A stretch of 64,000 bases of DNA from an uncultured Cytophagia bacterium (GTDB taxonomy: Bacteria; Zhuqueibacterota; Zhuqueibacteria; Residuimicrobiales; Krinioviventaceae). The DNA is taken from the NCBI GenBank assembly GCA_964399735.1, contig CAYNSO010000002.1, forward strand, positions 77,440 through 141,439. Reading direction: 5' to 3'. The notes below the pieces were generated by a model. That model worked only from the letters and a program-made list of their open reading frames with translations. It made no database searches and was not told the DNA's origin. A program made the position numbers and the translations under genes. Below, one piece after another: positions 1 to 64,000 of the stretch (the first letter of the stretch is position 1; each line of letters begins with the position of its first letter).

Positions 1-2940
1 ATATTACAAACTCCGTTATAAACCGGATTCGGGTAGCAATAGGCTTTTTTCTCCGGCAATAATCCTGCACCGGATATAACCCTGGCATGCGCGCCGGCAA
101 GGGCAAAAGTATTGGCCGAATTACCGCCATATTGTAACCACCTGGTTTCACTCCCGCTTTTCAAATCCAGGTTCCAGGCATACAGGCAACCATCACCACT
201 AAGGGTCAGACACTCCAGGTCATTATCCTTATCGATATCGAGCAACAAGGGCGTCGCGGCAATTCCTGTTCCGGCAGTTAATGGGAAACCCGCTATTGCA
301 CGCGTTTTACTGTTCACAGCCCGGATCATGCCGTCGGCGGCGGGAATAAAAATAACCGGGCCCAAAGAAGGCTCGCTTAATGATAACAGAGAAGGGGCAT
401 TGGCTTGTTCGCCGCCGTTAGCGTTAATCATTACCGGGAAATTGGTTGCTAAAAGTCCGTTATATTTAAGAGCATGCAAGTACTTGCCACTGGTGAACAG
501 TACTTCCGGCAAACCGTCGTTATCGGCATCACCAATCGCCGGGGGACTAGTGATAACCGCGCCGGCTAGTTTTCTGTAATATAAAAGTTCACTATTGTTA
601 TAAATTGCATAATCACCGCCGCTGCCAAGAACAATCGTTTCATATCTACCATTGCCATTGAAATCGGCATTGACAACATAATAGCGGGATGCGGAAAATG
701 GTAATAAAGCTTGCCAGATCGTTGTTAACGATAAATCCATGCCAACAAGCTGTCCATTCTTTGTAACTGCAATTATTACTGGCGCATTGGCAAGACTGGA
801 GAATTGACAGGCAAGTCCGCAAACAGCTCCGGATTGCAAATCAGTTTGTTGTTGAGAATATAACTCACCATTAACCTGCAGTTTAATCACTTGACCGTCC
901 GCAGCGCCGACAATGATAGCCGGAACTCCATTGCTGCCGTTAACGATCATTGGTCCTGCGGTCGGTTTGGCGATGATATTAGCGGTTGCAAACAGATCGG
1001 CACGACCATCCTGATTTGCATCGACTGTTTTCCAGATATTAATAATACCGCGGTTATCAGCAACAACCACTTTATCGCTGCCGTCGCCATCAAGATCGGC
1101 AATTGCAGGAGGCAGCAATACCGAATCTGTGCAAGAAGCAAATAAAGCATAATCGCGGGTTACCGCAGAACCATACACATCATGAACATCCTGTATTTCA
1201 TTATTGGCAATAATTTTTTCGCCATTATATTTCCATCCCAGTACATGGCCGGCCAGGGATACTGCAATAACGCCCTGCTCGTTGCCGGCAAGAGCGACTG
1301 GCTTAAGAGCGCCGCTGGCAAATCCGGTTCCGGCATATTGCGGAAATCCAGCCTGCGCCAGATCGGAGCGCAACGAAAATGTCATAACCGAGTCATTGGC
1401 GCTAATGTTGTAAAGATTGATATGGGTAATTGCGCCTTGATAACCATTGCTGTTGGGAACAGTTCGCGCTGAAAAAGCTACGGTATCGGCATCATTATTT
1501 ACAATTTTATGAGAAATATTACCGGACCAGAAAGGATCAAAATAATCACCAGATTCCGTACCGGAACCGGGTTCAAACATTCCATAATAATAACCGATAT
1601 CCTGTGCGCCATCGCATTCAACCAGATCTACACCGCGATGCTCACGGTTTTGGTTAACCTTATTGGAAGCCAGGTTTTCGGCAATAACATCTTCATCAAT
1701 ATGCCAGATCAGCAGCCCTGAACCAGGCAAGCCAAAATCATATTCATCAATCGAAGTAATAACCCGCATAGCAGCATCAACGACTACGCTGCCAAGGCTG
1801 TCGAATTGAGCGCGAGAGCCATCAATACCGCGTCCAAACGTAACTCCATCTTTATTATGATCTTTTTGCCGGTTTTCAACCAGAAAATATTCCCGGGCGG
1901 TGATCGGTATTTTATAAATATGCGGCGCCGATTTGGATTTGGAGTCGCCTATCCTGACATTTTCGCCGCTCGTAATCACCACGGGTTCTTCCCAACCCAT
2001 ATAAATTTTTGTCCAGGCGCAGGGTTCGGCAGGTATAAGGCCATAGAAATTATACGAGCCCTGATCCATCAACCCCCAACGACCGATTCCGGCGCTACCG
2101 TCGATGGTATTATACAGACTTGGCATTCCCAGTTGACTGCCCATTAGCAGGGTCATGGTGCCGAATAAACCCAATACCTGATCTTCCTGGTTTTGCATTT
2201 CCGGCAGAATGATTCCTTCTTTGATATAAACATTATTACCGACGTCGATGCCTTGATAGCCATCAAGGTCTTTGCCGAGTGTTTCCAGCAATGTTTCATA
2301 GTCAATAAATACGGATTGTATATCATAGGGAGTTGCATCGAAATCAAAAGCAAAATCACTGCCAACTCCGGCATGAAAAACAATAACAGCATCATAACGG
2401 GAAAAATCAGGATGATCTTGTTCCTTCGCCAATGTAATCACATCGCGCAATAATTCAGCCCAGCGTTGTTTCTTCAATTCATCATTTTCCTGGCCGCTAT
2501 AATATACCATATTTTGCGGCAGGTTATAGACTTGCAACTCAGCTTCAGGCAATACATCGGCTTCAATAATTAAACGGCCGCGTGAAACTTGTTTGAAATA
2601 ATTACTTAACCCCTGTAAATGCTGTTGAAAGTAGGCGCGATCATGCGGCGGGCGATCAATAACATAATTGCTGGTGGTGGAAAGATCAAACAAACCGTTG
2701 CCGGTAGTGGTTGCCAGGTTATCTTGTACAAATTCAGCCCGCAATGCCAGCACTCGTACAGTATCCGGCCTTGATAATAAAGAATTCTGTGTCACTCCAG
2801 TTTGATAATTATGAACAACCTGTAATGGGTCTATACTTGTTGCACGAGAATGAAACTGTGACGGGTTGGCGGCAAACGTGAGGATTGAAAATAATGAAAC
2901 AAAGCCGACAATGATTACAATTAGCAAATATTTTCGCATA
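1..2940 (-). CDS. T9SS-secreted FG-GAP/VCBS-repeat protein with N-terminal immune-inhibitor-A (M6)-like domain; partial, C-terminus continues beyond window start
   Basis: Continuous minus-strand reading frame from ATG at 2940 to position 1, absent from the ORF track because it has no stop in the window. Signal peptide MRKYLLIVIIVGFVSLFSILTFA. The central region GSAGIGRWGLMDQGSYN...PCAWTKIYMGWEEP matches the InhA/M6 pattern G.W.LM..GS...P..AW.K..GW, but the expected HExxH..LPDxYD is GTMTLLMGSQLGMPSLYNT. The distal half carries FG-GAP/VCBS repeats (DLDGDGSDKVVV, DFNGNGRYETIVLG, DADNDGLPEVLF). The last in-window residues CYPNPVYNGV look like the start of a T9SS C-terminal sorting domain. Confidence 0.7.
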
Positions 2941-3097
2941 CTGTTTTCCAGAGAAAAATGATAATATCATCCACCATACCGGAAACAATGTTAATTATTT
3001 TCCAGATGGATATGATCTGCCGGGTTTAAAAAATACAGATAATGTAAAGGTAAAGGCTTGCCATTTGGCAGTCCTTTACCTTTAACACAAAATCCTC

Positions 3098-4195
3098 TTA
3101 AAAGCCCAGTGTCAGGGAAAAACGCATGGTGTTAGACAGGGGGTGCCCCTCTGCTGCGTTTACATAACCAAAATCAAAACGATACATGTTGTATTGTATA
3201 CCGGCGCCAAAAGAAGTAAAGTTGACTTTGCCGGGTTCATCCCAATAATAACCGGCGCGCAAGGCAAAAAGATTGCTGTACCAGTATTCCACACCGCCGC
3301 TTAATATGCCGTTAAAAAGTTTCTTTTCGCCGGTAACTTTTTGATCGGCGCTGCCGATATTTTTAGTTTCTTTTTCCACAACAGTCCACGGCGAAGTAAA
3401 CAAAGCCTTGTACCATGAGTCTGAAGTGCCATCGGAGTATCTTTTAACCATGAGGTGGTTTAAATCGCCAACCAGGGTTAATTTATTATATTCATCTTCA
3501 ATAATTCTATAAGCAAAACCGATTTTGAGATTGGTCGGGATCGGGTCGGCCTGTGATGCGTCAATATAAGTAATTTTGGGGCCCAAATTGGAAAGATTGA
3601 CGCCAAGGCTTAATTTCTTTAAAAATGGAGTATGGTACAAGGCAGCCAGATCGAATGAAAACGCATTAGCCCGGCCATCGCCTTTTTCAGCGCCGGCGCC
3701 AATTGGCGACAAGTTGGAACGGATATAGCGTAAACCCAAACCAACCCCAAGATCTTCATTCAACTTGGTTCCAAAAGTACCGGAAATTGCAAATTCATTA
3801 CTGGTAAATTTATCAATTACTTCCGGGCCGGATTCCAATGTTACGCTTTGTTCGCCAAGATTTAAATAGGTAATATTGAAACCAACTGTACCAATACCTT
3901 CAAAAGATTGCCGGTACGCGCCAAATTCATAAAACAAGTCGGAACCAAATTGTGGCAGCCAGTTGGCATGCATTAGTGATATTTCCCGTCCCTGCTGAAA
4001 AGCCAAACCTGCAGGATTCCAGAAAACAGCAGTAGCATCATCGGCAAGAGCCACAAATGCTTCACCCATACCGGCAGCGCGGGCGCCGGGGGAAATCATT
4101 AAAAACAGCACGGCTGCCTCGCTTACTGCGTATACTTGTGCAAAAGAAAATAATAGCATAAATATACAAATTAAAGTAATAAACAGCTTTTTCAT
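3098..4195 (-). CDS. PorV/PorQ-family outer-membrane beta-barrel protein (type IX secretion associated)
   Basis: 365 aa with signal peptide and the signature SPGARAAGMGEAFVALADDATAVFWNPAGLA. Alternating beta-strand pattern ends in a C-terminal aromatic residue (TLGF). Stop lies next to a poly-A tract. Confidence 0.6.
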   Translation of the reverse strand: MKKLFITLICIFMLLFSFAQVYAVSEAAVLFLMISPGARAAGMGEAFVALADDATAVFWNPAGLAFQQGREISLMHANWLPQFGSDLFYEFGAYRQSFEGIGTVGFNITYLNLGEQSVTLESGPEVIDKFTSNEFAISGTFGTKLNEDLGVGLGLRYIRSNLSPIGAGAEKGDGRANAFSFDLAALYHTPFLKKLSLGVNLSNLGPKITYIDASQADPIPTNLKIGFAYRIIEDEYNKLTLVGDLNHLMVKRYSDGTSDSWYKALFTSPWTVVEKETKNIGSADQKVTGEKKLFNGILSGGVEYWYSNLFALRAGYYWDEPGKVNFTSFGAGIQYNMYRFDFGYVNAAEGHPLSNTMRFSLTLGF

Positions 4196-4519
4196 TATAA
4201 ATGCCTCCAGTTAAGTATAAAAAAAAATCCGAATGTGAGCAACGCTCCTGAAACAAGGAACTTACCCTCAGACATTCGGACATATCATTAGGTAAACCTT
4301 TACATCGTTAAAGTTATGCGTATATCAATTTAGTTAATATCCGCTGTTTTTATTTAATATACATCACAAAACTAAATAAAATCTTTAACGAACGTTTATA
4401 GGCTTACTCCTGTTAACAACTTTTAATTTAACAAACAAAATTACAAATTAATAAAAAAAGAGTCAAGTCTTTTTTATTAATACATTTAAACATTATTGCG
4501 CTTTCTTGAGCGCTAAAAA

Positions 4520-5881
4520 TTAAACTGCGGCTTGTCGCAAAAGTTCCTGCATGGATTTAATATAATAATCCAACTCTTCGCGGGTTCGCTTTTCAGTTAC
4601 AGTACATAGATAACAATTATCGAGCCGCAAAAATTTATCGCGCAAAGAAATTCCGGCAAATATCTTTTTTTTCAGCATCTGGTCGAGAATATTATCGACA
4701 GAATATTCAGGGGCAATTTCAATAACAAATTCTTTAAACCAGGGCTGGGCAAATTTTACCTTTAATCCTTCAATTGCAGATAACTGTTGCGCCAGGTAAT
4801 GACTTTTTTGCAGGCATAAATTGGCAACTGCCGGTAAACCGATTTTGCCCATCAACGACATATAAACCGTAGCAGCCAGTGCATTCAATCCTTGATTTGT
4901 ACAAATGTTCGAAGTTGCCTTTTCCCTGCGAATATGCTGTTCCCGGGTTTGCAATGTAAGCACATAGCCGGTTTTACCATTCTTGTCTTCAGTTTGACCT
5001 ACAATTCGTCCCGGCATAAAACGTACCAGTTCTTTTTTAACAGCGAACAAACCCAGGTATGGGCCGCCAAAACTGACAGGGTTGCCAAGCGCTTGTCCTT
5101 CTCCGGTTACAATATCGGCTCCATAAACGCCTGGCGGTTCCAAAATAGCCAAAGAAATGGGATCGTTGGAGGTGACGTACAATGCACCGTGCTTGTGAAC
5201 GAGTTCTGAAATCTCAAAAACTTGTTCAAGGCATCCGAAATAATTGGGGTGCTGAATGATTACTGCGGCAGTTTTTTCGGAAAGGTGTTTCTCCAGGTCT
5301 TGCAGATCCAAAACACCGTCTTGCCAATCAATTGTGCGAATGATTATTTCGCGCCCTTGAGTATAAGTTTTGATAACCTGCAAATAATTTGGATTAATCG
5401 TCGCTGCAACAAGGATTTCCTTGCGCCCGGTAAACCCGCAAGCTAACAACGCAGCTTCTGCCAGGGCTGAGCCGCCATCATATACGGAAGCGTTGGCAAC
5501 ATCCATACCGGTAAGCTCGCAAATCATGGTCTGGAATTCATAAATACATTGCAAGGTACCCTGGCTGACTTCAGGTTGATACGGCGTATATGCTGTGTAA
5601 AATTCAGGGCGTGAAATAATATGTTTAACAGCCGCAGGAATAAAATGATCATAAGCGCCGCCGCCTAAAAAACAGAGATTATCATCGCAATTGGCATTCT
5701 GTGCCGCCAAACCGCTTAAATGTTTCATCACTTCCATTTCGGATAATGGAGCCGGTAACTTTAATTCACCTTGAAACAATAGTTCGGCGGGGATATTACC
5801 GATCAAGTCAGTAAAAGAATGAATGCCAATTTTTTCAAACATTTCCTGTCGATCGGCTTGTGTATTGGGAACAAAACCCAT
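4520..5881 (-). CDS. gcvPA: glycine dehydrogenase (decarboxylating) subunit 1
   Basis: 453 aa. Characteristic GcvPA N-terminus (ADRQEMFEKIGI...GELKLPAPLSEMEVMKHL) and the PEVSQG...YEFQTMICELTGMDVANASVYDG region. Confidence 0.9.
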   Translation of the reverse strand: MGFVPNTQADRQEMFEKIGIHSFTDLIGNIPAELLFQGELKLPAPLSEMEVMKHLSGLAAQNANCDDNLCFLGGGAYDHFIPAAVKHIISRPEFYTAYTPYQPEVSQGTLQCIYEFQTMICELTGMDVANASVYDGGSALAEAALLACGFTGRKEILVAATINPNYLQVIKTYTQGREIIIRTIDWQDGVLDLQDLEKHLSEKTAAVIIQHPNYFGCLEQVFEISELVHKHGALYVTSNDPISLAILEPPGVYGADIVTGEGQALGNPVSFGGPYLGLFAVKKELVRFMPGRIVGQTEDKNGKTGYVLTLQTREQHIRREKATSNICTNQGLNALAATVYMSLMGKIGLPAVANLCLQKSHYLAQQLSAIEGLKVKFAQPWFKEFVIEIAPEYSVDNILDQMLKKKIFAGISLRDKFLRLDNCYLCTVTEKRTREELDYYIKSMQELLRQAAV

Positions 5882-5901
5882 AAAAACCTCAAATTTACAA
5901 A

Positions 5902-6279
5902 TTACTTGCTTTTATTTTTGTATGCTTCGGCGGTTAACAGATTATTTAATTCTGATTCTGCGGTCATTTTAATTTTAATCATCCAGCCTTCGCCATAGGG
6001 GTCCTTGTTTACAATTTCCGGTGCAGAATTAAGTTTGGAATTCACTTCAATAATGGTGCCGGAGACTGGCGCAAAAAGATCGGAAACCGCTTTAACAGCC
6101 TCGATCGTACCAAAAGCATCCATCTGGTTCACAGCTGTATTGGTTTGTGGCAATTCAATAAAAACAATATCGCCCAGTTCTCCCTGTGCGTAATCGGTAA
6201 TGCCGACTGTAACTGTGTCGCCATTTACAGCAACCCATTCATGTTCTTCGGTATACTTGAAATTTTCAGGAACAAGCAT
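5902..6279 (-). CDS. gcvH: glycine cleavage system H protein
   Basis: EHEWV...GITDYAQ...IEAVKAVSDLFAPVSG lipoyl-lysine region. The preferred start is the internal Met MLVPENFKY, which is preceded by AAGGAGGA. The ORF-track start at 6306 would overlap accC. Confidence 0.85.
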   Translation of the reverse strand: MLVPENFKYTEEHEWVAVNGDTVTVGITDYAQGELGDIVFIELPQTNTAVNQMDAFGTIEAVKAVSDLFAPVSGTIIEVNSKLNSAPEIVNKDPYGEGWMIKIKMTAESELNNLLTAEAYKNKSK

Positions 6280-6289
6280 GTTATCCTCC

Positions 6290-7636
6290 TTAAAAATTAA
6301 AATCAAAATTTTCCAGGAATTTAGTATTAAAATGTCCTGAACGAAAATCTTTATTGGTTAGTATTTTTTTATGTAACGGTATAGTTGTTGAAATTCCTTC
6401 TATAATAAATTCGTCCAGTGCGCGCATCATTCTGACGATTGCTTCTTCACGATCTTTGCCAAAAGTGATCAGCTTTGCAACAAGAGAATCATAAAATGGC
6501 GGAATGACATATTGATCATAAGCGTGAGTATCTACCCGCACACCCAAACCACCGGGGACATGAAAACTGGTAATTTTACCGGGCGAGGGGCGAAAATCTT
6601 TGGCCGGGTCTTCTGCATTAATACGGCATTCGATTGCATGACCGCGTAGTTTAAATTTTTTCATTTCCGGGTCGATTTTTTCATTGGCTGCCACCCGTAT
6701 TTGTTCTTTGATCAGATCAATACCAAACACCGATTCTGATACCGGATGCTCAACCTGAATTCTGGTATTCATTTCCATAAAATAAAAACGACCATCATCT
6801 TCCATAAGGAACTCGATGGTGCCGGCGCTGTTATAGCCAACTTTTTCAGCGCCTTTGATAGCGGCGGCATTCATTGCCTTGCGCACTTCGGGGGTTACAG
6901 CCGGTGAGGGCGATTCTTCAATCAATTTTTGATGTTTTCGTTGGATTGAACACTCGCGTTCGCCCAAAGAAATGATATTGCCATAATTATCACCCAACAG
7001 TTGAATTTCAATATGCCGCGGGTTTTCAAAATATTTTTCGATGTATAAACCGGGATTACTAAAAGCCGATTTCGCTTCAGCGCCGGCAGAGTTAAAGGCA
7101 TTGGAAAAATCATCGGCGTTACGAACCACGCGCATTCCCCTGCCGCCACCGCCAGCTGTGGCTTTAATAATTACCGGGTAGCCAATTTCAGTGGCTATTT
7201 TTAAGCCGGTTGTAATATCTTTAACTACGCCTTCAGAACCGGGAATTACCGGTACACCGGCGCTTTTCATAGTATCTTTGGCAAAAGATTTATCGCCCAT
7301 TTTGGTTATAACCTGAGGATCGGGGCCGATAAAACGTATATTACATGAATTACATACTTCGGCAAAATGAGCATTTTCAGCCAAAAAACCATACCCGGGG
7401 TGAATAGCGTCGGCATTGGTTATTTCGGCGGCGCTGATAAGATGCGGAATGTTTAAATAACTGGCGCTACTGGGCCCCGGACCAATACACACTGCGGTAT
7501 CGGCAAAATGGACATGCAAGCTATCGACATCCGGCTCACTATACACTGCCACTGTTTCAACATTTAATTCTTTACAGGCACGGATAATCCGTAACGCTAT
7601 TTCTCCCCTGTTGGCAATTAGTATTCTTTTAAACAA
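6290..7636 (-). CDS. accC: acetyl-CoA carboxylase biotin carboxylase subunit
   Basis: 448 aa. [25 protein letters not shown]..., ATP-grasp motifs and the [14 protein letters not shown] segment. Confidence 0.92.
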
Positions 7637-7663
7637 AGCGATCCTTTTCGTTAATATATGCTA

Positions 7664-8128
7664 TTAAACAGGTTCAACCAGGAATAATGGCTGATTGTAT
7701 TCAACAGGTTGGGCGTTTTCGACAAGGATTTTTACAATTTTCCCTTTAATTTCAGCTTCAATTTCATTCATCAATTTCATCGCTTCGATAATACATAGTA
7801 TCTTGCCGGGAGTTATCACGTCGCCGTCTTTAACATAGGGTTCAGAATCCGGGGAAGGAGCTCGGTAAAATGTGCCAACCATTGGCGATTTAATTTCAAC
7901 CAAATTCGATTCTTTAACCGGCACAACAGGTGCGGATTCGATGATAATTCTTTCTGCCGGCGTATTAACAACTGGTCGTGGAGCCTCAACTGGTCCGGTA
8001 AAAGCAGCAACATGTGATGCTGCTTTGCTGATGCGTATTTTTCCCCACCACCACCTGGTTATTTCCAACTCGCCTACATTACTTGTTTCAATAATTTTAA
8101 CTAGTTCACGTATCTCTTTAGCCCGCAT
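7664..8128 (-). CDS. accB: acetyl-CoA carboxylase biotin carboxyl carrier protein
   Basis: 154 aa. C-terminal biotinyl domain with the EAMKLMNEIEA biotinylation motif and a Pro/Ala-rich linker. Sits upstream of accC. Confidence 0.9.
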   Translation of the reverse strand: MRAKEIRELVKIIETSNVGELEITRWWWGKIRISKAASHVAAFTGPVEAPRPVVNTPAERIIIESAPVVPVKESNLVEIKSPMVGTFYRAPSPDSEPYVKDGDVITPGKILCIIEAMKLMNEIEAEIKGKIVKILVENAQPVEYNQPLFLVEPV

Positions 8129-8157
8129 GCGCTCTCCTTTTGTTAGTTAAAAAGCGT

Positions 8158-8718
8158 TTACTTGACGCGTTCAACATAAATTCCGGTACGTGTATCTATC
8201 TTGAGAACATCGCCTTCTTCAATAAACAGCGGCACCTGAACGCTGCCTCCCGATTCCAGTACTGCACGCTTGGTTGCACCGGATACTGTGTCACCACGAA
8301 GACCAGGGTCAGTTGTAGTTACTTTTAAAATTACAAAGTTTGGTAATTCCGCGCCAATAGGTGTATCGCCATCCATCAAAATACTGATTGTCTCGCCATC
8401 CTTTAAATATTCATCGCCGCTTTGCAACAGATTAACGTCAAGTGATAATTGCTCATACGTTTCATTGTCCATACACATCAAAATATCACCTTCACGGTAT
8501 AAATACTGCATTGGCCGTCGTTCAACGCGCACATCTTCAACTTTTTCACCGGAACGGAAGGTTTTTTCCAAAACTTTGCCGGTTTGCAGGTTTTTCATCT
8601 TGGTACGGACAAATGCTCCCCCTCTACCCATTTTTACATGTTGAAATTCGACAATTGTAAACAGCTCACCATCAATTTTGATAATGAGACCGGAACGAAA
8701 ATCAGAAGTTGACGCCAT
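8158..8718 (-). CDS. efp: elongation factor P
   Basis: 186 aa. KMGRGGAFVRTKMKNLQTGKV... is a classic EF-P sequence. Conserved efp-accB-accC gene order. Confidence 0.92.
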   Translation of the reverse strand: MASTSDFRSGLIIKIDGELFTIVEFQHVKMGRGGAFVRTKMKNLQTGKVLEKTFRSGEKVEDVRVERRPMQYLYREGDILMCMDNETYEQLSLDVNLLQSGDEYLKDGETISILMDGDTPIGAELPNFVILKVTTTDPGLRGDTVSGATKRAVLESGGSVQVPLFIEEGDVLKIDTRTGIYVERVK

Positions 8719-8759
8719 ATAAAATTTATCCTTTATTTATTCATTGTTTTCAGTTTGTG

Positions 8760-10220
8760 TTAATTAACAGTTTCTTGCATTTGCATTAATTTTTGTTTTA
8801 GCAAGTTGTTTACAGTTTTGGGATTTGCTTTCCCTTGCGTTTCTTTCATGACCTGGCCCACTAAAAAGCCAAATAATTTTTCTTTTCCTTCAAGGTATGA
8901 ATTTACTTCATCCGGGTTGTTTACCAATACCGTTTCAATAATAATTTCAATTTCCCTGGAATCGGAAATTTGCTGCAACCCCTTTTTATTAACAATATCA
9001 GCCGGTTTTTCACCGGTTTGCAGACATTCTTCAAATACTGCTTTGCCGATTTTTAGATTGATTTTATGCTGTTCCAGCATTACCAGTATATCAGCTAAAT
9101 ATTGAGGAGTAATGCAGAGCTCTTTAATTGAACATCGCCGTTCATTCAAAGCCCTCATCACTTCACCCATAATCCAATTGCTGGCTGATTTTTTATCTTG
9201 AATGCCGGCTGCGGCTTGCTCAAAAAAATCCGCGATCTCGGGGTCTTCAGTTAACACCTGTGCATCATATTGGGGAAGTTTATATTGCTCAACAAAACGC
9301 GCCAGTTTAGCCGGAGGTAATTCGGGCATAGTCGCTTTGATCTGCTCCAGTTTCGCATCGGTTATTACAACCGGTAAAAGATCAGGCTCCGGGAAATAAC
9401 GGTAATCATGCGCATATTCTTTACTGCGCATGGGCTCAACCACATTTTTATTACTATTCCATAACAAGGTTTGCTGTTTGATAGCGCCGCCATCTTCAAG
9501 TATTGCAGTTTGTCGGCGAATTTCATATTCCAGCGCTTTTTCAACCGCGCTGATAGAATTCATATTCTTGAGTTCAGTTTTTACGCCCAGTTGTTGCTGA
9601 CCTGCGGGGCGCAACGAAAGGTTGGCATCGCAGCGCATGCTCCCTTCTTCCATATTTCCATCGCATATTCCCAAATAACGGACGAGCTGACGCAGTTTGG
9701 TTAAATAAGCGCCAACCTCACGTGTTGAGCGAAAATCCGGTTCGCTGACGATTTCTAGCAATGGAACACCGCAACGGTTAACGTCCACCAATGACTCGTC
9801 ATGGGCTACATAAGATTCTGTATGCATAGACTTGCCGGCATCTTCTTCAAGATGGATGCGGGTAAGGCCGATTCGTTTTACAGTGCTTCCTTCGATACAT
9901 ATTTCTACTGCCCCATGTTCACAAAAGGGCAACTCGTATTGTGATATTTGGTAGCCTTTGGGTAAATCCGGATAAAAATAATTCTTTCGTTCAATAATGG
10001 AACGTTTGTTTATTCGGCTATCTGTTGCAAGCGCCAGGAGTATGGCAAAATCAATAACTTTAGTATTTAAAACCGGCAACACCCCGGGCATACCCAAACA
10101 TATCGGGCAAACCTGGGAATTTGGCGCAGCCCCAAATTTAGCGCTGCATGAACAAAATATTTTTGACTCGGTTAATAAATGAATATGGACTTCAAGCCCG
10201 ATGACCGGCTCATAAATCAT
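8760..10220 (-). CDS. gatB: Asp-tRNA(Asn)/Glu-tRNA(Gln) amidotransferase subunit B
   Basis: 486 aa. MIYEPVIGLEVHIHL...CPICLGMPGVLPVLN is the GatB N-terminus. Start overlaps the gatA stop (ATGA). Confidence 0.92.
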   Translation of the reverse strand: MIYEPVIGLEVHIHLLTESKIFCSCSAKFGAAPNSQVCPICLGMPGVLPVLNTKVIDFAILLALATDSRINKRSIIERKNYFYPDLPKGYQISQYELPFCEHGAVEICIEGSTVKRIGLTRIHLEEDAGKSMHTESYVAHDESLVDVNRCGVPLLEIVSEPDFRSTREVGAYLTKLRQLVRYLGICDGNMEEGSMRCDANLSLRPAGQQQLGVKTELKNMNSISAVEKALEYEIRRQTAILEDGGAIKQQTLLWNSNKNVVEPMRSKEYAHDYRYFPEPDLLPVVITDAKLEQIKATMPELPPAKLARFVEQYKLPQYDAQVLTEDPEIADFFEQAAAGIQDKKSASNWIMGEVMRALNERRCSIKELCITPQYLADILVMLEQHKINLKIGKAVFEECLQTGEKPADIVNKKGLQQISDSREIEIIIETVLVNNPDEVNSYLEGKEKLFGFLVGQVMKETQGKANPKTVNNLLKQKLMQMQETVN

Positions 10221-11674
10221 AAACTATCCTGTTTGTTTATCATTATAGGATTATTTTTTTCCAGGAAACTGGCAAAACGCAGAATCATTTGTTCATCAAA
10301 AGCTTTGCCGGTTAACTGCACACCGATTGGTAAACCATTTTTATCCATGCCACAAGGTAGTGAAATACCCGGCAGCCCGGCCAGATTAAGGGAAACAGTA
10401 AACACATCGGATAAATACATTGTCAAAGGATCATCGACTTTTTCGTGCAGTTTAAATGCCGTTGTTGGCGAGGTAGGTGCAAGAAGACAATGCACAGACT
10501 TGAAAGCATTTTCAAAATCTTTTTTTATCAGGGTACGCACTTTTTGTGCTTTCCGGTAATAAGCATCATAATAACCACTGGACAGGACATAGGTGCCCAG
10601 CATAATTCTTCTTTTCACTTCATCGCCAAAACCATTTGTCCGGCTGTTGACATACATTTCATCCAGAGTGGCGGCATGCTCATCACGATAGCCATAGCGC
10701 ACGCCGTCGAAACGGGCCAGGTTTGCCGATGCTTCTGCAGTTGCAATGATATAATAGGCAGCAATTGCATATTCGGTATGTGGTAACGATACATTACATA
10801 TCTCGGCGCCGCCGTCTCGTAGCAACTGGATTGTTTTGTCAATAGCATTGCTGACATCCGGTTCCAGGCCGCTAATAAAATATTCATCGGGTATTCCAAC
10901 CCGTAAACCCTTTACATCTTGACCGGCAACGCTGGTATAATCCGGCACGAGTACATTTGCCGATGTAGAATCAAGTTCATCATATCCGGCCATAAAACGC
11001 AATAACAAAGCTGCATCAGCAACTGTTTTTGTGAGCGGGCCGATTTGATCCAGAGATGATGCATAAGCAACCATCCCAAAACGCGAAACCCGGCCATAAG
11101 TGGGCTTTAAACCTACTACCCCGCAAAAAGAAGCGGGTTGACGAATTGAACCACCGGTATCGGTACCAAGTGCAGCTGTACATAGATCTGCGGCTATGGC
11201 AGCAGCCGAACCGCCGGATGACCCGCCGGGGACCCGTGACAGATCGTGAGGATTTTTGACTGGTTTGAAATATGAATTTTCATTAGAAGAACCCATGCCA
11301 AATTCATCCAAATTTGTTTTACCAATGAAAATAGTATCCTGCGCCTCTAGTTTATTCAACACAGTCGCCTGGTAAGGGGGAATAAAATTTTCCAAAATTT
11401 TTGATCCACAGGTCGTACGGGTATTCTGCAAGACAAGCAAATCTTTAACACCAAGAACAAGGCCGGCCAACGCGCCGGCGGTTCCCTGTGCAATCTTTAT
11501 ATCGATCTCTTTTGCACGGGCAATTGCTTTGTCGGCAAATACAGAAATAAAAGCATTCAGTTCCTTTTTCTGTTCAATTTGTTGCAAATAAAACCGGGTA
11601 ATCTCCAGACAACTGATTTCACGTGCGATTAATAGTGAGCGTAAGCTGGAATAATCCAAACTATTTATATTCAA
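10217..11674 (-). CDS. gatA: Asp-tRNA(Asn)/Glu-tRNA(Gln) amidotransferase subunit A
   Basis: 485 aa. Amidase signature GGSSGGSAAAIAA...GTDTGGSIRQPASFCG. Confidence 0.92.
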   Translation of the reverse strand: MNINSLDYSSLRSLLIAREISCLEITRFYLQQIEQKKELNAFISVFADKAIARAKEIDIKIAQGTAGALAGLVLGVKDLLVLQNTRTTCGSKILENFIPPYQATVLNKLEAQDTIFIGKTNLDEFGMGSSNENSYFKPVKNPHDLSRVPGGSSGGSAAAIAADLCTAALGTDTGGSIRQPASFCGVVGLKPTYGRVSRFGMVAYASSLDQIGPLTKTVADAALLLRFMAGYDELDSTSANVLVPDYTSVAGQDVKGLRVGIPDEYFISGLEPDVSNAIDKTIQLLRDGGAEICNVSLPHTEYAIAAYYIIATAEASANLARFDGVRYGYRDEHAATLDEMYVNSRTNGFGDEVKRRIMLGTYVLSSGYYDAYYRKAQKVRTLIKKDFENAFKSVHCLLAPTSPTTAFKLHEKVDDPLTMYLSDVFTVSLNLAGLPGISLPCGMDKNGLPIGVQLTGKAFDEQMILRFASFLEKNNPIMINKQDSL

Positions 11675-11721
11675 AATTAAATCCTTTGTATGCTATGCGC
11701 TGATATTAAAGGTGAATGATT

Positions 11722-11910
11722 CTATTCTTCATCGTCCTGTTTTACTTTTTTATCTTTCTTTTCGTCATCATACTCACCGTCAGTCGCTTTTTTAAACTCA
11801 TTGATGCCTTTGCCCAATCCTTTAGCCAGTTCGGGTAATTTTTTGGCGCCAAATAAAAGAATTACGATGAATAAAATTACAAGAAGTTCAGGACCGCTAG
11901 GTATTCCCAT
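11722..11910 (-). CDS. tatA: twin-arginine translocase TatA/TatE family subunit
   Basis: 62 aa. N-terminal transmembrane helix followed by [23 protein letters not shown] and an acidic tail. Confidence 0.85.
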
Positions 11911-11954
11911 ATTTCCTCCACATAAATAATTAGTTTAATATGTTTACCATAGTA

Positions 11955-12131
11955 TTATCTATGGTTATCGCTGATATCAATTTCTTTTTTTACATCTTCG
12001 GCAGCTTTTTTGAACTCGCGCATACTTTTACCAATTCCACGAGCCAGTTCAGGCAGCCGTTTGGAGCCGAATAATAATAACACAACAACCATTATTATCA
12101 TTACTTCGGACATCCCTATTCCGGGAAACAT
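11955..12131 (-). CDS. tatA: twin-arginine translocase TatA/TatE family subunit (second paralog)
   Basis: FGSKRLPELARGIGKSMREFKKA. Preferred start is the internal MFPGIGMSEV, preceded by GGAGG. The ORF-track start at 12164 lacks an RBS. Confidence 0.75.
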   Translation of the reverse strand: MFPGIGMSEVMIIMVVVLLLFGSKRLPELARGIGKSMREFKKAAEDVKKEIDISDNHR

Positions 12132-12263
12132 AACAAACCTCCAGTTAAAAACCAATAGAAACAAATTACGGCAAAATATATAGCAGTTTTAAATCAATTG
12201 CAAGAACAATGTTTGTCTTGGCTAATCTGTTCTGTGAATTGCAAAAGTTACTGGATCATCGCA

Positions 12264-12530
12264 TCAAGAGTACCAGCGCATGATATAAGTAGCCAGAAAA
12301 ATACCAATAACGCCGATAATATTTAACTTGAACGTAAAGCCAATTGTAAAGGTAATCAAAATCAAATTGATCGTCGCCGGTGAAAAACCAAAACTGACAG
12401 AACGCAAAAAGAATTCACGAACAATTCCATCCGGTAACAAAAGCGCAATAACTTCTCCCAACACACCCCCGATAAGAGCGCCAAGAAAAATAACAATAAT
12501 GATTCGGCATATAGTGTGAGAATTTCTCAT
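12264..12530 (-). CDS. small integral membrane protein (DUF4321-like), hypothetical
   Basis: 88 aa with two or three hydrophobic helices. Co-directional with the surrounding genes and has reasonable codon usage. Confidence 0.5.
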   Translation of the reverse strand: MRNSHTICRIIIVIFLGALIGGVLGEVIALLLPDGIVREFFLRSVSFGFSPATINLILITFTIGFTFKLNIIGVIGIFLATYIMRWYS

Positions 12531-12671
12531 AGTATTATTCCTTTCACTGCACTTTCCGGATATAATGGTAATGGACAGGAATTCTTTAATATATTCCGAG
12601 TTGTAAATATTATATTCTGGACAAAGGGATGATTTACAATCAGATATTTTTTGAGTTCCAGATAAATTACC

Positions 12672-13409
12672 CTAGTTTTCGCTTATATCAATCGCCGACT
12701 CTTTTTTATGATTAAATAATTGTTCACGCACGAAAAATACAATTCCGGATAACAGGTAAATGAACATGAAAAGAGGTAATATAAATTCGGGAATTATAAA
12801 CATCAAAAGAATTGTCACACACAGAATTAAAAGCTTGTATAGATTTGTGCCTTTCTCGCGGAGCGATAACCGCGGCAATCCTTCATATTTAATTGTACTG
12901 GCCATTAACAGGCTGACAACCGGAACAATTATTAAAAGCATTCGCAACAGAAAGTGCCAGTTAGTAGCCATGTAAAGAATAACAACGCTGGCAATGGTCA
13001 CAGCGCCCATGGGCGCCGGCAGGCCGTCATACTTGTTGGAGCGGCCACTTTTGGTAACCAGAACATTGTATCGGGCCAGACGAAAAGCGGCAAACAACAA
13101 GGGTAAAAAGGCAATAAATATTCCGGTAATACCCAAACTATACAGATGAACCTGGTATAAAAGAATCGAGGGCGCCATACCGGAAGCAATCAGATCACTT
13201 AATGAATCAATCTGTAAACCAAATTGACTGCTGATACCGGAAGCGCGGGCAATTTTACCATCCAGGGCATCAAAAATGGACGCTACAAATATAAGCCATG
13301 CAGCGTTCTGATAATTGCCGGAAATTGCCAGGATAACTGCTAAAAAACCGCAAAACAGGTTAATCGTTGTAAATAAATTGGGAACTGTAATATACTTATC
13401 TTTTTTCAT
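12672..13409 (-). CDS. pssA: CDP-diacylglycerol--serine O-phosphatidyltransferase
   Basis: 245 aa. CDP-alcohol phosphatidyltransferase motif DALDGKIARASGISSQFGLQIDSLSD. Multi-pass membrane protein. Confidence 0.85.
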   Translation of the reverse strand: MKKDKYITVPNLFTTINLFCGFLAVILAISGNYQNAAWLIFVASIFDALDGKIARASGISSQFGLQIDSLSDLIASGMAPSILLYQVHLYSLGITGIFIAFLPLLFAAFRLARYNVLVTKSGRSNKYDGLPAPMGAVTIASVVILYMATNWHFLLRMLLIIVPVVSLLMASTIKYEGLPRLSLREKGTNLYKLLILCVTILLMFIIPEFILPLFMFIYLLSGIVFFVREQLFNHKKESAIDISEN

Positions 13410-14046
13410 TGATCCGTGCGATTACGCTTTCTCCTGCGCGCAACCTGTCTCCTTGTTTAATTGTTATTTTTGCCCAATCCGGCAAAAAGACTTCTACCCT
13501 GGAACCAAATTTAATAATACCAAATTTCTGCCCCGTTTCAACTTGCTGACCGAATTTCAAATTACAGACTATACGCCGGGCTATCATTCCGGTGATTTGC
13601 TTGAAAGCAAACTTGCCATAAGGGGTTTCCAGGCCAATAAAAGAATGCACATTATGTTGTGAAGCGCTATCAAGATTGGCGCGATGATAAGTTGAACCAC
13701 TATATTTTAAATACTCGACCGTTCCGGTAAAGGGGATATAATTCACATGTACATCAAATATCGTCATAAATATTGTAATGCGTGTAACCTGAGAATCTAT
13801 AAACACGGGTTCTTTAACCTGGCAGATATCAATCACCCGGCCATCAGCCGGTGATATAACAGCATACGGATCAACAGGTGGAACTCTGTGCGGGTCACGG
13901 AAAAAGTAAACCGAAAATAATGCCAGCAACACGCTCAAGCCGGAAAAAACATACATTAAATTGTTATTGTATACCTTGCCGACGATTCCGAAAATAATTC
14001 CGAAAAAAAGTATACCCAAAATTGTTGTCAAGCCTTCTTTACTCAT
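13396..14046 (-). CDS. psd: phosphatidylserine decarboxylase proenzyme (short Asd-type)
   Basis: 216 aa. C-terminal GxS cleavage region (FGSRVEV) and overall Psd pattern. Overlaps pssA by 14 nt, forming the pssA-psd pair. Confidence 0.8.
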   Translation of the reverse strand: MSKEGLTTILGILFFGIIFGIVGKVYNNNLMYVFSGLSVLLALFSVYFFRDPHRVPPVDPYAVISPADGRVIDICQVKEPVFIDSQVTRITIFMTIFDVHVNYIPFTGTVEYLKYSGSTYHRANLDSASQHNVHSFIGLETPYGKFAFKQITGMIARRIVCNLKFGQQVETGQKFGIIKFGSRVEVFLPDWAKITIKQGDRLRAGESVIARINEKR

Positions 14047-14055
14047 TGGCGCCTG

Positions 14056-14754
14056 CTAGAATAATTTAGCGTTCAAAGTCTCGATCAGGGTATCCAGATA
14101 TTTCTTATCTGCAGCCTGGTCTGTATTTAGAATCATTTCGTTGGTTTCCGCATCTATGATATGGATTGTGTCAAGGCAAATTTCACTACCAACAATTAAC
14201 CGGTTATCTTTATAACGGGCAAATTCAAGTTTAAAATCTGCCAGTTTAAAAGCACGTCGGCGAAAATAATCTTTAAGGATTACATTAATCTTGTTGATAA
14301 GGCGACGCATTTCTTTCAATTCCCCGGCTGTTGCTGTACCAAAAGAAATAATATGATCTTCTGTGATGATCTGCTCCTGGTCATCGTTATTTTTCAAATA
14401 GAATTCGATGAGTGGGCAATCCAGTTCCTTACCTTCTGCAACGCCAAAATTTTTAACCAGGCTACCGGTAGCAATATTACGAATACATAGGGTAACCGGT
14501 ATCTGGTTCACTTTTCTGACACACATTTTGGTTTCAGAAATAATCTTGATAAAGTGCGAAAAAATGTGGTAACTGCTCAGCACTTTAAAAATGTGCGAAG
14601 AAAATTGATTGGTGAACTCGGCTTTGTTTTTAATTTTTACAACTTTTGCTGCCGGGCCTGTTAAATAATCATCCTTAAATTCCTGTACAAGTTCATTTTC
14701 ATTTGTTGATTGATGAATAATCTTTGTCGGGGTTTCAAGAATAACAGTTTTCAA
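14056..14754 (-). CDS. purC: phosphoribosylaminoimidazole-succinocarboxamide synthase
   Basis: 232 aa. SAICAR synthetase motifs (NIATGSLVKNFG, DFKLEFA). Confidence 0.88.
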   Translation of the reverse strand: MKTVILETPTKIIHQSTNENELVQEFKDDYLTGPAAKVVKIKNKAEFTNQFSSHIFKVLSSYHIFSHFIKIISETKMCVRKVNQIPVTLCIRNIATGSLVKNFGVAEGKELDCPLIEFYLKNNDDQEQIITEDHIISFGTATAGELKEMRRLINKINVILKDYFRRRAFKLADFKLEFARYKDNRLIVGSEICLDTIHIIDAETNEMILNTDQAADKKYLDTLIETLNAKLF

Positions 14755-14766
14755 ATCAATTCTCCT

Positions 14767-16074
14767 TTATAATGTATCCAGTAAATTCAATCTTTTAAAA
14801 ATAAAATCGACATGCTTTAATGCAGCTTTTTCATCAAAACACAAGTCAATAATTTCGGGGGCAAGTATTTTTAATACTCGTTGATCAGAACGGATTACTG
14901 TTTTAAAATCGAGCCCCTCTTGCCAGCATTTCATGGCATTTTCCTGAACAATTTTATAAGCTTCTTCCCGGCTTGTACCGTTTTCGGTTAATGCCAGTAA
15001 TAATGGCTGTGAAAAAATCAAACCCCTGGTGATATGCAAATTTTTTAACATATTTTCAGGGTAAACAACCAGGTTATCCAGAATTTTGGCAAGACGGGTC
15101 AACATGTAATCAGTAAGAATACAGCTATCCGGGAAAATAACCCGCTCCACGGATGAGTGGCTGATATCGCGTTCATGCCACAAGGCAACATTCTCATAGG
15201 CAGCCATAGCATTACTGCGCAACAACCGGGCAAGTCCGGTAATATTTTCAGAGCCAATTGGATTCCGTTTATGCGGCATGGCCGAAGAACCTTTTTGTCC
15301 TTTGCTGAAGGGCTCTTCGGCTTCCAGCACTTCGGTTCTTTGCAAATGGCGAATTTCAATAGCAATTTTTTCCACAGTACAGCCGATTAATGCCAGGGCA
15401 TTGATAAATTGAGCGTGTAAATCACGCTGAATCACCTGGGTCGAAACCGGCGCCGGTGTTAATCCCAGTTCCCGACAGACAATTTCTTCAACCTGCGGGT
15501 CAATAAAAGCAAAAGTACCAACCACCCCTGAAATCATTCCAACCGATATGGCCTTGACAGCCGCTTGCAAACGGGCAAGATTTCGGTTCATTTCATCATA
15601 CCACAAGGCGAATTTAAGGCCGAATGAGGTAGGTTCGGCATGGATACCATGACTGCGGCCGACACAAACTGTATGTTTGTGAGTTAAAGCCTGCCGCTTC
15701 AGAACTGCCAGCAAATCTTGCAAATCTTTTTCAATCAAATGCGCAGCCTGGCGCGTTACAAGAGCTAACGAAGTATCGAGTAGATCAGAAGATGTCATAC
15801 CCAGATGAATAAAGCGTGATTCTGGACCAACATATTCGCCGACATTGGTTAAAAAGGCGATAACATCATGTTTAACAAGGGTTTCAATTTCCAAAATCCT
15901 TTCAACCGAAAAATCAGCTTTATCTGCAATGACCTGGGTAGTGCCTGCAGGTATTCTGCCAAGTTGTTCCTGGGCGCGGCATGCGGCAATTTCTACTGTG
16001 AGCCAGGTGCGGTATTTATTGTTGTCACTCCAAATTTCACCCATTTCCGGGCGGGTATAACGGCTTATCATCAA
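14767..16074 (-). CDS. purB: adenylosuccinate lyase
   Basis: 435 aa. Fumarate-lyase signature GSSAMPHKRNP; RYTRPEMGEIWS at the N-terminus. Confidence 0.92.
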   Translation of the reverse strand: MMISRYTRPEMGEIWSDNNKYRTWLTVEIAACRAQEQLGRIPAGTTQVIADKADFSVERILEIETLVKHDVIAFLTNVGEYVGPESRFIHLGMTSSDLLDTSLALVTRQAAHLIEKDLQDLLAVLKRQALTHKHTVCVGRSHGIHAEPTSFGLKFALWYDEMNRNLARLQAAVKAISVGMISGVVGTFAFIDPQVEEIVCRELGLTPAPVSTQVIQRDLHAQFINALALIGCTVEKIAIEIRHLQRTEVLEAEEPFSKGQKGSSAMPHKRNPIGSENITGLARLLRSNAMAAYENVALWHERDISHSSVERVIFPDSCILTDYMLTRLAKILDNLVVYPENMLKNLHITRGLIFSQPLLLALTENGTSREEAYKIVQENAMKCWQEGLDFKTVIRSDQRVLKILAPEIIDLCFDEKAALKHVDFIFKRLNLLDTL

Positions 16075-17303
16075 TACCCTCGTCTTTGTCTTTTGGGGTT
16101 GCTTGTCAACATTACTTTAACATTGAAATTTCTATGATCGCGATAAATATTTAAATCCAGGGAATCACCTACTTTGAGATCCTGGTTGTTGATAATTATA
16201 CTTATTTCGTCGGCAGAATTAACCGGGGCGTCATTGATAGCCAAAATAATATCACCAACTTTCAAGCCGGCTTTTTCAGCCGGACTGCGTTTTTCGATAT
16301 CAGTGATAATGGCGCCTTGTGTAGTTTTTAAACCAAGATACTGGGCAACCGCCGGAGAAACCAGATCATAATGGATACCTGTCCAAAAACTGCGTTCCAC
16401 ATAACCATTGTTCATTAAATCATTGAGGATCTTTTTTACGCGGTTAACGGGAATAGCAAAGCCCAAACCAATACTTGAAGTGCGCGTTTCGCTGCCGGAG
16501 ATGATCCAGGTATTGATACCAATTACTTCGCCATTACAATTTACCAAAGGGCCACCGCTGTTGCCGCCATTAATTGCAGCGTCGGTTTGCAGCATATCTT
16601 CAAACAGCCGGTCATTACTTTGTTTACCAAAATCCTGATCTTTGGCGCTGATCACACCAACTGTAACAGTTGGTTTGGAAGTAATATCAAACAAACCAAA
16701 CGGATTACCAATAGCAATCGCCCATTCACCAATAATTACATCGTCGGAATCACCCAATGGAGCAGAAGGGAAACTGCCGTCTCCCTCAATTTTTAGCACA
16801 GCAATATCTGTTTCATAATCTTCCCCGATTTTTCGGGCTTTGTATTGCCTGCCACCTACACGGGTGACTATAATTTCAGTAGCATTTTCAACAACATGCT
16901 GGTTGGTTAAAATATAGCCTTCGGAAGAAAAAATAAAGCCCGACCCCAAACTCTGCACCTGTTTTTCAAATGTAGGCCATTCGCGAAAAAAATGCCGGAA
17001 AAACGGATCATCAAAGAAAGGATTATTTGAATAATAACGCTGTACCTGGGTGATATTTATTCCCACAACAGCAGGGCTAACCATTTCAATAGCCTGAGTA
17101 ATGGCATTACGACGGGAATTTTCAACCGAAATAAAAGTATTATCACTGGTATTATTACCCTGAGTATAGTAATTTCTTTGCCGGGCAGCCTCGGCAGCTG
17201 GAATACACTGAGCTACGGGCAGCAACAAATCACTTGATAAAACCCAAATCAGTAGAGTTAAAAAACAAGGGTAATATTTTTTGGTACTAGTAATCATAAA
17301 CAA
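16071..17303 (-). CDS. Do/DegQ/HtrA-family serine endopeptidase with PDZ domain
   Basis: 410 aa. Signal/TM segment, catalytic triad contexts TNQHVV / DIAVLKI / GNSGGPLVN, and a C-terminal PDZ (GLKVGDIILAINDAPV). Confidence 0.9.
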   Translation of the reverse strand: MFMITSTKKYYPCFLTLLIWVLSSDLLLPVAQCIPAAEAARQRNYYTQGNNTSDNTFISVENSRRNAITQAIEMVSPAVVGINITQVQRYYSNNPFFDDPFFRHFFREWPTFEKQVQSLGSGFIFSSEGYILTNQHVVENATEIIVTRVGGRQYKARKIGEDYETDIAVLKIEGDGSFPSAPLGDSDDVIIGEWAIAIGNPFGLFDITSKPTVTVGVISAKDQDFGKQSNDRLFEDMLQTDAAINGGNSGGPLVNCNGEVIGINTWIISGSETRTSSIGLGFAIPVNRVKKILNDLMNNGYVERSFWTGIHYDLVSPAVAQYLGLKTTQGAIITDIEKRSPAEKAGLKVGDIILAINDAPVNSADEISIIINNQDLKVGDSLDLNIYRDHRNFNVKVMLTSNPKRQRRGY

Positions 17304-17324
17304 TCTATATATAAAAATACCTGT

Positions 17325-17975
17325 CTATTTCGAAATTTTATCCCAATCTTTCAGAAAACTCTGAATACCGGCATCGGTTAATGGGTGTTTGATTAATTTT
17401 TCAATAACGGTAAACGGAATTGTAGCAATGTGCGCGCCGATCAATGCGGACGTTTGCACGTGCCCGATACTGCGAATACTTGCCACAACTACTTCGGTTG
17501 TAAATCCATAATTCTCATAAATTTGCAAAATCTGTTCCACCATTTCCATGCCATTTTGACCGGTATCATCCAGCCGACCAACAAACGGACAGACATACGA
17601 AGCGCCGGCTTTGGCGGCGGCCAAAGCTTGCATGGCGCTAAATATCAGGGTAACATTAGTTTTAATCCCCTCTTTTTCCAAAGTATTAACGGCCATCAAG
17701 CCATCTTTAGTGGCAGGAATTTTTATAACAATATTTTTATGAATTTTTGCCAGGTTCATGCTTTCGGCAATAATCTCATCAGCGTCAAGACTGATCGCTT
17801 CGGCACATACCGGGCCATCAACAATATCACAGATCGCTTTATAAATTTCTTCCGGTGTACCTTTTTCTTTGGCCAGTAAAGTGGGGTTGGTCGTAACACC
17901 ATCAGCCAAACCCAGATCGACTGCTTTTTGAATTTCTTCAACATTGGCGGAATCGATAAAAAACTTCATTGTCAC
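17325..17975 (-). CDS. fructose-6-phosphate aldolase / short transaldolase family protein
   Basis: 216 aa. [13 protein letters not shown]...VTTNP...VIKIPAT (Schiff-base Lys) matches the TalC/Fsa family. Confidence 0.85.
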
Positions 17976-18207
17976 TCCATTTCTTTAATGAACGAATTTG
18001 TTCACTGGTTTTTACAATTTTTCAAGAGTTTAAAATACCAGAAAATCAAAGTCTCTTTTATTTATGCATCCGATTATTGTTAAAAGAAAACCGGATAGAA
18101 TGTCAGATTGGAACAATCAGAATATAGAACCAAAATCTGATGAATTATAATATACTAAATTCAATAATCAATTTGTACTTTTTTTATGAAAAACAAAAAA
18201 AACAAAA

Positions 18208-18933
18208 TTAGTACATAACATTGGTCAAAAACAAACCCTGCGGTGGCACGGTTGGGCCGGCAAGTGTGCGATCCCTGGCCTCCAATATTGCCTTAAATTG
18301 CGGCAGGGTTGTGGATTCCTTGCCGATCTTTATAAATGTGCCAACTAGAATTCTTACCATATTATGTAAAAAACGGTTTGCAATTATTTCAAAAATCAGT
18401 TTATCATTATCCCGCCGCCACGTAGCATGGGAAACATCGCAGAGATAATGATTGACATCTGCGCCGGTTTGACAAAATGATTGAAAATCATGCGATCCCA
18501 ATATTAACTGACACGCTTCTTGCATTAATGATAAATTCAGAGGTTCATTAAAATACCAGGCATACTGACGGCCAATTGCAACCGGTTTTGTTAAAATATA
18601 GTAATGATAGGTTCGCGCCCGGGCGCTAAAACGCGAACTAAAATTTTCATGAACTTGTTGGGCATCATTAACACGGATATCGCGCGGCAGAATTGCATTG
18701 CAGCCGACGTGAAACACATAATCCGGTAATTTGCTATTGGTGAAGAAATTTAAAACTTGCCCGGTGGCATGAACACCGGAATCGGTTCGACCGGCAGCAG
18801 TAACCCGGATTTTTTCACAGGTAAGCTGCGATAATGCCTGTTCCAGTTCCGCCTGCACGGTTCTTACTTGCGGTTGAATTTGCCATCCGCAAAAATCAGT
18901 GCCGTCATATTCGATTATCAATTTTATATTACG
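18208..18933 (-). CDS. truA: tRNA pseudouridine(38-40) synthase
   Basis: IEYDGTDFCGWQIQP...AAGRTDSGVHATGQV. Preferred start MRNIKLIIEYDG at 18933 lies downstream of the ecfT stop. The ORF-track start at 18972 would overlap ecfT by 23 nt. Confidence 0.85.
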   Translation of the reverse strand, partial: RNIKLIIEYDGTDFCGWQIQPQVRTVQAELEQALSQLTCEKIRVTAAGRTDSGVHATGQVLNFFTNSKLPDYVFHVGCNAILPRDIRVNDAQQVHENFSSRFSARARTYHYYILTKPVAIGRQYAWYFNEPLNLSLMQEACQLILGSHDFQSFCQTGADVNHYLCDVSHATWRRDNDKLIFEIIANRFLHNMVRILVGTFIKIGKESTTLPQFKAILEARDRTLAGPTVPPQGLFLTNVMY

Positions 18934-18949
18934 CATAACCTGGGGTACA

Positions 18950-19756
18950 TCATAGCAGTTGATAATAAACACTGATTCCAGTTAATATGATACACATTAC
19001 AAGTACAAAATAATCAGTTGTAGTATAGTGCAATATCTTGTAACCCGTTCGGCGCTCGCCACCCGAATAACATCGGGAATCCATTGCCAGGGCTAATTCA
19101 TCGGCGCGCCGAAATGCGGAAATGAACAGGGGCAATATTAACGGAATAATACTTTTTACACGATTGATAATATGACCTTCAAAAGAAGCCCCTCGCGAGA
19201 GTTGGGCATTTTTTATTTTCTGTGCTTCCTCAATCAGAGCTGGAATAAATCGCAATGACAATGTCAGCATCATAACTATTTCATGGGTTGGCACCCGTAA
19301 TCTTTTCAATGGTTTAAGAATTTGCTCCAGGGCATCTGTTAACTCAACAGGTGAAGTAGTCAGGGTTAATAGCGCTGCCAGAATAATAAGCACAATCAGT
19401 CGTAATGAATATTTCAACCCTAACAAAATACCGTCAGCAGTAATTTGCATTCCGGCAAACGGGATTTCCAGCAACATTCGCCCGGGCGTCCAGAATAAAT
19501 GGACAATGATTGTCAGGACAAACAGCCAGATAAAAGGACGTAAATTTCCAAAAATCAAACCGGCTGGAATATGCGACAATAAAGTGACCGATACAAGAAC
19601 CAATAAAAAAACAAAAATAATCAGTGGTCGATTGGAGATCAGTAAGCCGGTCATCAGCATAAAAACAGAGAATAATTTTGTTCTGGGGTCCAACCGGTGT
19701 ATAAGAGATTCTCCCGGAAAATATTGACCCAAAGTTATATCATTCATAAATGCCAT
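18950..19756 (-). CDS. ecfT: energy-coupling-factor transporter transmembrane (T) component
   Basis: 268 aa polytopic membrane protein of the CbiQ/EcfT family, with the conserved ARG..S.. loop (LSRGASFEG) and RRADELALAMDSRCY. Confidence 0.8.
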   Translation of the reverse strand: MAFMNDITLGQYFPGESLIHRLDPRTKLFSVFMLMTGLLISNRPLIIFVFLLVLVSVTLLSHIPAGLIFGNLRPFIWLFVLTIIVHLFWTPGRMLLEIPFAGMQITADGILLGLKYSLRLIVLIILAALLTLTTSPVELTDALEQILKPLKRLRVPTHEIVMMLTLSLRFIPALIEEAQKIKNAQLSRGASFEGHIINRVKSIIPLILPLFISAFRRADELALAMDSRCYSGGERRTGYKILHYTTTDYFVLVMCIILTGISVYYQLL

Positions 19757-20038
19757 AATTTATTCAAAAATATAATATAGGAAATTAAAGCCAGAAATCA
19801 AATAAAAACCTGACAGCCGGAATGAGGTAAAACCTGGTAACCCAAAGTGAGAAATAGTTTGATAAAAATTGCCAATTGAAAGAAAAAAAATCATATATCA
19901 TATAGTTTTACTTGATATTTCAGGTTTTTTTTTCAATATTACAGCTGTTCATTTTTGTACAATATTAGTTGCGGGATCGGATCGAATCTTAATTAAATTG
20001 GCGCCAATTTATTCTAAATGGTAGCTGGAGGAAAATTT

Positions 20039-22066
20039 ATGAATTCACAAAGCAGTAAAAAAGTCAAGCACAACCCGTATGTACCGGTAAATACACAAAT
20101 GCGCGAATTTACTTTTAAAGCTATCTTTTTGGGGTTGATCCTTGCTATTGTTCTGGGGGCAGCAAATGCCTACCTGGGATTAAAAGCCGGAATGACTGTT
20201 GCCGCAACATTCCCGGCGGCAGTAATTGCTATGGCAATTCTGAAACCATTCAAAGGCTCAATACTGGAAGAAAACATGGCCCGAACTACCGGGGCGGTTG
20301 GTGAAGCCCTTGCAGCCGGCGCTATTTTTACAATTCCGGCTTTTATACTCGCCGGCGTTTGGAATAATTTTGATTATTTAAAAAGCACCATGCTAATGCT
20401 GGTGGGTGGAATTTTAGGGGTTTTGTTTATCATTCTGCTACGACGCACATTGATTGAAGACGAAACCCTCCCCTATCCTGAAAGCAAGGCTTGTGCTGAA
20501 ATTGTCAAAGCCGGCCAAAGCGGGCAATCAGGCGGTAAATATGTTTTTTGGTCTATGGGATTTGCAGCGCTGATAGAACTGTTTAAAAACGAAAACGGGT
20601 TTCGGTTTGTTAAAGACTCTGTGTCCGGCTTTTTCAACTTTCAAACTTCAAAAATTGCATTACTGAATTCAAAAAGTCTAATCATTGAAAGGCTATCCGA
20701 GACTGGTGAAAAAATACAGGCGCAGTTTTCTTACAAAGGTGGTATGTTCATGCAAAGTCCTGCCGCTTCACCGGCGTTTCTTGGTGTTGGTTATATTATT
20801 GGCTATAAACTGGCGGCTATCACTTTTTCCGGTGGTGTCTTTGGATGGATTTTTTTAATGCCGATTGTTCTGTTTTTATTAAGCGGACAACTGGAGCCCT
20901 TTGCCTTGTCACAAGATTGGGTTACCATTGCCAAAGCGGCTTATAGTTCAACAGTAAAACCAATTGCCGTTGGCGGCATGCTGGTAGGGGCGTTTAATAC
21001 CCTGTTCAAAATGCGTAAAAGTCTGTTTAGCGGTATCAGCCATGGCATTCAGGATATTCGCCAGGCCAGTGGTAACAAGACTGAAAAAGTACGTACCGAC
21101 AAAGATTTGCCGTTTGGCATGACTCTTTTAGCCATCGGTATTTTGGTTATCTGTATTGTTTTTGTTTACAAATCGTTTAGCATTAACTGGGGTTCTGCAG
21201 TATTGGCGGCAATTATCATGACTCTGGCGGGATTCATCTTTGCTGCGGTTGCCGGGTATCTGGTTGGTATTATCGGCAGCTCTTCCAATCCAATTTCCGG
21301 GTTAACCTTGTCAACTTTGCTGATTGCCGCGTTATTAATGGTTCTGGTTGGCATGAAGGGCGATCCGGGTGTGGCTGCGGTGCTTGCTGTTGCTTCGGTA
21401 GTTTGCTGTGTGGCCGGTGTTGCCGGAGATATGATGCAAGACCTGAAAGTAGGATACCTGCTTGGCGGTACACCCTGGAAAATGCAGTTGGGGGTAATTA
21501 TGGGTGTTATAGCCGCTTCGCTGGTTCTGGTCATTCCCATCATGTTGTTACATAATGCTTACGGACTGGGCAGCGATGCCTTGCCTGCGCCGCAGGCCGG
21601 GTTAATGGCCATGATGAGCAAGGGCATTGTTGGCGGCGATATGGCCTGGCCGCTGGTAATTGCCGGAATGTTCTTTGGCATTGCCCTTATTCTGATCGGT
21701 TCCCCCTCTCCCATGCTCATTTCTGTAGGTATGTATTTACCTTTTAATACTACATCCGCAATTTTCATTGGTGGTTTAATTAAATTTGTTGTTGATAAAA
21801 TGGCCGAGAAAAAAATCAAAAGCGAAGATGACAAAAACCAGGTCGAAAATACCGGCTTGTTGCTGGCTTCAGGTCTGGTTGCCGGAGAAGCGCTCACCGG
21901 TATTATTCTGGCCGCACTGGTTGTTGCCAATATTAACATTAAAACTTTGATTGGATTACCGGCAAGTTTTGATGGGCTGTGGTGGCTTGCTATTGTGGTT
22001 TTCCTGCTTATCGCATATATATTAATTAAATATCCTTTGAATAAACTGAATGCTAAAAACAAATAA
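20039..22066 (+). CDS. OPT-family oligopeptide transporter
   Basis: About 16 transmembrane segments with OPT-superfamily topology. Preferred start MNSQSSKK at 20039 is preceded by GGAGG. The ORF-track start at 20018 has no RBS. Confidence 0.8.
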   Translation: MNSQSSKKVKHNPYVPVNTQMREFTFKAIFLGLILAIVLGAANAYLGLKAGMTVAATFPAAVIAMAILKPFKGSILEENMARTTGAVGEALAAGAIFTIPAFILAGVWNNFDYLKSTMLMLVGGILGVLFIILLRRTLIEDETLPYPESKACAEIVKAGQSGQSGGKYVFWSMGFAALIELFKNENGFRFVKDSVSGFFNFQTSKIALLNSKSLIIERLSETGEKIQAQFSYKGGMFMQSPAASPAFLGVGYIIGYKLAAITFSGGVFGWIFLMPIVLFLLSGQLEPFALSQDWVTIAKAAYSSTVKPIAVGGMLVGAFNTLFKMRKSLFSGISHGIQDIRQASGNKTEKVRTDKDLPFGMTLLAIGILVICIVFVYKSFSINWGSAVLAAIIMTLAGFIFAAVAGYLVGIIGSSSNPISGLTLSTLLIAALLMVLVGMKGDPGVAAVLAVASVVCCVAGVAGDMMQDLKVGYLLGGTPWKMQLGVIMGVIAASLVLVIPIMLLHNAYGLGSDALPAPQAGLMAMMSKGIVGGDMAWPLVIAGMFFGIALILIGSPSPMLISVGMYLPFNTTSAIFIGGLIKFVVDKMAEKKIKSEDDKNQVENTGLLLASGLVAGEALTGIILAALVVANINIKTLIGLPASFDGLWWLAIVVFLLIAYILIKYPLNKLNAKNK

Positions 22067-22083
22067 ACTTTGAATGTTTATAA

Positions 22084-22120
22084 AACAACCCGGTTGTAAA
22101 CCGGCCGGGTTGTTTTGTTG
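22084..22120 (+). terminator. rho-independent terminator after OPT transporter gene
   Basis: Stem AACAACCCGG / CCGGGTTGTT with an 11-nt loop, followed by a TTGTTG T-rich tail. Confidence 0.6.
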
Positions 22121-22122
22121 AA

Positions 22123-22150
22123 TTGAACAGGATAACTGAATTTATAATAT
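22123..22150 (+). promoter_or_regulatory. sigma70-like promoter (TTGAAC-16-TAATAT) upstream of PqqD-like/peptidase genes
   Basis: -35 TTGAAC at 22123-22128, a 16-nt spacer, and -10 TAATAT at 22145-22150. About 60 nt upstream of the start codon at 22212. Confidence 0.4.
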
Positions 22151-22211
22151 ACCACCTGGCTTGGTTACTTTTCAGGCAAACAACAAACAACTTTGAGGAC
22201 GGGAATACCAG

Positions 22212-22553
22212 ATGAGCGATCAGCACAACCAATTTATGGAACTTGTTCCGGAACATAATGTACGATGGGAAAAAACCGTTCAAGGCCAGGTTTGCCTGTG
22301 GTCGCCAAAATACACTCATCCTTTTATGGTAAAATATATATTGCCGTTAATCAAAAAAAAAGAGGTTCGGATAAGCCTGGACGATTATGGCAGTTTTGCC
22401 TGGCAACAAATTGACGGTAAAAAAAATATACGCCAAATTGGCGCCGTTATGCTTCAAGAGTTTGGTGAAAAAATTGAACCGGTAGAACAACGGCTGGCAA
22501 TTTTTATTAATATTATGCTTAACCGCAAACTGTTGAGCATCCATGAATTTTAA
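22212..22553 (+). CDS. PqqD-family protein (RiPP recognition element-like peptide chaperone)
   Basis: 113 aa. RISLDDYGSFAWQQIDGKKNIRQIGAVMLQEFGEKIEPVEQRLAIFINIMLNRKLL fits the PqqD/RRE pattern (LN.tg..iW.l.DG.rtv.eI...l...y....e....D...fi..L...gLl). Confidence 0.6.
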   Translation: MSDQHNQFMELVPEHNVRWEKTVQGQVCLWSPKYTHPFMVKYILPLIKKKEVRISLDDYGSFAWQQIDGKKNIRQIGAVMLQEFGEKIEPVEQRLAIFINIMLNRKLLSIHEF

Positions 22554-22618
22554 TAAACCTGTGTTCTCTAAATGATAACTGCCAATCTATATTGATATAG
22601 GATATTGAAAAATAGTAT

Positions 22619-23572
22619 ATGTCAAAACTGGAAAAATCTGCGCAAGCAGTTGTGAATAAATGCCTTGAAGTCAAACGCGGTGAATCTGTACTAATATTAA
22701 TCAATGAATCCTTTCTGGATATTGCCCAATTATTATTTACTGAATGCCAAAAGAAAACTAAAAATTCCTGGTTGCTGACGCTACCCAATAATTTTTATAA
22801 ACACGGTATACATGAATCGATTGCCCGGCTCATGCAAAGTATGGATATAATTATAGCGCTAACCAATCCATCCATAGCACACCAGGACGCCCGCATAAAA
22901 GCGAATCAAAATGGGGCTCGCATTGCGTGTATGCCTGGTATTACCAAATCATCCTTTATCCGTTTTGAAAATACAGATTTTAAAAAAATCAGCCGTTTGA
23001 GTAAAAAGCTGAGCGATGTTTTTTCAATATCAAGTGAGGTACTTGTCACTGCTGCAAATGGAACGCACCTGGAAATTGTGATTGACAATCACCAGGGATA
23101 CGCAGAGACCGGACTCTTGAACCAACCCGGTACATTTTCACACTTGCCGGCGGGAATGGCCTGCATTTCACCGGTTCATGGTAAAATTGAGGGGCAACTG
23201 GTCGTCGATTGCGGTATGGAACTTGACCGGGAAGATTTGGAAAAACTGGTTGTGCATATTAAAGAGGGTCGGGCAGCGCGGATTACCGGCGGTCAATCGG
23301 CAAAGAGGCTTCGTCAAAAAATCGCCCATTCGGGTACACTTGGTCGCAATGTTATTGAATTTGGCCTGGGTACGAATGATGCAGCGAAAATGAGCGGAAA
23401 CCCGGCTGAGGATGAAAAAGTATTGGGTAATATTTTCATATCACTGGGGCATAATTCCATAGATGAGGATTCAACTGATTCTACCTCCCCCATACATGGC
23501 ATTGTTTATAAAGCAACAGTAGAAGTTAAAGGCAAGAGAATTATTGATAAAGGAAGGTTATTGCTGGATTAA
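22619..23572 (+). CDS. M29-like (aminopeptidase T/AmpS-like) peptidase family protein, short form
   Basis: 317 aa. HLPAGMACISPVHGKIEG and the HGIVYKATVEVKGKRIIDKG C-terminus resemble conserved M29 aminopeptidase segments. The exact family was not verified. Confidence 0.45.
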   Translation: MSKLEKSAQAVVNKCLEVKRGESVLILINESFLDIAQLLFTECQKKTKNSWLLTLPNNFYKHGIHESIARLMQSMDIIIALTNPSIAHQDARIKANQNGARIACMPGITKSSFIRFENTDFKKISRLSKKLSDVFSISSEVLVTAANGTHLEIVIDNHQGYAETGLLNQPGTFSHLPAGMACISPVHGKIEGQLVVDCGMELDREDLEKLVVHIKEGRAARITGGQSAKRLRQKIAHSGTLGRNVIEFGLGTNDAAKMSGNPAEDEKVLGNIFISLGHNSIDEDSTDSTSPIHGIVYKATVEVKGKRIIDKGRLLLD

Positions 23573-24240
23573 ACCGGTATTTTTTTATTCAATGATAATG
23601 GAGAACGGGCTTTTTGTGCCTGGATCAGACGGGTCATTCTTTTGCTGCTGGTATAAACAGCATTTATATCCATTTTTTGTTGCTCCGTCAGATTTGCTTT
23701 TTCATTATTGTACAAAAGGTTACACAAACTGGCAATAGTGGCATTTGCCAATTCCAGGTCTTCCAGCCATTCTTCCCGGGGAATTGGTTCAACTGATGCC
23801 GGAGCATCAGCAAGGGCTGTTGTCGAGCCATTACGAGGGCTCTCTTTTTCCAGATGGGCCAGACGGACAATATTATCGATAATGTTTACCAGTTCACGGT
23901 GACCAAACGGTTTATTCAAAAAAGCGCGTAGACCAAGACGATAATACTCTTCAATATTTTCCATTTCATCGGACTTGGCAGTTAACATAACAACTGGTGT
24001 ATTGCGAATTGAACTATATTGGGGAGAAGTTGCCAGCATTTTTATAAATTGTTTGCCATTTATATCCGGTAGTATAAAATCGAGTAAAATAATGTCGGGT
24101 TTGTGGAATTTGGCAGTCTCCAGACCCTCCTGACCATTTCTGGCAGTATAAAAATCATAACCAACCCGGCTAAAAATTCTTTTACCGATGAGCAGCATAT
24201 CGACATTATCATCAATTAATAATAATTTCTTTTTGTTCAT
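23569..24240 (-). CDS. response regulator (CheY-like receiver) with uncharacterised helical C-terminal domain
   Basis: Receiver-domain motifs: LLLIDDN, phospho-acceptor in ILLDFILPDINGKQF, and MLTAKSD. The C-terminal ~70 aa resembles a His-less DHp-like helix (LTEQQKMDINAVYTSSKRMTRLI). Confidence 0.75.
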   Translation of the reverse strand: MNKKKLLLIDDNVDMLLIGKRIFSRVGYDFYTARNGQEGLETAKFHKPDIILLDFILPDINGKQFIKMLATSPQYSSIRNTPVVMLTAKSDEMENIEEYYRLGLRAFLNKPFGHRELVNIIDNIVRLAHLEKESPRNGSTTALADAPASVEPIPREEWLEDLELANATIASLCNLLYNNEKANLTEQQKMDINAVYTSSKRMTRLIQAQKARSPLSLNKKIPV

Positions 24241-24336
24241 GGTACTATCCAGGATTTATGGTCAGTTATAGAGATATAATATACGCAATAATAACACAGC
24301 AATAAAAATACCAAATATTAGAATAATTTAAAAAAT

Positions 24337-25797
24337 CTAAACATTCTCTGTCGAAACCGGTAAAAACACAGAAAATTCAGAGCCAGCGCCAATTTTACTA
24401 TTGACTTCAATCCGCCCATTATGTATTTCAACCAGTTGTTGAACCAGTGAAAGCCCTAAACCGGAACCATTGATATTACGAACTTGTTCATTATCTGTAA
24501 CACGGTAAAACTTTTTAAAAATATTTTGCAAATCCTTTTCGGGAATTCCAAAACCCTGATCCTTGACCCGGAAAATGGCATGGTCATTTTCAACAGTTAA
24601 ATGCAATTCAATTTGGGTTGTATCGGGGCTATACTTGATGGCATTTGAAAACAAGTTTAATATGATCTGTTCCATCATACCGTTATCTGCCCAAACAAAC
24701 ACCGGAATATCCGGTTCCTTGAAATCGACGACAATTTCTTTTTGCGCAGCCAGATAAGCATTGTTACCAATCACCATTTGTACAGTTTCAGCCAAATCCA
24801 CTTTGGCTTTTTGTGGCTGAATTCGTCCGGATTCAATTCGTGAAATATCCAGAAATTTATTAATCAACTCTCCGAGCCTGGTAGATTCGTTCAGAATAAT
24901 TTCAGCATAATCATTCGCTTGTTCCTTCTCAAGATCCGGATCAAGCAACAGTTCGCTAAAGCCGCAAATGCTCGTGAGCGGAGAGCGCAACTCGTGTGCG
25001 ACCATGGAAACCAGTTCAGTTTTCATGCGATCAATTTCTTTTTGCTGGGTAATATCACGTAATATCGTGACAATTCCGATCAGTCCTTCGGTTTCATGCA
25101 AGACCCGTGCGGCATTGGCCTGAAGAGTTATCGGCTTCCAGTTGGCCTTTTCTTTAATCTCAATTTCTGTAGAAGGAAGCTCGGTAAAATTATTTTCCGT
25201 GGCTTCCTGGATCAAATATAACAACTTTTGTTCAGTAATAAATTCACTGATCGTTTTATCAACAGCTTCACCTTCCTGCAGACCGAACCATTTTTCAGCA
25301 GTAGAATTTAGAATAAGCACTTTTAAATGAGGGTCGGTAACGATTACCCCGTCGGCAATATTTTTAATGATCGTTTGCGTTTTGTTGCGTTCAGCAATTA
25401 TTTGCGCCAGGTTCATTTCGTGCAGACGGCGTATTTCTGTGGTCATATAATTAAATAATTTGGCCAGTTTCCCAATTTCATCATCTGAACTGACATTGAT
25501 CTTGTGAGAAAATTTTCCCCTGGCTATTTCTGTGGCGCTACGGGTAAATTCAGCAATCGGAGTTGTGATATAGTGAGAAATATAAAAAGCGACCAGACCG
25601 GCCAAAACCAATGCAAATAAAATAATTGTAAAAATAATCACGATTATTGACCAGGCGCTATTTCCTGCGCCCAGATACCCGTTGGCCAGGGCTAAAACAG
25701 TCAAAGTAATAACAGGAATCATGGTAGCGCTCATGATTGCCAATAATAATTTTCGGAACAGTTTGCTTTTTATTTGTTGACTAAACCAGTTTGTCAT
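24337..25797 (-). CDS. sensor histidine kinase (2 TM, HAMP, PAS, HisKA, HATPase_c)
   Basis: HAMP segment DDEIGKLAKLFNYMTTEIRRL. H-box MVAHELRSPLTSI. N, G1 and G2 boxes (LFSNAIKYS, DQGFGIP, GSGLGLS). Confidence 0.88.
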   Translation of the reverse strand: MTNWFSQQIKSKLFRKLLLAIMSATMIPVITLTVLALANGYLGAGNSAWSIIVIIFTIILFALVLAGLVAFYISHYITTPIAEFTRSATEIARGKFSHKINVSSDDEIGKLAKLFNYMTTEIRRLHEMNLAQIIAERNKTQTIIKNIADGVIVTDPHLKVLILNSTAEKWFGLQEGEAVDKTISEFITEQKLLYLIQEATENNFTELPSTEIEIKEKANWKPITLQANAARVLHETEGLIGIVTILRDITQQKEIDRMKTELVSMVAHELRSPLTSICGFSELLLDPDLEKEQANDYAEIILNESTRLGELINKFLDISRIESGRIQPQKAKVDLAETVQMVIGNNAYLAAQKEIVVDFKEPDIPVFVWADNGMMEQIILNLFSNAIKYSPDTTQIELHLTVENDHAIFRVKDQGFGIPEKDLQNIFKKFYRVTDNEQVRNINGSGLGLSLVQQLVEIHNGRIEVNSKIGAGSEFSVFLPVSTENV

Positions 25798-25805
25798 TAA
25801 ATATT

Positions 25806-26789
25806 TTATCCTTCATCAATTACCTGATTTTTTCCATTTGCTTTTGCTATATATAAACGCCGGTCGGCGCATTCGAGCAATTCTTCACCGGTTGTGCCAT
25901 TAAGCGGAAAAGTAGAAACACCTGCGCTGATCGTAATCTTGCTGTTTAGACGGGTATTGTCAATATTAAATTGACAATTATCAACCAGATCTTTGAGTTT
26001 GTTGGCGACAATTTTACCGGCCCTTTTATCGGTTTCCGGGAAAATAATGGCAAACTCTTCACCCCCATAGCGAGCCGCTGTATCAATGCTGCGAATATTA
26101 CGGTTGATCAGGTCGCTAATGGTACGTAAAACCTGATCACCGGCCAGATGCCCAAAAGTATCATTATAATTCTTGAAATAATCAATATCAAACATCATAA
26201 GAGAAAATTGCGAATTGTTACGCCGGGCGCGTTCAATTTCTTTGGCAAGAGTGTCTTTAAAATAACGATAATTATAAATATTGGTCAAACCGTCTTTGGT
26301 TGCCAACTCGTGTAATATTTCTTTGGTTTCTTCCAGTTGTTTAACTTTTTCCTGCAGCTGGTCGTGTAGATATTTTATCCGTAACAGTGATTTTACACGG
26401 GCAAGCAGTTCATGTTTATTAACAGGTTTAGTAATATAATCATCAGCGCCCGATTCAATGCCCTTGATCTTGTCTTCTACTTCATTCAAGGCAGTTACCA
26501 ATATAACAGGAATATAAAAAGTTTCTACATTATTCTTGATCATCTGACAGGTATCAAAACCATTCATGCCGGGCATCATAATATCAAGCAATACAAGATC
26601 AGGTTTTATTTCTTCAATCAACTGGATAGCATTATTACCAGAATTAGCGACGGTTAATTCATATTCCGGCGCTAAAAAAGACTTTAATACAGTGATATTC
26701 GCACGAGTATCGTCGACAATCAATATATGCGCTTTTGGAGATGGATTGTTATTAACAGTTTTTTTTGGCATTGCCTGTGTCAAATTCAT
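25806..26789 (-). CDS. response regulator with GGDEF diguanylate cyclase output domain
   Basis: Receiver domain (ILIVDD...DLVLLDIMMPGMNGF) followed by a GGDEF domain with an intact RYGGEEF active site. Confidence 0.88.
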   Translation of the reverse strand: MNLTQAMPKKTVNNNPSPKAHILIVDDTRANITVLKSFLAPEYELTVANSGNNAIQLIEEIKPDLVLLDIMMPGMNGFDTCQMIKNNVETFYIPVILVTALNEVEDKIKGIESGADDYITKPVNKHELLARVKSLLRIKYLHDQLQEKVKQLEETKEILHELATKDGLTNIYNYRYFKDTLAKEIERARRNNSQFSLMMFDIDYFKNYNDTFGHLAGDQVLRTISDLINRNIRSIDTAARYGGEEFAIIFPETDKRAGKIVANKLKDLVDNCQFNIDNTRLNSKITISAGVSTFPLNGTTGEELLECADRRLYIAKANGKNQVIDEG

Positions 26790-26792
26790 ATA

Positions 26793-28244
26793 TTAATCCA
26801 CAAATGGATACCTTACATTCAAATTACGCGCAGCCAGGGCTTCATTGAGCCGCGAAACAGGTGTTGTTTGCGGAGCGTCTTTTAAAAGATCAGGAGTCTG
26901 TTCAGCTTCCTGAGCAATTTTAACTAAAATATCGGCAAACCGTTCCAGCGTCTCTTTACTTTCTGTCTCGGTAGGTTCAATCATCAATGCCTCAGAAACA
27001 ATCAATGGAAAGTATACCGTCGGAGCATGGACACCATAATCTAAAAGACGCTTGGCAATATCCAGTGTTTTAACACCAAACTTTTTTTGCCGGTCACCGG
27101 ATAACACAAACTCATGCATCGGTGTAGTTTTGTAAGGTAAATCGTAATAATCCCGAACCAGAGATAACAAATAATTGGCATTGATCAAAGCGTTTTCACT
27201 TGCCTGCCGCAACCCTCTGGCTCCCAGCATGCGAATATAAGTATAAGCACGAATGATAATAGCAAAGTTCCCTAAAAAAGAACTCACTTTGCCAATACTT
27301 GCTGTAAATTCACAAACGCGAGAAAAACCCTGCTCATTGCTTTTCACACAGGGAGAAGGCAAATAGGCACATAAACGTTTGGAAACGCCAACAGGGCCTG
27401 ACCCCGGCCCACCACCGCCGTGCGGTGTGGAAAAAGTTTTGTGAAGATTAAAATGGACCACGTCAAAGCCCAAATCTCCGGGACGCACAATACCCAACAA
27501 AGCGTTTAAATTGGCGCCATCCATATACATCAAACCTCCTGCTTCATGAACAAGGCGGCTGATTTCTGCAACCCGGGTTTCAAATATACCCAGAGTGTTG
27601 GGGTTGGTTAGCATTAAAGCCGCGGTATTGTTGTCAAGATGCGCTTTCAAGTCCTCCAGATCGACAAGACCCTTGTCATTGGATTTTATTTGCACAGCCT
27701 GCAATCCGGCAATAGAAACACTGGCCGGATTTGTGCCATGCGCCGAATCAGGGATTAACACAATTTTACGATCACTGCCTTGCGCTTTGAGAAAAGCTTT
27801 GATCATCATCAAACCGGTCAATTCGCCGTGAGCGCCGGCAGAAGGCTGCAAAGTTACTGCCGCAAGACCGGAAACCTGGCAAAGATACTCTGCCATTTCA
27901 AACAATAGCTGTAAAGCTCCCTGCACAGTAGCATCCGGCTGGTGTGGGTGCAGCGACGAGAATCCCTTTAGTCCCTGGGTTTCTTCATTTATCTTGGGGT
28001 TATATTTCATAGTGCAGGAACCCAATGGATAAAAATCTTTATCCACATGATGATTAAGAGTGGAAAGGTTAACAAAATGCCTTACCACCTCAGCTTCACT
28101 CACCTGGGGCAAACGGGCTGCATTCTTTCGCTGATGCTTTTCCGGTATTAACTCACTGATATTGACTAGCGGCACATCTACATCTGGAAGACTGGCCCCA
28201 ATTCTGCCGTTTGAACCCATTTCAAAAATCAGTTTTCTAAACAT
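26793..28244 (-). CDS. gcvPB: glycine dehydrogenase (decarboxylating) subunit 2
   Basis: 483 aa. PLP-dependent; [22 protein letters not shown] with PLP-Lys context. Typical GcvPB N-terminus. Confidence 0.9.
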
Positions 28245-28362
28245 TTTTTATCTCCTGCACAATCTTATCAGATCATCTTTATTAAACAATCAAATTACAA
28301 TTTACTGTAATGATAGTCAAGATTTTTTATTGATATTTTTCCGTTCCATATAAAACCGATTA

Positions 28363-30027
28363 TTATAATAAAAGCGCCGCCCGTGAAAAGCATGCCAGAC
28401 TTTCCTGAATCCGCGGGTCATGGACTACCGCTGCACGGATTGTACCTTCCAACCCCCATAATATATAAGCGATTTCCTGCATTATTGCCTGTTTTATTTG
28501 CTGATTCAAGTGAGAATCCAGGGCAGGATTATTACCGATCTTTGCCATCCGATAAAATTCAGCAAGCATTTTATCAGTTACCGAGAATTCAGAGAAAAAA
28601 GAATCTATTTCTGTTTTTAGATCGGGATTATTTTGCACCAATTTTTCAGCATAATTGAGAAAAATATTTTGGGCATATAAATCTCTTACCATTTTTGTAA
28701 TGCCAGCCGTTTCAACCTGTGTAATAATGTCAGGCCGCAAGCCATTTCCTTCATAGATTATACGGCCCTGGGGGGTTTTGAATTCACGCCATTGCTGATT
28801 ATCACGGGCAGCAGTTGATGATTCAGCAGGCTTTGCCGGGGTCAAACCGGATACATTGCGTCCGATCATTCGGCCCAGCGGAGTATAATAATTTGCAGTA
28901 GTTAATAACAAAGCTGAGCCATCCGGAAAAAGAAATTCAGTTTGCACACAGGCTTTTCCAAAAGTAACTTCCCCAAACAGCAGTCCTCTATCCCAATCCT
29001 GTATAGTGGCGGCAAACATTTCCGCAACACTGGCTGTTCCGGCATTAACCAAAACCACCAGGGGAATTTGTGAACAGGCAGGCAAATCACTCGAAATATA
29101 CTTTTGATTGTCTTGCGGGGTTTTGCCACGTGTAGTTACCAGAATTTTGCCCTGAGATATAAATCGGTCAGCCACCTGAACACCGGCAAGCAGGGAGCCG
29201 CCGCTGTTATCCCTCAGATCCACAAGCAGTTGTTTCATACCACGGGCAAGCAAATGGGAACAAGCATTATCGAGTTCTGCCGGGGTTGTGCTCACAAAAT
29301 GCGAAATGTTGATATAGCCGGTAGTATTGTTTATCATAAAGAAGCAGGGTATGCTTTTAATATTAATAAAAGCCCGGTTTAACGTATACAAGCGGGTCTC
29401 ATTTCCTGAACGGCCGATTAAAATTTTAACCAGTTCATTTTCACTTTTAGCTAACAGGTTTTGAACTTGTATTTCTGTTAAAAGGGCAGTTGGCCGGTCA
29501 TTAATTTTTAAAATAATATCGCCAACTAGCAACCCGGCTTTATATGCCGGACTATTATCGCTTATACCAATAATAATATATTGATTCTTGTGGAATTCAA
29601 AACGAATACCAAGACCGATATACCCCTGGTATTTGCTTTCTCTATCCCGATATTCCTCTGCGGTTAAATATACTGAATATTCATCCAGACCGGCCAACAT
29701 ACCATGAATGGCGTTTTTTAATAACATATCAGAATCAATTTCAGAAATGTAATTGCGTTCAATTTTATCCAGGATCATAGTAAGTATCATCCAGCGGTTA
29801 TATACCTTTTGAGCGCTGTAAGCGAGATGCCGTTGAATTCCGGTAAAAGCAATTAAAACAATAATTGATAAAATCAATAAATATATGAATTTAAAACAGT
29901 ATTTTTTCACAGCGAATATCCCATATTTTTTTTTCTTAAAGCAATAAATTAATGGCGCCTGGTTCTTTATGATTCTAATTATACACAATTCGGTGTATAA
30001 TAAAGTTTCAAAAAATGCAATAATCAC
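28363..30027 (-). CDS. S41-family C-terminal processing peptidase (PDZ domain)
   Basis: PDZ segment GLLVGDIILKINDRP. Catalytic Ser in RDNSGGSL and Lys in TFGKACVQTE. The true start may be the internal GTG at 29910 (VKKYCFKFIY...), because a TATAAT-like box lies between that codon and the ATG at 30027. Confidence 0.8.
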   Translation of the reverse strand: MIIAFFETLLYTELCIIRIIKNQAPLIYCFKKKKYGIFAVKKYCFKFIYLLILSIIVLIAFTGIQRHLAYSAQKVYNRWMILTMILDKIERNYISEIDSDMLLKNAIHGMLAGLDEYSVYLTAEEYRDRESKYQGYIGLGIRFEFHKNQYIIIGISDNSPAYKAGLLVGDIILKINDRPTALLTEIQVQNLLAKSENELVKILIGRSGNETRLYTLNRAFINIKSIPCFFMINNTTGYINISHFVSTTPAELDNACSHLLARGMKQLLVDLRDNSGGSLLAGVQVADRFISQGKILVTTRGKTPQDNQKYISSDLPACSQIPLVVLVNAGTASVAEMFAATIQDWDRGLLFGEVTFGKACVQTEFLFPDGSALLLTTANYYTPLGRMIGRNVSGLTPAKPAESSTAARDNQQWREFKTPQGRIIYEGNGLRPDIITQVETAGITKMVRDLYAQNIFLNYAEKLVQNNPDLKTEIDSFFSEFSVTDKMLAEFYRMAKIGNNPALDSHLNQQIKQAIMQEIAYILWGLEGTIRAAVVHDPRIQESLACFSRAALLL

Positions 30028-30227
30028 ACCAGTAGAAGCAATTGTGAATTCAAACGATCCGGGAAACAGGCAGCCAGCAATTTTCTAAACAAACGTTTTT
30101 GCATTCAGGTTTTAAAAACGAACATCAAAAATCAAGTATTTTCATTTTTGTATTTTGGTAAGGAACGGTAACAACTGGTGATAAACCGGTAAAAAGAGAA
30201 TCATATCCATTCAACAACAAATTATGC

Positions 30228-30256
30228 TTGACATTTTCAATGTTTGGAATTATCTT
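30228..30256 (+). promoter_or_regulatory. sigma70-like promoter (TTGACA-17-TATCTT) for ligase-like/EF-G-like operon
   Basis: Perfect -35 TTGACA at 30228-30233, a 17-nt spacer, and TATCTT at 30251-30256. About 65 nt upstream of the TTG start at 30321. Confidence 0.45.
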
Positions 30257-30320
30257 AGATTTTGCTAAATTTTAATACAAGTATCCAATCAATGAAAATC
30301 GACAAAAAAGAGGAAACCAT

Positions 30321-31877
30321 TTGGGGACTCTGGTAGAACTATTAAAAAATACGGCTGTGCAATTACCAAAACAAACTGCTCTGATTTTTGGTGAAAACAG
30401 GATTGATTATGGTCTATTGCTTGAAGCCTCGAAAAGGCTTGCCGGTGGGTTATCGGCGCTTGGAATTCAGAAAGGAGATCGGGTTGCACTTATGCTGCCC
30501 AATGTGCCACATTTCTGTATTTCGTATTTTGGAATCCTCGAAATTGGGGGCATTGTTGTTCCTGTTAATATTATGAGTAGTAGAGAAGAAATTCAGCACC
30601 AGTTAAAAGACAGCGGCGCTTCGGCAATGATAACCTGGAGCGGCTTTCAAAACCTGGCTATTGTTCTGAAAGAAATGTGCCCGGAATGCAAAAATATATT
30701 ATTCCTTGGCGACAACATCCCAACAGGAACACTGGCGTTGACTCGAGTAATATCGGAATCGCAACCACTTGAGACCGAAATTGAAATCAATGAAACAGAT
30801 ATTGCAGTGATCAACTATACAACCGGAATTGCCGATGTTCCGCTTGGCGCTGAATTAACACACAGTTCGCTTTATTCCAATGCAATCACCTGCAGTGAAA
30901 TGTTCCGCTTTACACCTGAAGATAAGATGCTGGCTGTTTTACCTCTTTTTCATCCACTCGGTCAAACGCTGGTAATGAACAGCTCTTTTTCGCGTGGTTG
31001 TTCAGTTGCTTTAATGCCAAGATACTCCCCGGATGAAATCATACAGACAGTTAATAGTCATAAAATCACTTTTATGGCCGCAGTACCCGGTATATTTACA
31101 AATTTGATTGAAGACACCCAGGAAGCGCAGTTACCCTCATTAAAATATTGTATGAATTATGGTGGTAAATTACCTCAGGAAGTGATTGATGTATTTGAGG
31201 AAAAGTACCATGCCGTTATTCTACAAGCGTATGGATTAACCGAAGCAGGGCCGCTGGTAACATCGGTTCGGTTAGATAGCGACAGAAAAGCAAATTCGGT
31301 CGGTCTGCCATTAATGGGTGTAGAAATCCAGATTCGTGATGATCGTGGAAACCAGTTACGCCCCTTTCAAAGTGGAGAAATTTGGACTAAAAGTCAAAAT
31401 ATTATGAACGGCTATTATAACAAACCGGAAGAAACCAGGAAAAGACTGCAAAATGGCTGGCTTTTCACCGGCGATGTTGGGTATATTGACGACAATCATT
31501 ATTTATATGTGCAGGAACGAAAAGAAAATATTATTGTTAAAGGTGGTTTTATAATATTTCCTCATGAAGTAGAAAAAGTGTTGTTGGAACATGCGGATGT
31601 TATGGAAGCTGCTGTAATTGATGTCCCGGACGATGTCCAGGGTTCAGAAGTAAAAGCCTATGTCGTTTTAAAAGACGGAAAAAATTTAATGCCGGATGAA
31701 TTGATAAAATTTTGCCGCCATACTTTACCTGTTTATAAAACTCCAAAATATATTGAATTTTGTGCCAGTATCCCCAAGAGCCCAACCGGCCGAGTATTAA
31801 AAAGAGTTTTGCGCAAGAACTCTATTCATTACCGATCCGGCAATGAGGATAAAAAGTTTAAGGAAAATAAAGTTTGA
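30321..31877 (+). CDS. AMP-dependent synthetase/ligase (acyl-CoA synthetase-like) family protein with degenerate adenylation motifs
   Basis: 518 aa with a TTG start preceded by AAGAGGAAA. Conserved A5 (YGLTEAG) and A7/A8 (FTGDVGYIDDNHYLYVQERKENIIVKGG) motifs. The P-loop is YTTGIADVPLGAELTH instead of YTSGTTGxPKG. The A10 motif is PKSPTGRVLKR, with Arg where the catalytic Lys is expected. Confidence 0.8.
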   Translation: MGTLVELLKNTAVQLPKQTALIFGENRIDYGLLLEASKRLAGGLSALGIQKGDRVALMLPNVPHFCISYFGILEIGGIVVPVNIMSSREEIQHQLKDSGASAMITWSGFQNLAIVLKEMCPECKNILFLGDNIPTGTLALTRVISESQPLETEIEINETDIAVINYTTGIADVPLGAELTHSSLYSNAITCSEMFRFTPEDKMLAVLPLFHPLGQTLVMNSSFSRGCSVALMPRYSPDEIIQTVNSHKITFMAAVPGIFTNLIEDTQEAQLPSLKYCMNYGGKLPQEVIDVFEEKYHAVILQAYGLTEAGPLVTSVRLDSDRKANSVGLPLMGVEIQIRDDRGNQLRPFQSGEIWTKSQNIMNGYYNKPEETRKRLQNGWLFTGDVGYIDDNHYLYVQERKENIIVKGGFIIFPHEVEKVLLEHADVMEAAVIDVPDDVQGSEVKAYVVLKDGKNLMPDELIKFCRHTLPVYKTPKYIEFCASIPKSPTGRVLKRVLRKNSIHYRSGNEDKKFKENKV

Positions 31878-31926
31878 TATGCAATTCCATATTATTTAAC
31901 AAATAGATTGAAACAGGAGGACAACA

Positions 31927-34008
31927 GTGAAAGAATTTAGTCCTAAAGAAATCCGTAACATTGCACTTGTATCACATCAATCTGCCGGGAAAACAACTCT
32001 GGCAGAAGCTTTTGTATTTTCTGCCGGAGAAACCACCCGTCTTGGCACAATAGATGAAGGCACCACGACTTCTGATTTCCGGTCTGATGAAATTGAACGT
32101 AAAATATCTATCAGCGCCTCATTGTTGAATTTTGAGTGGAAAAAATCAAAAATTAATCTTGTTGATATTCCAGGTTATTTAGATTTTTTTGGTGAAGTGA
32201 TTAGCGGTTTACGGGTTAGCGATTTGGCGGTAGTTTTAATAAACGGTGTATCTGGAATTGAAGTAGGAACTGATTTTGCCTGGGATATTCTGGAAAAAGA
32301 TAAAATTCCCGCAATTATTTTTGTCAATTTTTTAAATAAAGAACATACCAGCTTTGAAAAATCAGTCAAGTCAGCCAAAGAAGCCTATGGCAATAATGTT
32401 ATCACATTCCAGTTCCCTGTTACCGAAGGTGAAGGTTTTAAAAGTATCATCGATTTACTACGTATGAAAAAAATTACATTCAACACCGACCAAAGCGGTA
32501 AATACACCCAGGAAGATATTCCTGCTGACTTGCAACAAAAAGCCGAAACTTTACGCAATGAATTGATTGAAAAAGTTGCTGAATGCGACGACGCGCTTTT
32601 GGAAAAATATTTTTCAGATGGTGAGTTGTCCGAGGATGAAATTGTTCTTGGTATCAAAAAGGGCTTGTTGAACAGAAACATTTTCCCGGTCTTTTGCGGC
32701 GCCGCCAATCAGAACATTGGTTCTCATTTGTTGCTTGATTTTATTGCCGATTTTGGCCCCTCACCGGTAGATCGTTCACCGATTGCGGCTTTTGATAAAG
32801 AAAACAAAGAAACGAATGTCAATGTTGATGAAGAAGAGCCTTTTACTGCGCTAGTTTTCAAAACAATCTCTGAAATGCATGTTGGCGAACTATCACTCAT
32901 CAAGGTTTATTCCGGCAGCGTCAAGTCAGGTGATGAAGTTTTCAATACAGCAAACAACTCTACAGAAAAAATTGGTCAGATCTATTCATTAAACGGCAAA
33001 AATCGCAAGGAGATTGGTGTTTTAAAAACCGGTGATATTGGCGCCCTGGTGAAATTGAGAAATACACATACCAGCAACACCTTGACAGATAAAAGAAATC
33101 CTGTAAAATTTGCTGAAATTGAATTCCCCGAACCGGTTGTAGAAATTGCCGTTACCCCGAAAAGCAAAGGGGATGAAGATAAAATATCCAGCGGCTTACA
33201 TACCTTGCATGAGATTGACCCCAGCTTTACTGTACGTATCGATCCGGAACTGAAACAAACAGTTGTTGCCGGTCAGGGTGAAATGCACCTGACGATTATT
33301 CTTAAAAGATTAAAAGAACGCTATTCAGTAGATGTTGAACAAAAGAAACCAAAAATTCCCTATCGCGAAACAATTACCGCAAAAGCTGATGAGAAATACC
33401 GCCATAAAAAACAATCTGGTGGCGCCGGTCAGTTTGCTGAAGTATGGATGAGAATAGAACCCCAGCCGCGTGGTCAGGGCTTTGAATTTGCCAGCGCAGT
33501 TGTTGGTGGAGCAATCTCTTCATCATTCATCCCTTCAATTGAAAAAGGAGTACAGCAGGTTTTGGTAGAAGGCGCTGTAGCGGGCTATAAAATTGTCGAT
33601 GTAAAAGCCGTGGTGTATGACGGTAAAGAGCACCCGGTCGATTCAAAAGATATTGCTTTCCAGATTGCAGGTCGTGAAGTCTTTAAAATGGCCATGAAAA
33701 GCGCAAAACCCATTCTACTCGAACCCATTTATAACGTAGAAATTCGTTGCCCGGAAGAATATATGGGCGATGTTATGGGCGATCTCTCCAGCCGGCGTGG
33801 TAAAATATCAGGAATGGAAATGCTAGGCCGGTTCCAGGTTGTCAAGGCCCAGGTTCCTTTGGCTGAATTGCATAATTATGCAACAACATTGCGATCACTA
33901 ACCCAGGGACGAGCAACCCATTCCCGTCGGTTATCGCATTATGATCCACTACCCAAAGAACTGGAATCCAAGGTTATTGAGGAATCGCTGGAAGAAAACA
34001 ATAAATAA
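31927..34008 (+). CDS. elongation factor G paralog with degenerate GTPase motifs
   Basis: 693 aa with a GTG start preceded by GGAGG. Collinear with EF-G domains I-V. G1 is SHQSAGKTT. G3 is DIPGYLDF (canonical DTPGHVDF; the catalytic His is Tyr). G4 is FVNFLNKEH (canonical FVNKMDR; NKxD is lost). The C-terminal domains are well conserved (HKKQSGGAGQFAEV, LLEPIYNVEI). Confidence 0.85.
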   Translation: MKEFSPKEIRNIALVSHQSAGKTTLAEAFVFSAGETTRLGTIDEGTTTSDFRSDEIERKISISASLLNFEWKKSKINLVDIPGYLDFFGEVISGLRVSDLAVVLINGVSGIEVGTDFAWDILEKDKIPAIIFVNFLNKEHTSFEKSVKSAKEAYGNNVITFQFPVTEGEGFKSIIDLLRMKKITFNTDQSGKYTQEDIPADLQQKAETLRNELIEKVAECDDALLEKYFSDGELSEDEIVLGIKKGLLNRNIFPVFCGAANQNIGSHLLLDFIADFGPSPVDRSPIAAFDKENKETNVNVDEEEPFTALVFKTISEMHVGELSLIKVYSGSVKSGDEVFNTANNSTEKIGQIYSLNGKNRKEIGVLKTGDIGALVKLRNTHTSNTLTDKRNPVKFAEIEFPEPVVEIAVTPKSKGDEDKISSGLHTLHEIDPSFTVRIDPELKQTVVAGQGEMHLTIILKRLKERYSVDVEQKKPKIPYRETITAKADEKYRHKKQSGGAGQFAEVWMRIEPQPRGQGFEFASAVVGGAISSSFIPSIEKGVQQVLVEGAVAGYKIVDVKAVVYDGKEHPVDSKDIAFQIAGREVFKMAMKSAKPILLEPIYNVEIRCPEEYMGDVMGDLSSRRGKISGMEMLGRFQVVKAQVPLAELHNYATTLRSLTQGRATHSRRLSHYDPLPKELESKVIEESLEENNK

Positions 34009-34029
34009 ATCAACTTATTGTACAAGTAA

Positions 34030-34056
34030 AAGGCACGGTAAAACCGTGCCTTTTTT
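34030..34056 (+). terminator. rho-independent terminator after EF-G paralog
   Basis: Hairpin AAGGCACGG-TAAAA-CCGTGCC followed by TTTTTT. Confidence 0.75.
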
Positions 34057-34124
34057 ATAAAACAGTTATTCCATTAAATGAACAGATGACAAATTACTAA
34101 TAATAAGGGAGCAGGAGACAACAC

Positions 34125-34622
34125 GTGGAAAAAATATGGGCGCCCTGGCGGATCGACTATATATTACAGCCAAAACCCAAGGGCTGCATTTTTTGCGATA
34201 AACCCAAAGAAAACAATGACAGACAAAATCTGATTTTATACCGCGGTTCGTTATGTTTTATCATTATGAATTTTTATCCGTATAATAACGGGCATATCAT
34301 GATAATCCCCTATCGTCATCTTTCTCAATTATCATTGCTGACAACTGAAGAACAAACCGAAATGATGAAACTTTTGGGAAGTAGCTGTACAATTCTGCAA
34401 AAAGTAATGTCGCCCGATGGTTTTAATATCGGTATGAATTTGGGTAAGGTTGCCGGTGCAGGCATTGATGACCACCTGCACTTTCACATAGTGCCGCGTT
34501 GGAATGGCGATACCAATTTTATGCCGGTAACCGGACATACCAAAGTTATATCACAGGGATTATACGAATCCTGGGATCAATTGCACCCGTTATTTCAAGA
34601 AATGAATGATCCCAACCGCTAA
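34125..34622 (+). CDS. HIT-family (histidine triad) nucleotide hydrolase/transferase
   Basis: 165 aa with a GTG start preceded by GGAG. N-terminal WAPWRIDYI with a CIFCD zinc-knuckle-like motif, and the HIT motif HLHFHIVPR. Confidence 0.8.
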   Translation: MEKIWAPWRIDYILQPKPKGCIFCDKPKENNDRQNLILYRGSLCFIIMNFYPYNNGHIMIIPYRHLSQLSLLTTEEQTEMMKLLGSSCTILQKVMSPDGFNIGMNLGKVAGAGIDDHLHFHIVPRWNGDTNFMPVTGHTKVISQGLYESWDQLHPLFQEMNDPNR

Positions 34623-34628
34623 ACGCAT

Positions 34629-35408
34629 TTACCTTTCTTCAGCCTTTACACGATCCCACACTTGATCCATTTCTGCCAGAGACGCTTGCGTCATCACCAC
34701 TCCCCTGTTTTTAAAATCTTGCTCAACTTTTCTAAAACGCCGGTCAAACTTGTTGATTGTTTTTCGCAGCGCGTCTTCAGGATTGACCTTTAAAAAGCGG
34801 GCAAGATTTACAATCGTAAATAATAAATCTCCCAATTCGTCTTCTATTTCATCCTGTTTTCCCTGTTTACAGGCATTTTTCAGTTCGTCCATCTCTTCAT
34901 TAACTTTATCCCATACCGGTTCAATACTGTTCCAGTCAAACCCGGCAGTTGCAGCTTTATTTTGTGTCCGGTAAGCTCTCACCAAAGCCGGTAGTTGCCG
35001 GGGAACGCCGTCTATTGCTGATTTTTTACCCTCTTTATTGATTTTAGTCTGTTCCCAGAGGATGATCTGCTCAGCTGCTGTTTCTACAACCAGATTACCA
35101 AAAACATGTGGATGACGGCGAATCAGCTTTTCATTAATTTGATCGAGCACCGTTCCAATGTCAAAGCGGTTATCTTCTGCAGCTACTTGTGCATGAAAAA
35201 TGACCTGTAATAATAAATCACCCAATTCCTCCGGTAATTTTTCATAATGCTCATCATCAATAGTTTCTATAACCTCATAAGCCTCTTCAAGCAAATGCTG
35301 ACGTAAGGATGAATGGGTCTGTTCCCTGTCCCAGGGACAACCTTGCGGGCTACGCAAAGTTGCCATTATCTCTACCAGCTTGCAAAATTTTGATTCCACA
35401 GATTCCAA
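34629..35408 (-). CDS. mazG: nucleoside triphosphate pyrophosphohydrolase
   Basis: 259 aa with two MazG domains: RSPQGCPWDREQTHSSL...EEAYEV...EELGDLLLQV, and a second EEMDEL...ELGDLLFTIVNLARF. Confidence 0.88.
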   Translation of the reverse strand: MESVESKFCKLVEIMATLRSPQGCPWDREQTHSSLRQHLLEEAYEVIETIDDEHYEKLPEELGDLLLQVIFHAQVAAEDNRFDIGTVLDQINEKLIRRHPHVFGNLVVETAAEQIILWEQTKINKEGKKSAIDGVPRQLPALVRAYRTQNKAATAGFDWNSIEPVWDKVNEEMDELKNACKQGKQDEIEDELGDLLFTIVNLARFLKVNPEDALRKTINKFDRRFRKVEQDFKNRGVVMTQASLAEMDQVWDRVKAEER

Positions 35409-35690
35409 CAGGCAATCCTCTCCGTTAATGATCTACAAATTCTAAATTATAATATCAAAAAAATTGATACAAAGTTAGGAAAAATACCGGCCAAAATCAA
35501 CCTGAGAATTAATGGCAATAATCTGCATCCATTCCTTTTAGCAAGTATTAGTTTATATAATAAATTTCTTGATTCTTTATCACATTTTGGTTATGTTAAT
35601 AAAAAATTTCAACATTTGTCCAGCAAATTTTATCAATTTGTTGTATATATAAAATAATAGCATGTTAGCAGCAAATATTGGAAAAAGAGT

Positions 35691-35942
35691 ATGAAACCAG
35701 CTGAACCGCGACAATTTAATTACCAGTTTCGCTATTATAAACCGGACGATGAAGACCAAAAAAAAATACAATTTCGTCGCATACGAAAAAGCAATCCGCC
35801 CCAAAAAGTATCTTCATTACGAATTACAGTGATACTGGTGATTGTTGTTGTTATCGCATTTTTATTATTTCGTAAAGCTCCTGATTTCTTTACCCCCTCC
35901 CAGGATAACGTGACTTTGGAAGAAATCCAGGTGGTGGAATAG
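35691..35942 (+). CDS. hypothetical small single-pass membrane protein
   Basis: 83 aa. Basic N-terminus, one transmembrane helix (ITVILVIVVVIAFLLF) and a weak RBS. Sits immediately upstream of, and co-directional with, the adenylate cyclase gene. Confidence 0.4.
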   Translation: MKPAEPRQFNYQFRYYKPDDEDQKKIQFRRIRKSNPPQKVSSLRITVILVIVVVIAFLLFRKAPDFFTPSQDNVTLEEIQVVE

Positions 35943-35998
35943 ATTCTTTACGCACTCGTCATAAAAAAGTTGCTATTAAATAATCTTAATATTCTGTA

Positions 35999-37474
35999 TT
36001 GCCCGGGAAGTTATCCAAAATGTGGTCTAACCTGAGTAAAAAATATTTTCAGTTGAAATGGAAATTTGCTTCATTGCGAATACGCTTTAAACTGATTATT
36101 ATTATTGGTTTGTTATTTATTGGACTCTATACGATTCTGAGTTTTATCATCCTTTACCAGGGCAAACAAATTCTAAATAAACGACTGGAACAGACCTGTG
36201 ATCTATCCTTGCAACATCTTTCACAAATTATCAAAGATGACCTGTTGTTATATTATGACCATGAAACAGATCAGGATGTTAATTCGGAACACCTGGGGCA
36301 TATTCGTGAAGCAATATTCAATATTTCCAATGAAAAAATTGAAGGCCTTGAATATGCCGGAATCATTGACCGGAATGGTATGTTCCTTGCCTTTATGGAC
36401 ACTGAAAAAAAACTGCAAACCCCTGATACTGCCGAACCAAATAAAGATCTGTATGAAAACCTGACGGAAAAACAAACCCGCGAAATAGATGATATAATAG
36501 AATACATCCTGCCAATCACTGCAAAAGGCGCTGCCAACAATCAAATTTATCTTGGCGTTACAGTGTTGGGATTTTCAAAAGAAATAATTATGCAGCCCAT
36601 TAAACAAGCCACGCAAATGTTGATTATTCTATCTGTTTTTGTAATCGTTATTTCCGTAGGTGCAATTTCTTTTGTTGCCCAAAGGATGACTCGGCAAATT
36701 GACCAACTTTCCCTGGCGGTTCGCAAGTTGAGCAAAGGCGAACTGGACGTAGACATTCCAATTCTGTCTAATGATGAACTGGGGCAATTTTCACGGGAAT
36801 TTAATACAATGATCACCCATTTGCGTGAAAAACTGCAAATGCAAAAATTTATATCCAAACTCACTGTCCAAATGATCCGTAATGGCTCTATTGCCGAGTT
36901 ACCCCCGGAAGGAGAAAAAAGGCAGGTAGCAATTGTTTTTACCGATGTACGGAATTTTACTTTATTGACCGAACGACTGGGAGCAGAAGAAATTGTAAAA
37001 TTAATCAACATATATCATGATTTACAGGCAGATATAATCGACCAACATAATGGTTTTGTTGACAAATTCAATGGCGACCAGGTTATGTCGATATTTATCG
37101 GCAAATCACTTGCCGATGATGCAGTACAGGCTGCGGTAGAGATCCAGAAATCAATAAAATTACTAAATAAAAAAAGAGCGGCGGAAGGTAAAGTAACCCT
37201 GACAGTCGGTTGCGGAGTGAATATTGGCGAAGCAATATTGGGAAAAATGGGCGCTAAATCACGGTTGGATTATACAGTAATTGGTGATGTGGTTAATGTT
37301 GCCTCCCGTTTGTGTTCAATTGCCAAACCCGGCCAAATTCTGGCCTCTGAATTAATCGCTTCAAAAATTAATAATGATTATCCCAAAATCAAACTGGAAC
37401 CGGTAATCGTTAAAGGGAAAAGAGACCCGATTTCAATTGTTGACATTGATTATGAACAAGTATTTATTATGTAA
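35999..37474 (+). CDS. membrane-bound class III adenylate/guanylate cyclase with periplasmic sensor and HAMP domain
   Basis: Two transmembrane helices flank a ~150-aa extracytoplasmic region. HAMP segment (QIDQLSLAVRKLSKGELD...). Cyclase homology domain: VAIVFTDVRNFTLLTERLG...KFNGDQVMSIF...TVIGDVVNVASRL. Confidence 0.85.
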   Translation: MPGKLSKMWSNLSKKYFQLKWKFASLRIRFKLIIIIGLLFIGLYTILSFIILYQGKQILNKRLEQTCDLSLQHLSQIIKDDLLLYYDHETDQDVNSEHLGHIREAIFNISNEKIEGLEYAGIIDRNGMFLAFMDTEKKLQTPDTAEPNKDLYENLTEKQTREIDDIIEYILPITAKGAANNQIYLGVTVLGFSKEIIMQPIKQATQMLIILSVFVIVISVGAISFVAQRMTRQIDQLSLAVRKLSKGELDVDIPILSNDELGQFSREFNTMITHLREKLQMQKFISKLTVQMIRNGSIAELPPEGEKRQVAIVFTDVRNFTLLTERLGAEEIVKLINIYHDLQADIIDQHNGFVDKFNGDQVMSIFIGKSLADDAVQAAVEIQKSIKLLNKKRAAEGKVTLTVGCGVNIGEAILGKMGAKSRLDYTVIGDVVNVASRLCSIAKPGQILASELIASKINNDYPKIKLEPVIVKGKRDPISIVDIDYEQVFIM

Positions 37475-37495
37475 AACGAAAGGCTGTATAAACAA

Positions 37496-39757
37496 ATGAA
37501 AATCAGGTTCTACAGCCTTTTGCTTATGTGGTTTGCAGCACATTCCATACTCCATGCCCAGCAGGAACTGGTATCTTTCTCGCCAGGTGCAAAATCGATT
37601 GGTTTGGGTAGAACCGGCGTGATAGATGTATATGACCCATCTGCACTCTATTGGAATCCGGCGGCTCTTGGAAATATTAATAAACACCAAACTCTATTTT
37701 CAATTCACCAGCCCTTTCATTTAAATTATTCCGCCTATTCTCATTTCATACCCAAAGTAGGTTCTCTGGCAATGAGTATGGCACAAACAGATATGGGCAA
37801 AGCAGGGATTGAGTTGTACAGCGTTGGTTTGGGGAAAAGACTGAATGAGTATCTTTATGCCGGTTTTGCATTCAACAATGTAATACTGGAATCTGAAAAC
37901 TGGGTAACAAGCGGCATTGGTCTTTTGATCAAACCTGAATCAACCGCATATTACCGTCATAACCCTTCAAGTTTACCGGGCTTGTTGGGGTCTCCCCTGA
38001 TTCGTGATCGCCTGACCCTGGGAATAAGCATTCAAAATATTCCCCTTACAGATACTTATTACGACCATGTGAGCAGGTTTGGCGCTTCTTACACATTTAC
38101 CAAGGATGGCTTTAAAATCCTCTTTGCTCAACACATAAAAAGAGGCAACGATTCTTCTCACCTTGGTTTGGTAATTCCAGTTCACAAGAATTTTCAATTC
38201 TTTGCCGGTATCAAGGATTATCTATTTAACAAAACAGCAATGGGAACAGAGATAACCTTTAATAATATTAACCTGCATTTTGTTTATGATTATGACTTGA
38301 AGCGAATTCTTTTTTCAACAGCCATTCGGCTTGGCTCAGCCGGAATAACTCTTGCAGAAGAAGAATATGCGCGCGCACAGAAAAAGTACACCGAGGGCGA
38401 TCAGCAAAAAGCCTTACAATTCAGCAAACGGTCGCTGGAATATAATCGCGACCATAACAAAGCCGCGGAAATGGTAACCAGCCTTGAACCGGTTATTGAA
38501 CAGAACAGAAAAAAAATTAACTTACTAATAAAAGCCGGTAAAATCCTGGAATCCAGAGAGTACTATATCAGCGCAGCCACTCAATATATGCAGGTTTTAA
38601 AAACAGACCCGGACAACAAAACCGCGCAAATTGCTTTAAACAGAATCAGCCCCAGGGTTACAATTCATACTGAACGCCGTTACAACCTCGGAGTTAACAG
38701 TTTTGAAAATAACGATCTGATCAGTGCAAAAAACATTTTTGAATCCATCCTGCTGGTAAGGCCTGACCACTCCGGTTCAAAACAATACCTGGCAAGAATT
38801 AACGACCTGTTATTTTCCCAGGCGGAAAATCATTTTTTTACCGGTCTTGGTTATTACAGCCAGAGAAAACTGGACGAAGCGGAAAAAGAGTTTCAAAATT
38901 CATTAGAGCTAATGCCGAGCTATTTTGAATCCCGCGAATACCTGAATCGGATAGCTGAAGACAGAATTAATAACTTGAAACGGATCGAACGGCTGCTGGA
39001 TGAAGCCAATAGTCTTGAAGAAAAAAAATCATGGTATTTGGCGCGGGAAAGATACCGGCAAATTCTGGAAATCGATCCGACCCACAACCTGGCGCAAAAA
39101 AAACTGGGCGAAATGGAAATCGTGCTAACGGATTATATAAATGAGCAGCTTATAAAAGGCGAATCACTCTATAATAGTCAGAACTATAATGCTGCACAAA
39201 ATATTTTTACCAATATTCTGCAAATGCAGCCGGGTAATGCCAGGGCAACACGTTATTTATCATTAATCACGGAAAAAAGCAGTGGTAAATCAACAAAGCA
39301 CTATGAAAATGCTCAAAATTTATATAACCAGGAGAACTGGAAAGCCTCACTGGCCGCAATTGATTCCGCTTTAAAAATAAATCCGCGTTTTGCTAAAGCC
39401 ATACAACTAAAAAATAAGCTGCTAAAAATGCTCAATGTGGAACAAATGCTGGAAAATGCTAAAAGTGAATTTGTCCAGGAAAACTATATTCAGGCAATGG
39501 AGCATTTTAACCAGGTTTTAGAAAAGGATCCGCAAAACAACCAGGCTTTAAATTACCTGGACCAATGTCAAAAAAAACTATCGGAAAAAGTGGACGAATA
39601 CTTTAACAAGGGTCTTGAATTATATTCCAGAGAAAATTATCGCTTGGCAATTCAATACTGGCAAAAAGCTCTGGAAATCAATCCCTATCACAAAGGTTCC
39701 ATTGAATACAGTAAAAGAGCTACGGAACGCTTAAAAGCATTGGAAAGGTTGCAATAA
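37496..39757 (+). CDS. outer-membrane beta-barrel (PorV/PorQ-like N-domain) fused to C-terminal TPR-repeat region
   Basis: 753 aa. Signal peptide ending HAQQ. SPGAKSIGLGRTGVIDVYDPSALYWNPAALG shares the signature of the 3098-4195 protein. Roughly residues 280-753 are TPR/Sel1-like helical repeats. Confidence 0.7.
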   Translation: MKIRFYSLLLMWFAAHSILHAQQELVSFSPGAKSIGLGRTGVIDVYDPSALYWNPAALGNINKHQTLFSIHQPFHLNYSAYSHFIPKVGSLAMSMAQTDMGKAGIELYSVGLGKRLNEYLYAGFAFNNVILESENWVTSGIGLLIKPESTAYYRHNPSSLPGLLGSPLIRDRLTLGISIQNIPLTDTYYDHVSRFGASYTFTKDGFKILFAQHIKRGNDSSHLGLVIPVHKNFQFFAGIKDYLFNKTAMGTEITFNNINLHFVYDYDLKRILFSTAIRLGSAGITLAEEEYARAQKKYTEGDQQKALQFSKRSLEYNRDHNKAAEMVTSLEPVIEQNRKKINLLIKAGKILESREYYISAATQYMQVLKTDPDNKTAQIALNRISPRVTIHTERRYNLGVNSFENNDLISAKNIFESILLVRPDHSGSKQYLARINDLLFSQAENHFFTGLGYYSQRKLDEAEKEFQNSLELMPSYFESREYLNRIAEDRINNLKRIERLLDEANSLEEKKSWYLARERYRQILEIDPTHNLAQKKLGEMEIVLTDYINEQLIKGESLYNSQNYNAAQNIFTNILQMQPGNARATRYLSLITEKSSGKSTKHYENAQNLYNQENWKASLAAIDSALKINPRFAKAIQLKNKLLKMLNVEQMLENAKSEFVQENYIQAMEHFNQVLEKDPQNNQALNYLDQCQKKLSEKVDEYFNKGLELYSRENYRLAIQYWQKALEINPYHKGSIEYSKRATERLKALERLQ

Positions 39758-39939
39758 GCAAAATTTTAATAATTGCTAAAAAGAATTAACTGCTTCCGAT
39801 AACAATATTTTAAAAAATGTAATATTTATTGTTGATTCTTGTTTCCGGTCTTATTATTTTAAAAAAAGCTGGAACTTGTTAAACAGTACAGCGATTAAAA
39901 TAATAAATCCCTGCCGGAAAATGTAGCTGCCGGAATGAA

Positions 39940-40692
39940 ATGTCTGCAAAAATCAGTGATACTGCCATAAGAAAAATAGCAGCCGCAAAACGGATTGGTG
40001 TTTTAACAGGAGCCGGCATTTCTGCGGAAAGCGGAATACCAACATTTCGTGGTGATGATGGACTGTGGCAGCAGGTAAAACCGGAAGAATTAGCCAGCCC
40101 GGAGGGATTCTATAAAAATCCGCATTTGGTGTGGCAATGGTATGAATATCGGCGCAAAATGCTGAGTAAAGTGCAACCCAATGCCGGTCATTTGGTATTG
40201 GCTGAAATGGAAAAAAGCTATCCCGCTTTTACCATCAGCACACAAAATGTCGATGGCCTGCATATTCGCGCCGGCAGCAAGAATGTACTGGAATTGCATG
40301 GTAACATACTGGAAAACCGCTGTCAACACTGCCATAAAATAACTGCGGATGTTCATTATCAGGCTGGAGCAGAATTGCCGCAATGTGAATGTGGCGGATT
40401 AATTCGTCCGAATGTGGTATGGTTTGGTGAATCATTACCTAAAGAGTCGCTGGAACAATCTTTCACCATAGCGCGACAGTCAGATGTATATTTTTCAATA
40501 GGCACTTCAGCGTTGGTTTATCCGGCAGCTTTGTTGCCCCGTGAAGCCAGGCAGCATGGCGCTTATGTTATTGAGATCAACATCGAACAGACATCGCTAT
40601 CCAACTTTGTTGATGAATTCATTCCCGGAAAATCCGGGCAAGTGTTGCCGGTTTTATGGAATTCTGTAAAATCATTTATTAAAGAAAAGTAA
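39940..40692 (+). CDS. cobB: NAD-dependent protein deacylase (Sir2 family)
   Basis: 250 aa. GAGISAESGIPTFRG. Zn-ribbon CQHC...CECGG. The HG catalytic motif is ELHGN. Confidence 0.88.
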   Translation: MSAKISDTAIRKIAAAKRIGVLTGAGISAESGIPTFRGDDGLWQQVKPEELASPEGFYKNPHLVWQWYEYRRKMLSKVQPNAGHLVLAEMEKSYPAFTISTQNVDGLHIRAGSKNVLELHGNILENRCQHCHKITADVHYQAGAELPQCECGGLIRPNVVWFGESLPKESLEQSFTIARQSDVYFSIGTSALVYPAALLPREARQHGAYVIEINIEQTSLSNFVDEFIPGKSGQVLPVLWNSVKSFIKEK

Positions 40693-40703
40693 CTAGAACC
40701 CGT

Positions 40704-43184
40704 ATGAAAATTAAAATTCTCTTTTTACTAATCGTTGTGCTGCTTTTCTCAATGTTGACCGGGTGTGCATATTATAATACATTCTATAACGCCAAAAAAT
40801 TCTACAGTGACGGGGAAAAGGATCGCAAAAAACGTGAAAAAACCATGCTGGTGGAATTATCAGCGGAAGAAAAAGCAGCACGTAAAAAAAGTGGTGAAGC
40901 AACTTCCGGAACAATTGCTTCCTCTCTTGAAATGCAAAACTATCAAAAAGCCATAGAACGCGCATCACGGGTTTTAGAATTTTATCCAAATAGTAAATAT
41001 GTGGATGATGCGTTATTACTCCTGGGTAAATGCTTTTATTATCGCCGGGAATTTAAAAAAGCACAACGCAAGTTTGAAGAAATAATCAGGCTATACCCGG
41101 ATAGCAAGGATGTACCGGAAGCACGTTTGTTAATGGCAAAAACCTATCTGGGACTGGAAGAATTTGAAGAAGCCGAAAAACGGTTTCGATCACTTTCGCA
41201 GGAGACAAAAATAGCCTCAAACATCATTGATGAAGCCAGGTTTGAACTGGGCGGGTTATATTTTGAACAACAGAATTATGAACTGGCAGCAGAAAATTAT
41301 GCCAGCGCTGCCGAGGAAGCAGACAATAAACTTATCCGCGCCATGTCATTGTACCGGCTGGGCGAATGTTACCTGCAATTGGAAAGATATAGTGAAGCCC
41401 CCAAAATTTTTAACAAGGCGGCCAAAGAAAGTCCAAATGAAGACTTTAAATCACAAGCTTTATATAAACTTGGAGAAGCGCAAAGTTTAACAGGTATGTA
41501 TGATGAAGCAATCAAAACTTTTTCCAATCTTTTATCCATTGAATATGAAGCATCACGCATACCCGGTATAAAGCTGGCCCTGGCAGAAAATTTATATAAA
41601 CAAGGAAACCAATCCGAAGCTCTCAAATGGTACAACAACCTGATTGAAGAGCATAAACGCACAGATGCCTCGGCGAAAAGTTATTTTGCCCTGGGGGAAA
41701 TTGAAGAATTTATAAATAATGATTATAAAAAAGCCAAAGAAAATTACGATCTGGTCAGAGCGGAATTCACAAATTCATCCATTGCACCGGAAGCGAAACA
41801 ACGTTCCGATAACATACGGCTATTACTGGAATTGCAGGAAGACATTGCCAAACTTGAAGGCCGCTGGGTGGATTCGGATACCCTGAAAGATGAAAACAAT
41901 GGCGGTGATGGCAACAAAGGACAGCAGGTTAAAGACGATGGCCCGATTGATCTGAGTATGGACGGGATGTGGGTCAATTATTCAGGACGTGACCGCCCGC
42001 CGCCAAAATCATTAACAGATCTGAGCGAAGCCGACCTGCAACGGGTAGCCAAAATGAATGAACGCCTTCAGGAAAGCGCCGCAACAGATTCATCGGCTTT
42101 GACAACTGTAACGACCAAGCCGGTTGAATTGGACAGTGTAGCAATAGCCCTGGCTAAAGAAAAAGAAGAACGCCAAAAAATATTTACACTAACAGAAAAA
42201 AAACTTGCCTTGGCAGAAGTTTTGTATTTTAATTTCAACAAACCGGATTCGGCGATTGCTGTTTACAACCAGATCGTTAATGACCAGGTTGATACCGCTT
42301 TAACAACAAGGGCTTTATATTCGCTGGGCTATCTCTACAAAGAGGTATTGAACGATTCAATCACTGCCGATTCGGTACTATATCAACTTGTTAATTTTAA
42401 TCCCGATACCCCCCAGGCTGATGGCGCCAGAAAAATGCTGGGAATTGAACTTGCTGAAGAAAAAATAGATTCAGCAGCAATATACTTTAAAAGGGCAGAA
42501 AATGAATACCTGGTCAATCAAAACGTTGAAAAGGCGCTAGAAATTTACAATTCAGTTATCGAACAGTACCCGAATTCAGAATATTCACCAAAAGCAATTT
42601 ATGCGCAAGCCTGGTTAGCAGAAAAAAAACTTTTTAATCCGGAAATGGCCCTGCAATATTATGAACAAGTTGTAGAAAAATATCCGAATTCCGAGTATGG
42701 TAAATCGGTCAAGAATCACCTCGCTCTTTATGAAAAAGCAAAAAAGGACATTGAAGCGCGGCAAAAAGCTATTGCTGATTCACTGGCAAATTATGAAAAA
42801 ACAAAAAATGATTCGCTGTCAACTATTGCTACAGACTCTTTACAAAACACAATAAAAACTGATTCCACCCAGACTGTGGTATCTGATTCAACAGTAAATG
42901 CCCCTGCACCGGATAATCTGCAAAAACCCGCTGCCGGCCGTCAACGTCCATCGGCAGCCCCTGCCGGAACAGATACAACCAAAGCGGGAAATAACCGCAG
43001 GGCTTCAGCGAGCCAAGACACCCTGTCCAGTCAACGTGGTAACCCCGATCCGGTACCAACTCGCCCGGCAGCAGAACCGGATAAAGACCGGAAAGTTGGA
43101 TCACCTCCCGCCATAACAGCCCCGGATCAGGATTTGAACAATGTTCCGGTAAAGCAGGATTCTACTAAAGGATCAGGTGAGTGA
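40704..43184 (+). CDS. TPR-repeat lipoprotein with Pro/Ala/Thr-rich low-complexity C-terminus
   Basis: 826 aa. Lipobox LTGC. Multiple TPR repeats (YPNSKYVDDALLLLGKCFY type). C-terminal ~120 aa are low-complexity (PAAGRQRPSAAPAGTDTTK...). Confidence 0.75.
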   Translation: MKIKILFLLIVVLLFSMLTGCAYYNTFYNAKKFYSDGEKDRKKREKTMLVELSAEEKAARKKSGEATSGTIASSLEMQNYQKAIERASRVLEFYPNSKYVDDALLLLGKCFYYRREFKKAQRKFEEIIRLYPDSKDVPEARLLMAKTYLGLEEFEEAEKRFRSLSQETKIASNIIDEARFELGGLYFEQQNYELAAENYASAAEEADNKLIRAMSLYRLGECYLQLERYSEAPKIFNKAAKESPNEDFKSQALYKLGEAQSLTGMYDEAIKTFSNLLSIEYEASRIPGIKLALAENLYKQGNQSEALKWYNNLIEEHKRTDASAKSYFALGEIEEFINNDYKKAKENYDLVRAEFTNSSIAPEAKQRSDNIRLLLELQEDIAKLEGRWVDSDTLKDENNGGDGNKGQQVKDDGPIDLSMDGMWVNYSGRDRPPPKSLTDLSEADLQRVAKMNERLQESAATDSSALTTVTTKPVELDSVAIALAKEKEERQKIFTLTEKKLALAEVLYFNFNKPDSAIAVYNQIVNDQVDTALTTRALYSLGYLYKEVLNDSITADSVLYQLVNFNPDTPQADGARKMLGIELAEEKIDSAAIYFKRAENEYLVNQNVEKALEIYNSVIEQYPNSEYSPKAIYAQAWLAEKKLFNPEMALQYYEQVVEKYPNSEYGKSVKNHLALYEKAKKDIEARQKAIADSLANYEKTKNDSLSTIATDSLQNTIKTDSTQTVVSDSTVNAPAPDNLQKPAAGRQRPSAAPAGTDTTKAGNNRRASASQDTLSSQRGNPDPVPTRPAAEPDKDRKVGSPPAITAPDQDLNNVPVKQDSTKGSGE

Positions 43185-43996
43185 AAAATCATAAAAAGGC
43201 CGTTCTTGTTCCGGTGCTCTCCAATATTCAGGTAACTCATGATACCTGGTGTATTACTTTACAGGACAAACAAATTGCCGGCAATGGATGCGGTGGGCAA
43301 TTTGTCAATGTATTTGTACAGCAAAATAATGGTGTATTATGGCGCCGGCCTTTTGGAATACATACAACTAACCCTGTGCAAGGTGTTTTCACTTTACTTT
43401 ACAAACTCGTGGGGCGCGGCACTACAACACTGTCAAAGGTGCAAGCGGGTGAAACACTGGATATTATTGGGCCCCTTGGCAATTCTTTCACCCATCCTCA
43501 AGGTTTGCGTCAAGCTATCATAGTAGCCGGAGGCATAGGCATCGCCCCCTTTCCCCTGTTCATACAACACCTGATTGATCGTTCAGTACAAGTATCAGTA
43601 TTCTATGGCGCCAAATCCAAAAATGATTTTTGTTGCCAGGACTTTTTTAGGGAATCCGGTGTGCACTTGCATCTTGCCACTGAAGATGGAACCCTGGGCG
43701 ACAAGGGTTTTATTACAGATTCGCTGACCAGGTACCTGCAAACGCTGCCGGATAAAACCGGTTCACAAATTTACGTATGCGGTCCGACTCCAATGCTCGC
43801 CCGGATGAAAGAGATTAGCCGGCAAAGCGGCATTAGCGCCGAGGTTTCAGTAGAAACGATAATGGCTTGCGGTTTTGGCGCTTGTATGGGCTGCCCGGTA
43901 ACCCTGGAAAAGCCGGATCACGATGGCCGTTTATATGCCCTGGCCTGCAAAGACGGACCGGTTTTTAATATGGAAGAGATTCGATTCGATGAGTGA
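43181..43996 (+). CDS. pyrK: dihydroorotate dehydrogenase electron transfer subunit
   Basis: 271 aa. FAD/NAD-binding fold. C-terminal [2Fe-2S] cysteines CGFGACMGCPV. Overlaps pyrD. Confidence 0.88.
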   Translation: MKNHKKAVLVPVLSNIQVTHDTWCITLQDKQIAGNGCGGQFVNVFVQQNNGVLWRRPFGIHTTNPVQGVFTLLYKLVGRGTTTLSKVQAGETLDIIGPLGNSFTHPQGLRQAIIVAGGIGIAPFPLFIQHLIDRSVQVSVFYGAKSKNDFCCQDFFRESGVHLHLATEDGTLGDKGFITDSLTRYLQTLPDKTGSQIYVCGPTPMLARMKEISRQSGISAEVSVETIMACGFGACMGCPVTLEKPDHDGRLYALACKDGPVFNMEEIRFDE

Positions 43997-44903
43997 TCTG
44001 TCAGTAAAAATTGGTCAGTTGATTTTAGCAAACCCGGTCACTGTAGCAAGCGGTACGTTTGGTTATGCGCAAGAATTTGCAGATTTTATTGATCTCAACC
44101 GGCTTGGCGGAGTCATCACCAAAACAGTTACTCTTGAACCACGTCCGGGAAATCCCCCGCCCCGAATAGCAGAAACCTCCGGTGGTATGCTGAATTCCAT
44201 TGGCTTGCCCAATGACGGCGTTAAAAAATTCATTGCCGATAAAATGCCGTTTCTAAGATCTCTAAAAACCAAAATCATCGTCAATGTTGCCGGTAAAAGT
44301 GGTGAAGACTATGCTGAAATTATTCGCATTCTCGATGCAGTTGAAGGTATTGATGCCTATGAACTGAATTATTCCTGCCCCAATGTTAAAGAAGGCGGAT
44401 TATCATTCAGCGCCAATGCCCGTGTAGCTGAAAGCGTCACCAAAAGCGTGCGCGCTGTTACAAAAAGACCGATCATCGCCAAACTGACGCCCAATGTCAC
44501 TTCGATTAGTGAAATAGGTTTAGCAGTAGAACAGGGCGGCGCCGATGCTGTCTCGGCAGTTAATACCTTTGTCGGCATGGCGATTGATGTTCCCAGCCGG
44601 CGCCCAAAAATTGCGATGATAACAGCGGGATACTCCGGCCCGGCCATAAAACCACTGGCGCTGGCCAAAGTTTATGAATTGTACAAAAAACTGCACATCC
44701 CGATTATCGGCATCGGCGGGATTTGTGATACAAATGATGCGCTGGAATTTATCATTGCCGGTGCAACAGCAATCCAGGTGGGTACCGCAAATTTTTGGGA
44801 CCCTTGTGTAACCATAAAAATACTGGAAGGGTTGCAAACCTGGTGCGAACAAAATAAAATTGCAAAAATTACCGAACTTGTCGGCTCTTTAAGAATAAAG
44901 TAA
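43989..44903 (+). CDS. pyrD: dihydroorotate dehydrogenase catalytic subunit (class 1B)
   Basis: Preferred start MSDLSVKIGQL at 43989 overlaps the pyrK stop. Motifs NPVTVASGTFGY, NYSCPN, IIGIGGI. Confidence 0.88.
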   Translation: MSDLSVKIGQLILANPVTVASGTFGYAQEFADFIDLNRLGGVITKTVTLEPRPGNPPPRIAETSGGMLNSIGLPNDGVKKFIADKMPFLRSLKTKIIVNVAGKSGEDYAEIIRILDAVEGIDAYELNYSCPNVKEGGLSFSANARVAESVTKSVRAVTKRPIIAKLTPNVTSISEIGLAVEQGGADAVSAVNTFVGMAIDVPSRRPKIAMITAGYSGPAIKPLALAKVYELYKKLHIPIIGIGGICDTNDALEFIIAGATAIQVGTANFWDPCVTIKILEGLQTWCEQNKIAKITELVGSLRIK

Positions 44904-44905
44904 CT

Positions 44906-45382
44906 ATGCCAAAAAAAAAATTTCCCTTTTTATTTCAGTTATTCCATTTATTAATCATAGTGCTGCTGATTATTGCGTCAAACTGCAATCCCGATCCGAG
45001 ATACCGAAATTCCGGTTATCAACAAATAAATCGCACAAATACCGAGCCTGCAAGGCAATCCGCTGGCGTGGAAACCAGACGAGAACAGGGAATAGCATCA
45101 TATATGGCCGATGAATTGCAGGGTAAAAAGACCGCCACCGGTGAATTATTCAACAAATGGGCATTAGCGGCAGCCCATAAAACGCTGCCTTTCGGCACTA
45201 TTGTGCGGGTTACAAATCTGGAAAACCAAAAAACTGTTGACGTGCGTATTAATGACCGCGGCCCGTTTGTCAAGGGACGGATCATTGATGTTACGTATGA
45301 AGCAGCGCGCCGGCTGGATTTTATTCAACAAGGATTGACTAAAGTAGAAATACAAATAATTCAAACTGCTGATAAAAAATAA
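44906..45382 (+). CDS. rlpA: septal ring lytic transglycosylase RlpA-family (double-psi beta-barrel) protein
   Basis: GIASYMADELQGKKTATGELFNKWALAAAHKTLPFGTIVRVTNLENQKTVDVRINDRGPF is canonical RlpA/DPBB. N-terminal transmembrane anchor. Confidence 0.85.
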   Translation: MPKKKFPFLFQLFHLLIIVLLIIASNCNPDPRYRNSGYQQINRTNTEPARQSAGVETRREQGIASYMADELQGKKTATGELFNKWALAAAHKTLPFGTIVRVTNLENQKTVDVRINDRGPFVKGRIIDVTYEAARRLDFIQQGLTKVEIQIIQTADKK

Positions 45383-45389
45383 CCTGTGA

Positions 45390-46235
45390 ATGCGGAGGCT
45401 GTCATTGAATATTAAATCGTTTCTTGTTCGCTTGCTGATTGCGGTAATTTTAGGTCCACTGTTATTAATAGCGGTTTATAAAGGAAGCTGGTATTTACTG
45501 GCCCTGGTCATTATTATTGTTATGCTGTCGTTGTATGAATTTTACAAACTGGCGGAGAAAAAACAAGTCAGGGCTCAGTATATGATTGGCGGAGCAGCCA
45601 GCCTGGCAATTGTTTTGGCTATTTATTTCCGACAGCCGGAAATCATTATTGCTTCTGTTTTACTTTTAATTATTCTATCGTTTTTTCAGGCATTATATTC
45701 CCATACCGGTTCCCCCCTGCTCAATGTCTCTATTACAGTATTCGGGGTATTTTATTTTAGTTTTCTTACCGGCAGTTTTTTATTATTACGCGATCTATCC
45801 TGGTCTTTGGGAATGGATTATAATTATGCCGGCGGCTGGTTTTTACTGGTTTTTCTAACAACCTGGTTGGGCGATACGGCAGCGTATGTACTCGGCTCTT
45901 ATTTTGGCAAACATAAACTCATCAAACGCATCAGTCCAAATAAATCAATCGAAGGAGCTGTGGCGGGATTTGTGTTTTCGCTTGTTGCAGCCGTGATCTG
46001 CCATTACTGGTTTGTCCATGAATTGCGCCTGATCGATTCTTTGATTGTCGGCGCTATTGTCGGCAGCTTTGGTCAGTATGGTGATCTGTTCGAGTCTATG
46101 TTTAAAAGAGATGTCGGCGTTAAAGATTCCTCCAGCCTCATCCCCGGACATGGAGGTGTTATGGATCGGTTTGACAGCTTGTTGGTTTCCACACCAATTG
46201 TTTACTTTTATTTAAAATATATAGCCCTGGCCTGA
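45390..46235 (+). CDS. cdsA: phosphatidate cytidylyltransferase
   Basis: 281 aa polytopic. CTP-transferase signature SxxKRxxGVKDxGxxxPGHGGxxDRxDS (SMFKRDVGVKDSSSLIPGHGGVMDRFDS). Confidence 0.9.
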   Translation: MRRLSLNIKSFLVRLLIAVILGPLLLIAVYKGSWYLLALVIIIVMLSLYEFYKLAEKKQVRAQYMIGGAASLAIVLAIYFRQPEIIIASVLLLIILSFFQALYSHTGSPLLNVSITVFGVFYFSFLTGSFLLLRDLSWSLGMDYNYAGGWFLLVFLTTWLGDTAAYVLGSYFGKHKLIKRISPNKSIEGAVAGFVFSLVAAVICHYWFVHELRLIDSLIVGAIVGSFGQYGDLFESMFKRDVGVKDSSSLIPGHGGVMDRFDSLLVSTPIVYFYLKYIALA

Positions 46236-46261
46236 GGGCGTTTTAGCAGGGTAATTATAAC

Positions 46262-46299
46262 AAAAAGGTTATTTCCAGAAGTGGAAATAACCTTTTTTT
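46262..46299. terminator. bidirectional rho-independent terminator between cdsA (+) and rubredoxin (-)
   Basis: Stem GGTTATTTCC-AGAAGT-GGAAATAACC, flanked by AAAAA on the left and TTTTTTT on the right. Confidence 0.75.
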
Positions 46300-46300
46300 A

Positions 46301-46465
46301 TTATATCTTTTTAAACTGGTCTTTGGTGACCTGGCAAACCGGACAAACCCAGTCAGCGGGTAGATCTTTAAAACGTGTTCCGGGCGGAATATTGCTATCA
46401 GGGTCTCCGGCAGCTTCGTCGTATACATAACCACAATTGGTACAGACATACTTTTCGTACTTCAT
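46301..46465 (-). CDS. rubredoxin
   Basis: Two CxxC knuckles ([10 protein letters not shown]... and WVCPVC). Preferred start MKYEKYVCT is preceded by GGAGGA. Confidence 0.88.
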
Positions 46466-46519
46466 TTTATCCTCCTGCAAAATCATTCTGCTTGTATTTG
46501 AGGGTTAACTTTAGAGTAA

Positions 46520-47305
46520 TTAGCCATCAATAATCCTGCCAATACCACCTAAAATAGAGCCTTCACCTTTACTGCTGCCACCTGAAGCAGGAGCGTGCTG
46601 AATAATCCGGTCAGCCAGGCGAGAGAAGGGCAAGCTTTGCAGCCAGATTGTGCCGGTTCCTCTGAGGGTGGCCAGGAACAAACCTTCACCGCCGAAAAAC
46701 ATGGATTTTAAATTACCGGCGCGCTGAATATCATAATCCAGTCCCGGTGTAAATGCTGCTATACAACCGGTATCAATTTTCATTACCTCATTTTTAAGCG
46801 TTTTTTTTACAATTGTACCGCCGGCGTGAACAAACACCATTCCGTCGCCAAGCAAACGTTGTAAAATAAAACCTTCGCCGCCAAAGAAACCGGTGCCGAG
46901 TCGTTTGGCAAAAGCAATACTGACCTGGGTTCCAAAAGCGGCACACAAAAACGCATCTTTTTGGCAAATTAACTCGCCGCCAACAAGAGACATATCAACC
47001 GGGATTATTTTTCCGGGGTATGGCGCTGCAAAAGCAACATGCCGTTTAATACTGCTTGTATTGGTAAAATGCGTCATAAAAAGTGATTCGCCGGTAATAG
47101 TTCTCTTGGCCACATTAAGCAGTTTGCCCATAAAGCCCTGATCCGGCTGTGAACCATCGCCCATTTTCGCTTCAAAACCGATCCCGTCTTCCATCCAGTT
47201 CATGGCGCCGGCTTCGGCTATGACTGTTTCAGAAGGGTCAAGTTCGACTTCGACAACTTGCAAATCATCGCCTATTACTTCATAATCCAGCTTGTGACAT
47301 TTCAT
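46520..47305 (-). CDS. TIGR00266/AIM24-family protein (DUF124)
   Basis: 261 aa. Pattern of conserved Gly-rich beta-strand blocks ([20 protein letters not shown]...L...E...ID) typical of the AIM24/DUF124 family. Confidence 0.6.
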
Positions 47306-47344
47306 AGGGGGTCTCCATTCATCATTATAATTATTACGGATTTA

Positions 47345-48328
47345 TCATTTTAATAACAACATGGCATCGCCAAGACTGAAAAAACGATACCTTTTTTGTA
47401 CCGCCTGCTCATACGCTGCACGAATGCGTTCCCATCCGTAAAAAGCGCTAACCAGCAACAAGAGCGTTGATTTTGGCAGGTGGAAATTGGTTATTAATCC
47501 ATGCACCGGGGTTTTAAATTCATAACCGGGATAAATAAACAGTTCGGAAAATTCTTGTTTAGCCTCTACCCTGCCGCTTACCTGGGCTGATGATTCAATT
47601 GCCTTTAATGCAGTTGTGCCGGTGACAAACAGCCGGGGCGCATTGTTAATAATAGCGGCATTTTCTTCATCAATAATATAATATTCCGGTTCCATTTTAT
47701 GCTGTACAATACCGGGGTCGCGTACCGGTAAAAAAGTGCCAAACCCGATATGCAGCGTTACAAACGCGGTTTTAACTCCTTTACGTTTTAGAGCCTGTAA
47801 AAGATTCATTGTAAAATGCAAACCGGAAGTCGGCGCTGCCAGCGAACCGGGAGCTGAAGCATAGACAGTTTGATACTCATCCCCGACGGTTCTTTTTATG
47901 TACGGAGGATTGGGATAAAGGTTTTGATCAATTACCTCAGCAAGCGGCTGATCGAGTTGCACATAAAATATATCATTCTGCTGGTCAACCACACGGGCAT
48001 GAATTTTTCCAAAAACAAACTCGTTGCCAATACGTACTTTGGAGCACTGAATACGAGCGGTAACTGTATGATCATTCACCGGTTGCATAATGATCATTTC
48101 CGCGACCGCCCCGGATACCTTGTTGCCAATGAGTTTATTTTTCATAACTCGTGTGTGATTCATCACCAGCACATCGTCTTTTTGAAAATGATCGACAATG
48201 TTGTAAAAACGTTTATGTAAAACAGTCTCGCCCTGCACAACCATTAACCGTGAGTAACTTCTTGGTGTAACCGCAGTTTGCGCGACAAGTTCACGAGGAA
48301 GGTCATAATTAAAATCGTCCAGAGTCAT
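47345..48328 (-). CDS. queA: S-adenosylmethionine:tRNA ribosyltransferase-isomerase
   Basis: LDDFNYDLPRELVAQ N-terminus, APTSGLHFT, and LFVTGTTALKAIES. Start may be Met1 or Met4. Confidence 0.88.
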   Translation of the reverse strand: MTLDDFNYDLPRELVAQTAVTPRSYSRLMVVQGETVLHKRFYNIVDHFQKDDVLVMNHTRVMKNKLIGNKVSGAVAEMIIMQPVNDHTVTARIQCSKVRIGNEFVFGKIHARVVDQQNDIFYVQLDQPLAEVIDQNLYPNPPYIKRTVGDEYQTVYASAPGSLAAPTSGLHFTMNLLQALKRKGVKTAFVTLHIGFGTFLPVRDPGIVQHKMEPEYYIIDEENAAIINNAPRLFVTGTTALKAIESSAQVSGRVEAKQEFSELFIYPGYEFKTPVHGLITNFHLPKSTLLLLVSAFYGWERIRAAYEQAVQKRYRFFSLGDAMLLLK

Positions 48329-48347
48329 CCGGCGCACCGTCGCGATT

Positions 48348-49028
48348 TCAACCTAAAACCCGCAGAATACGTTCAGTATCCTGCAGATTGGTAAATAAAT
48401 AATCGGGATCATGCTGCTGCAGCTGCTCCATTGAGTAACTACTTGTGGCAACAGCAATTGAAACCGCGCCATGCGGCTTGGCGCATTTAATATCCGAAGG
48501 GGTATCACCAATAACATATACCTGGTCGGGTGCAGGATGAATATGATAAATATCTGTAAAGCGCCGGACGGCAAAAGGCAGCAACTCTTCGCGTACGCCG
48601 GAATCATCGGCAAAGGCGCCGAAACGGAAATAATTGTTCAAATCAAAATGACCAATTTTAATACGGCCGCTGGTTTCCCAGTTACCGGTTAGCAAACCCA
48701 GGTACACATCTTGACGTTTAGCCAACAGCGGTAACAGGTCGCTGATACCGGGCATCAATGCTTTACCGTTACCGGGCGCTTGAATCTCTTTTTCAAGCAA
48801 CTTGAAGTAAACAGTTTTATAATAATCGAAACGCTCCTGATTCCAAGTCACACCGGTTTCATTCAAAGCGTCAATTAATATTGAAGTATCTGTACGGCCG
48901 GCCAGGTTGATATGCAACAAGGCATCTTTAACTCCAAAAACCTGAAAAAAGGCCTCATTCATAGCCCGCAAACCGGCTCCGCCGCTCAACATCAAGGTGC
49001 CGTCAATATCAAAAAGCAATACTTTCAC
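48348..49028 (-). CDS. HAD-IA family hydrolase (phosphatase)
   Basis: Motif I FDIDGTL, motif II LTGN, and C-terminal GDTPSD. Confidence 0.8.
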   Translation of the reverse strand: MKVLLFDIDGTLMLSGGAGLRAMNEAFFQVFGVKDALLHINLAGRTDTSILIDALNETGVTWNQERFDYYKTVYFKLLEKEIQAPGNGKALMPGISDLLPLLAKRQDVYLGLLTGNWETSGRIKIGHFDLNNYFRFGAFADDSGVREELLPFAVRRFTDIYHIHPAPDQVYVIGDTPSDIKCAKPHGAVSIAVATSSYSMEQLQQHDPDYLFTNLQDTERILRVLG

Positions 49029-49146
49029 GTGTGGTTTTCCAAAAATAATTTTCTAAATGTTTATCTGTATGCGTAAATCAGTGCGTTGATATACATTATA
49101 CACTTTTTTACCACTTATTATTCATAAATTAAGGCTTGCATAACTA

Positions 49147-49350
49147 TCACATAAAGCGGCGCACCAGACTGATCAACGCCTGAATGATCGGCCAGGCGAA
49201 CAGAATGATCATCAACAGAGCTACCCATTTTACAGGGGATTTCTGATGCGGGAACTCGTACCCGCAGATCGGGCAAGCCGGGCTCTTTTTATCAACCATC
49301 ATCGCACAGGATGGACATTCTTTTTGTGACACGTGCTCTCCTTTAAACAA
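49147..49350 (-). CDS. hypothetical zinc-ribbon membrane protein
   Basis: 67 aa with two CxxC pairs (CPSC...CPIC) followed by one transmembrane helix. AAGGAGAG is followed by a possible GTG start at 49332. Confidence 0.45.
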   Translation of the reverse strand: MFKGEHVSQKECPSCAMMVDKKSPACPICGYEFPHQKSPVKWVALLMIILFAWPIIQALISLVRRFM

Positions 49351-49453
49351 GTAATAAAATACACAACTTGCAGCAAATTATCAAGCTGAAAGAAAACTAC
49401 CGGCGTTGTAATAATTTCAGAAATATTATTTATGCGGGAGTTGCGAACAAGTG

Positions 49454-49482
49454 TTGACAATCCGAAAACTATTTAATATATT
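49454..49482 (+). promoter_or_regulatory. sigma70-like promoter (TTGACA-17-TATATT) upstream of selenoprotein gene
   Basis: -35 TTGACA at 49454-49459, a 17-nt spacer, and -10 TATATT at 49477-49482. About 115 nt upstream of the ATG at 49598. Confidence 0.4.
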
Positions 49483-49597
49483 GACACGTTGGTAAATCAG
49501 CAGCAAAAGCATGCAATTAATCGCTGCTCCATAATACAGCAACTACTGTGTTCTTTTGCCCGATAAATAAAGAGTTACACCAAAAAAAGGATGACTG

Positions 49598-49813
49598 ATG
49601 AAGGTTTCGATTGAATATTGTACTATGTGAAACTATTACCCCCAGGCAGCCAGGCTGGCTGCGGAAATTGAAAACAAATATCATATTAAAGTTACCCTTA
49701 TCAAGTCGGGAGGCGGAGTGTTTCAAGTGCGCAAGGATGATGCACTGATTTTTTCCAAGCAAGCAACCGGACGTTTTCCCGAAACAAGCGAAATTTTTAT
49801 AAAACTGGGATAA
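49598..49813 (+). CDS. SelW/Rdx-family selenoprotein (in-frame TGA = selenocysteine, CxxU motif)
   Basis: ATG at 49598 preceded by AAGGA. The frame reads MKVSIEYCTM-TGA(49628-49630)-NYYPQAARLAAEIENKYHIKVTLIKSGGGVFQVRKDDALIFSKQATGRFPETSEIFIKLG* with TAA at 49811. It matches the Rdx/SelW fold pattern (IEYCxxU/C...L.....e....v.L....GG.FeV..dg.liwsk...grFPe..e). No alternative start exists downstream of the TGA. A hairpin follows 16 nt after the TGA. The ORF track shows nothing on the + strand and only a spurious antisense ORF here. Confidence 0.7.
49646..49662 (+). promoter_or_regulatory. candidate bacterial SECIS-like hairpin downstream of the UGA codon
   Basis: GCAGCCA-GGC-TGGCTGC is a perfect 7-bp stem with a G-rich apical loop. 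It starts 16 nt after the TGA, at the spacing expected for SelB-dependent recoding. Confidence 0.45.
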
Positions 49814-49825
49814 GACCGGATTTTT

Positions 49826-50866
49826 ATGTCATTAACGATTCAAGAAAACCTGCAAGCAGCAGAAAAATTAATGATTCAGGGGAAAACAAAACAGGCCTGT
49901 CTGTTACTTGAGCAATTATCAACAGAAAATCCCGATAATATAACCATTCAGACGCTAACAGCCCGTTCTTATCTGGCATTGGGAAATACCGAACAAGCGT
50001 ATAAAATTTACACGCCGCTGTCCATCGCTTCGAGGCCGGAATATGCCGAGGCTCGCCCGGAAGCGCTGTTGGCGCTGGGTAAATACAAAGCCGCCCTGCA
50101 TGATTACGAAGCATACTTTAAACGTTCCGGCGAAGTATTGTTTCTTGCCGCCCTGGCTGCCTATAAATGCGGTGTAATTGTCAAAGCCAGGTTGTTGCTT
50201 AAACAGGCGGTAAGCAGACAATATGAATGGAATGAAAATACATTGGCAGATGCGTTGGTACTGCATGTTTTACCGGGGTTTGAATTTATGGATTTTGAAC
50301 AACTGTATCTCGATGCGGTTGAGCAGGTTGAAAATCCAACAGATAATTATAACAACCGCTGGATGTCAATCAGCATACCTGTATTTGAATTCTTGCAAAA
50401 TCCGGCACAGAAAAAACAAAATATGTCACAACTACTGAATTTATTGGGTACAACCGAGTTTACTGCGGTTTTTGAGAACGGCAAAACCGAACTGGAAAAC
50501 ATGTTGCAGGAAATGACCGATCTGGAAACCGATGCCCGTTTTGGTCTGGAAGCGTTAAAGTTGTTGCAGGAAAACAAGTATTCTGCATTAGCCGGGCTGC
50601 TGATGGCTCTGCTGCTGGAACAAACCAGTCGAGACTGTGCGTTATTTGGTCTGGATCAAAAATTTATCAAATCTTCACAATTACAACAACTGCTGGTTGC
50701 ACTCCCCCTGGGTATCGCTACGGCGTTATTATTACTTTTCTCTATCGCCAATCCCCTCGAACAGCATCATGAACAAATACAAAAAATGGATGAAAATATA
50801 GTAACAGGTTTGTTAGTATTATGTGTTGTTACCTGTAACCGGGAAATAAAAAAGTTGCAGAACTGA
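49826..50866 (+). CDS. hypothetical protein with N-terminal TPR-like helical repeats and C-terminal TM segment
   Basis: 346 aa. N-terminus is TPR-like (AEKLMIQGKTKQACLLLEQL..., LALGNTEQAYKIY). One hydrophobic helix near the C-terminus (LLVALPLGIATALLLLFSIA). Starts 13 nt after the selenoprotein stop. Confidence 0.5.
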   Translation: MSLTIQENLQAAEKLMIQGKTKQACLLLEQLSTENPDNITIQTLTARSYLALGNTEQAYKIYTPLSIASRPEYAEARPEALLALGKYKAALHDYEAYFKRSGEVLFLAALAAYKCGVIVKARLLLKQAVSRQYEWNENTLADALVLHVLPGFEFMDFEQLYLDAVEQVENPTDNYNNRWMSISIPVFEFLQNPAQKKQNMSQLLNLLGTTEFTAVFENGKTELENMLQEMTDLETDARFGLEALKLLQENKYSALAGLLMALLLEQTSRDCALFGLDQKFIKSSQLQQLLVALPLGIATALLLLFSIANPLEQHHEQIQKMDENIVTGLLVLCVVTCNREIKKLQN

Positions 50867-50901
50867 GATTCTCCAAAAAACTGAAAAAAGGAGGTTTGCT
50901 T

Positions 50902-52452
50902 ATGCTGGCCGAATTTCGCAATGAAAGTTATATGGATTTTTCCAAACCCGAACATGCACAGGCACAAAAAGAAGCGCTGCAAAAAGTAAAAGATCAGTTT
51001 GACAAAACCTGGCCCCTCTATATTGACGGCAAGGATGTTACCACCAACGCCGTGTATAAAAGTTATAATCCTTCGCGCAAGGAAGAAGTGGTCGGTACAT
51101 TTTACAAAGCCGGAAAAAAGGAAGTGGATATAGCAATGGATGCAGCATTACGGGCTTTTGAAAAATGGAAAAAAGTTGCGCCAAAAGAACGGGCGATTGT
51201 GCTGCTCAAAGCCGCGCAGATCATGCGCAAAAGGAAATATGAAATCAACGCCTGGATGATCTATGAAACCGGCAAAAGCTGGGCAGAAGCTGAGGCCGAC
51301 ACTTCGGAAGCGGTCGATTTTCTGGATTTTTACGGTCGGGAAATGATTCGCTGGAGTGAAATCAAGGGCGCCACATCGTTCCCGAATGAATACCCGGAAC
51401 AAGTCTATATTCCGCTGGGCGTGGGTGCGGCCATTCCGCCGTGGAATTTCCCCATGGCTATTCTTACCGGAATGACCACTGCCGCGATCGTCGCCGGCAA
51501 TACCGTGCTGCTCAAACCGGCCAGCGATTCTCCCGCTATTGGTTACCGCCTTGTCGAGATCATGCGCGAAGCGGGCCTGCCGGACGGTGTACTCAACTTT
51601 ATCCCCGGCAGCGGCGCAGAAATAGGCGACTATATTGTACAGCATCCGAAAACGCGTTTTATCAGCTTTACCGGCTCCAAAGAAGTGGGCTTGCGCATCA
51701 ACGAGCTGGCCAGCCGCCTTTCACCCGGCCAAATCTGGATCAAGCGGGTGATTACAGAAATGGGTGGCAAGGATACTATTGTGGTAGACAGCGAAGCCAA
51801 CCTTGAAGATGCCGCTGCAAATATCGTCGCATCAGCATTCGGTTTTCAGGGACAAAAATGCTCGGCTTGCTCGCGTGCCATTCTGGTTGAAGATATACAT
51901 GACCAGGTTTTGGAAATGGTAGTTGAACGCGCCAATAAACTCAGCGTTGGCGATGTGGAAGACCCGGCGTTTTATATGGGGCCGGTGATTAACAAGGCTT
52001 CGGAAGAGAAAATACTTTCCTATATTGACTATGGCAAAAAGAACCATAAACTGGTGGCTGGCGGCAATAAATTATCCGATAAGGGTTATTTCATTGCACC
52101 GACGGTCTTTGCCGGGGTGAATCCCGGTTCCAGACTGGATCAGGAAGAAATCTTTGGTCCTGTGCTGGCGGTACTCAAGGTGAAAAATTTTTCAGAAGCA
52201 ATACAGATAGCCAACAGTACAGAATATGGCTTGACCGGCGCAGTCTATACCAGAAATCGTTTCAAGATTGAAACGGCCAAGCAGGAATTTCATGTCGGCA
52301 ACCTGTACATTAACCGCAAATGCACCGGCGCGATGGTTGGCGCCCATCCCTTTGGCGGCTTTAACATGAGCGGCACGGACTCGAAAGCCGGCGGTCGCGA
52401 TTACCTGGGCTTGTTCATGCAAGCCAAGTCTATTAGTGAAAAGCTGCTATAA
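50902..52452 (+). CDS. rocA: L-glutamate gamma-semialdehyde (1-pyrroline-5-carboxylate) dehydrogenase
   Basis: Near-collinear with Bacillus RocA. Motifs [28 protein letters not shown] (catalytic Glu), [13 protein letters not shown] (catalytic Cys), [32 protein letters not shown]. The ATG at 50902 is preceded by GGAGG; the ORF-track start is a TTG at 50896. Confidence 0.9.
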
Positions 52453-52475
52453 CAAGTTGGCAGTGTATTGATTCG

Positions 52476-52512
52476 ACAGCAGGGGTAATTTATTATTGCC
52501 CCTGCTGTTTTT
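52476..52512 (+). terminator. rho-independent terminator after rocA
   Basis: Stem ACAGCAGGGG / CCCCTGCTGT with a 13-nt loop, then TTTTT. Confidence 0.65.
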
Positions 52513-52906
52513 ACAAGTAGCTGCCAGTTGTTAATTTCAGTCAAATTGTCAGTTTTTAGTTATTAATGTATATCTAATTTTTCCCGGGAAAGGCAAGAAT
52601 CATTTCTTCTTTGTGAGATTTTCATTCAATAGCAGCAAAAGTTCTGTTTTATGTTTCACTTCTCACTTTTGACGTTTCACATCTAGCCACGATCGTATAT
52701 TCAATTTTGCGAGGCGCGCGGATATGGATGTTAATTTATAATGGGACGGTAGAAAAATAGCCATACACTGGTGGATCAAAAACAGTCCGCAGGTGCTTAT
52801 AATATCAGCTTTTATGGGGTAATTTACCAGTTGCGGGTATTTTATAAACTGAGGCTGTATCAAAAGCCCCAATTTGAGAAGGGTTAATAAAGCATAAAAC
52901 TATTTT

Positions 52907-52989
52907 GTCATTTCAAGCGAAGCGAAAAATCTTGTTTTTCAATATGTTAGCGATAAAAGATTCCTCGTCGCTTCGCTCCTCGGAATGAC
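52907..52989. repeat. imperfect inverted repeat (~33-nt arms, ~24-nt spacer) in long intergenic region
   Basis: Left arm GTCATTTCAAGCGAAGCGAAAAATCTT. Right arm AAGATTCCTCGTCGCTTCGCTCCTCGGAATGAC. The conserved blocks are GTCATT, CGAAGCGA and AATCTT. Confidence 0.5.
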
Positions 52990-53176
52990 ATGAATGGTTT
53001 TTTTAGGCTTTTGATACAGTCCTGGGCGCAAATTAAAAAGACAATATTTGTAAGTAAATAAAAAAGAGAATTGATTTTGCCAGTTCCACTACTCTATACC
53101 GATTGCTTTACGCAGTGCCGGAATTATTTTTACAGAATTGGATAAAAGATAGAAAAAATCAATAAATACAGAGGGG

Positions 53177-53210
53177 CAAAAAAAACCCCGGTCAATATAA
53201 TTAACCGGGG
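53177..53210 (-). terminator. rho-independent terminator of cspA (minus strand)
   Basis: Hairpin CCCCGG-TCAATATAATTAA-CCGGGG with an A8 run on the plus strand, which is a U-run on the minus strand immediately 3' of the csp stop. Confidence 0.7.
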
Positions 53211-53229
53211 TAATAAATCGAGGTGAAAC

Positions 53230-53430
53230 TTAGATTTTCGAGACGTTGACAGCCTGTAAGCCCTTTGCGCCACTTTCGACATTAAAACGTACCTGGTCGC
53301 CTTCATTCAGCGATTTATAGCCTTCACCTTCAATAGCTTTGAAATGAACAAATACGTCATCGCCAGATTCACGGGTAATAAAGCCAAAACCTTTTGCGCT
53401 GTTAAACCATTTTACGCTTCCTGTTTCCAT
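53230..53430 (-). CDS. cspA: cold-shock protein (CspA family)
   Basis: 66 aa. [15 protein letters not shown] (RNP1) and VFVHF (RNP2). RBS AAGGA. Confidence 0.92.
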
Positions 53431-53678
53431 TTTTTAAATCCTTTACTTTTGTTTGTTCCTTGTACTGTCTGTCGTCGGGCATTCCAGGCAAAAAAAAATC
53501 GCTTTGACTAGTTTTCTATTCGCAGCGAATTTCATTTTATGAGTTGTTATTTTAACAAAACCACCTGAACTGAAAAGCTTGAAACAGTGTACTAATTTTT
53601 ACATATTAATATACAATACAATATTTTAAAATGCAATAAAAAAAATTGCTTTTTTTAAAATAATTTACTTTTTTTATC

Positions 53679-53708
53679 TTGACAAAAAATTATTCTGAAC
53701 TTGATAAT
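53679..53708 (+). promoter_or_regulatory. sigma70-like promoter (TTGACA-18-GATAAT) upstream of T9SS LamG protein gene
   Basis: -35 TTGACA at 53679-53684 and -10 (T)GATAAT at 53702-53708. About 270 nt upstream of the ATG at 53977. Confidence 0.35.
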
Positions 53709-53976
53709 TTTTATGAATAAAGTTCCAAAAATGAATTGCACATGCTTATATTTCTCATATTTTTTACCAATACCCTGTTGGCTTACTTTTGTTCAAGTGG
53801 ACTTGTTGTAAAACATTATAATAAAAGGATCTGATTTGACCAGGCGGAAATATTTTGCGTCTAAAGATTGTACATATATAGAGTTTTGTTCTGGAGAATT
53901 GCAGCTTTTACAATTTTAAATCTAGCTGCCGGTTAACAGAAAAATTAATTTTTCATTTACATGGGTGTAAAAAATA

Positions 53977-56900
53977 ATGCACATCAGAGTAAAACTTTAT
54001 TTGTGGATGCTTTTTATTGGTTCAACATCACTATTGGCCGGACAAGTTATGGTCGATCGAATTGAAATGATGCCGAACCAACCTTCCCCGTATCTCATGC
54101 GCAACTGGAAAGCCGTAACGCTTGGTTACGATTCTCTGGTGTTTGACTATGCCCGCACCGGCCAGTACTTGCCCCTGGTGTGGCGTAATACCAGTCCGGT
54201 AAATTATCCTGAACACAACAGTTTTGGTCTGCATACGGTAGTTGGTACCAGCGATCCGCACAATTCCGAAACGATCAATGTCCTGCCGGCGGTAATTGGT
54301 GCAACGCTAGTTGGAATAGACAAGAGCAATCATAACGGCGAAAACTGGGTATTAATGTGTGAAGAATACTTTAACCGCCGACCCGAAGAGAATATCTATC
54401 TAAATCAACCGGTAGCACAAAGTGGTGATGACTGGTGGTATACAACCATGCCGAATGTATTTTTTTATCAACTTTATGATTTGTATCCCGATGTTGGTGA
54501 TTTTGCCTGGCAATTTACCACCATAGCCGATCAATGGCTGGCAGCGGTTGAAAAGATGGGCGGCTCGCTCACTCCATGGAAAACACCCTATATGAACTAT
54601 CGCGGTTGGATATTTTCAACCATGAAACCTTATAGCAGCGGTGTAACGGAACCTGAAGCGGCAGGAGCAATTGCCTGGATGTTATATAATGCTTTTATTG
54701 AAACCGGTTATGAAAAATACCGTATCGGTGCGGAATGGGCGCTGGAATTTTTAAATAACTGGTCCGCAAACCCTGCATACGAATTGCAGCTACCTTTTGG
54801 CGTCTATGCGGCAGCGCGAATGAATGCCGAACTGGGTACCCGTTTTAATGTAGAAAAAATGGTGAACTGGTGTTTTGACAAAACCCTGCTGCGACACTGG
54901 GGCGCAATTGTCGGCACGTGGGGCGGCCTTGATGTCAGCGGTCTGATCGGTGAAATTTATGATAATGACTATGCATTTTTAATGAATGGTTTTGAACAGG
55001 CCGGCGCGCTTGTACCCATGGTTCGTTACGACGACCGCTTTGCCCGCGCGATTGGTAAATGGATGCTTAATCTCGCCAATGCCTCACGCCTGTTTTATCC
55101 CAATTATTTACCGGCAAACAAACAGGATAGTGAAGCGTGGTCGTATCAGTATGATCCGTTCTCATATATCGGTCACGAGGCGCTGCGTAAATCTCAATAC
55201 AACACCAGCCCATTCGCCACCGGGGACGCTATTACCGGCGGTTGGGGCGCAACCAATCTCGCCCTCTATGGATCTTCGCATGTGGGCATCCTCGGCGGTA
55301 TTGTGGATACGACCAATATTCCCATGATCTTGAAACTGGATGTCCGCAAAACCGATTATTTTAACAAAAATGCTTACCCGACTTTATTGTTTTATAATCC
55401 TTACGACGCTGAACAAATTGTACAATTGAATGTCGGCGCTGAATCTCATGATTTATATGATGCAGTAACCAATACATTTATTTCATTTGGCGTATCGGGA
55501 ATGACTGAAATTTCCCTGCCGGCAGACGAGGCTATACTGCTTGTACAATGCCCGGCTGCGGGAAACATTACCTATCGTTATAACCAGATGCTTGTTAATG
55601 GTATTGTTGCCGATTATAATAGCGAAATGTACTCAGGCAATTATCCGCCGCGCATTAAAGGCCTGGCGGCGCTTCCACAAATTACAAGTCTTGCTGAAAC
55701 CGTAACTCTGTACTGCGCGGCAGAAGACCCGGAAATGCAAGCCATTACATACGCCTGGTATGATAATTCTGGACAACTTATCGGACAAAACATGACGCAG
55801 CAATGGCTGGCCCCGAATGAACTCGGCGATTATATGTTGTTTTGCGTGGTCAGCGACGATAATGGCGGCGCCGATACCAGTTCAGTAGCACTTTCAGTTA
55901 TTGACAATCATTTCCCGGTAATTGAAACACTTTTTGCCAACCCGTCAATAATCAATCCGTTTGAAACTTCCACCCTCACCTGTCAGGCGCGGGATGAAGA
56001 TGGCGACAGTCTGGTCTTTACCTGGGAAGCAAGACAAGGGACAATTACCGGCAGCGGTAGTGTGGTCTCATGGACAGCTCCGGCAGACGAAGGCTATTAT
56101 AACGTAATCAGCCGGGTAACGGATGCCCGCGGTAGTTCAGATTGTGATAGTGTCGGCGTGGTCGTTGGCAATCTGGTTGGTTTTTATCAGTTACAAGGCA
56201 ATATGCACGATCACAGTGTTTTTGCCAATCACGGAACCACCGGTAATGTAACATATACTGCTGATCGCTTTGGAAATCCGGGCTCTGCCGGTTATTTTGA
56301 CGGCATTGATGATTTTATCCGCATTCCCGTACATCCAACACTGATCTTTCAAGAGGCAATTACCCTGAATTTTTGGATGCAAATTGACGGGGCTATCAGC
56401 GATGAAGCGTATATCCTGTCGCATGGCAGTTGGGAGAATCGCTGGAAAATATCTTTATTGAACGATGGCCGGCTGCGCTGGACGATTAAAACCAGCAATG
56501 GCGTAGTTGATGTGGATTCCAAAACCAAATTCACTGCCGATTCATTATATAATGTTTGTGTTAGTTATAATGGCGTTCAGGCAGCAATCTATATTAATGG
56601 AACTGCCAATGCCGCAGTAAACTGGACCGGCTTGATCACCTCAACCGGTTTTGACTTGACCATCGCCCAGCGTTTTCCAGGTGACAATCAATACAACTAT
56701 CCAGGTATTCTGGACGATATTCGCATCTACAATAAAGCGCTAAGCGCCATGGAAATAAAAGCGCTTTACGACATTCCCGTAACAATTCATAAAAACGGTA
56801 ATACTCAGATACCGGCATCCACACGGTTATTACCGGTATTTCCAAATCCATTTAATACCGGCACAATAATACAATACGAGTTAAAAGATCAGACACAAGT

Positions 56901-57093
56901 GACGATATATATATATAATTCATTGGGCCAAATTGTAACGACTCTGGTCGATGCAAAACAATCGCCCGGAACCGGAAAAATTTTATGGAATGGGTATGAC
57001 GATTCAGGAAGAACCGTTGCCAGCGGTATCTATTTTATTGTGCTGCAAACCGGCGATACGATGAATAAACAAAAAATTATTCTGCTGCGATGA
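53977..57093 (+). CDS. large secreted protein: N-terminal ~540-aa domain of unknown (possibly glycosidase-like) function, two Ig/PKD-like domains, LamG (concanavalin-like) domain, T9SS C-terminal sorting domain
   Basis: 1038 aa. Signal peptide. Two Ig/PKD-like domains. LamG-like block (FDGIDDFIRIP...LNFWMQIDG...WENRWKISLLNDGRLRW...LDDIRIYNKALSAMEIKALY). C-terminal T9SS sorting domain LPVFPNPFNTGTIIQYELKDQTQVTIYIYNSLGQIV...GIYFIVLQTGD. Confidence 0.8.
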   Translation: MHIRVKLYLWMLFIGSTSLLAGQVMVDRIEMMPNQPSPYLMRNWKAVTLGYDSLVFDYARTGQYLPLVWRNTSPVNYPEHNSFGLHTVVGTSDPHNSETINVLPAVIGATLVGIDKSNHNGENWVLMCEEYFNRRPEENIYLNQPVAQSGDDWWYTTMPNVFFYQLYDLYPDVGDFAWQFTTIADQWLAAVEKMGGSLTPWKTPYMNYRGWIFSTMKPYSSGVTEPEAAGAIAWMLYNAFIETGYEKYRIGAEWALEFLNNWSANPAYELQLPFGVYAAARMNAELGTRFNVEKMVNWCFDKTLLRHWGAIVGTWGGLDVSGLIGEIYDNDYAFLMNGFEQAGALVPMVRYDDRFARAIGKWMLNLANASRLFYPNYLPANKQDSEAWSYQYDPFSYIGHEALRKSQYNTSPFATGDAITGGWGATNLALYGSSHVGILGGIVDTTNIPMILKLDVRKTDYFNKNAYPTLLFYNPYDAEQIVQLNVGAESHDLYDAVTNTFISFGVSGMTEISLPADEAILLVQCPAAGNITYRYNQMLVNGIVADYNSEMYSGNYPPRIKGLAALPQITSLAETVTLYCAAEDPEMQAITYAWYDNSGQLIGQNMTQQWLAPNELGDYMLFCVVSDDNGGADTSSVALSVIDNHFPVIETLFANPSIINPFETSTLTCQARDEDGDSLVFTWEARQGTITGSGSVVSWTAPADEGYYNVISRVTDARGSSDCDSVGVVVGNLVGFYQLQGNMHDHSVFANHGTTGNVTYTADRFGNPGSAGYFDGIDDFIRIPVHPTLIFQEAITLNFWMQIDGAISDEAYILSHGSWENRWKISLLNDGRLRWTIKTSNGVVDVDSKTKFTADSLYNVCVSYNGVQAAIYINGTANAAVNWTGLITSTGFDLTIAQRFPGDNQYNYPGILDDIRIYNKALSAMEIKALYDIPVTIHKNGNTQIPASTRLLPVFPNPFNTGTIIQYELKDQTQVTIYIYNSLGQIVTTLVDAKQSPGTGKILWNGYDDSGRTVASGIYFIVLQTGDTMNKQKIILLR

Positions 57094-57161
57094 CAAGCTG
57101 GTACACAAGAGTAATAAATACAAACAAGGATGGCAACATAAATTCAAGACAATACAGGTAA

Positions 57162-59693
57162 ATGCAGATGACAGAAATGATAATACCGGATAATGGAAAA
57201 TTTCAGAGTTTTATACCTGGACAGGGAGTGGCTCAACAAGTATTTATGCCGGAATACAAGGACGATTCATGGCTTCCTATTCAGATTCCCGGCGATATTC
57301 ATATAGCGCTGTACAAAGCCCAGGTAATTCCTGATCCGTTTTACGATCAAAATGAAAATCAATTACAGTGGATCGAAGAAAAAGAATGGTGGTATCGTCT
57401 GCACTTTAAAGCAGATAGCAATAAAAGTCAAAAAGATGAACGTATTATGCTCATCTGCCGCGGACTCGACACCTTTGCCACTTTGTGGCTGAATGGCAAA
57501 AAAATCGGAACAACAAAAAACATGTTCCATGATTACCAGTTTGACATTAGTAGAAATATTCAGTCTGGAGAAACAAATGTTCTGGCAATCTGTTTTGATC
57601 CACCTCAAGCGCACAGCATTCCCAATCTGCCCTTTCAGCCCTGGGGCATTAATTCGGAACGCATCTCCTACCGCAAAGCGCAATTCAGTTTTGGTTGGGA
57701 CTGGGCGCCGCGCTTTCCAACCATCGGCGTTTACCGCCCGATTGAAATAGCAAGGCAAAAAAAAGCGGTTCTTGCCGGTATCCATTTTACAACCGATAAA
57801 TTATATCCTGAAAATAAAACAGCAGTTTTATCGCTCTCGATCGATATTGATAATTTTACCAGAAATAATGACATTCACATTCGTTATCAATTGCAGAATG
57901 CAGATGGCCAAACGGTCAAAGAAGAACGGCTTCAACTTGTTGGGCAAATGAAAAAAATGAAACAGCAAGTTACTTTTATGCTGTCGGATGCCAGTCTATG
58001 GTGGATCCATGAACTGGGTGAGCCGTATCTGTATCAACTAAAAGTTGAATTATTCTCCGGCAAAACACTCCTTGATTCAAATTCAATAGCTGTTGGTATT
58101 CGCTCGATTGAACTGGATCAATCCGTTGATGCGCGAGAGCCCGGCTGTCGTTTTTTCCGCTTTATTCTGAATGGAGCGCCCATATTTGCCAAAGGCGCCA
58201 ACTGGATTCCTGCGGATTCTTTTCCAGGCCGCTTGACAAAAAAAGATTATGAAAAGCTGATAATTGCCGCGCAACACGGCAACATGAACATGCTGCGGGT
58301 ATGGGGCGGCGGATTATATGAACATGATGATTTTTATGACCTGTGTGACCAAATGGGTATTCTGGTGTGGCAAGATTTCATGTTCTCCTGTGCCACATAC
58401 CCGGAAGCGCCCCTGGCTTTTGAGCAAGAAGTGCAAACCGAAGCCGAATACCAGGTGCAGCGGCTGCGTAACCATGCTTCATTGGCTCTATGGTGCGGTA
58501 ATAACGAAAACCAGTGGATACATGATAAAACCTATTGGGATCAACCAAATTATCAGGTACCGGGCAGCCTCTATTACAACACAATCTTGCCGCAAGCAGT
58601 GCAGGAACTTGACGGACATACCCCCTATTGGCCGGGTAGTCCTTATGGCGGTAACGATCATAACAGTATGAACGACGGCGATCGTCACAACTGGATGGTG
58701 TGGCATGGTGACCCGCCGCGCCTGTTCGGCGAAAAACCACAGGTCGATCAATCTCCAAACGGAGTATCGTATTATAATTACGCGCACGATACAGGCCGAT
58801 TTATCAGCGAATTCGGTATGCATGCCTCACCGGTTTTGGCAACCTTGCAGCGTTGTATGCCGCCCGAACAATTATATTTCCACAGTCCGGCGATGGATCA
58901 TCATAACAAGGATAATCCCAAAAACAAAGGCGATAATCTAATGCTTACCGTTACCGGCCTGCCGGATAACCTGCAGGACTATATTGATTACAGTATGATA
59001 ACCCAGGGGGAAGGGCTTAAATTTGCGATTGAACATTACCGTCGGCGCAAGCCGCATTGTTCAGGAACCCTGTTCTGGCAATTAAATGATTGCTGGCCGG
59101 CGCTAAGCTGGAGCGTTATTGATTATTACGGCTATAAAAAAGCAGGGTATTATTATGCCAAAAGAGCATTTTCACCAATTCTCGCGTCTTTCCGGCAGAC
59201 GGATAACGAAAGTGTACAATTATGGTTTACCAATGATCTGTTACAGGAAATAACTGATACGGTAATCATTCGCCATGCAGATTTTTCCGGTAATATTGTC
59301 TGGGAAAAAACCCTCGGCATACGCATTTCCCCAAACAGCAGCCGGATATTTATGAAAATGGATAAAGACTCACTTCAGGCCGATGCGATGCACTACCTGG
59401 TCGTATCCTCTGCTAACCAAAAATTTCCCAAAAACCGCTTTTTCTTTACTGCTATCAAAGATCTGCAGCGTAAACCCGGCCCAATAAGTACAACCATACA
59501 ACAAGAGAATGATCAGGTATATATCAATTGCAAGGCAAAGGATTATGCTTTTTTTGTTCATATAGCAATAACTACCCCGGAGTATGATTTAACTGATAAT
59601 TATTTCGATCTGGAAGCCGGTGAAGAACGAACCCTGGTCGTTACAGGTTTCCAATCAATCGAGGTAAGTGAAATACAAATAACCGGATTATAA
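57162..59693 (+). CDS. glycoside hydrolase family 2 beta-mannosidase
   Basis: 843 aa. GH2 sugar-binding, Ig-like and TIM-barrel domains. RGLDTFATLWLNGKKIG, NMLRVWGGGLYEHDDFYDLCDQMGILVWQDFMF, and the acid/base region LWCGNNENQW are typical of BmnA/ManB-type beta-mannosidases. Confidence 0.85.
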   Translation: MQMTEMIIPDNGKFQSFIPGQGVAQQVFMPEYKDDSWLPIQIPGDIHIALYKAQVIPDPFYDQNENQLQWIEEKEWWYRLHFKADSNKSQKDERIMLICRGLDTFATLWLNGKKIGTTKNMFHDYQFDISRNIQSGETNVLAICFDPPQAHSIPNLPFQPWGINSERISYRKAQFSFGWDWAPRFPTIGVYRPIEIARQKKAVLAGIHFTTDKLYPENKTAVLSLSIDIDNFTRNNDIHIRYQLQNADGQTVKEERLQLVGQMKKMKQQVTFMLSDASLWWIHELGEPYLYQLKVELFSGKTLLDSNSIAVGIRSIELDQSVDAREPGCRFFRFILNGAPIFAKGANWIPADSFPGRLTKKDYEKLIIAAQHGNMNMLRVWGGGLYEHDDFYDLCDQMGILVWQDFMFSCATYPEAPLAFEQEVQTEAEYQVQRLRNHASLALWCGNNENQWIHDKTYWDQPNYQVPGSLYYNTILPQAVQELDGHTPYWPGSPYGGNDHNSMNDGDRHNWMVWHGDPPRLFGEKPQVDQSPNGVSYYNYAHDTGRFISEFGMHASPVLATLQRCMPPEQLYFHSPAMDHHNKDNPKNKGDNLMLTVTGLPDNLQDYIDYSMITQGEGLKFAIEHYRRRKPHCSGTLFWQLNDCWPALSWSVIDYYGYKKAGYYYAKRAFSPILASFRQTDNESVQLWFTNDLLQEITDTVIIRHADFSGNIVWEKTLGIRISPNSSRIFMKMDKDSLQADAMHYLVVSSANQKFPKNRFFFTAIKDLQRKPGPISTTIQQENDQVYINCKAKDYAFFVHIAITTPEYDLTDNYFDLEAGEERTLVVTGFQSIEVSEIQITGL

Positions 59694-59793
59694 GCAAACG
59701 AATAACGCCCCCGCCCCACCAACACTACAATAAAACCGGGCAATTTTATCAAGTAAAAAAATTGATTTTTTTCAATTATTTCAAGAAAAGGAC

Positions 59794-59822
59794 TTGACAA
59801 ATTGCCTTAAATTTACTATACT
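59794..59822 (+). promoter_or_regulatory. sigma70-like promoter (TTGACA-17-TATACT) for LacI-family regulator gene
   Basis: Perfect -35 TTGACA at 59794-59799, a 17-nt spacer, and -10 TATACT at 59817-59822. Confidence 0.5.
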
Positions 59823-59827
59823 ACAAT

Positions 59828-59843
59828 ATCAAAACGTTTCGAT
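59828..59843. promoter_or_regulatory. 16-bp near-palindromic LacI-type operator (ATCAAAACGTTTCGAT)
   Basis: Central CG with 14 of 16 positions self-complementary. Sits immediately downstream of the -10 box. The core AAAACGTTTCGAT recurs at 59896-59908. Confidence 0.5.
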
Positions 59844-59894
59844 ATATTTGTGATATACAAAACTTAAATCCCTGTTAATTGTGGAATTATACAT

Positions 59895-59908
59895 AAAAAC
59901 GTTTCGAT
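59895..59908. promoter_or_regulatory. second copy of operator core (AAAAACGTTTCGAT) overlapping the regulator start codon
   Basis: Direct repeat of the 59830-59843 core. Ends in the ATG at 59907-59909 of the LacI-family gene. Confidence 0.45.
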
Positions 59909-60926
59909 GAAGACTACCATAAAAGAAGTCGCAAAAAAAGCCGGGGTGGCTGTTTCCACAGTATCTTTGGTGCTTAACAACAAAGGTTATGTTAGCCAGG
60001 AAGTTAAAACCAAAGTTCTGGACGCAATTAAAGAACTGAAATATCATCCACAGCGGACAGCGCGCGGACTGGTTACCCGGCAAAGCGGCAATTTCGGCTT
60101 TATCGTCACAACCGATCACTTTTCCCATGTTGAACCCTTTTACACCAAAATTTTCCTTGGTTGCGAATTTTCTGCCCGCTCTTATGACTATTACATCCTC
60201 CTCACGACCATTGATATGAATTTTTCTCCCCAAAATATTCCACGCTTTTTACTGGAACGTAATGTTGATGGAGTTATCCTGGCCGGTTCAGTCCCCCATA
60301 AAATTGTTGATTATATCAAAGAAAAAAAATACCCGCAAATTTTAATTGATTATTACTTTGCCGATCAAAACCAGTCACGGGTTATCATTGATAATGATAT
60401 GGGGATTCGGCTGATCATTGAGCATTTACGCGAAATGGGGCATAAATGCATTGCCTTTATCGGCGGCGACATGAAACATCCCGGTATGCTGGAACGCAAA
60501 AATGCATTTATAAAATATTGCCGGGCTTTTGGACTGGCATTGGATGAGAAATACCTGATTTCCGAACATCGGGACAGTAATTCAGCTGCCGGCTTTGAAG
60601 CGACCAATCAATTACTGGAACGCAACCAGGACTTGACTGCAATTGTTGCCGCCAACGATGCGATGGCAGTCGGCGCTTTACGGGCATGCCGTGACCGAAA
60701 AATTAACATTCCGGGACAAATGGCAATTACCGGTTTTGATAATGTTGAATCATCAATTACAGCCAGGCCTACCCTAACAACTGTTAATGTACCCAAAGAA
60801 GAAATGGGGGCAACAGCTGTGCGATATCTGGTTGATGTTGTAAAAAATCATTCCCAGGAGGGCGTTAAAATTATTATGCCGGTCAAGCTGGTATGTCGTG
60901 AATCGACAAATAATAAATTTGCCTGA
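59907..60926 (+). CDS. LacI-family transcriptional regulator
   Basis: 339 aa. N-terminal HTH TIKEVAKKAGVAVSTVSLVLNNKGYVSQEVKTKV, and a periplasmic-binding-protein-like sugar-binding core. Confidence 0.9.
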   Translation: MKTTIKEVAKKAGVAVSTVSLVLNNKGYVSQEVKTKVLDAIKELKYHPQRTARGLVTRQSGNFGFIVTTDHFSHVEPFYTKIFLGCEFSARSYDYYILLTTIDMNFSPQNIPRFLLERNVDGVILAGSVPHKIVDYIKEKKYPQILIDYYFADQNQSRVIIDNDMGIRLIIEHLREMGHKCIAFIGGDMKHPGMLERKNAFIKYCRAFGLALDEKYLISEHRDSNSAAGFEATNQLLERNQDLTAIVAANDAMAVGALRACRDRKINIPGQMAITGFDNVESSITARPTLTTVNVPKEEMGATAVRYLVDVVKNHSQEGVKIIMPVKLVCRESTNNKFA

Positions 60927-61114
60927 TTGTGCAAAAACAGGTAAAAATGAATATGATATTTAACTAAAATAAACTGATAATAATCATAAAAAAATGACAA
61001 GAAAGGAGGTACCGGGCAGTAATCTATTTTTTGGGACCTCACTATCAAAAGCCAATGCAGAGAATCTGTCTCTGCATTACAGGTAAAACAGAAACTAAAA
61101 AACAAGAGGTGATT

Positions 61115-64000
61115 ATGAAATTTTTAAAACAAACATTCCTCTGTACCGCTGTAATTGTCAGTTTCCTCGTCTTCTCCCCTGCCCTGGCACAAATCAATAC
61201 CATAGAAAACGGCGGGTTCGAGAACGTTGATAATCCGGCATACTGGTACAAGCTCGATGCCGACGGTGCAACTGTCGAATGGGCTGAAGATCAATTTCGT
61301 TCTCCGGAACGCTCACTGAAAATTTCCGATGCCGATGGACCGGATGCACCTTCCTGGAAATCCGAAAATTTTGCGACTTTGCAATGGAACCCAACCACAG
61401 GATTAACAAAAAATATCGAAATGCTGGTAGGCGGCTGGGTAAAAACCCAAAATGTGAATGTTTCCCCGGCAAACGACAATGATAAAATCACACTCTCCTT
61501 TACCTTTAAAGATGCTGCTGGCGCCACAATTTTTGGCCAACCGGTTATTATGGAAATTCCACAAAACCAGGCCAGCACAGATTGGGTAGAAATCAAAAAT
61601 GATGTTCCAATTGTACTGCCGGAAGATGCTGCCGAATGCTATGTAGAATTTAAATTTGGCGCTAATGCTACCGGTACCGCGTGGCTGGACGATATTTTCC
61701 TGTACAATGCCCCCGGCGCTGAAGGCTGGATTGGCGGGCTTTTTAATGCCAATTTTGGCGTGCCGGCCGGCTGGTTTTTCTGGAAAGATTATATGGATAC
61801 CGGCGCACCAGGATATGGTATTGTTTCAATTTCTAAAAATTATGCCCATAAAGGCGCCCATTCGTTACGGATCAGCGATACTGCCGACAATCCTGCAGAA
61901 GTTGTGGCTATATCAAACAGAAACGCGGTTGATCCCGGTCGGTCTTATGGTTTTTCCGCCTGGGTCAAACTGGAAGACGCAAATGTCAATCCGACTCGTG
62001 ATGTTGAACAAGCTGTATTCTTTACCATTACCTATCACAATGACGATGCCGGCTGGGCGGAAATTGGCGGCGAAGATTTCTTTGTCATCGATCAATCCCT
62101 GTCCGATACCGATTGGCGGTTATACGAGTTTACCTTTACACCGCCTGAAGGAACAACCCGCATATCAATACGCCCGCGTATGCAACACCAGGCAATTGGC
62201 GACACCTACTGGGACGATATTCGCATTTACCCGGTCGGTATTGCAAAAAAGAATTTCAGCTTTGATGAATCGCTCAACCCCGCTAATTGGTCCGCCCGTA
62301 ATGGTGGCGAAGCTGATGTGGAATGGGACGGCGATGTGTATCGTTCCCCGGAACGCTCGTTAAAGATCAGTGATGCCGGCGGCGATGATGATCCCTACTG
62401 GATCAGCGCCAATATGGCAAAACTGCAATGGAATTCAACAAACGGTATCACTGCTAATGTGGAAATGGTTATTGGCGGCTGGGTAAAAACCGAAAATGTC
62501 AATACCAATCCGGCTACTGCCAATGATGAAATTTATCTTTCCTATTCATTTTATGATGCAACAGGAAATATGATCTTTGGTCAACCTGTAGTTATGAAAA
62601 TTCCGCAAGCCAATGCTTCAACCGACTGGGTTGAAATTAAAAATGAAACCCCGGTTGTTTTGCCGGTAGATGCAGACTCGATGATTGTCATGTTTTATTT
62701 TGGCCCGAACGCCACCGGTACGGTATGGCTGGATGATATATTTATGAAAAATGCTCCCGGCGCCGAAGGCTGGCTGGGTGATTTGTATAACGGTAACTTT
62801 GGAGTACCGGAAGGCTGGTTCTTCTGGAAAGATAAAATGAGTGAAGGCGAAGCCGATTATGGCGTGGTTTCGATTTCCGATACCTACGCGCATAGTGGTA
62901 AAAACTCTCTCAGAATGTCGGACGATGCTACCAATCCCGCCGAAGTCGTGCTTATTTCCGACCGCAACCCGGTTGAACCGAACATGGAATACCTGGTGAG
63001 CGTGTGGGTAAAACTGGTTGGTACAAATTTAAACATTGAAAAAGATATTGAAAAAGCGGTTTTCTTTACCGTTACCTACCACTCTAATGACGCCGGCTGG
63101 GCGGAAAATCATGGCGCTGATTTTCTGGTCGTTCCGCAAACAGTAACCGACCGCGATTGGGCTTTGTATACCTTCCGTATTAAAACCGAAGCGAACGACC
63201 ATCGTATCTCCATTCGCGGCAGAATGCAGCACCAGGCCACCGGCGATGTGTACCTCGATGATTTCCAGGTTGTGCCAATTGCCAGCCCAATGGCTAATTA
63301 TGACTTTGAAAATGCTGAATTGCCAGCGCACTGGACCAAACGTAATGAAGGCGAATCGACCCTTAGCTGGACTTCGGCTGTGAGTCGTTCACCACAACGT
63401 AGTTTAATGATCCAGGAAAGCGATGGTAACGATGCTCCGATGTGGACCACCCATGCCAACATGGCAAAATTGTACTGGAATCCAACCACAGGCATTACCC
63501 CCAATATCGAAATGGAAATTGGCGGCTGGGTAAAAACCGAAAATGTCAATACCAATCCGGCAAATGCAGATGAAGAAATTCAACTTGTATATGAATTCTT
63601 TGATGCAACAGGAGCATTAATATTCGGCCAACCGGTTGTACTGAATGTTCCCCAAACTCAGGCAACAATCGACTGGACCCAGATTAAAAATGATGTTCCC
63701 ATTGTATTGCCGGTTGACGCTGATTCTTTGGCAATTACATTCAAATTCGGTCCGCAAGCCACCGGCACTGTCTGGCTGGATGACATTATGATGTGTAATG
63801 CTCCCGGCGCTGAAGGCTGGTTAGGTGGAATATTTAACGGTAATTTTGGTGTACCGGAAGGATGGTTCTTCTGGAAAGATAAAATGGACAACGGCGAAGC
63901 CGGTTATGGCGTAGTGTCGGTTACCGAGGACGAAGCACATACCGGTAATTTCTCTTTGCTGATTTCCGACGATGATACCAATCCCGCCGAAGTCGTTGCA
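61115..64000 (+). CDS. very large secreted protein built of tandem repeats of paired carbohydrate-binding-module-like (CBM4/9/22-like) domains; partial, continues beyond window end
   Basis: ATG at 61115 preceded by AAGAGGTGA. Signal peptide MKFLKQTFLCTAVIVSFLVFSPALAQ. The frame is open to 64000 (>960 aa) and absent from the ORF track because it has no stop in the window. A repeat unit of ~350 aa occurs at least 3 times. Domain A: NGGFEN..WYK...W..DQFRSPERSLKISDADG...LQWNPTTG.T.NIEM.IGGWVKTENVN...WLDDIF. Domain B: FGVPEGWFFWKD...GYGVVSIS...SLR.SD...NPAEVV.IS.RN...Y..S.WVKL...VFFT.TYH..DAGWAE..G.DF.V...WD..YLDD. Confidence 0.75.
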   Translation, partial: MKFLKQTFLCTAVIVSFLVFSPALAQINTIENGGFENVDNPAYWYKLDADGATVEWAEDQFRSPERSLKISDADGPDAPSWKSENFATLQWNPTTGLTKNIEMLVGGWVKTQNVNVSPANDNDKITLSFTFKDAAGATIFGQPVIMEIPQNQASTDWVEIKNDVPIVLPEDAAECYVEFKFGANATGTAWLDDIFLYNAPGAEGWIGGLFNANFGVPAGWFFWKDYMDTGAPGYGIVSISKNYAHKGAHSLRISDTADNPAEVVAISNRNAVDPGRSYGFSAWVKLEDANVNPTRDVEQAVFFTITYHNDDAGWAEIGGEDFFVIDQSLSDTDWRLYEFTFTPPEGTTRISIRPRMQHQAIGDTYWDDIRIYPVGIAKKNFSFDESLNPANWSARNGGEADVEWDGDVYRSPERSLKISDAGGDDDPYWISANMAKLQWNSTNGITANVEMVIGGWVKTENVNTNPATANDEIYLSYSFYDATGNMIFGQPVVMKIPQANASTDWVEIKNETPVVLPVDADSMIVMFYFGPNATGTVWLDDIFMKNAPGAEGWLGDLYNGNFGVPEGWFFWKDKMSEGEADYGVVSISDTYAHSGKNSLRMSDDATNPAEVVLISDRNPVEPNMEYLVSVWVKLVGTNLNIEKDIEKAVFFTVTYHSNDAGWAENHGADFLVVPQTVTDRDWALYTFRIKTEANDHRISIRGRMQHQATGDVYLDDFQVVPIASPMANYDFENAELPAHWTKRNEGESTLSWTSAVSRSPQRSLMIQESDGNDAPMWTTHANMAKLYWNPTTGITPNIEMEIGGWVKTENVNTNPANADEEIQLVYEFFDATGALIFGQPVVLNVPQTQATIDWTQIKNDVPIVLPVDADSLAITFKFGPQATGTVWLDDIMMCNAPGAEGWLGGIFNGNFGVPEGWFFWKDKMDNGEAGYGVVSVTEDEAHTGNFSLLISDDDTNPAEVVA
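61180..64000 (+). repeat. intragenic tandem repeat, period ~1.05 kb (3 or more copies, 60-75% nt identity with short perfectly identical blocks)
   Basis: A 44-nt stretch ATTGGCGGCTGGGTAAAAACCGAAAATGTCAATACCAATCCGGC is identical at 62471-62514 and 63518-63561. The homologous segment in copy 1 is near 61431. Confidence 0.7.

Follow-up and report, generated by a model that had tools for sequence, protein, structure and literature searches.

An EF-G2-type elongation factor paralog linked to a degenerate acyl-CoA-synthetase-like gene in KSB1/Calditrichota-type bacteria

In a 64,000-nucleotide stretch of genomic DNA from an uncultured bacterium (here called the window), an acyl-CoA-synthetase-like gene of the ANL superfamily is followed by a gene for a paralog of elongation factor G (EF-G). 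Motif alignments confirmed that both proteins lack canonical catalytic residues, as the initial annotation of this DNA had stated. The EF-G part is of an already known kind, while its degenerate ligase partner and the linkage between the two appear to be undescribed. With a probability of about 0.5, the genes belong to a stress or starvation translation module of KSB1/Calditrichota-type bacteria, in which an EFG II/EF-G2 paralog would be combined with a non-adenylating ANL accessory protein.

The EF-G Paralog

The EF-G paralog (31927-34008, plus strand) is 693 aa long, starts with GTG behind an AGGAGG ribosome-binding site, and contains all five domains (Pfam GTP_EFTU, EF-G_D2, EFG_III, EFG_IV, and EFG_C). 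Its top family model is NCBIfam NF009381 (PRK12740.1-5), with 917 bits against a cut-off of 583, and the same model ranks first for the EF-G paralogs of loci L007, L113, and L164. The G-domain motifs span 31972-32337 (plus strand). Alignment with Thermus thermophilus EF-G gave SHQSAGKTT for AHIDAGKTT in G1 (31972-31998), RKISI for RGITI in G2 (32098-32112), DIPGY for DTPGH in G3 (32164-32178), NFLN for NKMD in G4 (32326-32337), and GAANQN for GSALKN in G5. No displaced His was found near G3. The NKEH that follows NFLN was considered as a shifted NKxD and rejected, as it is part of a family-wide D-[KR]-E-H segment. GKT, DxPG, and the G2 Ser are invariant in the family.

The initial annotation held that the paralog had specifically lost its catalytic His, P-loop Asp, and NKxD. 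This is not correct for the first two, nor for RGITI, since their absence is the ancestral signature of the EFG II/EF-G2 subfamily (Margus 2011, PMC3150367). Of the 150 nearest representatives of 50% clusters, 143 lack the His and 117 carry Ser in G2. For NKxD the claim is not supported as it stands either, because the Lys is also lost in 59/150 representatives. The change of the G4 Asp to Asn is private to the window species (its nearest relative has NFMD and close relatives have N[R/L/H/F]xD). Domain IV contains the loop signatures YRHKKQSGGAGQFAEVWM and YDGKEHPVDS (33415-33645, plus strand), identified by BLASTP against P0512, a 718-aa representative of the Bacteroidetes type. In the same comparison a 29-residue insertion after residue 513 was absent from the window paralog. 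Judged by its sequence, the paralog is a member of EFG II/EF-G2, closest to the Bacteroides EF-G2 but without the domain-IV insertion.

The Acyl-CoA-Synthetase-Like Partner

The upstream gene (30321-31877, plus strand) starts with TTG behind AGAGGA and encodes a 518-aa protein with the Pfam domains AMP-binding and AMP-binding_C. Its AlphaFold model (pLDDT 90.7) has the full ANL fold in an adenylation-state conformation, and matches MatB/ACSM2A with TM scores of 0.88-0.90. Both open reading frames and every substitution cited earlier are present, and alignment placed the substitutions of both proteins in the motif columns, with none shifted. For the ligase, HMM alignments to solved structures were free of gaps at these positions. 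At the A3 or P-loop position (30816-30848, plus strand; aa 166-176), alignment to FadD13 and MenE gave YTTGIADVPLG for YTSGTTGxPKG (YTSGTTGHPKG in FadD13). The A10 position (PTGRVLKR, 31782-31805, plus strand) has Arg for the catalytic Lys, with PTGRVLK at aa 488-494 opposite PTGKILK in FadD13. No displaced Lys or Arg was found near the P-loop. Motifs A5 (YGLTEAG), A7 (FTGDVG), and A8 (ERKENIIVKGG), which hold the hinge and the residues that bind AMP, ribose, and Mg, are kept (31230-31547, plus strand), and Y304, G305, G384, D385, and R400 are invariant in homologs. The protein scores under every NCBIfam ligase cut-off, the best being NF004837 (416 vs 476).

Among 85 degenerate homologs of the ligase, the second P-loop Gly is replaced by Asp or Glu in 82, the P-loop Lys by Leu or Met in 75, and the A10 residue is Arg in 84. 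The acidic/hydrophobic P-loop is a new constrained state, and the A10 Arg accompanies it. Arg at A10 is also found in most EF-G-linked ligases with a canonical P-loop; it may therefore be tolerated, and some ligase chemistry may remain. The dN/dS values of the ligase gene (0.057) and the EF-G gene (0.046), both measured against relative L171 (87-88% identical), were read as strong purifying selection. Given this selection and the conservation of the motif changes in about 85 ligase homologs and across 120 EF-G homologs, chance or sequencing error does not account for the changes in either protein.

Organization of the Gene Cluster

The two genes are closely spaced, as first described, although the spacer with its AGGAGG site is 49 nt long (31878-31926, plus strand) rather than 50. 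A scan found no terminator-like site between them. Upstream of the ligase gene, the promoter that had been proposed at 30228 is present as a TTGACA-17 nt-TATCTT site (30228-30256, plus strand; 10/12 matches in the scan). Such matches are no commoner in the window than in shuffles (13 vs 12.8), which is chance level, but the block is kept in four relatives, including L171, L003, and L116, amid divergent intergenic DNA. The strong terminator reported near 34030 was recovered as a 12-bp hairpin followed by a U-run (34028-34056, plus strand), with a fold of -19.6 kcal/mol (z -4.9) that none of 200 shuffles equaled in stability. The automatic scan had not picked up this site. In the window it stands between the first two genes and a HIT-family gene (34125-34622, plus strand; Pfam HIT; HLHFHIV triad). 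The HIT assignment was right but could be narrowed to a homolog of the Ap4A phosphorylase (Rv2613c) type, with PDB matches to 3ANO/3WO5 (Ap4A phosphorylase, E 1e-36) and 6AF2 (6e-38). A gene for a MazG-type NTP pyrophosphohydrolase lies convergent to it (34629-35408, minus strand; Pfam MazG), an arrangement also found in L003, L085, L087, L171, and several metagenome loci.

A unit of two genes, as originally proposed, is too small. The conserved order is ANL, EF-G2-like, and Ap4A-phosphorylase-type HIT, with MazG convergent. No other partner of the EF-G paralog is as widely conserved as the HIT gene, which lies directly downstream of the paralog in 47 of 64 dereplicated loci; in L007 and L086 the two overlap. 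Whether relatives share the pairing with the ligase had been posed as a check, and they do: although the flanks vary, the two genes stay syntenic and tightly linked in relatives with as little as 57% EF-G identity. Of 77 generic ANL loci, none lies next to an EF-G gene. An ANL gene lies upstream of EF-G in 33 of 40 loci with a non-Lys G4, compared with 1 of 23 with NKxD, and EF-G divergence correlates with that of ANL (r = 0.86) and of HIT (r = 0.77), in association statistics that come essentially from a single clade of an NJ tree without bootstrapping.

The paired genes, described earlier as two pseudo-enzymes, did not start out as such. In deeper branches, the ligases paired with this EF-G type have a canonical TSGTTGxPKG and, in L007, even the A10 Lys; the linkage is thus older than the motif loss. 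From the canonical L007, through L085 and L087 in which the Lys is lost, to the acidic loop of KSB1, the sequences form a stepwise series, indicating that the ligase degenerated later and in steps.

Proposed Role and Alternative Explanations

The activities and the physiological trigger proposed here are inferred, and build on what we count as shown, namely the order of evolutionary events, the linkage, the purifying selection, the anatomy of the locus, and the motif states with their conservation. The EF-G paralog keeps its P-loop (GKT), DxPG, switch-I Ser, and translocase-type domains II-V, and has probably retained ribosome and nucleotide binding. In the window lineage the guanine-recognition residues of G4 have been lost in addition to the EFG II-wide absence of the His. 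By analogy with Bacteroides and mycobacterial EF-G2, the paralog would most likely be a slow translocase that hydrolyzes poorly or works independently of hydrolysis, or a stress-specific ribosome factor. The ANL gene began as a normal acyl-CoA synthetase already operon-linked to the EF-G paralog. In the KSB1 branch, the loop for the ATP beta/gamma-phosphates turned to the conserved acidic/hydrophobic state and the A10 Lys to Arg, while the AMP, ribose, and Mg-binding motifs, hinge, and fold were kept. Such a protein would no longer carry out ATP-dependent adenylation, and could now serve the module either as a half-reaction enzyme or as a non-catalytic accessory with acyl-adenylate, AMP, or CoA as its ligand. 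The Ap4A-phosphorylase-type HIT and the convergent MazG suggest a tie to stress metabolism of adenylates, Ap4A, and the NTP pool.

An unlikely alternative is that the ANL-like protein is a working acyl-CoA or acyl-AMP ligase with a variant site, in which Arg replaces the A10 Lys and the loop still accommodates ATP or another adenylate donor. The operon would then simply tie an EF-G2 stress factor to an enzyme that activates fatty or organic acids. The intact A5, A7, and A8 motifs and fold, the strong purifying selection on the gene, the predicted adenylation-state conformation, and the A10 Arg beside canonical P-loops in many otherwise functional-looking EF-G-linked ligases are all consistent with this. 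However, A10 Lys-to-Arg mutants of ANL enzymes are strongly impaired, ATP binding is hard to square with a permanent negative charge where the beta/gamma-phosphates would sit, and the protein falls short of all ligase cut-offs. We give somewhat less credence still to the idea that the gene order is inherited synteny of one lineage, in which the ANL-like protein has its own metabolic or regulatory task outside translation. Every taxon-labelled locus is KSB1 or Caldithrix, and the association is essentially that of one clade; subclades L092-L099 dropped ANL while keeping EF-G, HIT, and MazG, and in L123 ANL is displaced by 3.2 kb. Yet the pair outlasts a complete change of flanks (L004, L007, and L085 vs the window) and is kept to 52-57% EF-G identity, a divergence that canonical EF-G typically shows between phyla. 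Operon-like spacings (13-nt gaps and 4-nt overlaps), the co-divergence of ANL and EF-G, and the erosion of nucleotide sites in both proteins on the same branch also speak against mere synteny.

That the EF-G-like gene is the main translocase of the organism, a sole and highly unusual fusA, is very improbable. Its score exceeds the TIGR00484 EF-G equivalog cut-off (695 vs 659) and it is named elongation factor G in public annotations, but there is no rpsL-rpsG-fusA-tuf context around it and it falls within EFG II sequence space. Moreover, where only one EF-G is present it is EFG I in every case, and EFG II always occurs with another EF-G (Margus 2011, PMC3150367). A canonical fusA is presumably located elsewhere in the genome. 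As first suggested, a non-canonical, ribosome-associated or regulatory role is likelier than a combination of ordinary fatty-acid activation with ordinary translocation. The Tyr alone, however, makes no pseudo-GTPase: T. thermophilus EF-G-2, which also has it, reportedly hydrolyzes GTP (M. smegmatis EF-G2 does not), so that the window paralog may have kept its GTPase.

Comparison With Known Systems

The ANL-like protein has the same two-domain fold (TM 0.88-0.90) as Mycobacterium tuberculosis FadD13 (3R44), the PRK06187 subfamily, MatB, 4CL, and MenE. It is about 30% identical to long- and medium-chain acyl-CoA synthetases and keeps their motifs A4, A5, A7, A8, and A9. It differs from them in its P-loop (TTGIADVPLG vs TSGTTGxPKG), in the A10 Arg, in falling below the curated cut-offs, and in its operon link to a translation-factor paralog, which the 77 ordinary ANL loci lack. 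From end to end, the window HIT protein can be aligned with the M. tuberculosis Ap4A phosphorylase Rv2613c (3ANO/3WO5, E 1e-36), and both have the HxHxHxx triad followed by VPRW. This putative phosphorylase scores below the NCBIfam equivalog cut-off (160 vs 290), and Rv2613c itself is not known to be linked in the genome to an EF-G paralog.

The G motifs of the window paralog match those of EFG II (Margus, Remm & Tenson 2011), e.g., T. thermophilus EF-G-2 (1WDT/2DY1; GHAGSGKTT and DAPGY) and M. smegmatis EF-G2 (9K0Z/9K10; DTPGY). They have in common a GHxxxGKT-type G1 without Asp, the G2 Ser, and Tyr after DxPG, and the nearest sequence neighbors of the window paralog are overwhelmingly of this type. 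In contrast, NKxD, described as conserved in EFG II (Margus 2011, PMC3150367), is NFLN in the window, and the paralog is less similar to T. thermophilus EF-G-2 (397 bits) than to canonical T. thermophilus EF-G (595 bits).

The best PDB match to the window G domain is 7UVP, the EF-G2 of Bacteroides thetaiotaomicron (FusA2, BT2167; 7UVP/8DMF; NF058620), an organism of the same broad FCB-group neighborhood. In this protein, too, the catalytic His (DCPGS) and the NKxD Lys (NQLD) are missing, as is the P-loop Asp; it has the G2 Ser, and its domain IV carries the signatures YRHKKQSGGAGQF and YDGKxHPVDS in common with the window paralog. The two differ in the residue after DxPG (Tyr in the window, Ser in B. 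thetaiotaomicron), in the 29-residue domain-IV insertion, which Bacteroidetes EF-G2 has and the window paralog does not, and in the score of the window paralog against the NF058620 model (723 vs a cut-off of 1000). Han et al. in 2023 reportedly tied this insertion to the missing GTPase, and the mechanism of the window paralog, which lacks it, may therefore differ. B. thetaiotaomicron EF-G2 allows translation to proceed without GTP, and carbon limitation induces it 238-fold (PMC10294740). Its fusA2 gene is described with its own Cur-dependent promoter, whereas the window paralog is part of an ANL/HIT/MazG cluster.

Organization of the Locus

The ANL-like protein is encoded by an ORF of 518 aa with a TTG start at 30321-31877 (+) and carries the Pfam domains AMP-binding and AMP-binding_C. 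The EF-G paralog (31927-34008, +) is encoded by an ORF of 693 aa which begins with GTG after an AGGAGG sequence and contains all five EF-G domains in Pfam. Both ORFs lie at exactly the positions given in the initial annotation. The gap between them is short, as had been described, but is 49 nt in length rather than 50, and neither the sequence nor a terminator scan revealed a terminator-like element within it. The strong terminator proposed downstream of the pair was recovered at 34028-34056, where a U-run comes after a hairpin of 12 bp (-19.6 kcal/mol, z = -4.9). The proposed promoter at 30228 (TTGACA-17-TATCTT) is present, although the hexamer match itself is no commoner than chance. Because hexamer counts did not exceed chance, a phylogenetic footprint was used in their place, and the promoter-like block was found to be kept in four relatives amid otherwise divergent intergenic DNA. 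When the leader (293 nt) and the operon were scanned against Rfam, no family reached threshold and only sub-threshold sRNA matches over the terminator appeared, so that neither contains a riboswitch. The intergenic estimate of 293 nt depends on the start chosen for the divergent S41 (Ctp-type) protease; the longest ORF (28363-30027, -) has a GTG start about 40 codons upstream of the gene-caller start in the near relative L001 (515 aa).

Downstream of the EF-G paralog lies a HIT gene (34125-34622, +) followed by a convergent MazG gene (34629-35408, -). Over its full length, the HIT protein is homologous to Rv2613c, the Ap4A phosphorylase of M. tuberculosis (E 1e-36 to 3ANO and 3WO5), and it contains the HxHxHxx triad as HLHFHIV at aa 117-123. 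It scored 160.3 bits against the equivalog model NF052622, below the cut-off of 290 bits. A small ORF of 83 aa (35691-35942, +) has a hydrophobic stretch and no Pfam match, and a gene is called at the same position in the relatives L001, L003, and L171. Signalling genes flank the module at 24337-26789 (-) and 35999-39757 (+), encoding a PAS-HAMP histidine kinase, a response regulator with GGDEF, a HAMP class-III nucleotide cyclase, and a large TPR protein; their positions are kept in L003 and L171.

The EF-G Paralog

Gapless alignment to solved structures (T. thermophilus (Tth) EF-G) placed the reported EF-G substitutions in the motif columns. In this structure alignment, the paralog differs from canonical EF-G in G1 (SHQSAGKTT vs AHIDAGKTT), G2 (RKISI vs RGITI), G3 (DIPGY vs DTPGH), and G4 (NFLN vs NKMD), so that none of the four motifs is that of canonical EF-G (EFG I). 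A search for shifted residues found no displaced Lys or His near the motifs of either the EF-G paralog or the ligase. The segment NKEH after NFLN was considered as a shifted NKxD and rejected, as D-[KR]-E-H is a family-wide segment and the alignment is gapless.

Comparable changes were found throughout the closest homologs, a set of the best 120 matches (61-100% identical) from MAGs labelled KSB1 or Calditrichota. The catalytic His is absent in all 120, being replaced by Tyr (109), Arg (9), or Phe (2), and the switch-I Ser is likewise present in 120/120. The NKxD Lys is kept in only two. This Ser, which replaces the Mg-coordinating Thr in RKISI, is conserved in the family and is a feature of EFG II. 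Basal relatives contain GHGGxGKT and DTPGY. Moreover, Tth EF-G-2 (GHAGSGKTT, DAPGYGDF, and TKLD) and M. smegmatis (Msm) EF-G2 (DTPGYADF) have the same Tyr and Asp-less P-loop.

EFG II has been defined by relaxed G motifs, namely a GhxxxGKT-type G1, RGITI relaxed with Ser (rarely Gly), and DxPG without His, with NKxD in G4 described as conserved (Margus 2011, PMC3150367). The EF-G paralog matches this definition in its G1, which lacks the Asp of AHIDAGKT, and in its G3, which retains DxPG without the catalytic His; its G4, NFLN, departs from it. NKxD is not truly defining for EFG II, since the Lys is missing from 59 of the nearest 150 representatives of EFG II type. These are the best 150 among 1.84 billion cluster representatives, all of which were searched; 143/150 lack the His and 117/150 have Ser in G2. 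The first canonical sequence (AHIDAGKTT/DTPGH) appeared at rank 57, and the nearest relatives in sequence space are of EFG II type rather than EFG I. NF009381 (PRK12740.1-5) is the top curated model both for the paralog and for distant family members. The initial annotation had presented the missing residues as a specific loss. Since the relaxed motifs are shared by the homologs, Tth EF-G-2, and Msm EF-G2, and the lack of the His by 143/150 representatives, they instead represent an ancient trait of the EFG II/EF-G2 subfamily. The EF-G half of the locus is thus an EFG II/EF-G2-type paralog, a known kind for which published work on EFG II already accounts.

In G4, the change from Asp to Asn is private to this species, as the nearest relative has NFMD. 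The resulting NxxN (32326-32337 in the window) recurs sporadically in several separate branches (protein representatives P0053, P0064, P0082/85/90, P0099, and P0104; loci L113 and L119). This recurrence suggests that selection on guanine recognition has been relaxed and that the change was not a one-time event.

The ANL-Like Protein

The ligase is the more unusual half of the locus. Its substitutions also sit in their motif columns in a gapless alignment, where A3 YTSGTTGHPKG has become YTTGIADVPLG and A10 PTGKILK has become PTGRVLK. The A3 pattern [ST][ST]G[ST][ST]GxPKG is therefore replaced by TTGIADVPLG, and the A10 catalytic Lys by Arg at residue 491. Both changes are shared by a set of about 85 ligase homologs, whose pairwise identity averages 53% and whose P-loop state is new and constrained: the second P-loop Gly is Asp in 72 and Glu in 10, the P-loop Lys is Leu or Met in 75, and A10 is Arg in 84/85 degenerate homologs. 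Conversely, the residues that contact AMP, ribose, and Mg are retained, with A4, A5 (YGLTEAG), A7 (FTGDVG), the A8 Arg (ERKEN...GG), and the hinge invariant in the alignment.

Both ANL domains are present (Pfam AMP-binding, E 7e-81; AMP-binding_C, E 1e-18), and the protein scored below every NCBIfam ligase cut-off. An AlphaFold model has a complete ANL fold (pLDDT 90.7, pTM 0.88) and superposes on ATP-bound MatB and ACSM2A with TM 0.88-0.90. Comparison with the 88%-identical ortholog in L171 gave dN/dS values of 0.057 for the ANL gene, 0.046 for EF-G, 0.056 for HIT, and 0.042 for MazG, so that the ANL gene does not differ from its neighbours; all values are approximate because dS exceeds 1. 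A decaying pseudogene was rejected on the basis of the ANL value and the confident fold. The adenosine/ribose/Mg site and the fold are kept, the loop for the beta- and gamma-phosphates is acidic and hydrophobic, and the catalytic Lys is gone; from this motif pattern, the protein would be expected not to adenylate with ATP and still to bind an adenylate-like ligand.

The A10 Lys of ANL enzymes is a classic target of acetylation and deacetylation. A SIR2-family protein deacetylase is encoded about 6 kb downstream (39940-40692, +) and is syntenic in L001 and L003, and the ANL A10 residue here is Arg; any link between the two is speculative.

Conservation and Linkage of the Module

The gene pair was found to be kept in related genomes (L001-L007, L085, L087, and L171). 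The linkage of ANL and EF-G stood up to this comparison and the two-gene unit did not, as the conserved unit comprises the ANL gene, the EF-G paralog, and HIT. These three genes occur in the nearest relatives (L001-L003 and L171), in KSB1 genomes at 62-69% EF-G identity (L004-L006, L085, and L087), and in L007 at 57% EF-G identity, where adjacent genes are separated by 13 nt or share 4 nt. The order ANL, EF-G paralog, HIT, often with a convergent MazG, recurs across loci with changed flanks. Directly upstream of the L007 operon, at 2435-4889 of that locus, are genes for IMP dehydrogenase (guaB), which carries CBS domains, and for a STAS-domain protein.

Linkage was surveyed in 78 dereplicated loci. 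HIT follows the EF-G paralog in 47 of the 64 with enough downstream flank, and an ANL gene precedes it in 33/40 loci that have lost the G4 Lys vs 1/23 with NKxD. Pairwise identities covary between EF-G and ANL (r = 0.86) and between EF-G and HIT (r = 0.77). As a negative control, ordinary ANL loci among the matches listed had an EF-G neighbour in 0/77 cases, and a canonical ligase at 40% identity showed no EF-G linkage. A genome-wide search with a profile built from the degenerate ligases gave, among the 600 matches listed, mostly generic ANL ligases, and of these matches only L005-L007 were informative. The taxon labels obtained for the deeper clades were Caldithrix sp., KSB1, or plain 'bacterium'. 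In a Caldithrix/KSB1-labelled subclade inside the ANL-linked clade (L092-L096, L099, and L102), the upstream ANL gene is gone, with EF-G (NRxD), HIT, and convergent MazG kept. In L123, inserted DNA has split the pair, leaving 3.2 kb between the C-terminal half of the ANL gene (4-771) and the EF-G paralog downstream of it (4001-6031).

A cross-phylum link between ANL and EFG II was considered through M. tuberculosis fusA2/fadD7 and rejected, as the genes are convergent, their adjacency is not conserved, and mycobacterial ANL genes are abundant. In the mycobacterium-type locus L173 (6001-10260), EF-G2 (with frameshifted gene calls) and an AMP-binding (fadD-like) gene are convergent and lie about 1.1 kb from each other, and genes for a TPP enzyme and a LysR regulator follow, a layout which matches M. 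tuberculosis fusA2/fadD7/oxcA/oxyS. No ANL gene was found near EF-G2 in L172, a second actinobacterial contig, and the L173 arrangement is therefore probably coincidence.

Order of the Motif Changes

Further comparison of the deeper branches allowed the changes to be ordered. The linked ligase of L007 is canonical (YTSGTTGRPKG with the A10 Lys), and many other deeper-branch linked ligases combine a TTG-K loop with A10 Arg. In the ligases of L085 and L087, the loop Lys is the one residue lost (TAGTTGPPLG), and the KSB1-type acidic loop is confined to the KSB1 branch. Since canonical ligases are already linked in deeper branches, the ANL-EF-G linkage predates ligase degeneration. On the EF-G side of the KSB1 branch, SHQS took the place of GHGG in G1, and G4 became variable. 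An acidic residue replaced the second P-loop Gly separately in two or more further ANL branches linked to EF-G, as VTE/VTD in L100, L103, L104, L106, and L107 and as TTD in L112 and L118, with the loop Lys or Arg still kept. Acidic replacement of this Gly thus seems to be a repeated tendency and not an isolated case.

Interpretation of the Module

The reading with the best support, at a probability of roughly 0.5, is that the locus is a stress or starvation translation module of an EF-G2-type factor, a non-adenylating ANL protein, HIT, and MazG. The EF-G2-type factor would bind ribosome and nucleotide with poor or absent hydrolysis. Its ANL partner, once enzymatic, would now be non-adenylating and act as a ligand-binding accessory or half-reaction enzyme, and HIT and MazG would provide adenylate, Ap4A, and NTP housekeeping. 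The operon partners suggest that the factor responds to the state of adenine nucleotides, alarmones, or acyl-adenylates during starvation.

Three other explanations were weighed. The ligase may still be active using its variant residues, which is unlikely: the intact A5, A7, and A8 motifs and fold are compatible with it, and the acidic P-loop and the loss of the A10 Lys stand against it. It is slightly more doubtful that the linkage is inherited synteny only. The association between an upstream ANL gene and loss of the G4 Lys comes essentially from one clade of the NJ tree, as such an explanation would have it, and the recurrence of the gene order amid changed flanks argues the other way. That the EF-G gene is the sole translocase of the organism is scarcely credible. 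The protein does formally pass TIGR00484 (695 vs 659). Its neighbours are the ANL gene, HIT, and MazG rather than rpsG and tuf, no str operon lies within the 64-kb window, and EFG II has been reported always to be accompanied by another EF-G in the same genome (Margus 2011, PMC3150367).

A stronger form of the starvation-module reading is a long shot. Here the ANL-like protein would be a dedicated non-adenylating partner of EF-G2, forming with HIT a previously unrecognized module through which a signal in the form of adenylate, acyl-adenylate, or Ap4A would be linked to translocation independent of hydrolysis or to protection of the ribosome. If true, the joint erosion of EF-G G4 and of the ANL P-loop and A10 in the same branch would mean that the pair had switched to a new ligand common to both or to regulation by direct protein-protein contact. 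In a variant, the P-loop-less ANL protein would run only the thioester/adenylate half-reaction, and HIT would phosphorolyse the acyl-adenylate to ADP. If the link is co-regulation only, the outcome would be a refinement of annotation. In the literature searched, no description was found of an ANL pseudoenzyme, of the degenerate ANL family, or of an operon joining an EF-G2-type factor and an Ap4A-phosphorylase-type HIT protein with a degenerate ANL protein.

Although EF-G2-type paralogs are widespread, what they do is understood for only a few organisms, namely Bacteroides, Thermus, and mycobacteria. A conserved operon of ANL, EF-G2, an Ap4A-phosphorylase homolog, and MazG would offer a testable handle on what these factors respond to. 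The ligase provides a clean natural series under purifying selection, from canonical to Lys lost to acidic loop, of an ANL enzyme apparently becoming non-adenylating. For KSB1/Calditrichota MAGs, the calls 'elongation factor G' and 'AMP-binding protein' at this locus should not be taken as fusA and fadD.

Comparison with Known EF-G2 Proteins

The best PDB match to the G domain of the EF-G paralog is B. thetaiotaomicron (Bt) EF-G2 (FusA2), whose motifs are DCPGS, NQLD, and YGYSV, and domain-IV signatures are common to the paralog and Bacteroidetes EF-G2. However, the paralog scored 722.9 bits, in two stretches, against the Bacteroidetes EF-G2 model (NF058620; cut-off 1000 bits). It also lacks the domain-IV insertion of about 26-29 residues of that family, with a 29-residue gap after residue 513 relative to the 718-aa representative P0512, and no gap opens when it is aligned to Tth EF-G. 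The paralog is therefore related to Bacteroidetes EF-G2 without belonging to that family. Han et al. 2023 (EMBO J) reportedly describe a 26-residue region in Bt EF-G2. EFG II members differ in function: GTP hydrolysis and translocation have been reported for Tth EF-G-2, and Bt EF-G2 sustains slow translation that does not depend on GTP and undergoes massive induction when carbon is limiting (PMC10294740).

Follow-up and report, generated by a model that had tools for sequence, protein, structure and literature searches.

Bacterial SelW-like proteins with a CxxU motif have been known since 2005 (PMC1088965), and among prokaryotic selenoprotein families they were the most abundant in metagenomes from the Sargasso Sea and the GOS (PMC1088965, PMC2398784). 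The bacterial SECIS element is described as a hairpin that follows directly on the UGA and carries a G in a small apical loop (PMC1088965). The gene reported here shares with these selenoproteins a length of ∼70 to 80 amino acids, a CxxU motif at the β1-α1 junction, a predicted thioredoxin-like fold, the alternation of TGA and Cys among relatives, and a SECIS-type hairpin just past the UGA whose small apical loop carries a G. Nothing substantial sets it apart from the known members: its loop is GGC and not the commoner GUC or GUU, and its setting is an uncultured KSB1-like host, in which it lies upstream of genes for a tetratricopeptide repeat (TPR) protein and a P5C dehydrogenase.

The gene occupies positions 49598 to 49813 of the forward strand of the 64,000-nucleotide stretch of DNA that was analyzed as a whole (here called the window). 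We put the probability that it is a genuine Sec-decoding SelW-like gene at roughly 90%. Every defining feature of the SelW-like family that could be tested was found in it, and it is an unremarkable further member of that family. As the family is among the commonest and longest-known of bacterial selenoproteins, what we describe is a gene overlooked in annotation rather than a discovery.

A short reading frame with a single internal TGA

From the ATG at 49598, the conceptual frame reads MKVSIEYCTM-TGA-NYYPQAARLAAEIENKYHIKVTLIKSGGGVFQVRKDDALIFSKQATGRFPETSEIFIKLG-TAA, with 71 codons and the TAA at 49811 to 49813. A ribosome-binding site, AAGGA, can be read from the sequence at 49587 to 49591 on the same strand and is separated from the ATG by a 6-nt spacer. 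The sole internal stop of the frame is the TGA at codon 11 (49628 to 49630, forward strand), which we propose is read as Sec, given that the same column holds TGA in the homologous loci L001 and L002 and in the genome loci found by scanning and Cys in other relatives. With the three preceding codons it would form the CxxU redox motif Cys8-Thr-Met-Sec11 (49619 to 49630, forward strand), as indicated by translation and by its alignment on the CxxC motif of Rdx proteins of known structure. The start codon, the ribosome-binding site, the 71-codon frame, and the lone TGA had all been noted in an initial annotation made from the letters of the window, and their coordinates proved correct on re-reading.

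The same annotation held that no start past the TGA gives a sensible protein. The only in-frame start found there is the GTG at 49718, and its product would be a fragment of 31 amino acids. When the window outside its long genes was scanned for other TGA-interrupted ORFs, the SelW-like gene alone stood out.

Less can be said for the promoter, TTGACA-N17-TATATT, that had been proposed upstream. The sigma-70-like candidate does lie at 49454 to 49482 (forward strand), matches 11 of 12 consensus positions, and is unchanged in the strain variant L002, but such sites occur locally at the chance rate (4 found in the surrounding 1 kb versus 3.2 ± 1.9 expected), and we retain it as a sequence that may function as a promoter. 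The fold of the presumed 5′ untranslated region (49488 to 49600) is unremarkable (z = −0.65).

Family membership and predicted fold

Profile tests were run with a query carrying Cys at position 11. The Pfam model Rdx (PF10262) covers residues 2 to 67, across the TGA, with an E value of 4.8e-20 and 72 bits versus a cutoff of 22.6. The NCBIfam models NF041051, “SelT/SelW/SelH family (seleno)protein” (98.6 bits versus a cutoff of 88), and TIGR02174, “CXXU_selWTH” (53.1 bits versus a cutoff of 34.2), also matched. Judged by its sequence, which passes all three curated cutoffs, the gene product is a member of the Rdx/SelT-SelW-SelH family, and the family pattern that had been recognized by eye is thereby borne out; the predicted fold agrees. 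A profile search of the relatives led to the solved Rdx proteins 2LJK, 2FA8, 3DEX, 2OKA, 2OJL, 2P0G, and 2OBK and to mouse SelW (2NPB), and their CxxC (EYCEPCGF and RYCTQCNW; 2LJK and 2FA8) falls on the CxxU of the window protein.

The AlphaFold model (pLDDT, 97.6) predicts a thioredoxin-like fold for the window protein, with the topology β1-α1-β2-β3-β4-α2. Its predicted elements are a strand at residues 3 to 8, a helix at 14 to 28, strands at 32 to 37, 42 to 46, and 49 to 53, and a helix at 63 to 70, and the CxxU sits between the first strand and the first helix. Compared with 2FA8, 2OBK, 2OJL, 3DEX, and 2P0G, the predicted model gives a TM score of 0.92 and a root mean square deviation of 1.0 to 1.1 Å; the TM score is 0.80 to MIEN1 (2LJK) and 0.62 to mouse SelW.

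The Cys-form Rdx structures Atu0228 (2FA8), P. fluorescens (2OBK), V. cholerae (2P0G), and SAV_2001 (3DEX) are like the window protein in its predicted fold and in motif position; they differ from it in carrying CxxC instead of CxxU, in having only 24 to 35% identity to it, and in that the hairpin described below is absent from Cys-form genes. Mammalian SelW (2NPB) and MIEN1 (2LJK) share the Rdx family and the CxxU/CxxC position with the window protein, but their structural likeness to it is lower, and the eukaryotic SECIS is of another type and lies in the 3′ untranslated region, whereas the window hairpin lies within the coding sequence.

The TGA motif recurs in many phyla

The genome scans took in 185,579 genomes, each standing for one species. 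The pattern scanned for the TGA motif, ATHGARTAYTGYNNNNNNTGAAAYTAYN9GC, gave at least 120 genome matches in species representatives of many phyla, including Verrucomicrobiota, Gemmatimonadota, Planctomycetota, Desulfobacterota, Acidobacteriota, KSB1, Ignavibacteria, and others. Read-through past the TGA yielded a full-length Rdx protein in all 120 of the matches listed, and L001, a 63%-identical homolog, has its TGA at the same codon.

The UGA had been placed at the redox-center position of CxxU/CxxC proteins, and a profile alignment against PF10262 had been suggested as a way to see whether homologs carry Cys or Sec at column 11. This column is the second position of the motif, and the homologs carry either TGA or Cys there. 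TGA in some Rdx relatives and Cys in others is, at the level of sequence, the classical Sec/Cys signature.

A conserved and covarying hairpin follows the UGA

The SECIS-type hairpin lies at 49646 to 49662 on the forward strand, GCAGCCA-GGC-UGGCUGC, and was correctly identified at the outset as a perfect 7-bp stem with a GGC loop. The stem arms span 49646 to 49652 and 49656 to 49662, the loop is at 49653 to 49655, and 15 nt separate the UGA from the stem, which puts the hairpin at +18 to +34 from the U of the UGA. In single-sequence folding, the lone hairpin does not stand out from shuffled sequence in stability (z = −1.1), and the minimum-free-energy structure from RNAfold uses a register shifted by one. 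The weight of the hairpin comes from comparison across genomes and not from folding energy.

For this comparison, 120 distinct sequences were aligned without gaps over 45 nt from the TGA, with the stem in columns 19 to 25 and 29 to 35 and the loop in columns 26 to 28; columns 1 to 9 and 19 to 20 are fixed by the search pattern. Stem positions were paired in 89% of cells versus 77.6 ± 0.6% in shuffled alignments (a level reached by 0 of 500) and 20 to 53% with the 3′ arm slid, and two-sided, compensatory changes were seen in 73 cells versus 18.3 ± 3.6 in shuffles; the 120 sequences are related, so that the shuffle counts are not probabilities. Three stem pairs showed all four Watson-Crick types. 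At pair 21-33 (CG 76, GC 14, UA 9, AU 7, and UG 5 among the 120 sequences), two third-codon positions are joined, so the covariation there is not a protein constraint. A 5-bp stem core was predicted independently by RNAalifold.

The loop is constrained as well. Its first base is G in all 120 Sec forms listed versus 36 of 102 Cys forms (35%), and the loop of the Sec-form family follows G[UG]N, with U as the second base in 102 of 120. The window has GGC, a minority form without this U (9 of 120). Codon 19, in alignment columns 25 to 27 (window positions 49652 to 49654, forward strand), always has G as its second base (NGN) in the 120 Sec forms, and where it specifies Ser, only AGY is used (53 times), never UCN. 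Here the SECIS loop constrains, at the RNA level, both codon choice and the protein sequence A-x-[SGR]-L-A.

The Cys-form control consisted of 102 distinct metagenomic Rdx genes with the motif IEYCxxC[GNDS]Y..A. Sec forms averaged 6.2 of 7 stem pairs versus 3.3 of 7 for Cys forms (Mann-Whitney p = 2e-31), and at least 6 pairs formed in 85% versus 7%, in a comparison whose control represents other subfamilies from another collection and in which protein sequence and RNA structure are confounded. We also built a covariance model of the 23-nt hairpin from 118 other sequences, leaving out the window and its strain variant. Across both strands of the 64 kb, its single significant match was at 49643 to 49665 (26.5 bits, E = 0.0015), the next best scoring 12.9 bits. 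The hairpin had been called SECIS-like on its appearance, and this description gains support from its being conserved, covarying, confined to Sec forms, and uniquely hit by the leave-out model.

The SECIS of E. coli fdhF, which binds SelB, is the reference bacterial SECIS. The window hairpin resembles it in being placed inside the coding region, shortly 3′ of the UGA, and in having a G in the apical loop (usually GU), but, unlike in fdhF, no bulged U is evident. The family consensus CCRGUCUGG presumably resembles the fdhF GCAGGUCUGC, and we take the loop G to lie about one codon farther from the UGA than in fdhF (position 26 here versus G23).

The strain variant L002, from metagenome ERZ27247376, is identical to the window over 505 nt except for G49661A (L002:287). 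This change replaces Ala22 with Thr and breaks the second SECIS stem pair, from C-G to C-A.

Selenocysteine machinery and the possibility of a relic

Profile, ARAGORN, and Rfam searches agreed with the initial annotation that selA, selB, selD, and tRNA-Sec are missing from the window; none of these was found in the 64 kb or in ∼7 kb past its left end. ARAGORN detected no tRNA of any kind in the window, Rfam gave no match in it, and window ORFs of at least 317 amino acids belong to other families or have no match to selD, selA, or selB. A 693-amino-acid GTPase considered as SelB was rejected, being EF-G.

Such a locus could be an intact relic, left in a genome that has lost its Sec machinery, so that translation halts at codon 11 without giving a functional protein. 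The lack of Sec machinery in the window and its left flank fits this account, and selenoprotein loss is reportedly frequent in bacterial evolution. We nevertheless regard a relic as improbable, because the reading frame is undamaged before and after the TGA and the hairpin retains 7 of 7 pairs. In addition, the ortholog at a syntenic locus in a candidate division KSB1 MAG (L022; JAPDPN010000106.1) shares 64% identity and has retained TGA, hairpin, and open frame, with many synonymous changes (24 synonymous and 25 nonsynonymous differences over 71 codons). Most KSB1 clades are also reported to have selABD, with selA, selB, and selD found in MAGs of every clade but clade II (PMC9012183).

UGA as an ordinary codon, as a mutation, or as chance

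A word-indexed protein search returned 2 matches only, and an exhaustive search of a large public protein collection returned 152 relatives. At column 11, these database relatives hold W (83), C (30), G (13), S (6), A (3), or Y (1), and the residue is absent from 16. The W and G entries are what would be expected if UGA encoded an ordinary amino acid, either Trp or Gly (codes 4 and 25) or Cys or Trp inserted by near-cognate read-through. The two nearest database proteins store W at this column because gene callers applied code 4; the underlying DNA is TGA. That W stands for TGA was confirmed on the DNA of L001, L002, and L245, and the G entries (13 of 152) presumably represent TGA under code 25. 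By contrast with the TGA motif, a true TGG motif, obtained from a 9-sequence alignment by back-translating W, had no relative in the 185,579 genomes.

In the window itself, TGA is an ordinary stop that ends 13 of 50 long ORFs, and no TGA interrupts GcvPA, AccC, GatA, GatB, PurB, or P5CDH, each of which matches its family profile from end to end. Genome-wide reassignment of UGA (codes 4 and 25) does not fit these two observations. A plain sense codon needs no hairpin, so the pairing of the TGA with a conserved, covarying hairpin that is absent from Cys-form genes also speaks against an ordinary amino acid, and we consider that reading very unlikely.

Homologs that start past the TGA and lack the motif had been named in advance as evidence against a selenoprotein. 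Those encountered are gene-calling artifacts: in the truncated entry P0071 (L252:229-477), one of 16, whose DNA was examined, MKVTIEYCVV-TGA-NYDPQAASLAK lies in frame upstream of the called start, so that both the motif and the TGA are kept. In total, 112 of the 152 relatives are stored in a wrong form, with Trp, with Gly, or with a start past the TGA.

Another database homolog, P0012, has TGA at both motif positions. Its locus (L245:268-492) reads IEY-TGA-GGA-ATG-TGA-AAC-TAC, and the same hairpin follows with 6 of 7 pairs, on a contig of low coverage (about 2×). The UxxU pattern occurs in three database clusters (P0012, P0033, and P0092); in the GOS paper, UxxU is reported only for a Prx-like family (PMC2398784).

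Decay of a Cys-form Rdx gene is a further way to obtain this frame, since Cys forms exist in the family and a single base change turns TGC or TGT into TGA. A pseudogene is nonetheless highly improbable: the TGA stands at the same codon in the 1-nt strain variant, in the 63%-identical homolog, and in at least 120 species representatives, and the frame has no frameshifts and no further stops. We give almost no credence to the idea that the 81-amino-acid antisense ORF at 49517 to 49762, which was noted from the start and is the only conventional ORF listed at the locus, is the real gene and the sense frame fortuitous, given that the sense frame matches curated profiles (E = 1e-20 to 1e-28) and is conserved across phyla.

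Gene neighborhood

The SelW-like gene is followed on the same strand, 12 nt past its stop, by a gene for a 346-amino-acid TPR-containing protein (49826 to 50866) and then by one for L-glutamate gamma-semialdehyde (P5C) dehydrogenase (50896 to 52452), both assigned by family match. The SelW-like gene and these two downstream genes (49826 to 52452) are probably cotranscribed. Upstream, on the opposite strand, lie a zinc-ribbon ORF and genes for a HAD hydrolase, QueA, and an AIM24-family protein. The order HAD, zinc ribbon, SelW-like, 346-amino-acid TPR, and P5CDH (48348 to 52452) recurs in L022, and this shared order suggests that the window derives from a KSB1-like bacterium and that the genes for the SelW-like protein, the TPR protein, and P5CDH possibly form an operon. 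None of the other fetched genome loci with a SelW-like gene shares the L022 order.

One could go further and see in the SelW-like protein a dedicated partner of the 346-amino-acid TPR protein and the P5C dehydrogenase in KSB1-like bacteria. This proposal draws on one syntenic relative, L022, and we hold it to be unlikely.

Exact copies of window proteins (GcvPA, PorV, and LacI) occur in the Logan assemblies of SRR8925737, SRR8925738, SRR27370449, and SRR27370451, including on a 116-kb contig. T9SS genes in the window region comprise PorV and cargo with a Por_Secre_tail, in keeping with an organism of the FCB group. A long minus-strand gene (1 to 2940) starts at 2940, where it encodes the signal peptide MRKYLLIVIIVGF, and continues past the window start, which is why no ORF is listed in 580 to 3098. 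In the 116-kb Logan contig, this gene encodes a 1,053-amino-acid FG-GAP/Por_Secre_tail protein (T9SS cargo) and adjoins PorV; the site in the window is 1 to 2940 and 3098 to 4195, both on the minus strand. The glycine-cleavage genes are split between 4520 to 6290 and 26793 to 28244, again on the minus strand: gcvH and gcvPA adjoin accC/accB/efp, and a gcvPB-like gene lies 20 kb off, beside genes for a GGDEF response regulator and a histidine kinase.

Proposed decoding and significance

If the gene is decoded with Sec, the UGA at codon 11 would not be taken as a stop during translation. The hairpin at 49646 to 49662, with its small apical loop starting with G, would serve as the bacterial SECIS element and recruit SelB-GTP-Sec-tRNA(Sec) to the ribosome, Sec would be inserted, and translation would run on to the TAA at 49811. 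We infer both SelB binding and the actual insertion of Sec at codon 11 from the conserved features of the locus. The result would be a 71-residue thioredoxin-fold Rdx protein with the active site Cys8-x-x-Sec11. This product may be redox active and would be expected to function as a thiol/selenol oxidoreductase via a reversible Cys-Sec selenenylsulfide.

The locus illustrates a systematic annotation error, in which gene callers miss the gene, start it past the UGA, or put Trp or Gly in place of the UGA; the Trp and Gly calls arise when code 4 or 25 is chosen for short contigs. It also indicates that a reading of sequence alone can correctly recover selenoprotein genes. The scientific weight of the finding is small, as it adds one more SelW-like instance, from an uncultured KSB1-like lineage. 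Should the unlikely partnership with the TPR protein and P5C dehydrogenase prove true, it would connect an orphan selenoprotein family with proline/glutamate-semialdehyde catabolism, the first physiological role for that family.

Follow-up and report, generated by a model that had tools for sequence, protein, structure and literature searches.

A secreted protein of alternating CBM-type modules, predicted to capture glycans, and its outer-membrane gene cassette in KSB1 and other little-studied phyla

The gene that occupies positions 61115-64000 (plus strand) at the end of the window (the whole stretch of 64,000 nucleotides analysed here) probably encodes a T9SS-displayed, non-catalytic protein that captures glycans multivalently as part of a PUL-like system without SusD; the glycan binding itself is predicted. 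Its product is built of carbohydrate-binding-type modules that alternate between two subtypes, A and B, and its relatives in several phyla are encoded next to a TonB-dependent receptor and a PorV-family barrel.

Modular architecture and secretion

An unbroken frame 1 extends over 61115-64000 (+), with 962 codons and no stop up to the end of the window; as the preliminary description noticed, the ORF listing omits this frame because it runs off the window. The gene is truncated by the end of the window, with no stop codon before it, and the visible part corresponds to its 5' ~82%. Judging by the size and unit count of the orthologues, the full protein would comprise roughly 1,175 residues, about 215 of them past the window. 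Within the 962-codon fragment, the unit boundaries fall at aa 27-374, 375-723 and 724-962, so that two units of ~349 aa are complete and the third is represented by 238 of 349 residues (68%). The original count of three near-full copies therefore holds for the first two units and is slightly generous for the third. Each unit is a pair of CBM-type modules, and the six modules form three A-B pairs in strict alternation: A1 (61193-61705, 171 aa), B1 (61706-62236, 177 aa), A2 (62237-62749, 171 aa), B2 (62750-63283, 178 aa), A3 (63284-63796, 171 aa) and the first 68 residues of B3 (63797-64000, positions 1-68 of the B HMM), all on the plus strand, with the sixth module cut by the window end. An NCBIfam search of the fragment gives no meaningful match. 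The 3' end of the gene was sought in other data by two routes: the four Logan contigs retrieved through an exact look-up of the LacI protein encoded upstream all stop at 62500, and an exact 60-nt search of a metagenome collection with the last bases of the window yields no match.

The N-terminus, MKFLKQTFLCTAVIVSFLVFSPALA|Q, has the appearance of a Sec signal peptide (aa 1-25, 61115-61189, +; assigned by inspection of the sequence), with basic residues, a predicted hydrophobic helix at residues 2-24 and an ALA|Q site. Gln26, immediately after the signal peptide, is invariant in 30 of the 30 aligned homologues. The lipobox cysteine is absent at +1: the cleavage region reads SPALA|QIN, and the consensus of the orthologues is ...AQINTI. 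At the other end of the protein, the CTD of the orthologue P0001 passes the TIGR04183 threshold (31.4 bits against a cutoff of 23), many orthologues carry PF18962/PF13860, and the alignment shows a conserved CTD consensus. By analogy with these orthologues, the gene is predicted to encode a type-A T9SS CTD of its own beyond the window, as had been anticipated from the window. The same window contains a PorV gene (3098-4195, minus strand; PF19572, 110 bits) and a second T9SS cargo (53977-57093, +; TIGR04183, 40.4 bits).

Both complete B modules exceed the 25.9-bit threshold of the Pfam family CBM_4_9 (PF02018), with 48.0 bits for B1, 42.3 bits for B2 and 83.6 bits (E 2e-23) for the whole fragment; in profile comparisons, the B modules resemble CBM4 and CBM22 modules of solved structure only weakly (E 8e-5 to 0.5). 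No match to CBM_4_9 is detected for A1, A2 or A3 even at E<=10, and module A matches no other Pfam model. The two subtypes are homologous (hhalign probability 99%, E 3e-18), and module A is, as judged by profile comparison, a divergent relative of CBM_4_9 and not a member by the HMM criterion. The AlphaFold2 model of A2 (pLDDT 90) adopts a CBM-like beta-jelly roll, with the best Foldseek matches to CBM22, CBM16, CBM11 and CBM4 (E 1e-6 to 1e-4), a similarity that amounts to only TM 0.5-0.6 at 12-19% identity. Phage tailspike lectin-like domains and gingipain adhesin domains, whose ligands are different, match the model equally well. In the model of the whole fragment (pTM 0.46), the modules are predicted confidently and low confidence is confined to residues 375-386 and 726-728, at the unit boundaries; its matches include a CBM22 tandem, CBM16 and the Bacteroides SGBP-B. 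This pattern suggests that the A-B didomains are fairly rigid, with flexible hinges between the units. Conservation is strongest in the motifs GGWVKTENVNTNPA and ATGTVWLDD, which persist across phyla. Taken together, the Pfam assignment of B, the A-B homology and the fold matches of A bear out the initial reading of a secreted protein with ~350-aa units, each a pair of CBM4/9/16/22-type modules.

Gene neighborhood and the four-gene cassette

The neighbors are those named in the preliminary description. A LacI-family regulator (59907-60926, +) is encoded immediately upstream, as in all KSB1 loci, and nearby in the other phyla. It is preceded by a GH2 beta-mannosidase without a CTD (57162-59693, +), similar to the solved beta-mannosidase 5n6u (E 2e-154), which is an accessory enzyme conserved in three KSB1 loci. 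Further upstream lies the second T9SS cargo mentioned above, a protein of 1,038 aa that contains PKD and LamG domains, its N-terminal ~560 aa being silent in Pfam; in the Kryptonia locus L018, a protein similar to it adjoins LacI. The 5' leader of the gene contains a Shine-Dalgarno-like motif, GAAAGGAGGTA (61001-61011, +), 114 nt upstream of the start codon, which occurs once in the 64-kb window and is found at -87 to -166 in 7 orthologous loci. The leader has no match in Rfam, no palindrome that could represent a LacI-type operator is common to the window and the orthologous intergenic regions, and a sigma-70 scan yields weak consensus matches only.

In KSB1, Kryptonia, Marinimicrobia and Calditrichota, every examined locus that reaches far enough shows the same gene order after LacI: the (A-B)n-CTD protein, a TonB-dependent receptor, a protein of ~1,060 aa and a PorV-family barrel; in KSB1, this barrel scores 227 bits on NF033709 (cutoff 90). 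With the ~1,060-aa protein as an independent entry point, three further cassettes were retrieved, two of them complete (n=1 and n=2) and one partial; the (A-B)n gene lies upstream of the receptor in 3/3 cases, and all three are followed by sugar ABC importers together with GH130 or other glycosidases. The accessory genes vary from cassette to cassette (GH2, GH5, GH130, rhamnosidase-like, GH94-like), with sugar ABC importers among the flanking genes. LacI accompanies carbohydrate-active enzymes in all loci, a combination of regulator and enzymes that is one of the features of Bacteroidota-type PULs; the sugar-utilization context proposed for this gene is real and stronger than the window alone reveals.

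The receptor of locus L003 consists of CarboxypepD_reg, Plug and barrel domains and reaches only 58.7 bits against the SusC/RagA model TIGR04056 (cutoff 368), over model positions 2-121 only. No member of the SusD family is called in any examined locus, the gene after the receptor being that of the ~1,060-aa protein, which matches nothing in Pfam or NCBIfam (Pfam at E<=1 gives noise only) and, when its sequence profile is compared with the PDB, no solved structure either. Motility genes are absent from the cassettes. A search of the full-text literature, including the KSB1 and Caldithrix genome papers, retrieves no description of the cassette or the family; its coverage is incomplete and does not prove novelty. 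The gene order points to a conserved four-gene outer-membrane cassette for nutrient uptake, so far undescribed, that is present in several little-studied phyla.

Orthologues, unit history and the internal repeat

KSB1 MAGs contain 26 full-length orthologues (60-72% identity, 1,162-1,182 aa), all of which possess a signal peptide, exactly three A-B units and a T9SS sorting domain; in the wider family, the didomain copy number ranges from n=1 to n=3. The three units of the protein share 59/59/63% of their amino acids and 61.7/62.3/69.8% of their nucleotides in pairwise comparisons, the latter within the nucleotide identity first estimated (~60-75%). For 78/78 units from the 26 proteins, the nearest neighbor has the same unit index. 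Wholesale concerted evolution is accordingly rejected, given that units group by position and not by genome. Units 2 and 3 display a patchy excess of synonymous identity, a weak signal that is consistent with short gene-conversion tracts between them.

The longest exact repeat of the region is a 44-nt block in A2 (62471-62514, +) that recurs identically in A3 (63518-63561, +), at an offset of 1047 nt or 349 codons; the next longest repeats are 24 and 21 nt. The identity, reported from the first inspection of the window, is maximal at 44 nt. It had been taken to imply recent gene conversion or selection on this segment, which by itself it does not: the block encodes IGGWVKTENVNTNPA, 15 residues that are better conserved than any other stretch of the A module, its series of identical codons is only marginally unusual (permutation p≈0.03), and selection at the nucleotide level is ruled out by orthologues that use different synonymous codons for the same residues. 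Four short-read assemblies, from four SRA runs, all end at 62500, which is 30 nt into the block and equals k-1 for k=31; an internal repeat of 44 nt is sufficient to fragment k=31 assemblies. Because the four assemblies break inside it, the block also occurs in independent data.

That short-read assemblers break exactly at the block could also be read as a sign that the region is a pseudogene or an artefact of assembly, with a mis-join at the repeat. This explanation can practically be dismissed given the frame, which is intact over all its codons, and the units themselves: ahead of the block, each of units 1, 2 and 3 agrees with its proper orthologous counterpart, unit 3 remains unit-3-like past the block, and the same-index relationship holds for all 78 units. 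In addition, all four SRA runs reproduce the sequence upstream, two of them with 0-5 mismatches. Only slightly less improbable is the view, expressed in the preliminary description as a giant, open-ended protein, that many more units follow far beyond the window. The frame is indeed still open at 64000, but every full-length relative at 60-72% identity has three units and terminates ~215 aa past the point where the window stops, and members of the family elsewhere have between one and three; by this measure the gene would be of ordinary size.

Functional interpretation

Two further readings accept the architecture and question the function. According to one, the protein would be a structural or docking subunit, or a lid, of a new transporter complex in which recognition is the task of the ~1,060-aa protein or the receptor. 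Every examined cassette combines the (A-B)n protein with the other three genes, whichever enzymes accompany them, and the conservation of the two signature motifs across phyla would be unexpected if the ligand tracked the enzymes; since the (A-B) protein is constant while the accessory enzymes differ, it may have a generic structural role of this kind. Nevertheless, a purely structural function is unlikely: the variation of the didomain copy number from 1 to 3 fits avidity better than a fixed stoichiometry, flexible hinges between the units suggest a tethered array that reaches outward, and B is a bona fide member of CBM_4_9. According to the other reading, which is less likely still, the protein is an adhesin or surface-layer-type protein that serves attachment to particles or cells apart from nutrient uptake and is anchored by a dedicated PorV/SprF-like barrel. 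The resemblance of the A fold to gingipain K1/K3 adhesin domains and phage receptor-binding lectin domains speaks for such a role, as do the barrels of the PorP/SprF type, which are known partners of adhesins (PMC10202324). It is at odds with the tight and universal linkage to a LacI-type regulator, a TonB-dependent receptor, sugar ABC importers and glycosidases or phosphorylases, in cassettes that contain no motility genes.

Under the preferred reading, that of a glycan-capture protein, the six modules would, at the cell surface, engage a poly- or oligosaccharide in a multivalent manner and pass it on to the neighboring TonB-dependent receptor. Degradation would then be completed in the periplasm or cytoplasm, in this organism by the GH2 beta-mannosidase and elsewhere by GH5, GH130, GH94-like or rhamnosidase-like enzymes, along with sugar ABC importers, and the LacI repressor would sense a degradation product. 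The PorV-family barrel of the cassette could plausibly keep the CTD-bearing protein or proteins beside the transporter. The analysis shows the architecture and fold class of the protein, the CTD of its orthologues, the synteny and the history of the units; the glycan binding, the tethering by the barrel and the transfer to the receptor are inferred. The ligand in this organism is possibly a glycan that contains beta-mannosides.

The closest functional parallel is offered by the SGBPs of Bacteroidota (SusE/SusF, SGBP-B of B. thetaiotaomicron, 7kwb, CHU_1279), which are likewise non-catalytic, multi-module beta-sandwich proteins of the cell surface, encoded beside a TonB-dependent transporter, a sugar regulator and glycosidases, and presumed to capture glycans multivalently. 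SGBPs are lipoproteins encoded beside a SusC/SusD pair, whereas the protein described here has a signal of the signal peptidase I type and, in its orthologues, a T9SS CTD; its receptor falls below the SusC/RagA model, a SusD-like gene is missing, and the lineages concerned (KSB1, Kryptonia, Marinimicrobia, Calditrichota) are not Bacteroidota proper. CHU_1279 of Cytophaga hutchinsonii is an example of a surface glycan-binding protein (PMC12016534). The modules also resemble the tandem CBMs of glycoside hydrolases (e.g., CBM22-1-CBM22-2 of Xyn10C, 4xup; CBM16 of Man5A, 2zex; CBM4-2 of laminarinase 16A, 1gui) in the beta-jelly roll, the tandem arrangement and the membership of B in CBM_4_9. They differ from these in the lack of a catalytic domain, the six alternating modules and the position of A outside Pfam, and the identity to the hydrolase modules is only 12-19%, with TM 0.5-0.68.

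A third parallel is provided by type-A T9SS cargo held on PorV-family barrels, such as PorZ-PorQ and SprB-SprF (reviewed in PMC10202324), to which the orthologue CTD and the PorV/PorQ-family barrel of the cassette correspond; in Flavobacterium, gliding adhesins are anchored by a PorV/SprF-like barrel. To our knowledge, there is no example of a PorV-family barrel coupled to a cassette with a TonB-dependent receptor. PorV-like barrels are generally regarded in T9SS research as holders of cognate cargo with a CTD (PMC10202324); in the cassette, the pairing of barrel and cargo follows from gene order only.

A more far-reaching and tentative proposal, improbable on balance, is that the (A-B)n-CTD protein, the CarboxypepD_reg-type receptor, the ~1,060-aa protein and the PorV barrel constitute a single outer-membrane machine for SusD-independent import in FCB bacteria other than Bacteroidota, in which a dedicated PorV-like barrel would dock T9SS-delivered binding proteins onto the transporter, and substrate loading, the task of SusD in Bacteroidota, would fall to the ~1,060-aa protein. 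Sediments, hot springs and the ocean interior harbor abundant KSB1, Calditrichota, Marinimicrobia, Kryptonia and Ignavibacteria-type bacteria, which are thought to be polymer degraders; as far as we know, they have no SusC/SusD pairs, by which the uptake of glycans is explained in Bacteroidota. A conserved cassette in which a T9SS-displayed multi-CBM protein is joined by a TonB-dependent receptor, the large ~1,060-aa protein and a PorV-like barrel of its own would provide a concrete, testable model for polysaccharide capture by these bacteria; module A and the ~1,060-aa partner would each become a protein family that annotation has not covered so far.

Architecture of the gene at 61115-64000 and its neighbours

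The gene at 61115-64000 (+) is stop-free in frame 1 over 962 codons and, as the preliminary description had it, its frame is still open at the window end, which is the sole reason for its absence from the ORF listing. At the N-terminus of the translation is a typical Sec signal, MKFLKQTFLCTAVIVSFLVFSPALA|Q, followed by a ~349-residue unit repeated at aa 27-374, 375-723 and 724-962, so that two of the three units described earlier as near-full are complete and the third copy is just 68% complete within the window. The units are 59-63% identical at the protein level and 61.7, 62.3 and 69.8% identical at the DNA level. A search among 5.8 billion proteins identifies 26 full-length relatives with 60-72% identity, every one 1,162-1,182 aa long, the named ones coming from candidate division KSB1 MAGs. 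Judging by motif positions and alignment, all 26 are built alike, with three units, neither more nor fewer, between a signal peptide and a C-terminal domain of ~105 residues; in the orthologue P0001, this domain scores above the cutoff of the T9SS type-A sorting-domain model (31.4 bits vs 23). Thus, the window gene is short of only ~215 residues and its product is not the giant protein initially envisaged; the T9SS C-terminal sorting domain (CTD) predicted beyond the window is present in the orthologues.

Directly after the predicted signal-peptidase site, Gln26 (61190-61192) is Gln in 30/30 aligned homologues. N-terminal pyroglutamate formation after signal peptidase I cleavage, the "Q-rule", has been described for secreted proteins of Bacteroidetes, and the conserved Gln26 is reminiscent of it, here in KSB1 and related phyla. 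The 5' leader carries a perfect Shine-Dalgarno-like motif, RARAGGAGGTR, at 61001-61011 (+), ~114 nt before the genuine start codon, which has an SD of its own. This is the single occurrence of the motif on both strands of the 64-kb window, and it is kept in seven orthologous loci (L001, L002, L003, L005-L008) at positions -87 to -166 relative to the start codon. The leader has no Rfam match, and no conserved small ORF follows the motif.

Upstream of the gene lie, as previously noted, a LacI regulator (59907-60926), a GH2 enzyme that by sequence similarity is clearly a beta-mannosidase (57162-59693; E 2e-154 to 5n6u and 1e-129 to BtMan2A), and a LamG/PKD protein (53977-57093, +) with a T9SS CTD that passes TIGR04183. 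The latter protein (1,038 aa) has ~560 Pfam-silent residues at its N-terminus, then PKD repeats, a LamG domain and the CTD; a 1,059-aa protein of the same domain make-up is encoded just upstream of LacI in a Kryptonia locus (L018:3425-6604), and this type of T9SS cargo may thus recur as an additional accessory of the system described below. A separate PorV-family gene (3098-4195, -; PF19572, 110 bits) indicates that the organism has T9SS components. Its product is only 28% identical to the PorV-like protein encoded downstream of the orthologues, suggesting that the organism probably has a housekeeping PorV along with cassette-specific paralogues. The GC content of the gene is 47% (GC3 46%) vs 56-61% (GC3 68-82%) for the orthologues in L001-L009; the source organism is thus related to the KSB1 MAGs sampled but distinct from them in composition.

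Modules A and B

Each unit consists of module A (~171 aa) and module B (~178 aa). The CBM4/9/16/22 assignment proposed for both halves applies directly to B, with B1 (48.0 bits) and B2 (42.3 bits) passing Pfam CBM_4_9 (cutoff 25.9), and to A by homology; no Pfam family matches A1-A3 at a threshold as loose as E<=10. The HMM of each module detects the other, and profile-profile comparison aligns them over 153 columns with a probability of 99% (E 3e-18); the two modules are thus diverged paralogues of one fold. The AlphaFold2 model of A2 (pLDDT 90) matches CBM22, CBM16, CBM11 and CBM4 modules (Foldseek E 1e-6 to 5e-4), with TM of only 0.5-0.6 and identity of only 12-18%, and matches phage tailspike lectin-like domains and gingipain adhesin domains comparably well. 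Among the fold matches of the whole fragment are a CBM22 tandem and CBM16 (TM 0.65-0.68 on target), as well as reelin repeats, CBM-like domains of Cry protoxins and the Bacteroides SGBP-B. In the whole-fragment model (pTM 0.46), the modules are confident, and low confidence is limited to the signal-peptide end and the unit boundaries (375-386 and 726-728), sparing the A-B junctions; the picture predicted by the model is one of three rather stiff didomains connected by flexible hinges.

The module A family is small: an exhaustive run of its profile against 1.84 billion representatives yields no more than 405 proteins at E<=1e-3, with 55 at E<=1e-30. In three contigs from Thermoplasmatota and other archaeal MAGs (L011:4435-4953, L012:3530-4048 and L013:3060-3578), a single stretch shows ~27% identity with module A (tblastn within the candidate set, E 1e-8 to 7e-9), and the module may thus not be confined to bacteria.

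Repeat history and the 44-nt block

All 78 units from the 26 proteins have their nearest neighbour among units of the same position index, indicating that the triplication predates the divergence of these species and that there was no wholesale homogenisation of units. Units within a protein are 4-5 points more alike than different-index units of different proteins. The identical 44-nt blocks at 62471-62514 and 63518-63561 are confirmed; they are not extendable and represent the longest exact repeat in the region. The block encodes IGGWVKTENVNTNPA, the most conserved 15-residue stretch of module A across the phyla sampled. In the orthologues, this peptide is written with different synonymous codons, which excludes selection acting on the nucleotides, one of the two explanations offered at first. 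In a permutation test, the run of identical codons shared by units 2 and 3, counted among degenerate codons for the same residue, has p=0.03, so that the block alone is only marginally unusual. The other explanation, gene conversion, finds stronger support over the units as a whole: 63% of synonymous codons are the same in units 2 and 3 vs 45% expected from the codon usage of the gene, compared to 44-46% for pairs 1/2 and 1/3, and the excess is patchy (0.90 around the block, 0.75-0.80 near the A-B junction and 0.35-0.40 elsewhere). This pattern fits short gene-conversion tracts between units 2 and 3.

An assembly mis-join at the block is unsupported because the flanking sequence keeps the correct unit orthology. 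Four k=31 Logan assemblies with an identical LacI gene (L014-L017, each from a different SRA run) break off at position 62500, exactly k-1=30 nt into the block; a 44-nt exact intragenic repeat suffices to break up these assemblies. In the metagenome collection, an exact search for the 3' end of the gene returned nothing. In the orthologous locus L001, identical runs of 56-71 nt common to all three units span the A-B linker (MRTAPGAEGWIGDLYNANFG; aligned codons ~165-190; p 0.002-0.013), and in each lineage the three units have a linker residue of their own in common (N in the window gene, T in L001, and either V or L in L005-L009). These sequence patterns indicate that the linker is under local concerted evolution.

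A conserved cassette and its possible role

LacI precedes the gene in all KSB1 loci that extend upstream of it (L004 and L010, which do not, are left out of this count), and in three of these loci a GH2 beta-mannosidase is also found upstream. In every KSB1 locus reaching far enough, the first three downstream genes encode a TonB-dependent receptor (~900 aa; CarboxypepD_reg, Plug and barrel domains), a ~1,060-aa protein and a PorV/PorQ-family barrel (~345 aa; NF033709, 227 bits vs cutoff 90). The cassette contains no SusD, and the receptor falls outside SusC/RagA (58.7 bits vs cutoff 368). The same gene order surrounds distant family members in Kryptonia, Marinimicrobia (where the cassette carries a GH5) and another lineage.

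The ~1,060-aa protein has no match in Pfam, NCBIfam or PDB sequences and only a marginal CHU_C match; its family comprises >2,800 matches, all labelled "hypothetical", from KSB1, Calditrichota and Ignavibacteriales. In seven loci (L003:16365-19538, L018:15522-18710, L019:15362-18664, L020:16608-19856, L021:3892-7113, L022:9001-12258 and L023:9001-12225), its gene always lies between those for the receptor and the PorV-like protein, and the product is ~1,050-1,100 aa long and 50-76% identical across phyla. The protein contains Asp-rich DxDxDG-like motifs, and its C-terminus resembles a T9SS CTD (VVPNPY...GVYIY...). An independent test of the cassette, started from this protein, examined three remote members: each follows a receptor and precedes a PorV-like gene, and in 3/3 an (A-B)n protein is encoded upstream of the receptor (one partial and two complete, the latter of 491 aa with n=1 and 759 aa with n=2). 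Further along, these three cassettes encode sugar ABC importers as well as GH130, rhamnosidase-like or MGH1-like enzymes.

Multi-CBM surface proteins and T9SS cargo are already known kinds, and some of the orthologues are annotated at NCBI as "carbohydrate binding domain-containing protein". What appears to be undescribed is, foremost, the four-gene cassette across several FCB-group phyla, along with module A, a CBM-like family that Pfam misses, and the strict (A-B)n alternation: within the incomplete coverage of the full-text literature, genome papers included, no description of the cassette or the family was found.

The main rival to a role in glycan capture makes the didomain protein a generic structural component of a complex with the specificity element elsewhere, as the conservation of this protein while the cassette enzymes vary would suggest. 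The most economical reading is that of a T9SS-displayed protein that would capture glycan multivalently and hand it over for TonB-dependent uptake under LacI control. What the sequences establish is the architecture, the fold class, the CTD of the orthologues, the synteny and the history of the repeats; the binding of glycan, the identity of the ligand, tethering and hand-over are inferred. Tethering of the CTD-bearing proteins by the private PorV-family barrel of the cassette is plausible by analogy with PorZ-PorQ and SprB-SprF, which are precedents for tethering by such barrels (PMC10202324). In this organism, the beta-mannosidase neighbour allows a guess at a mannoside-containing substrate. 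Under the glycan-capture reading, the protein would be a functional analogue of the SGBPs of Bacteroidota in a PUL-like system that lacks SusD.
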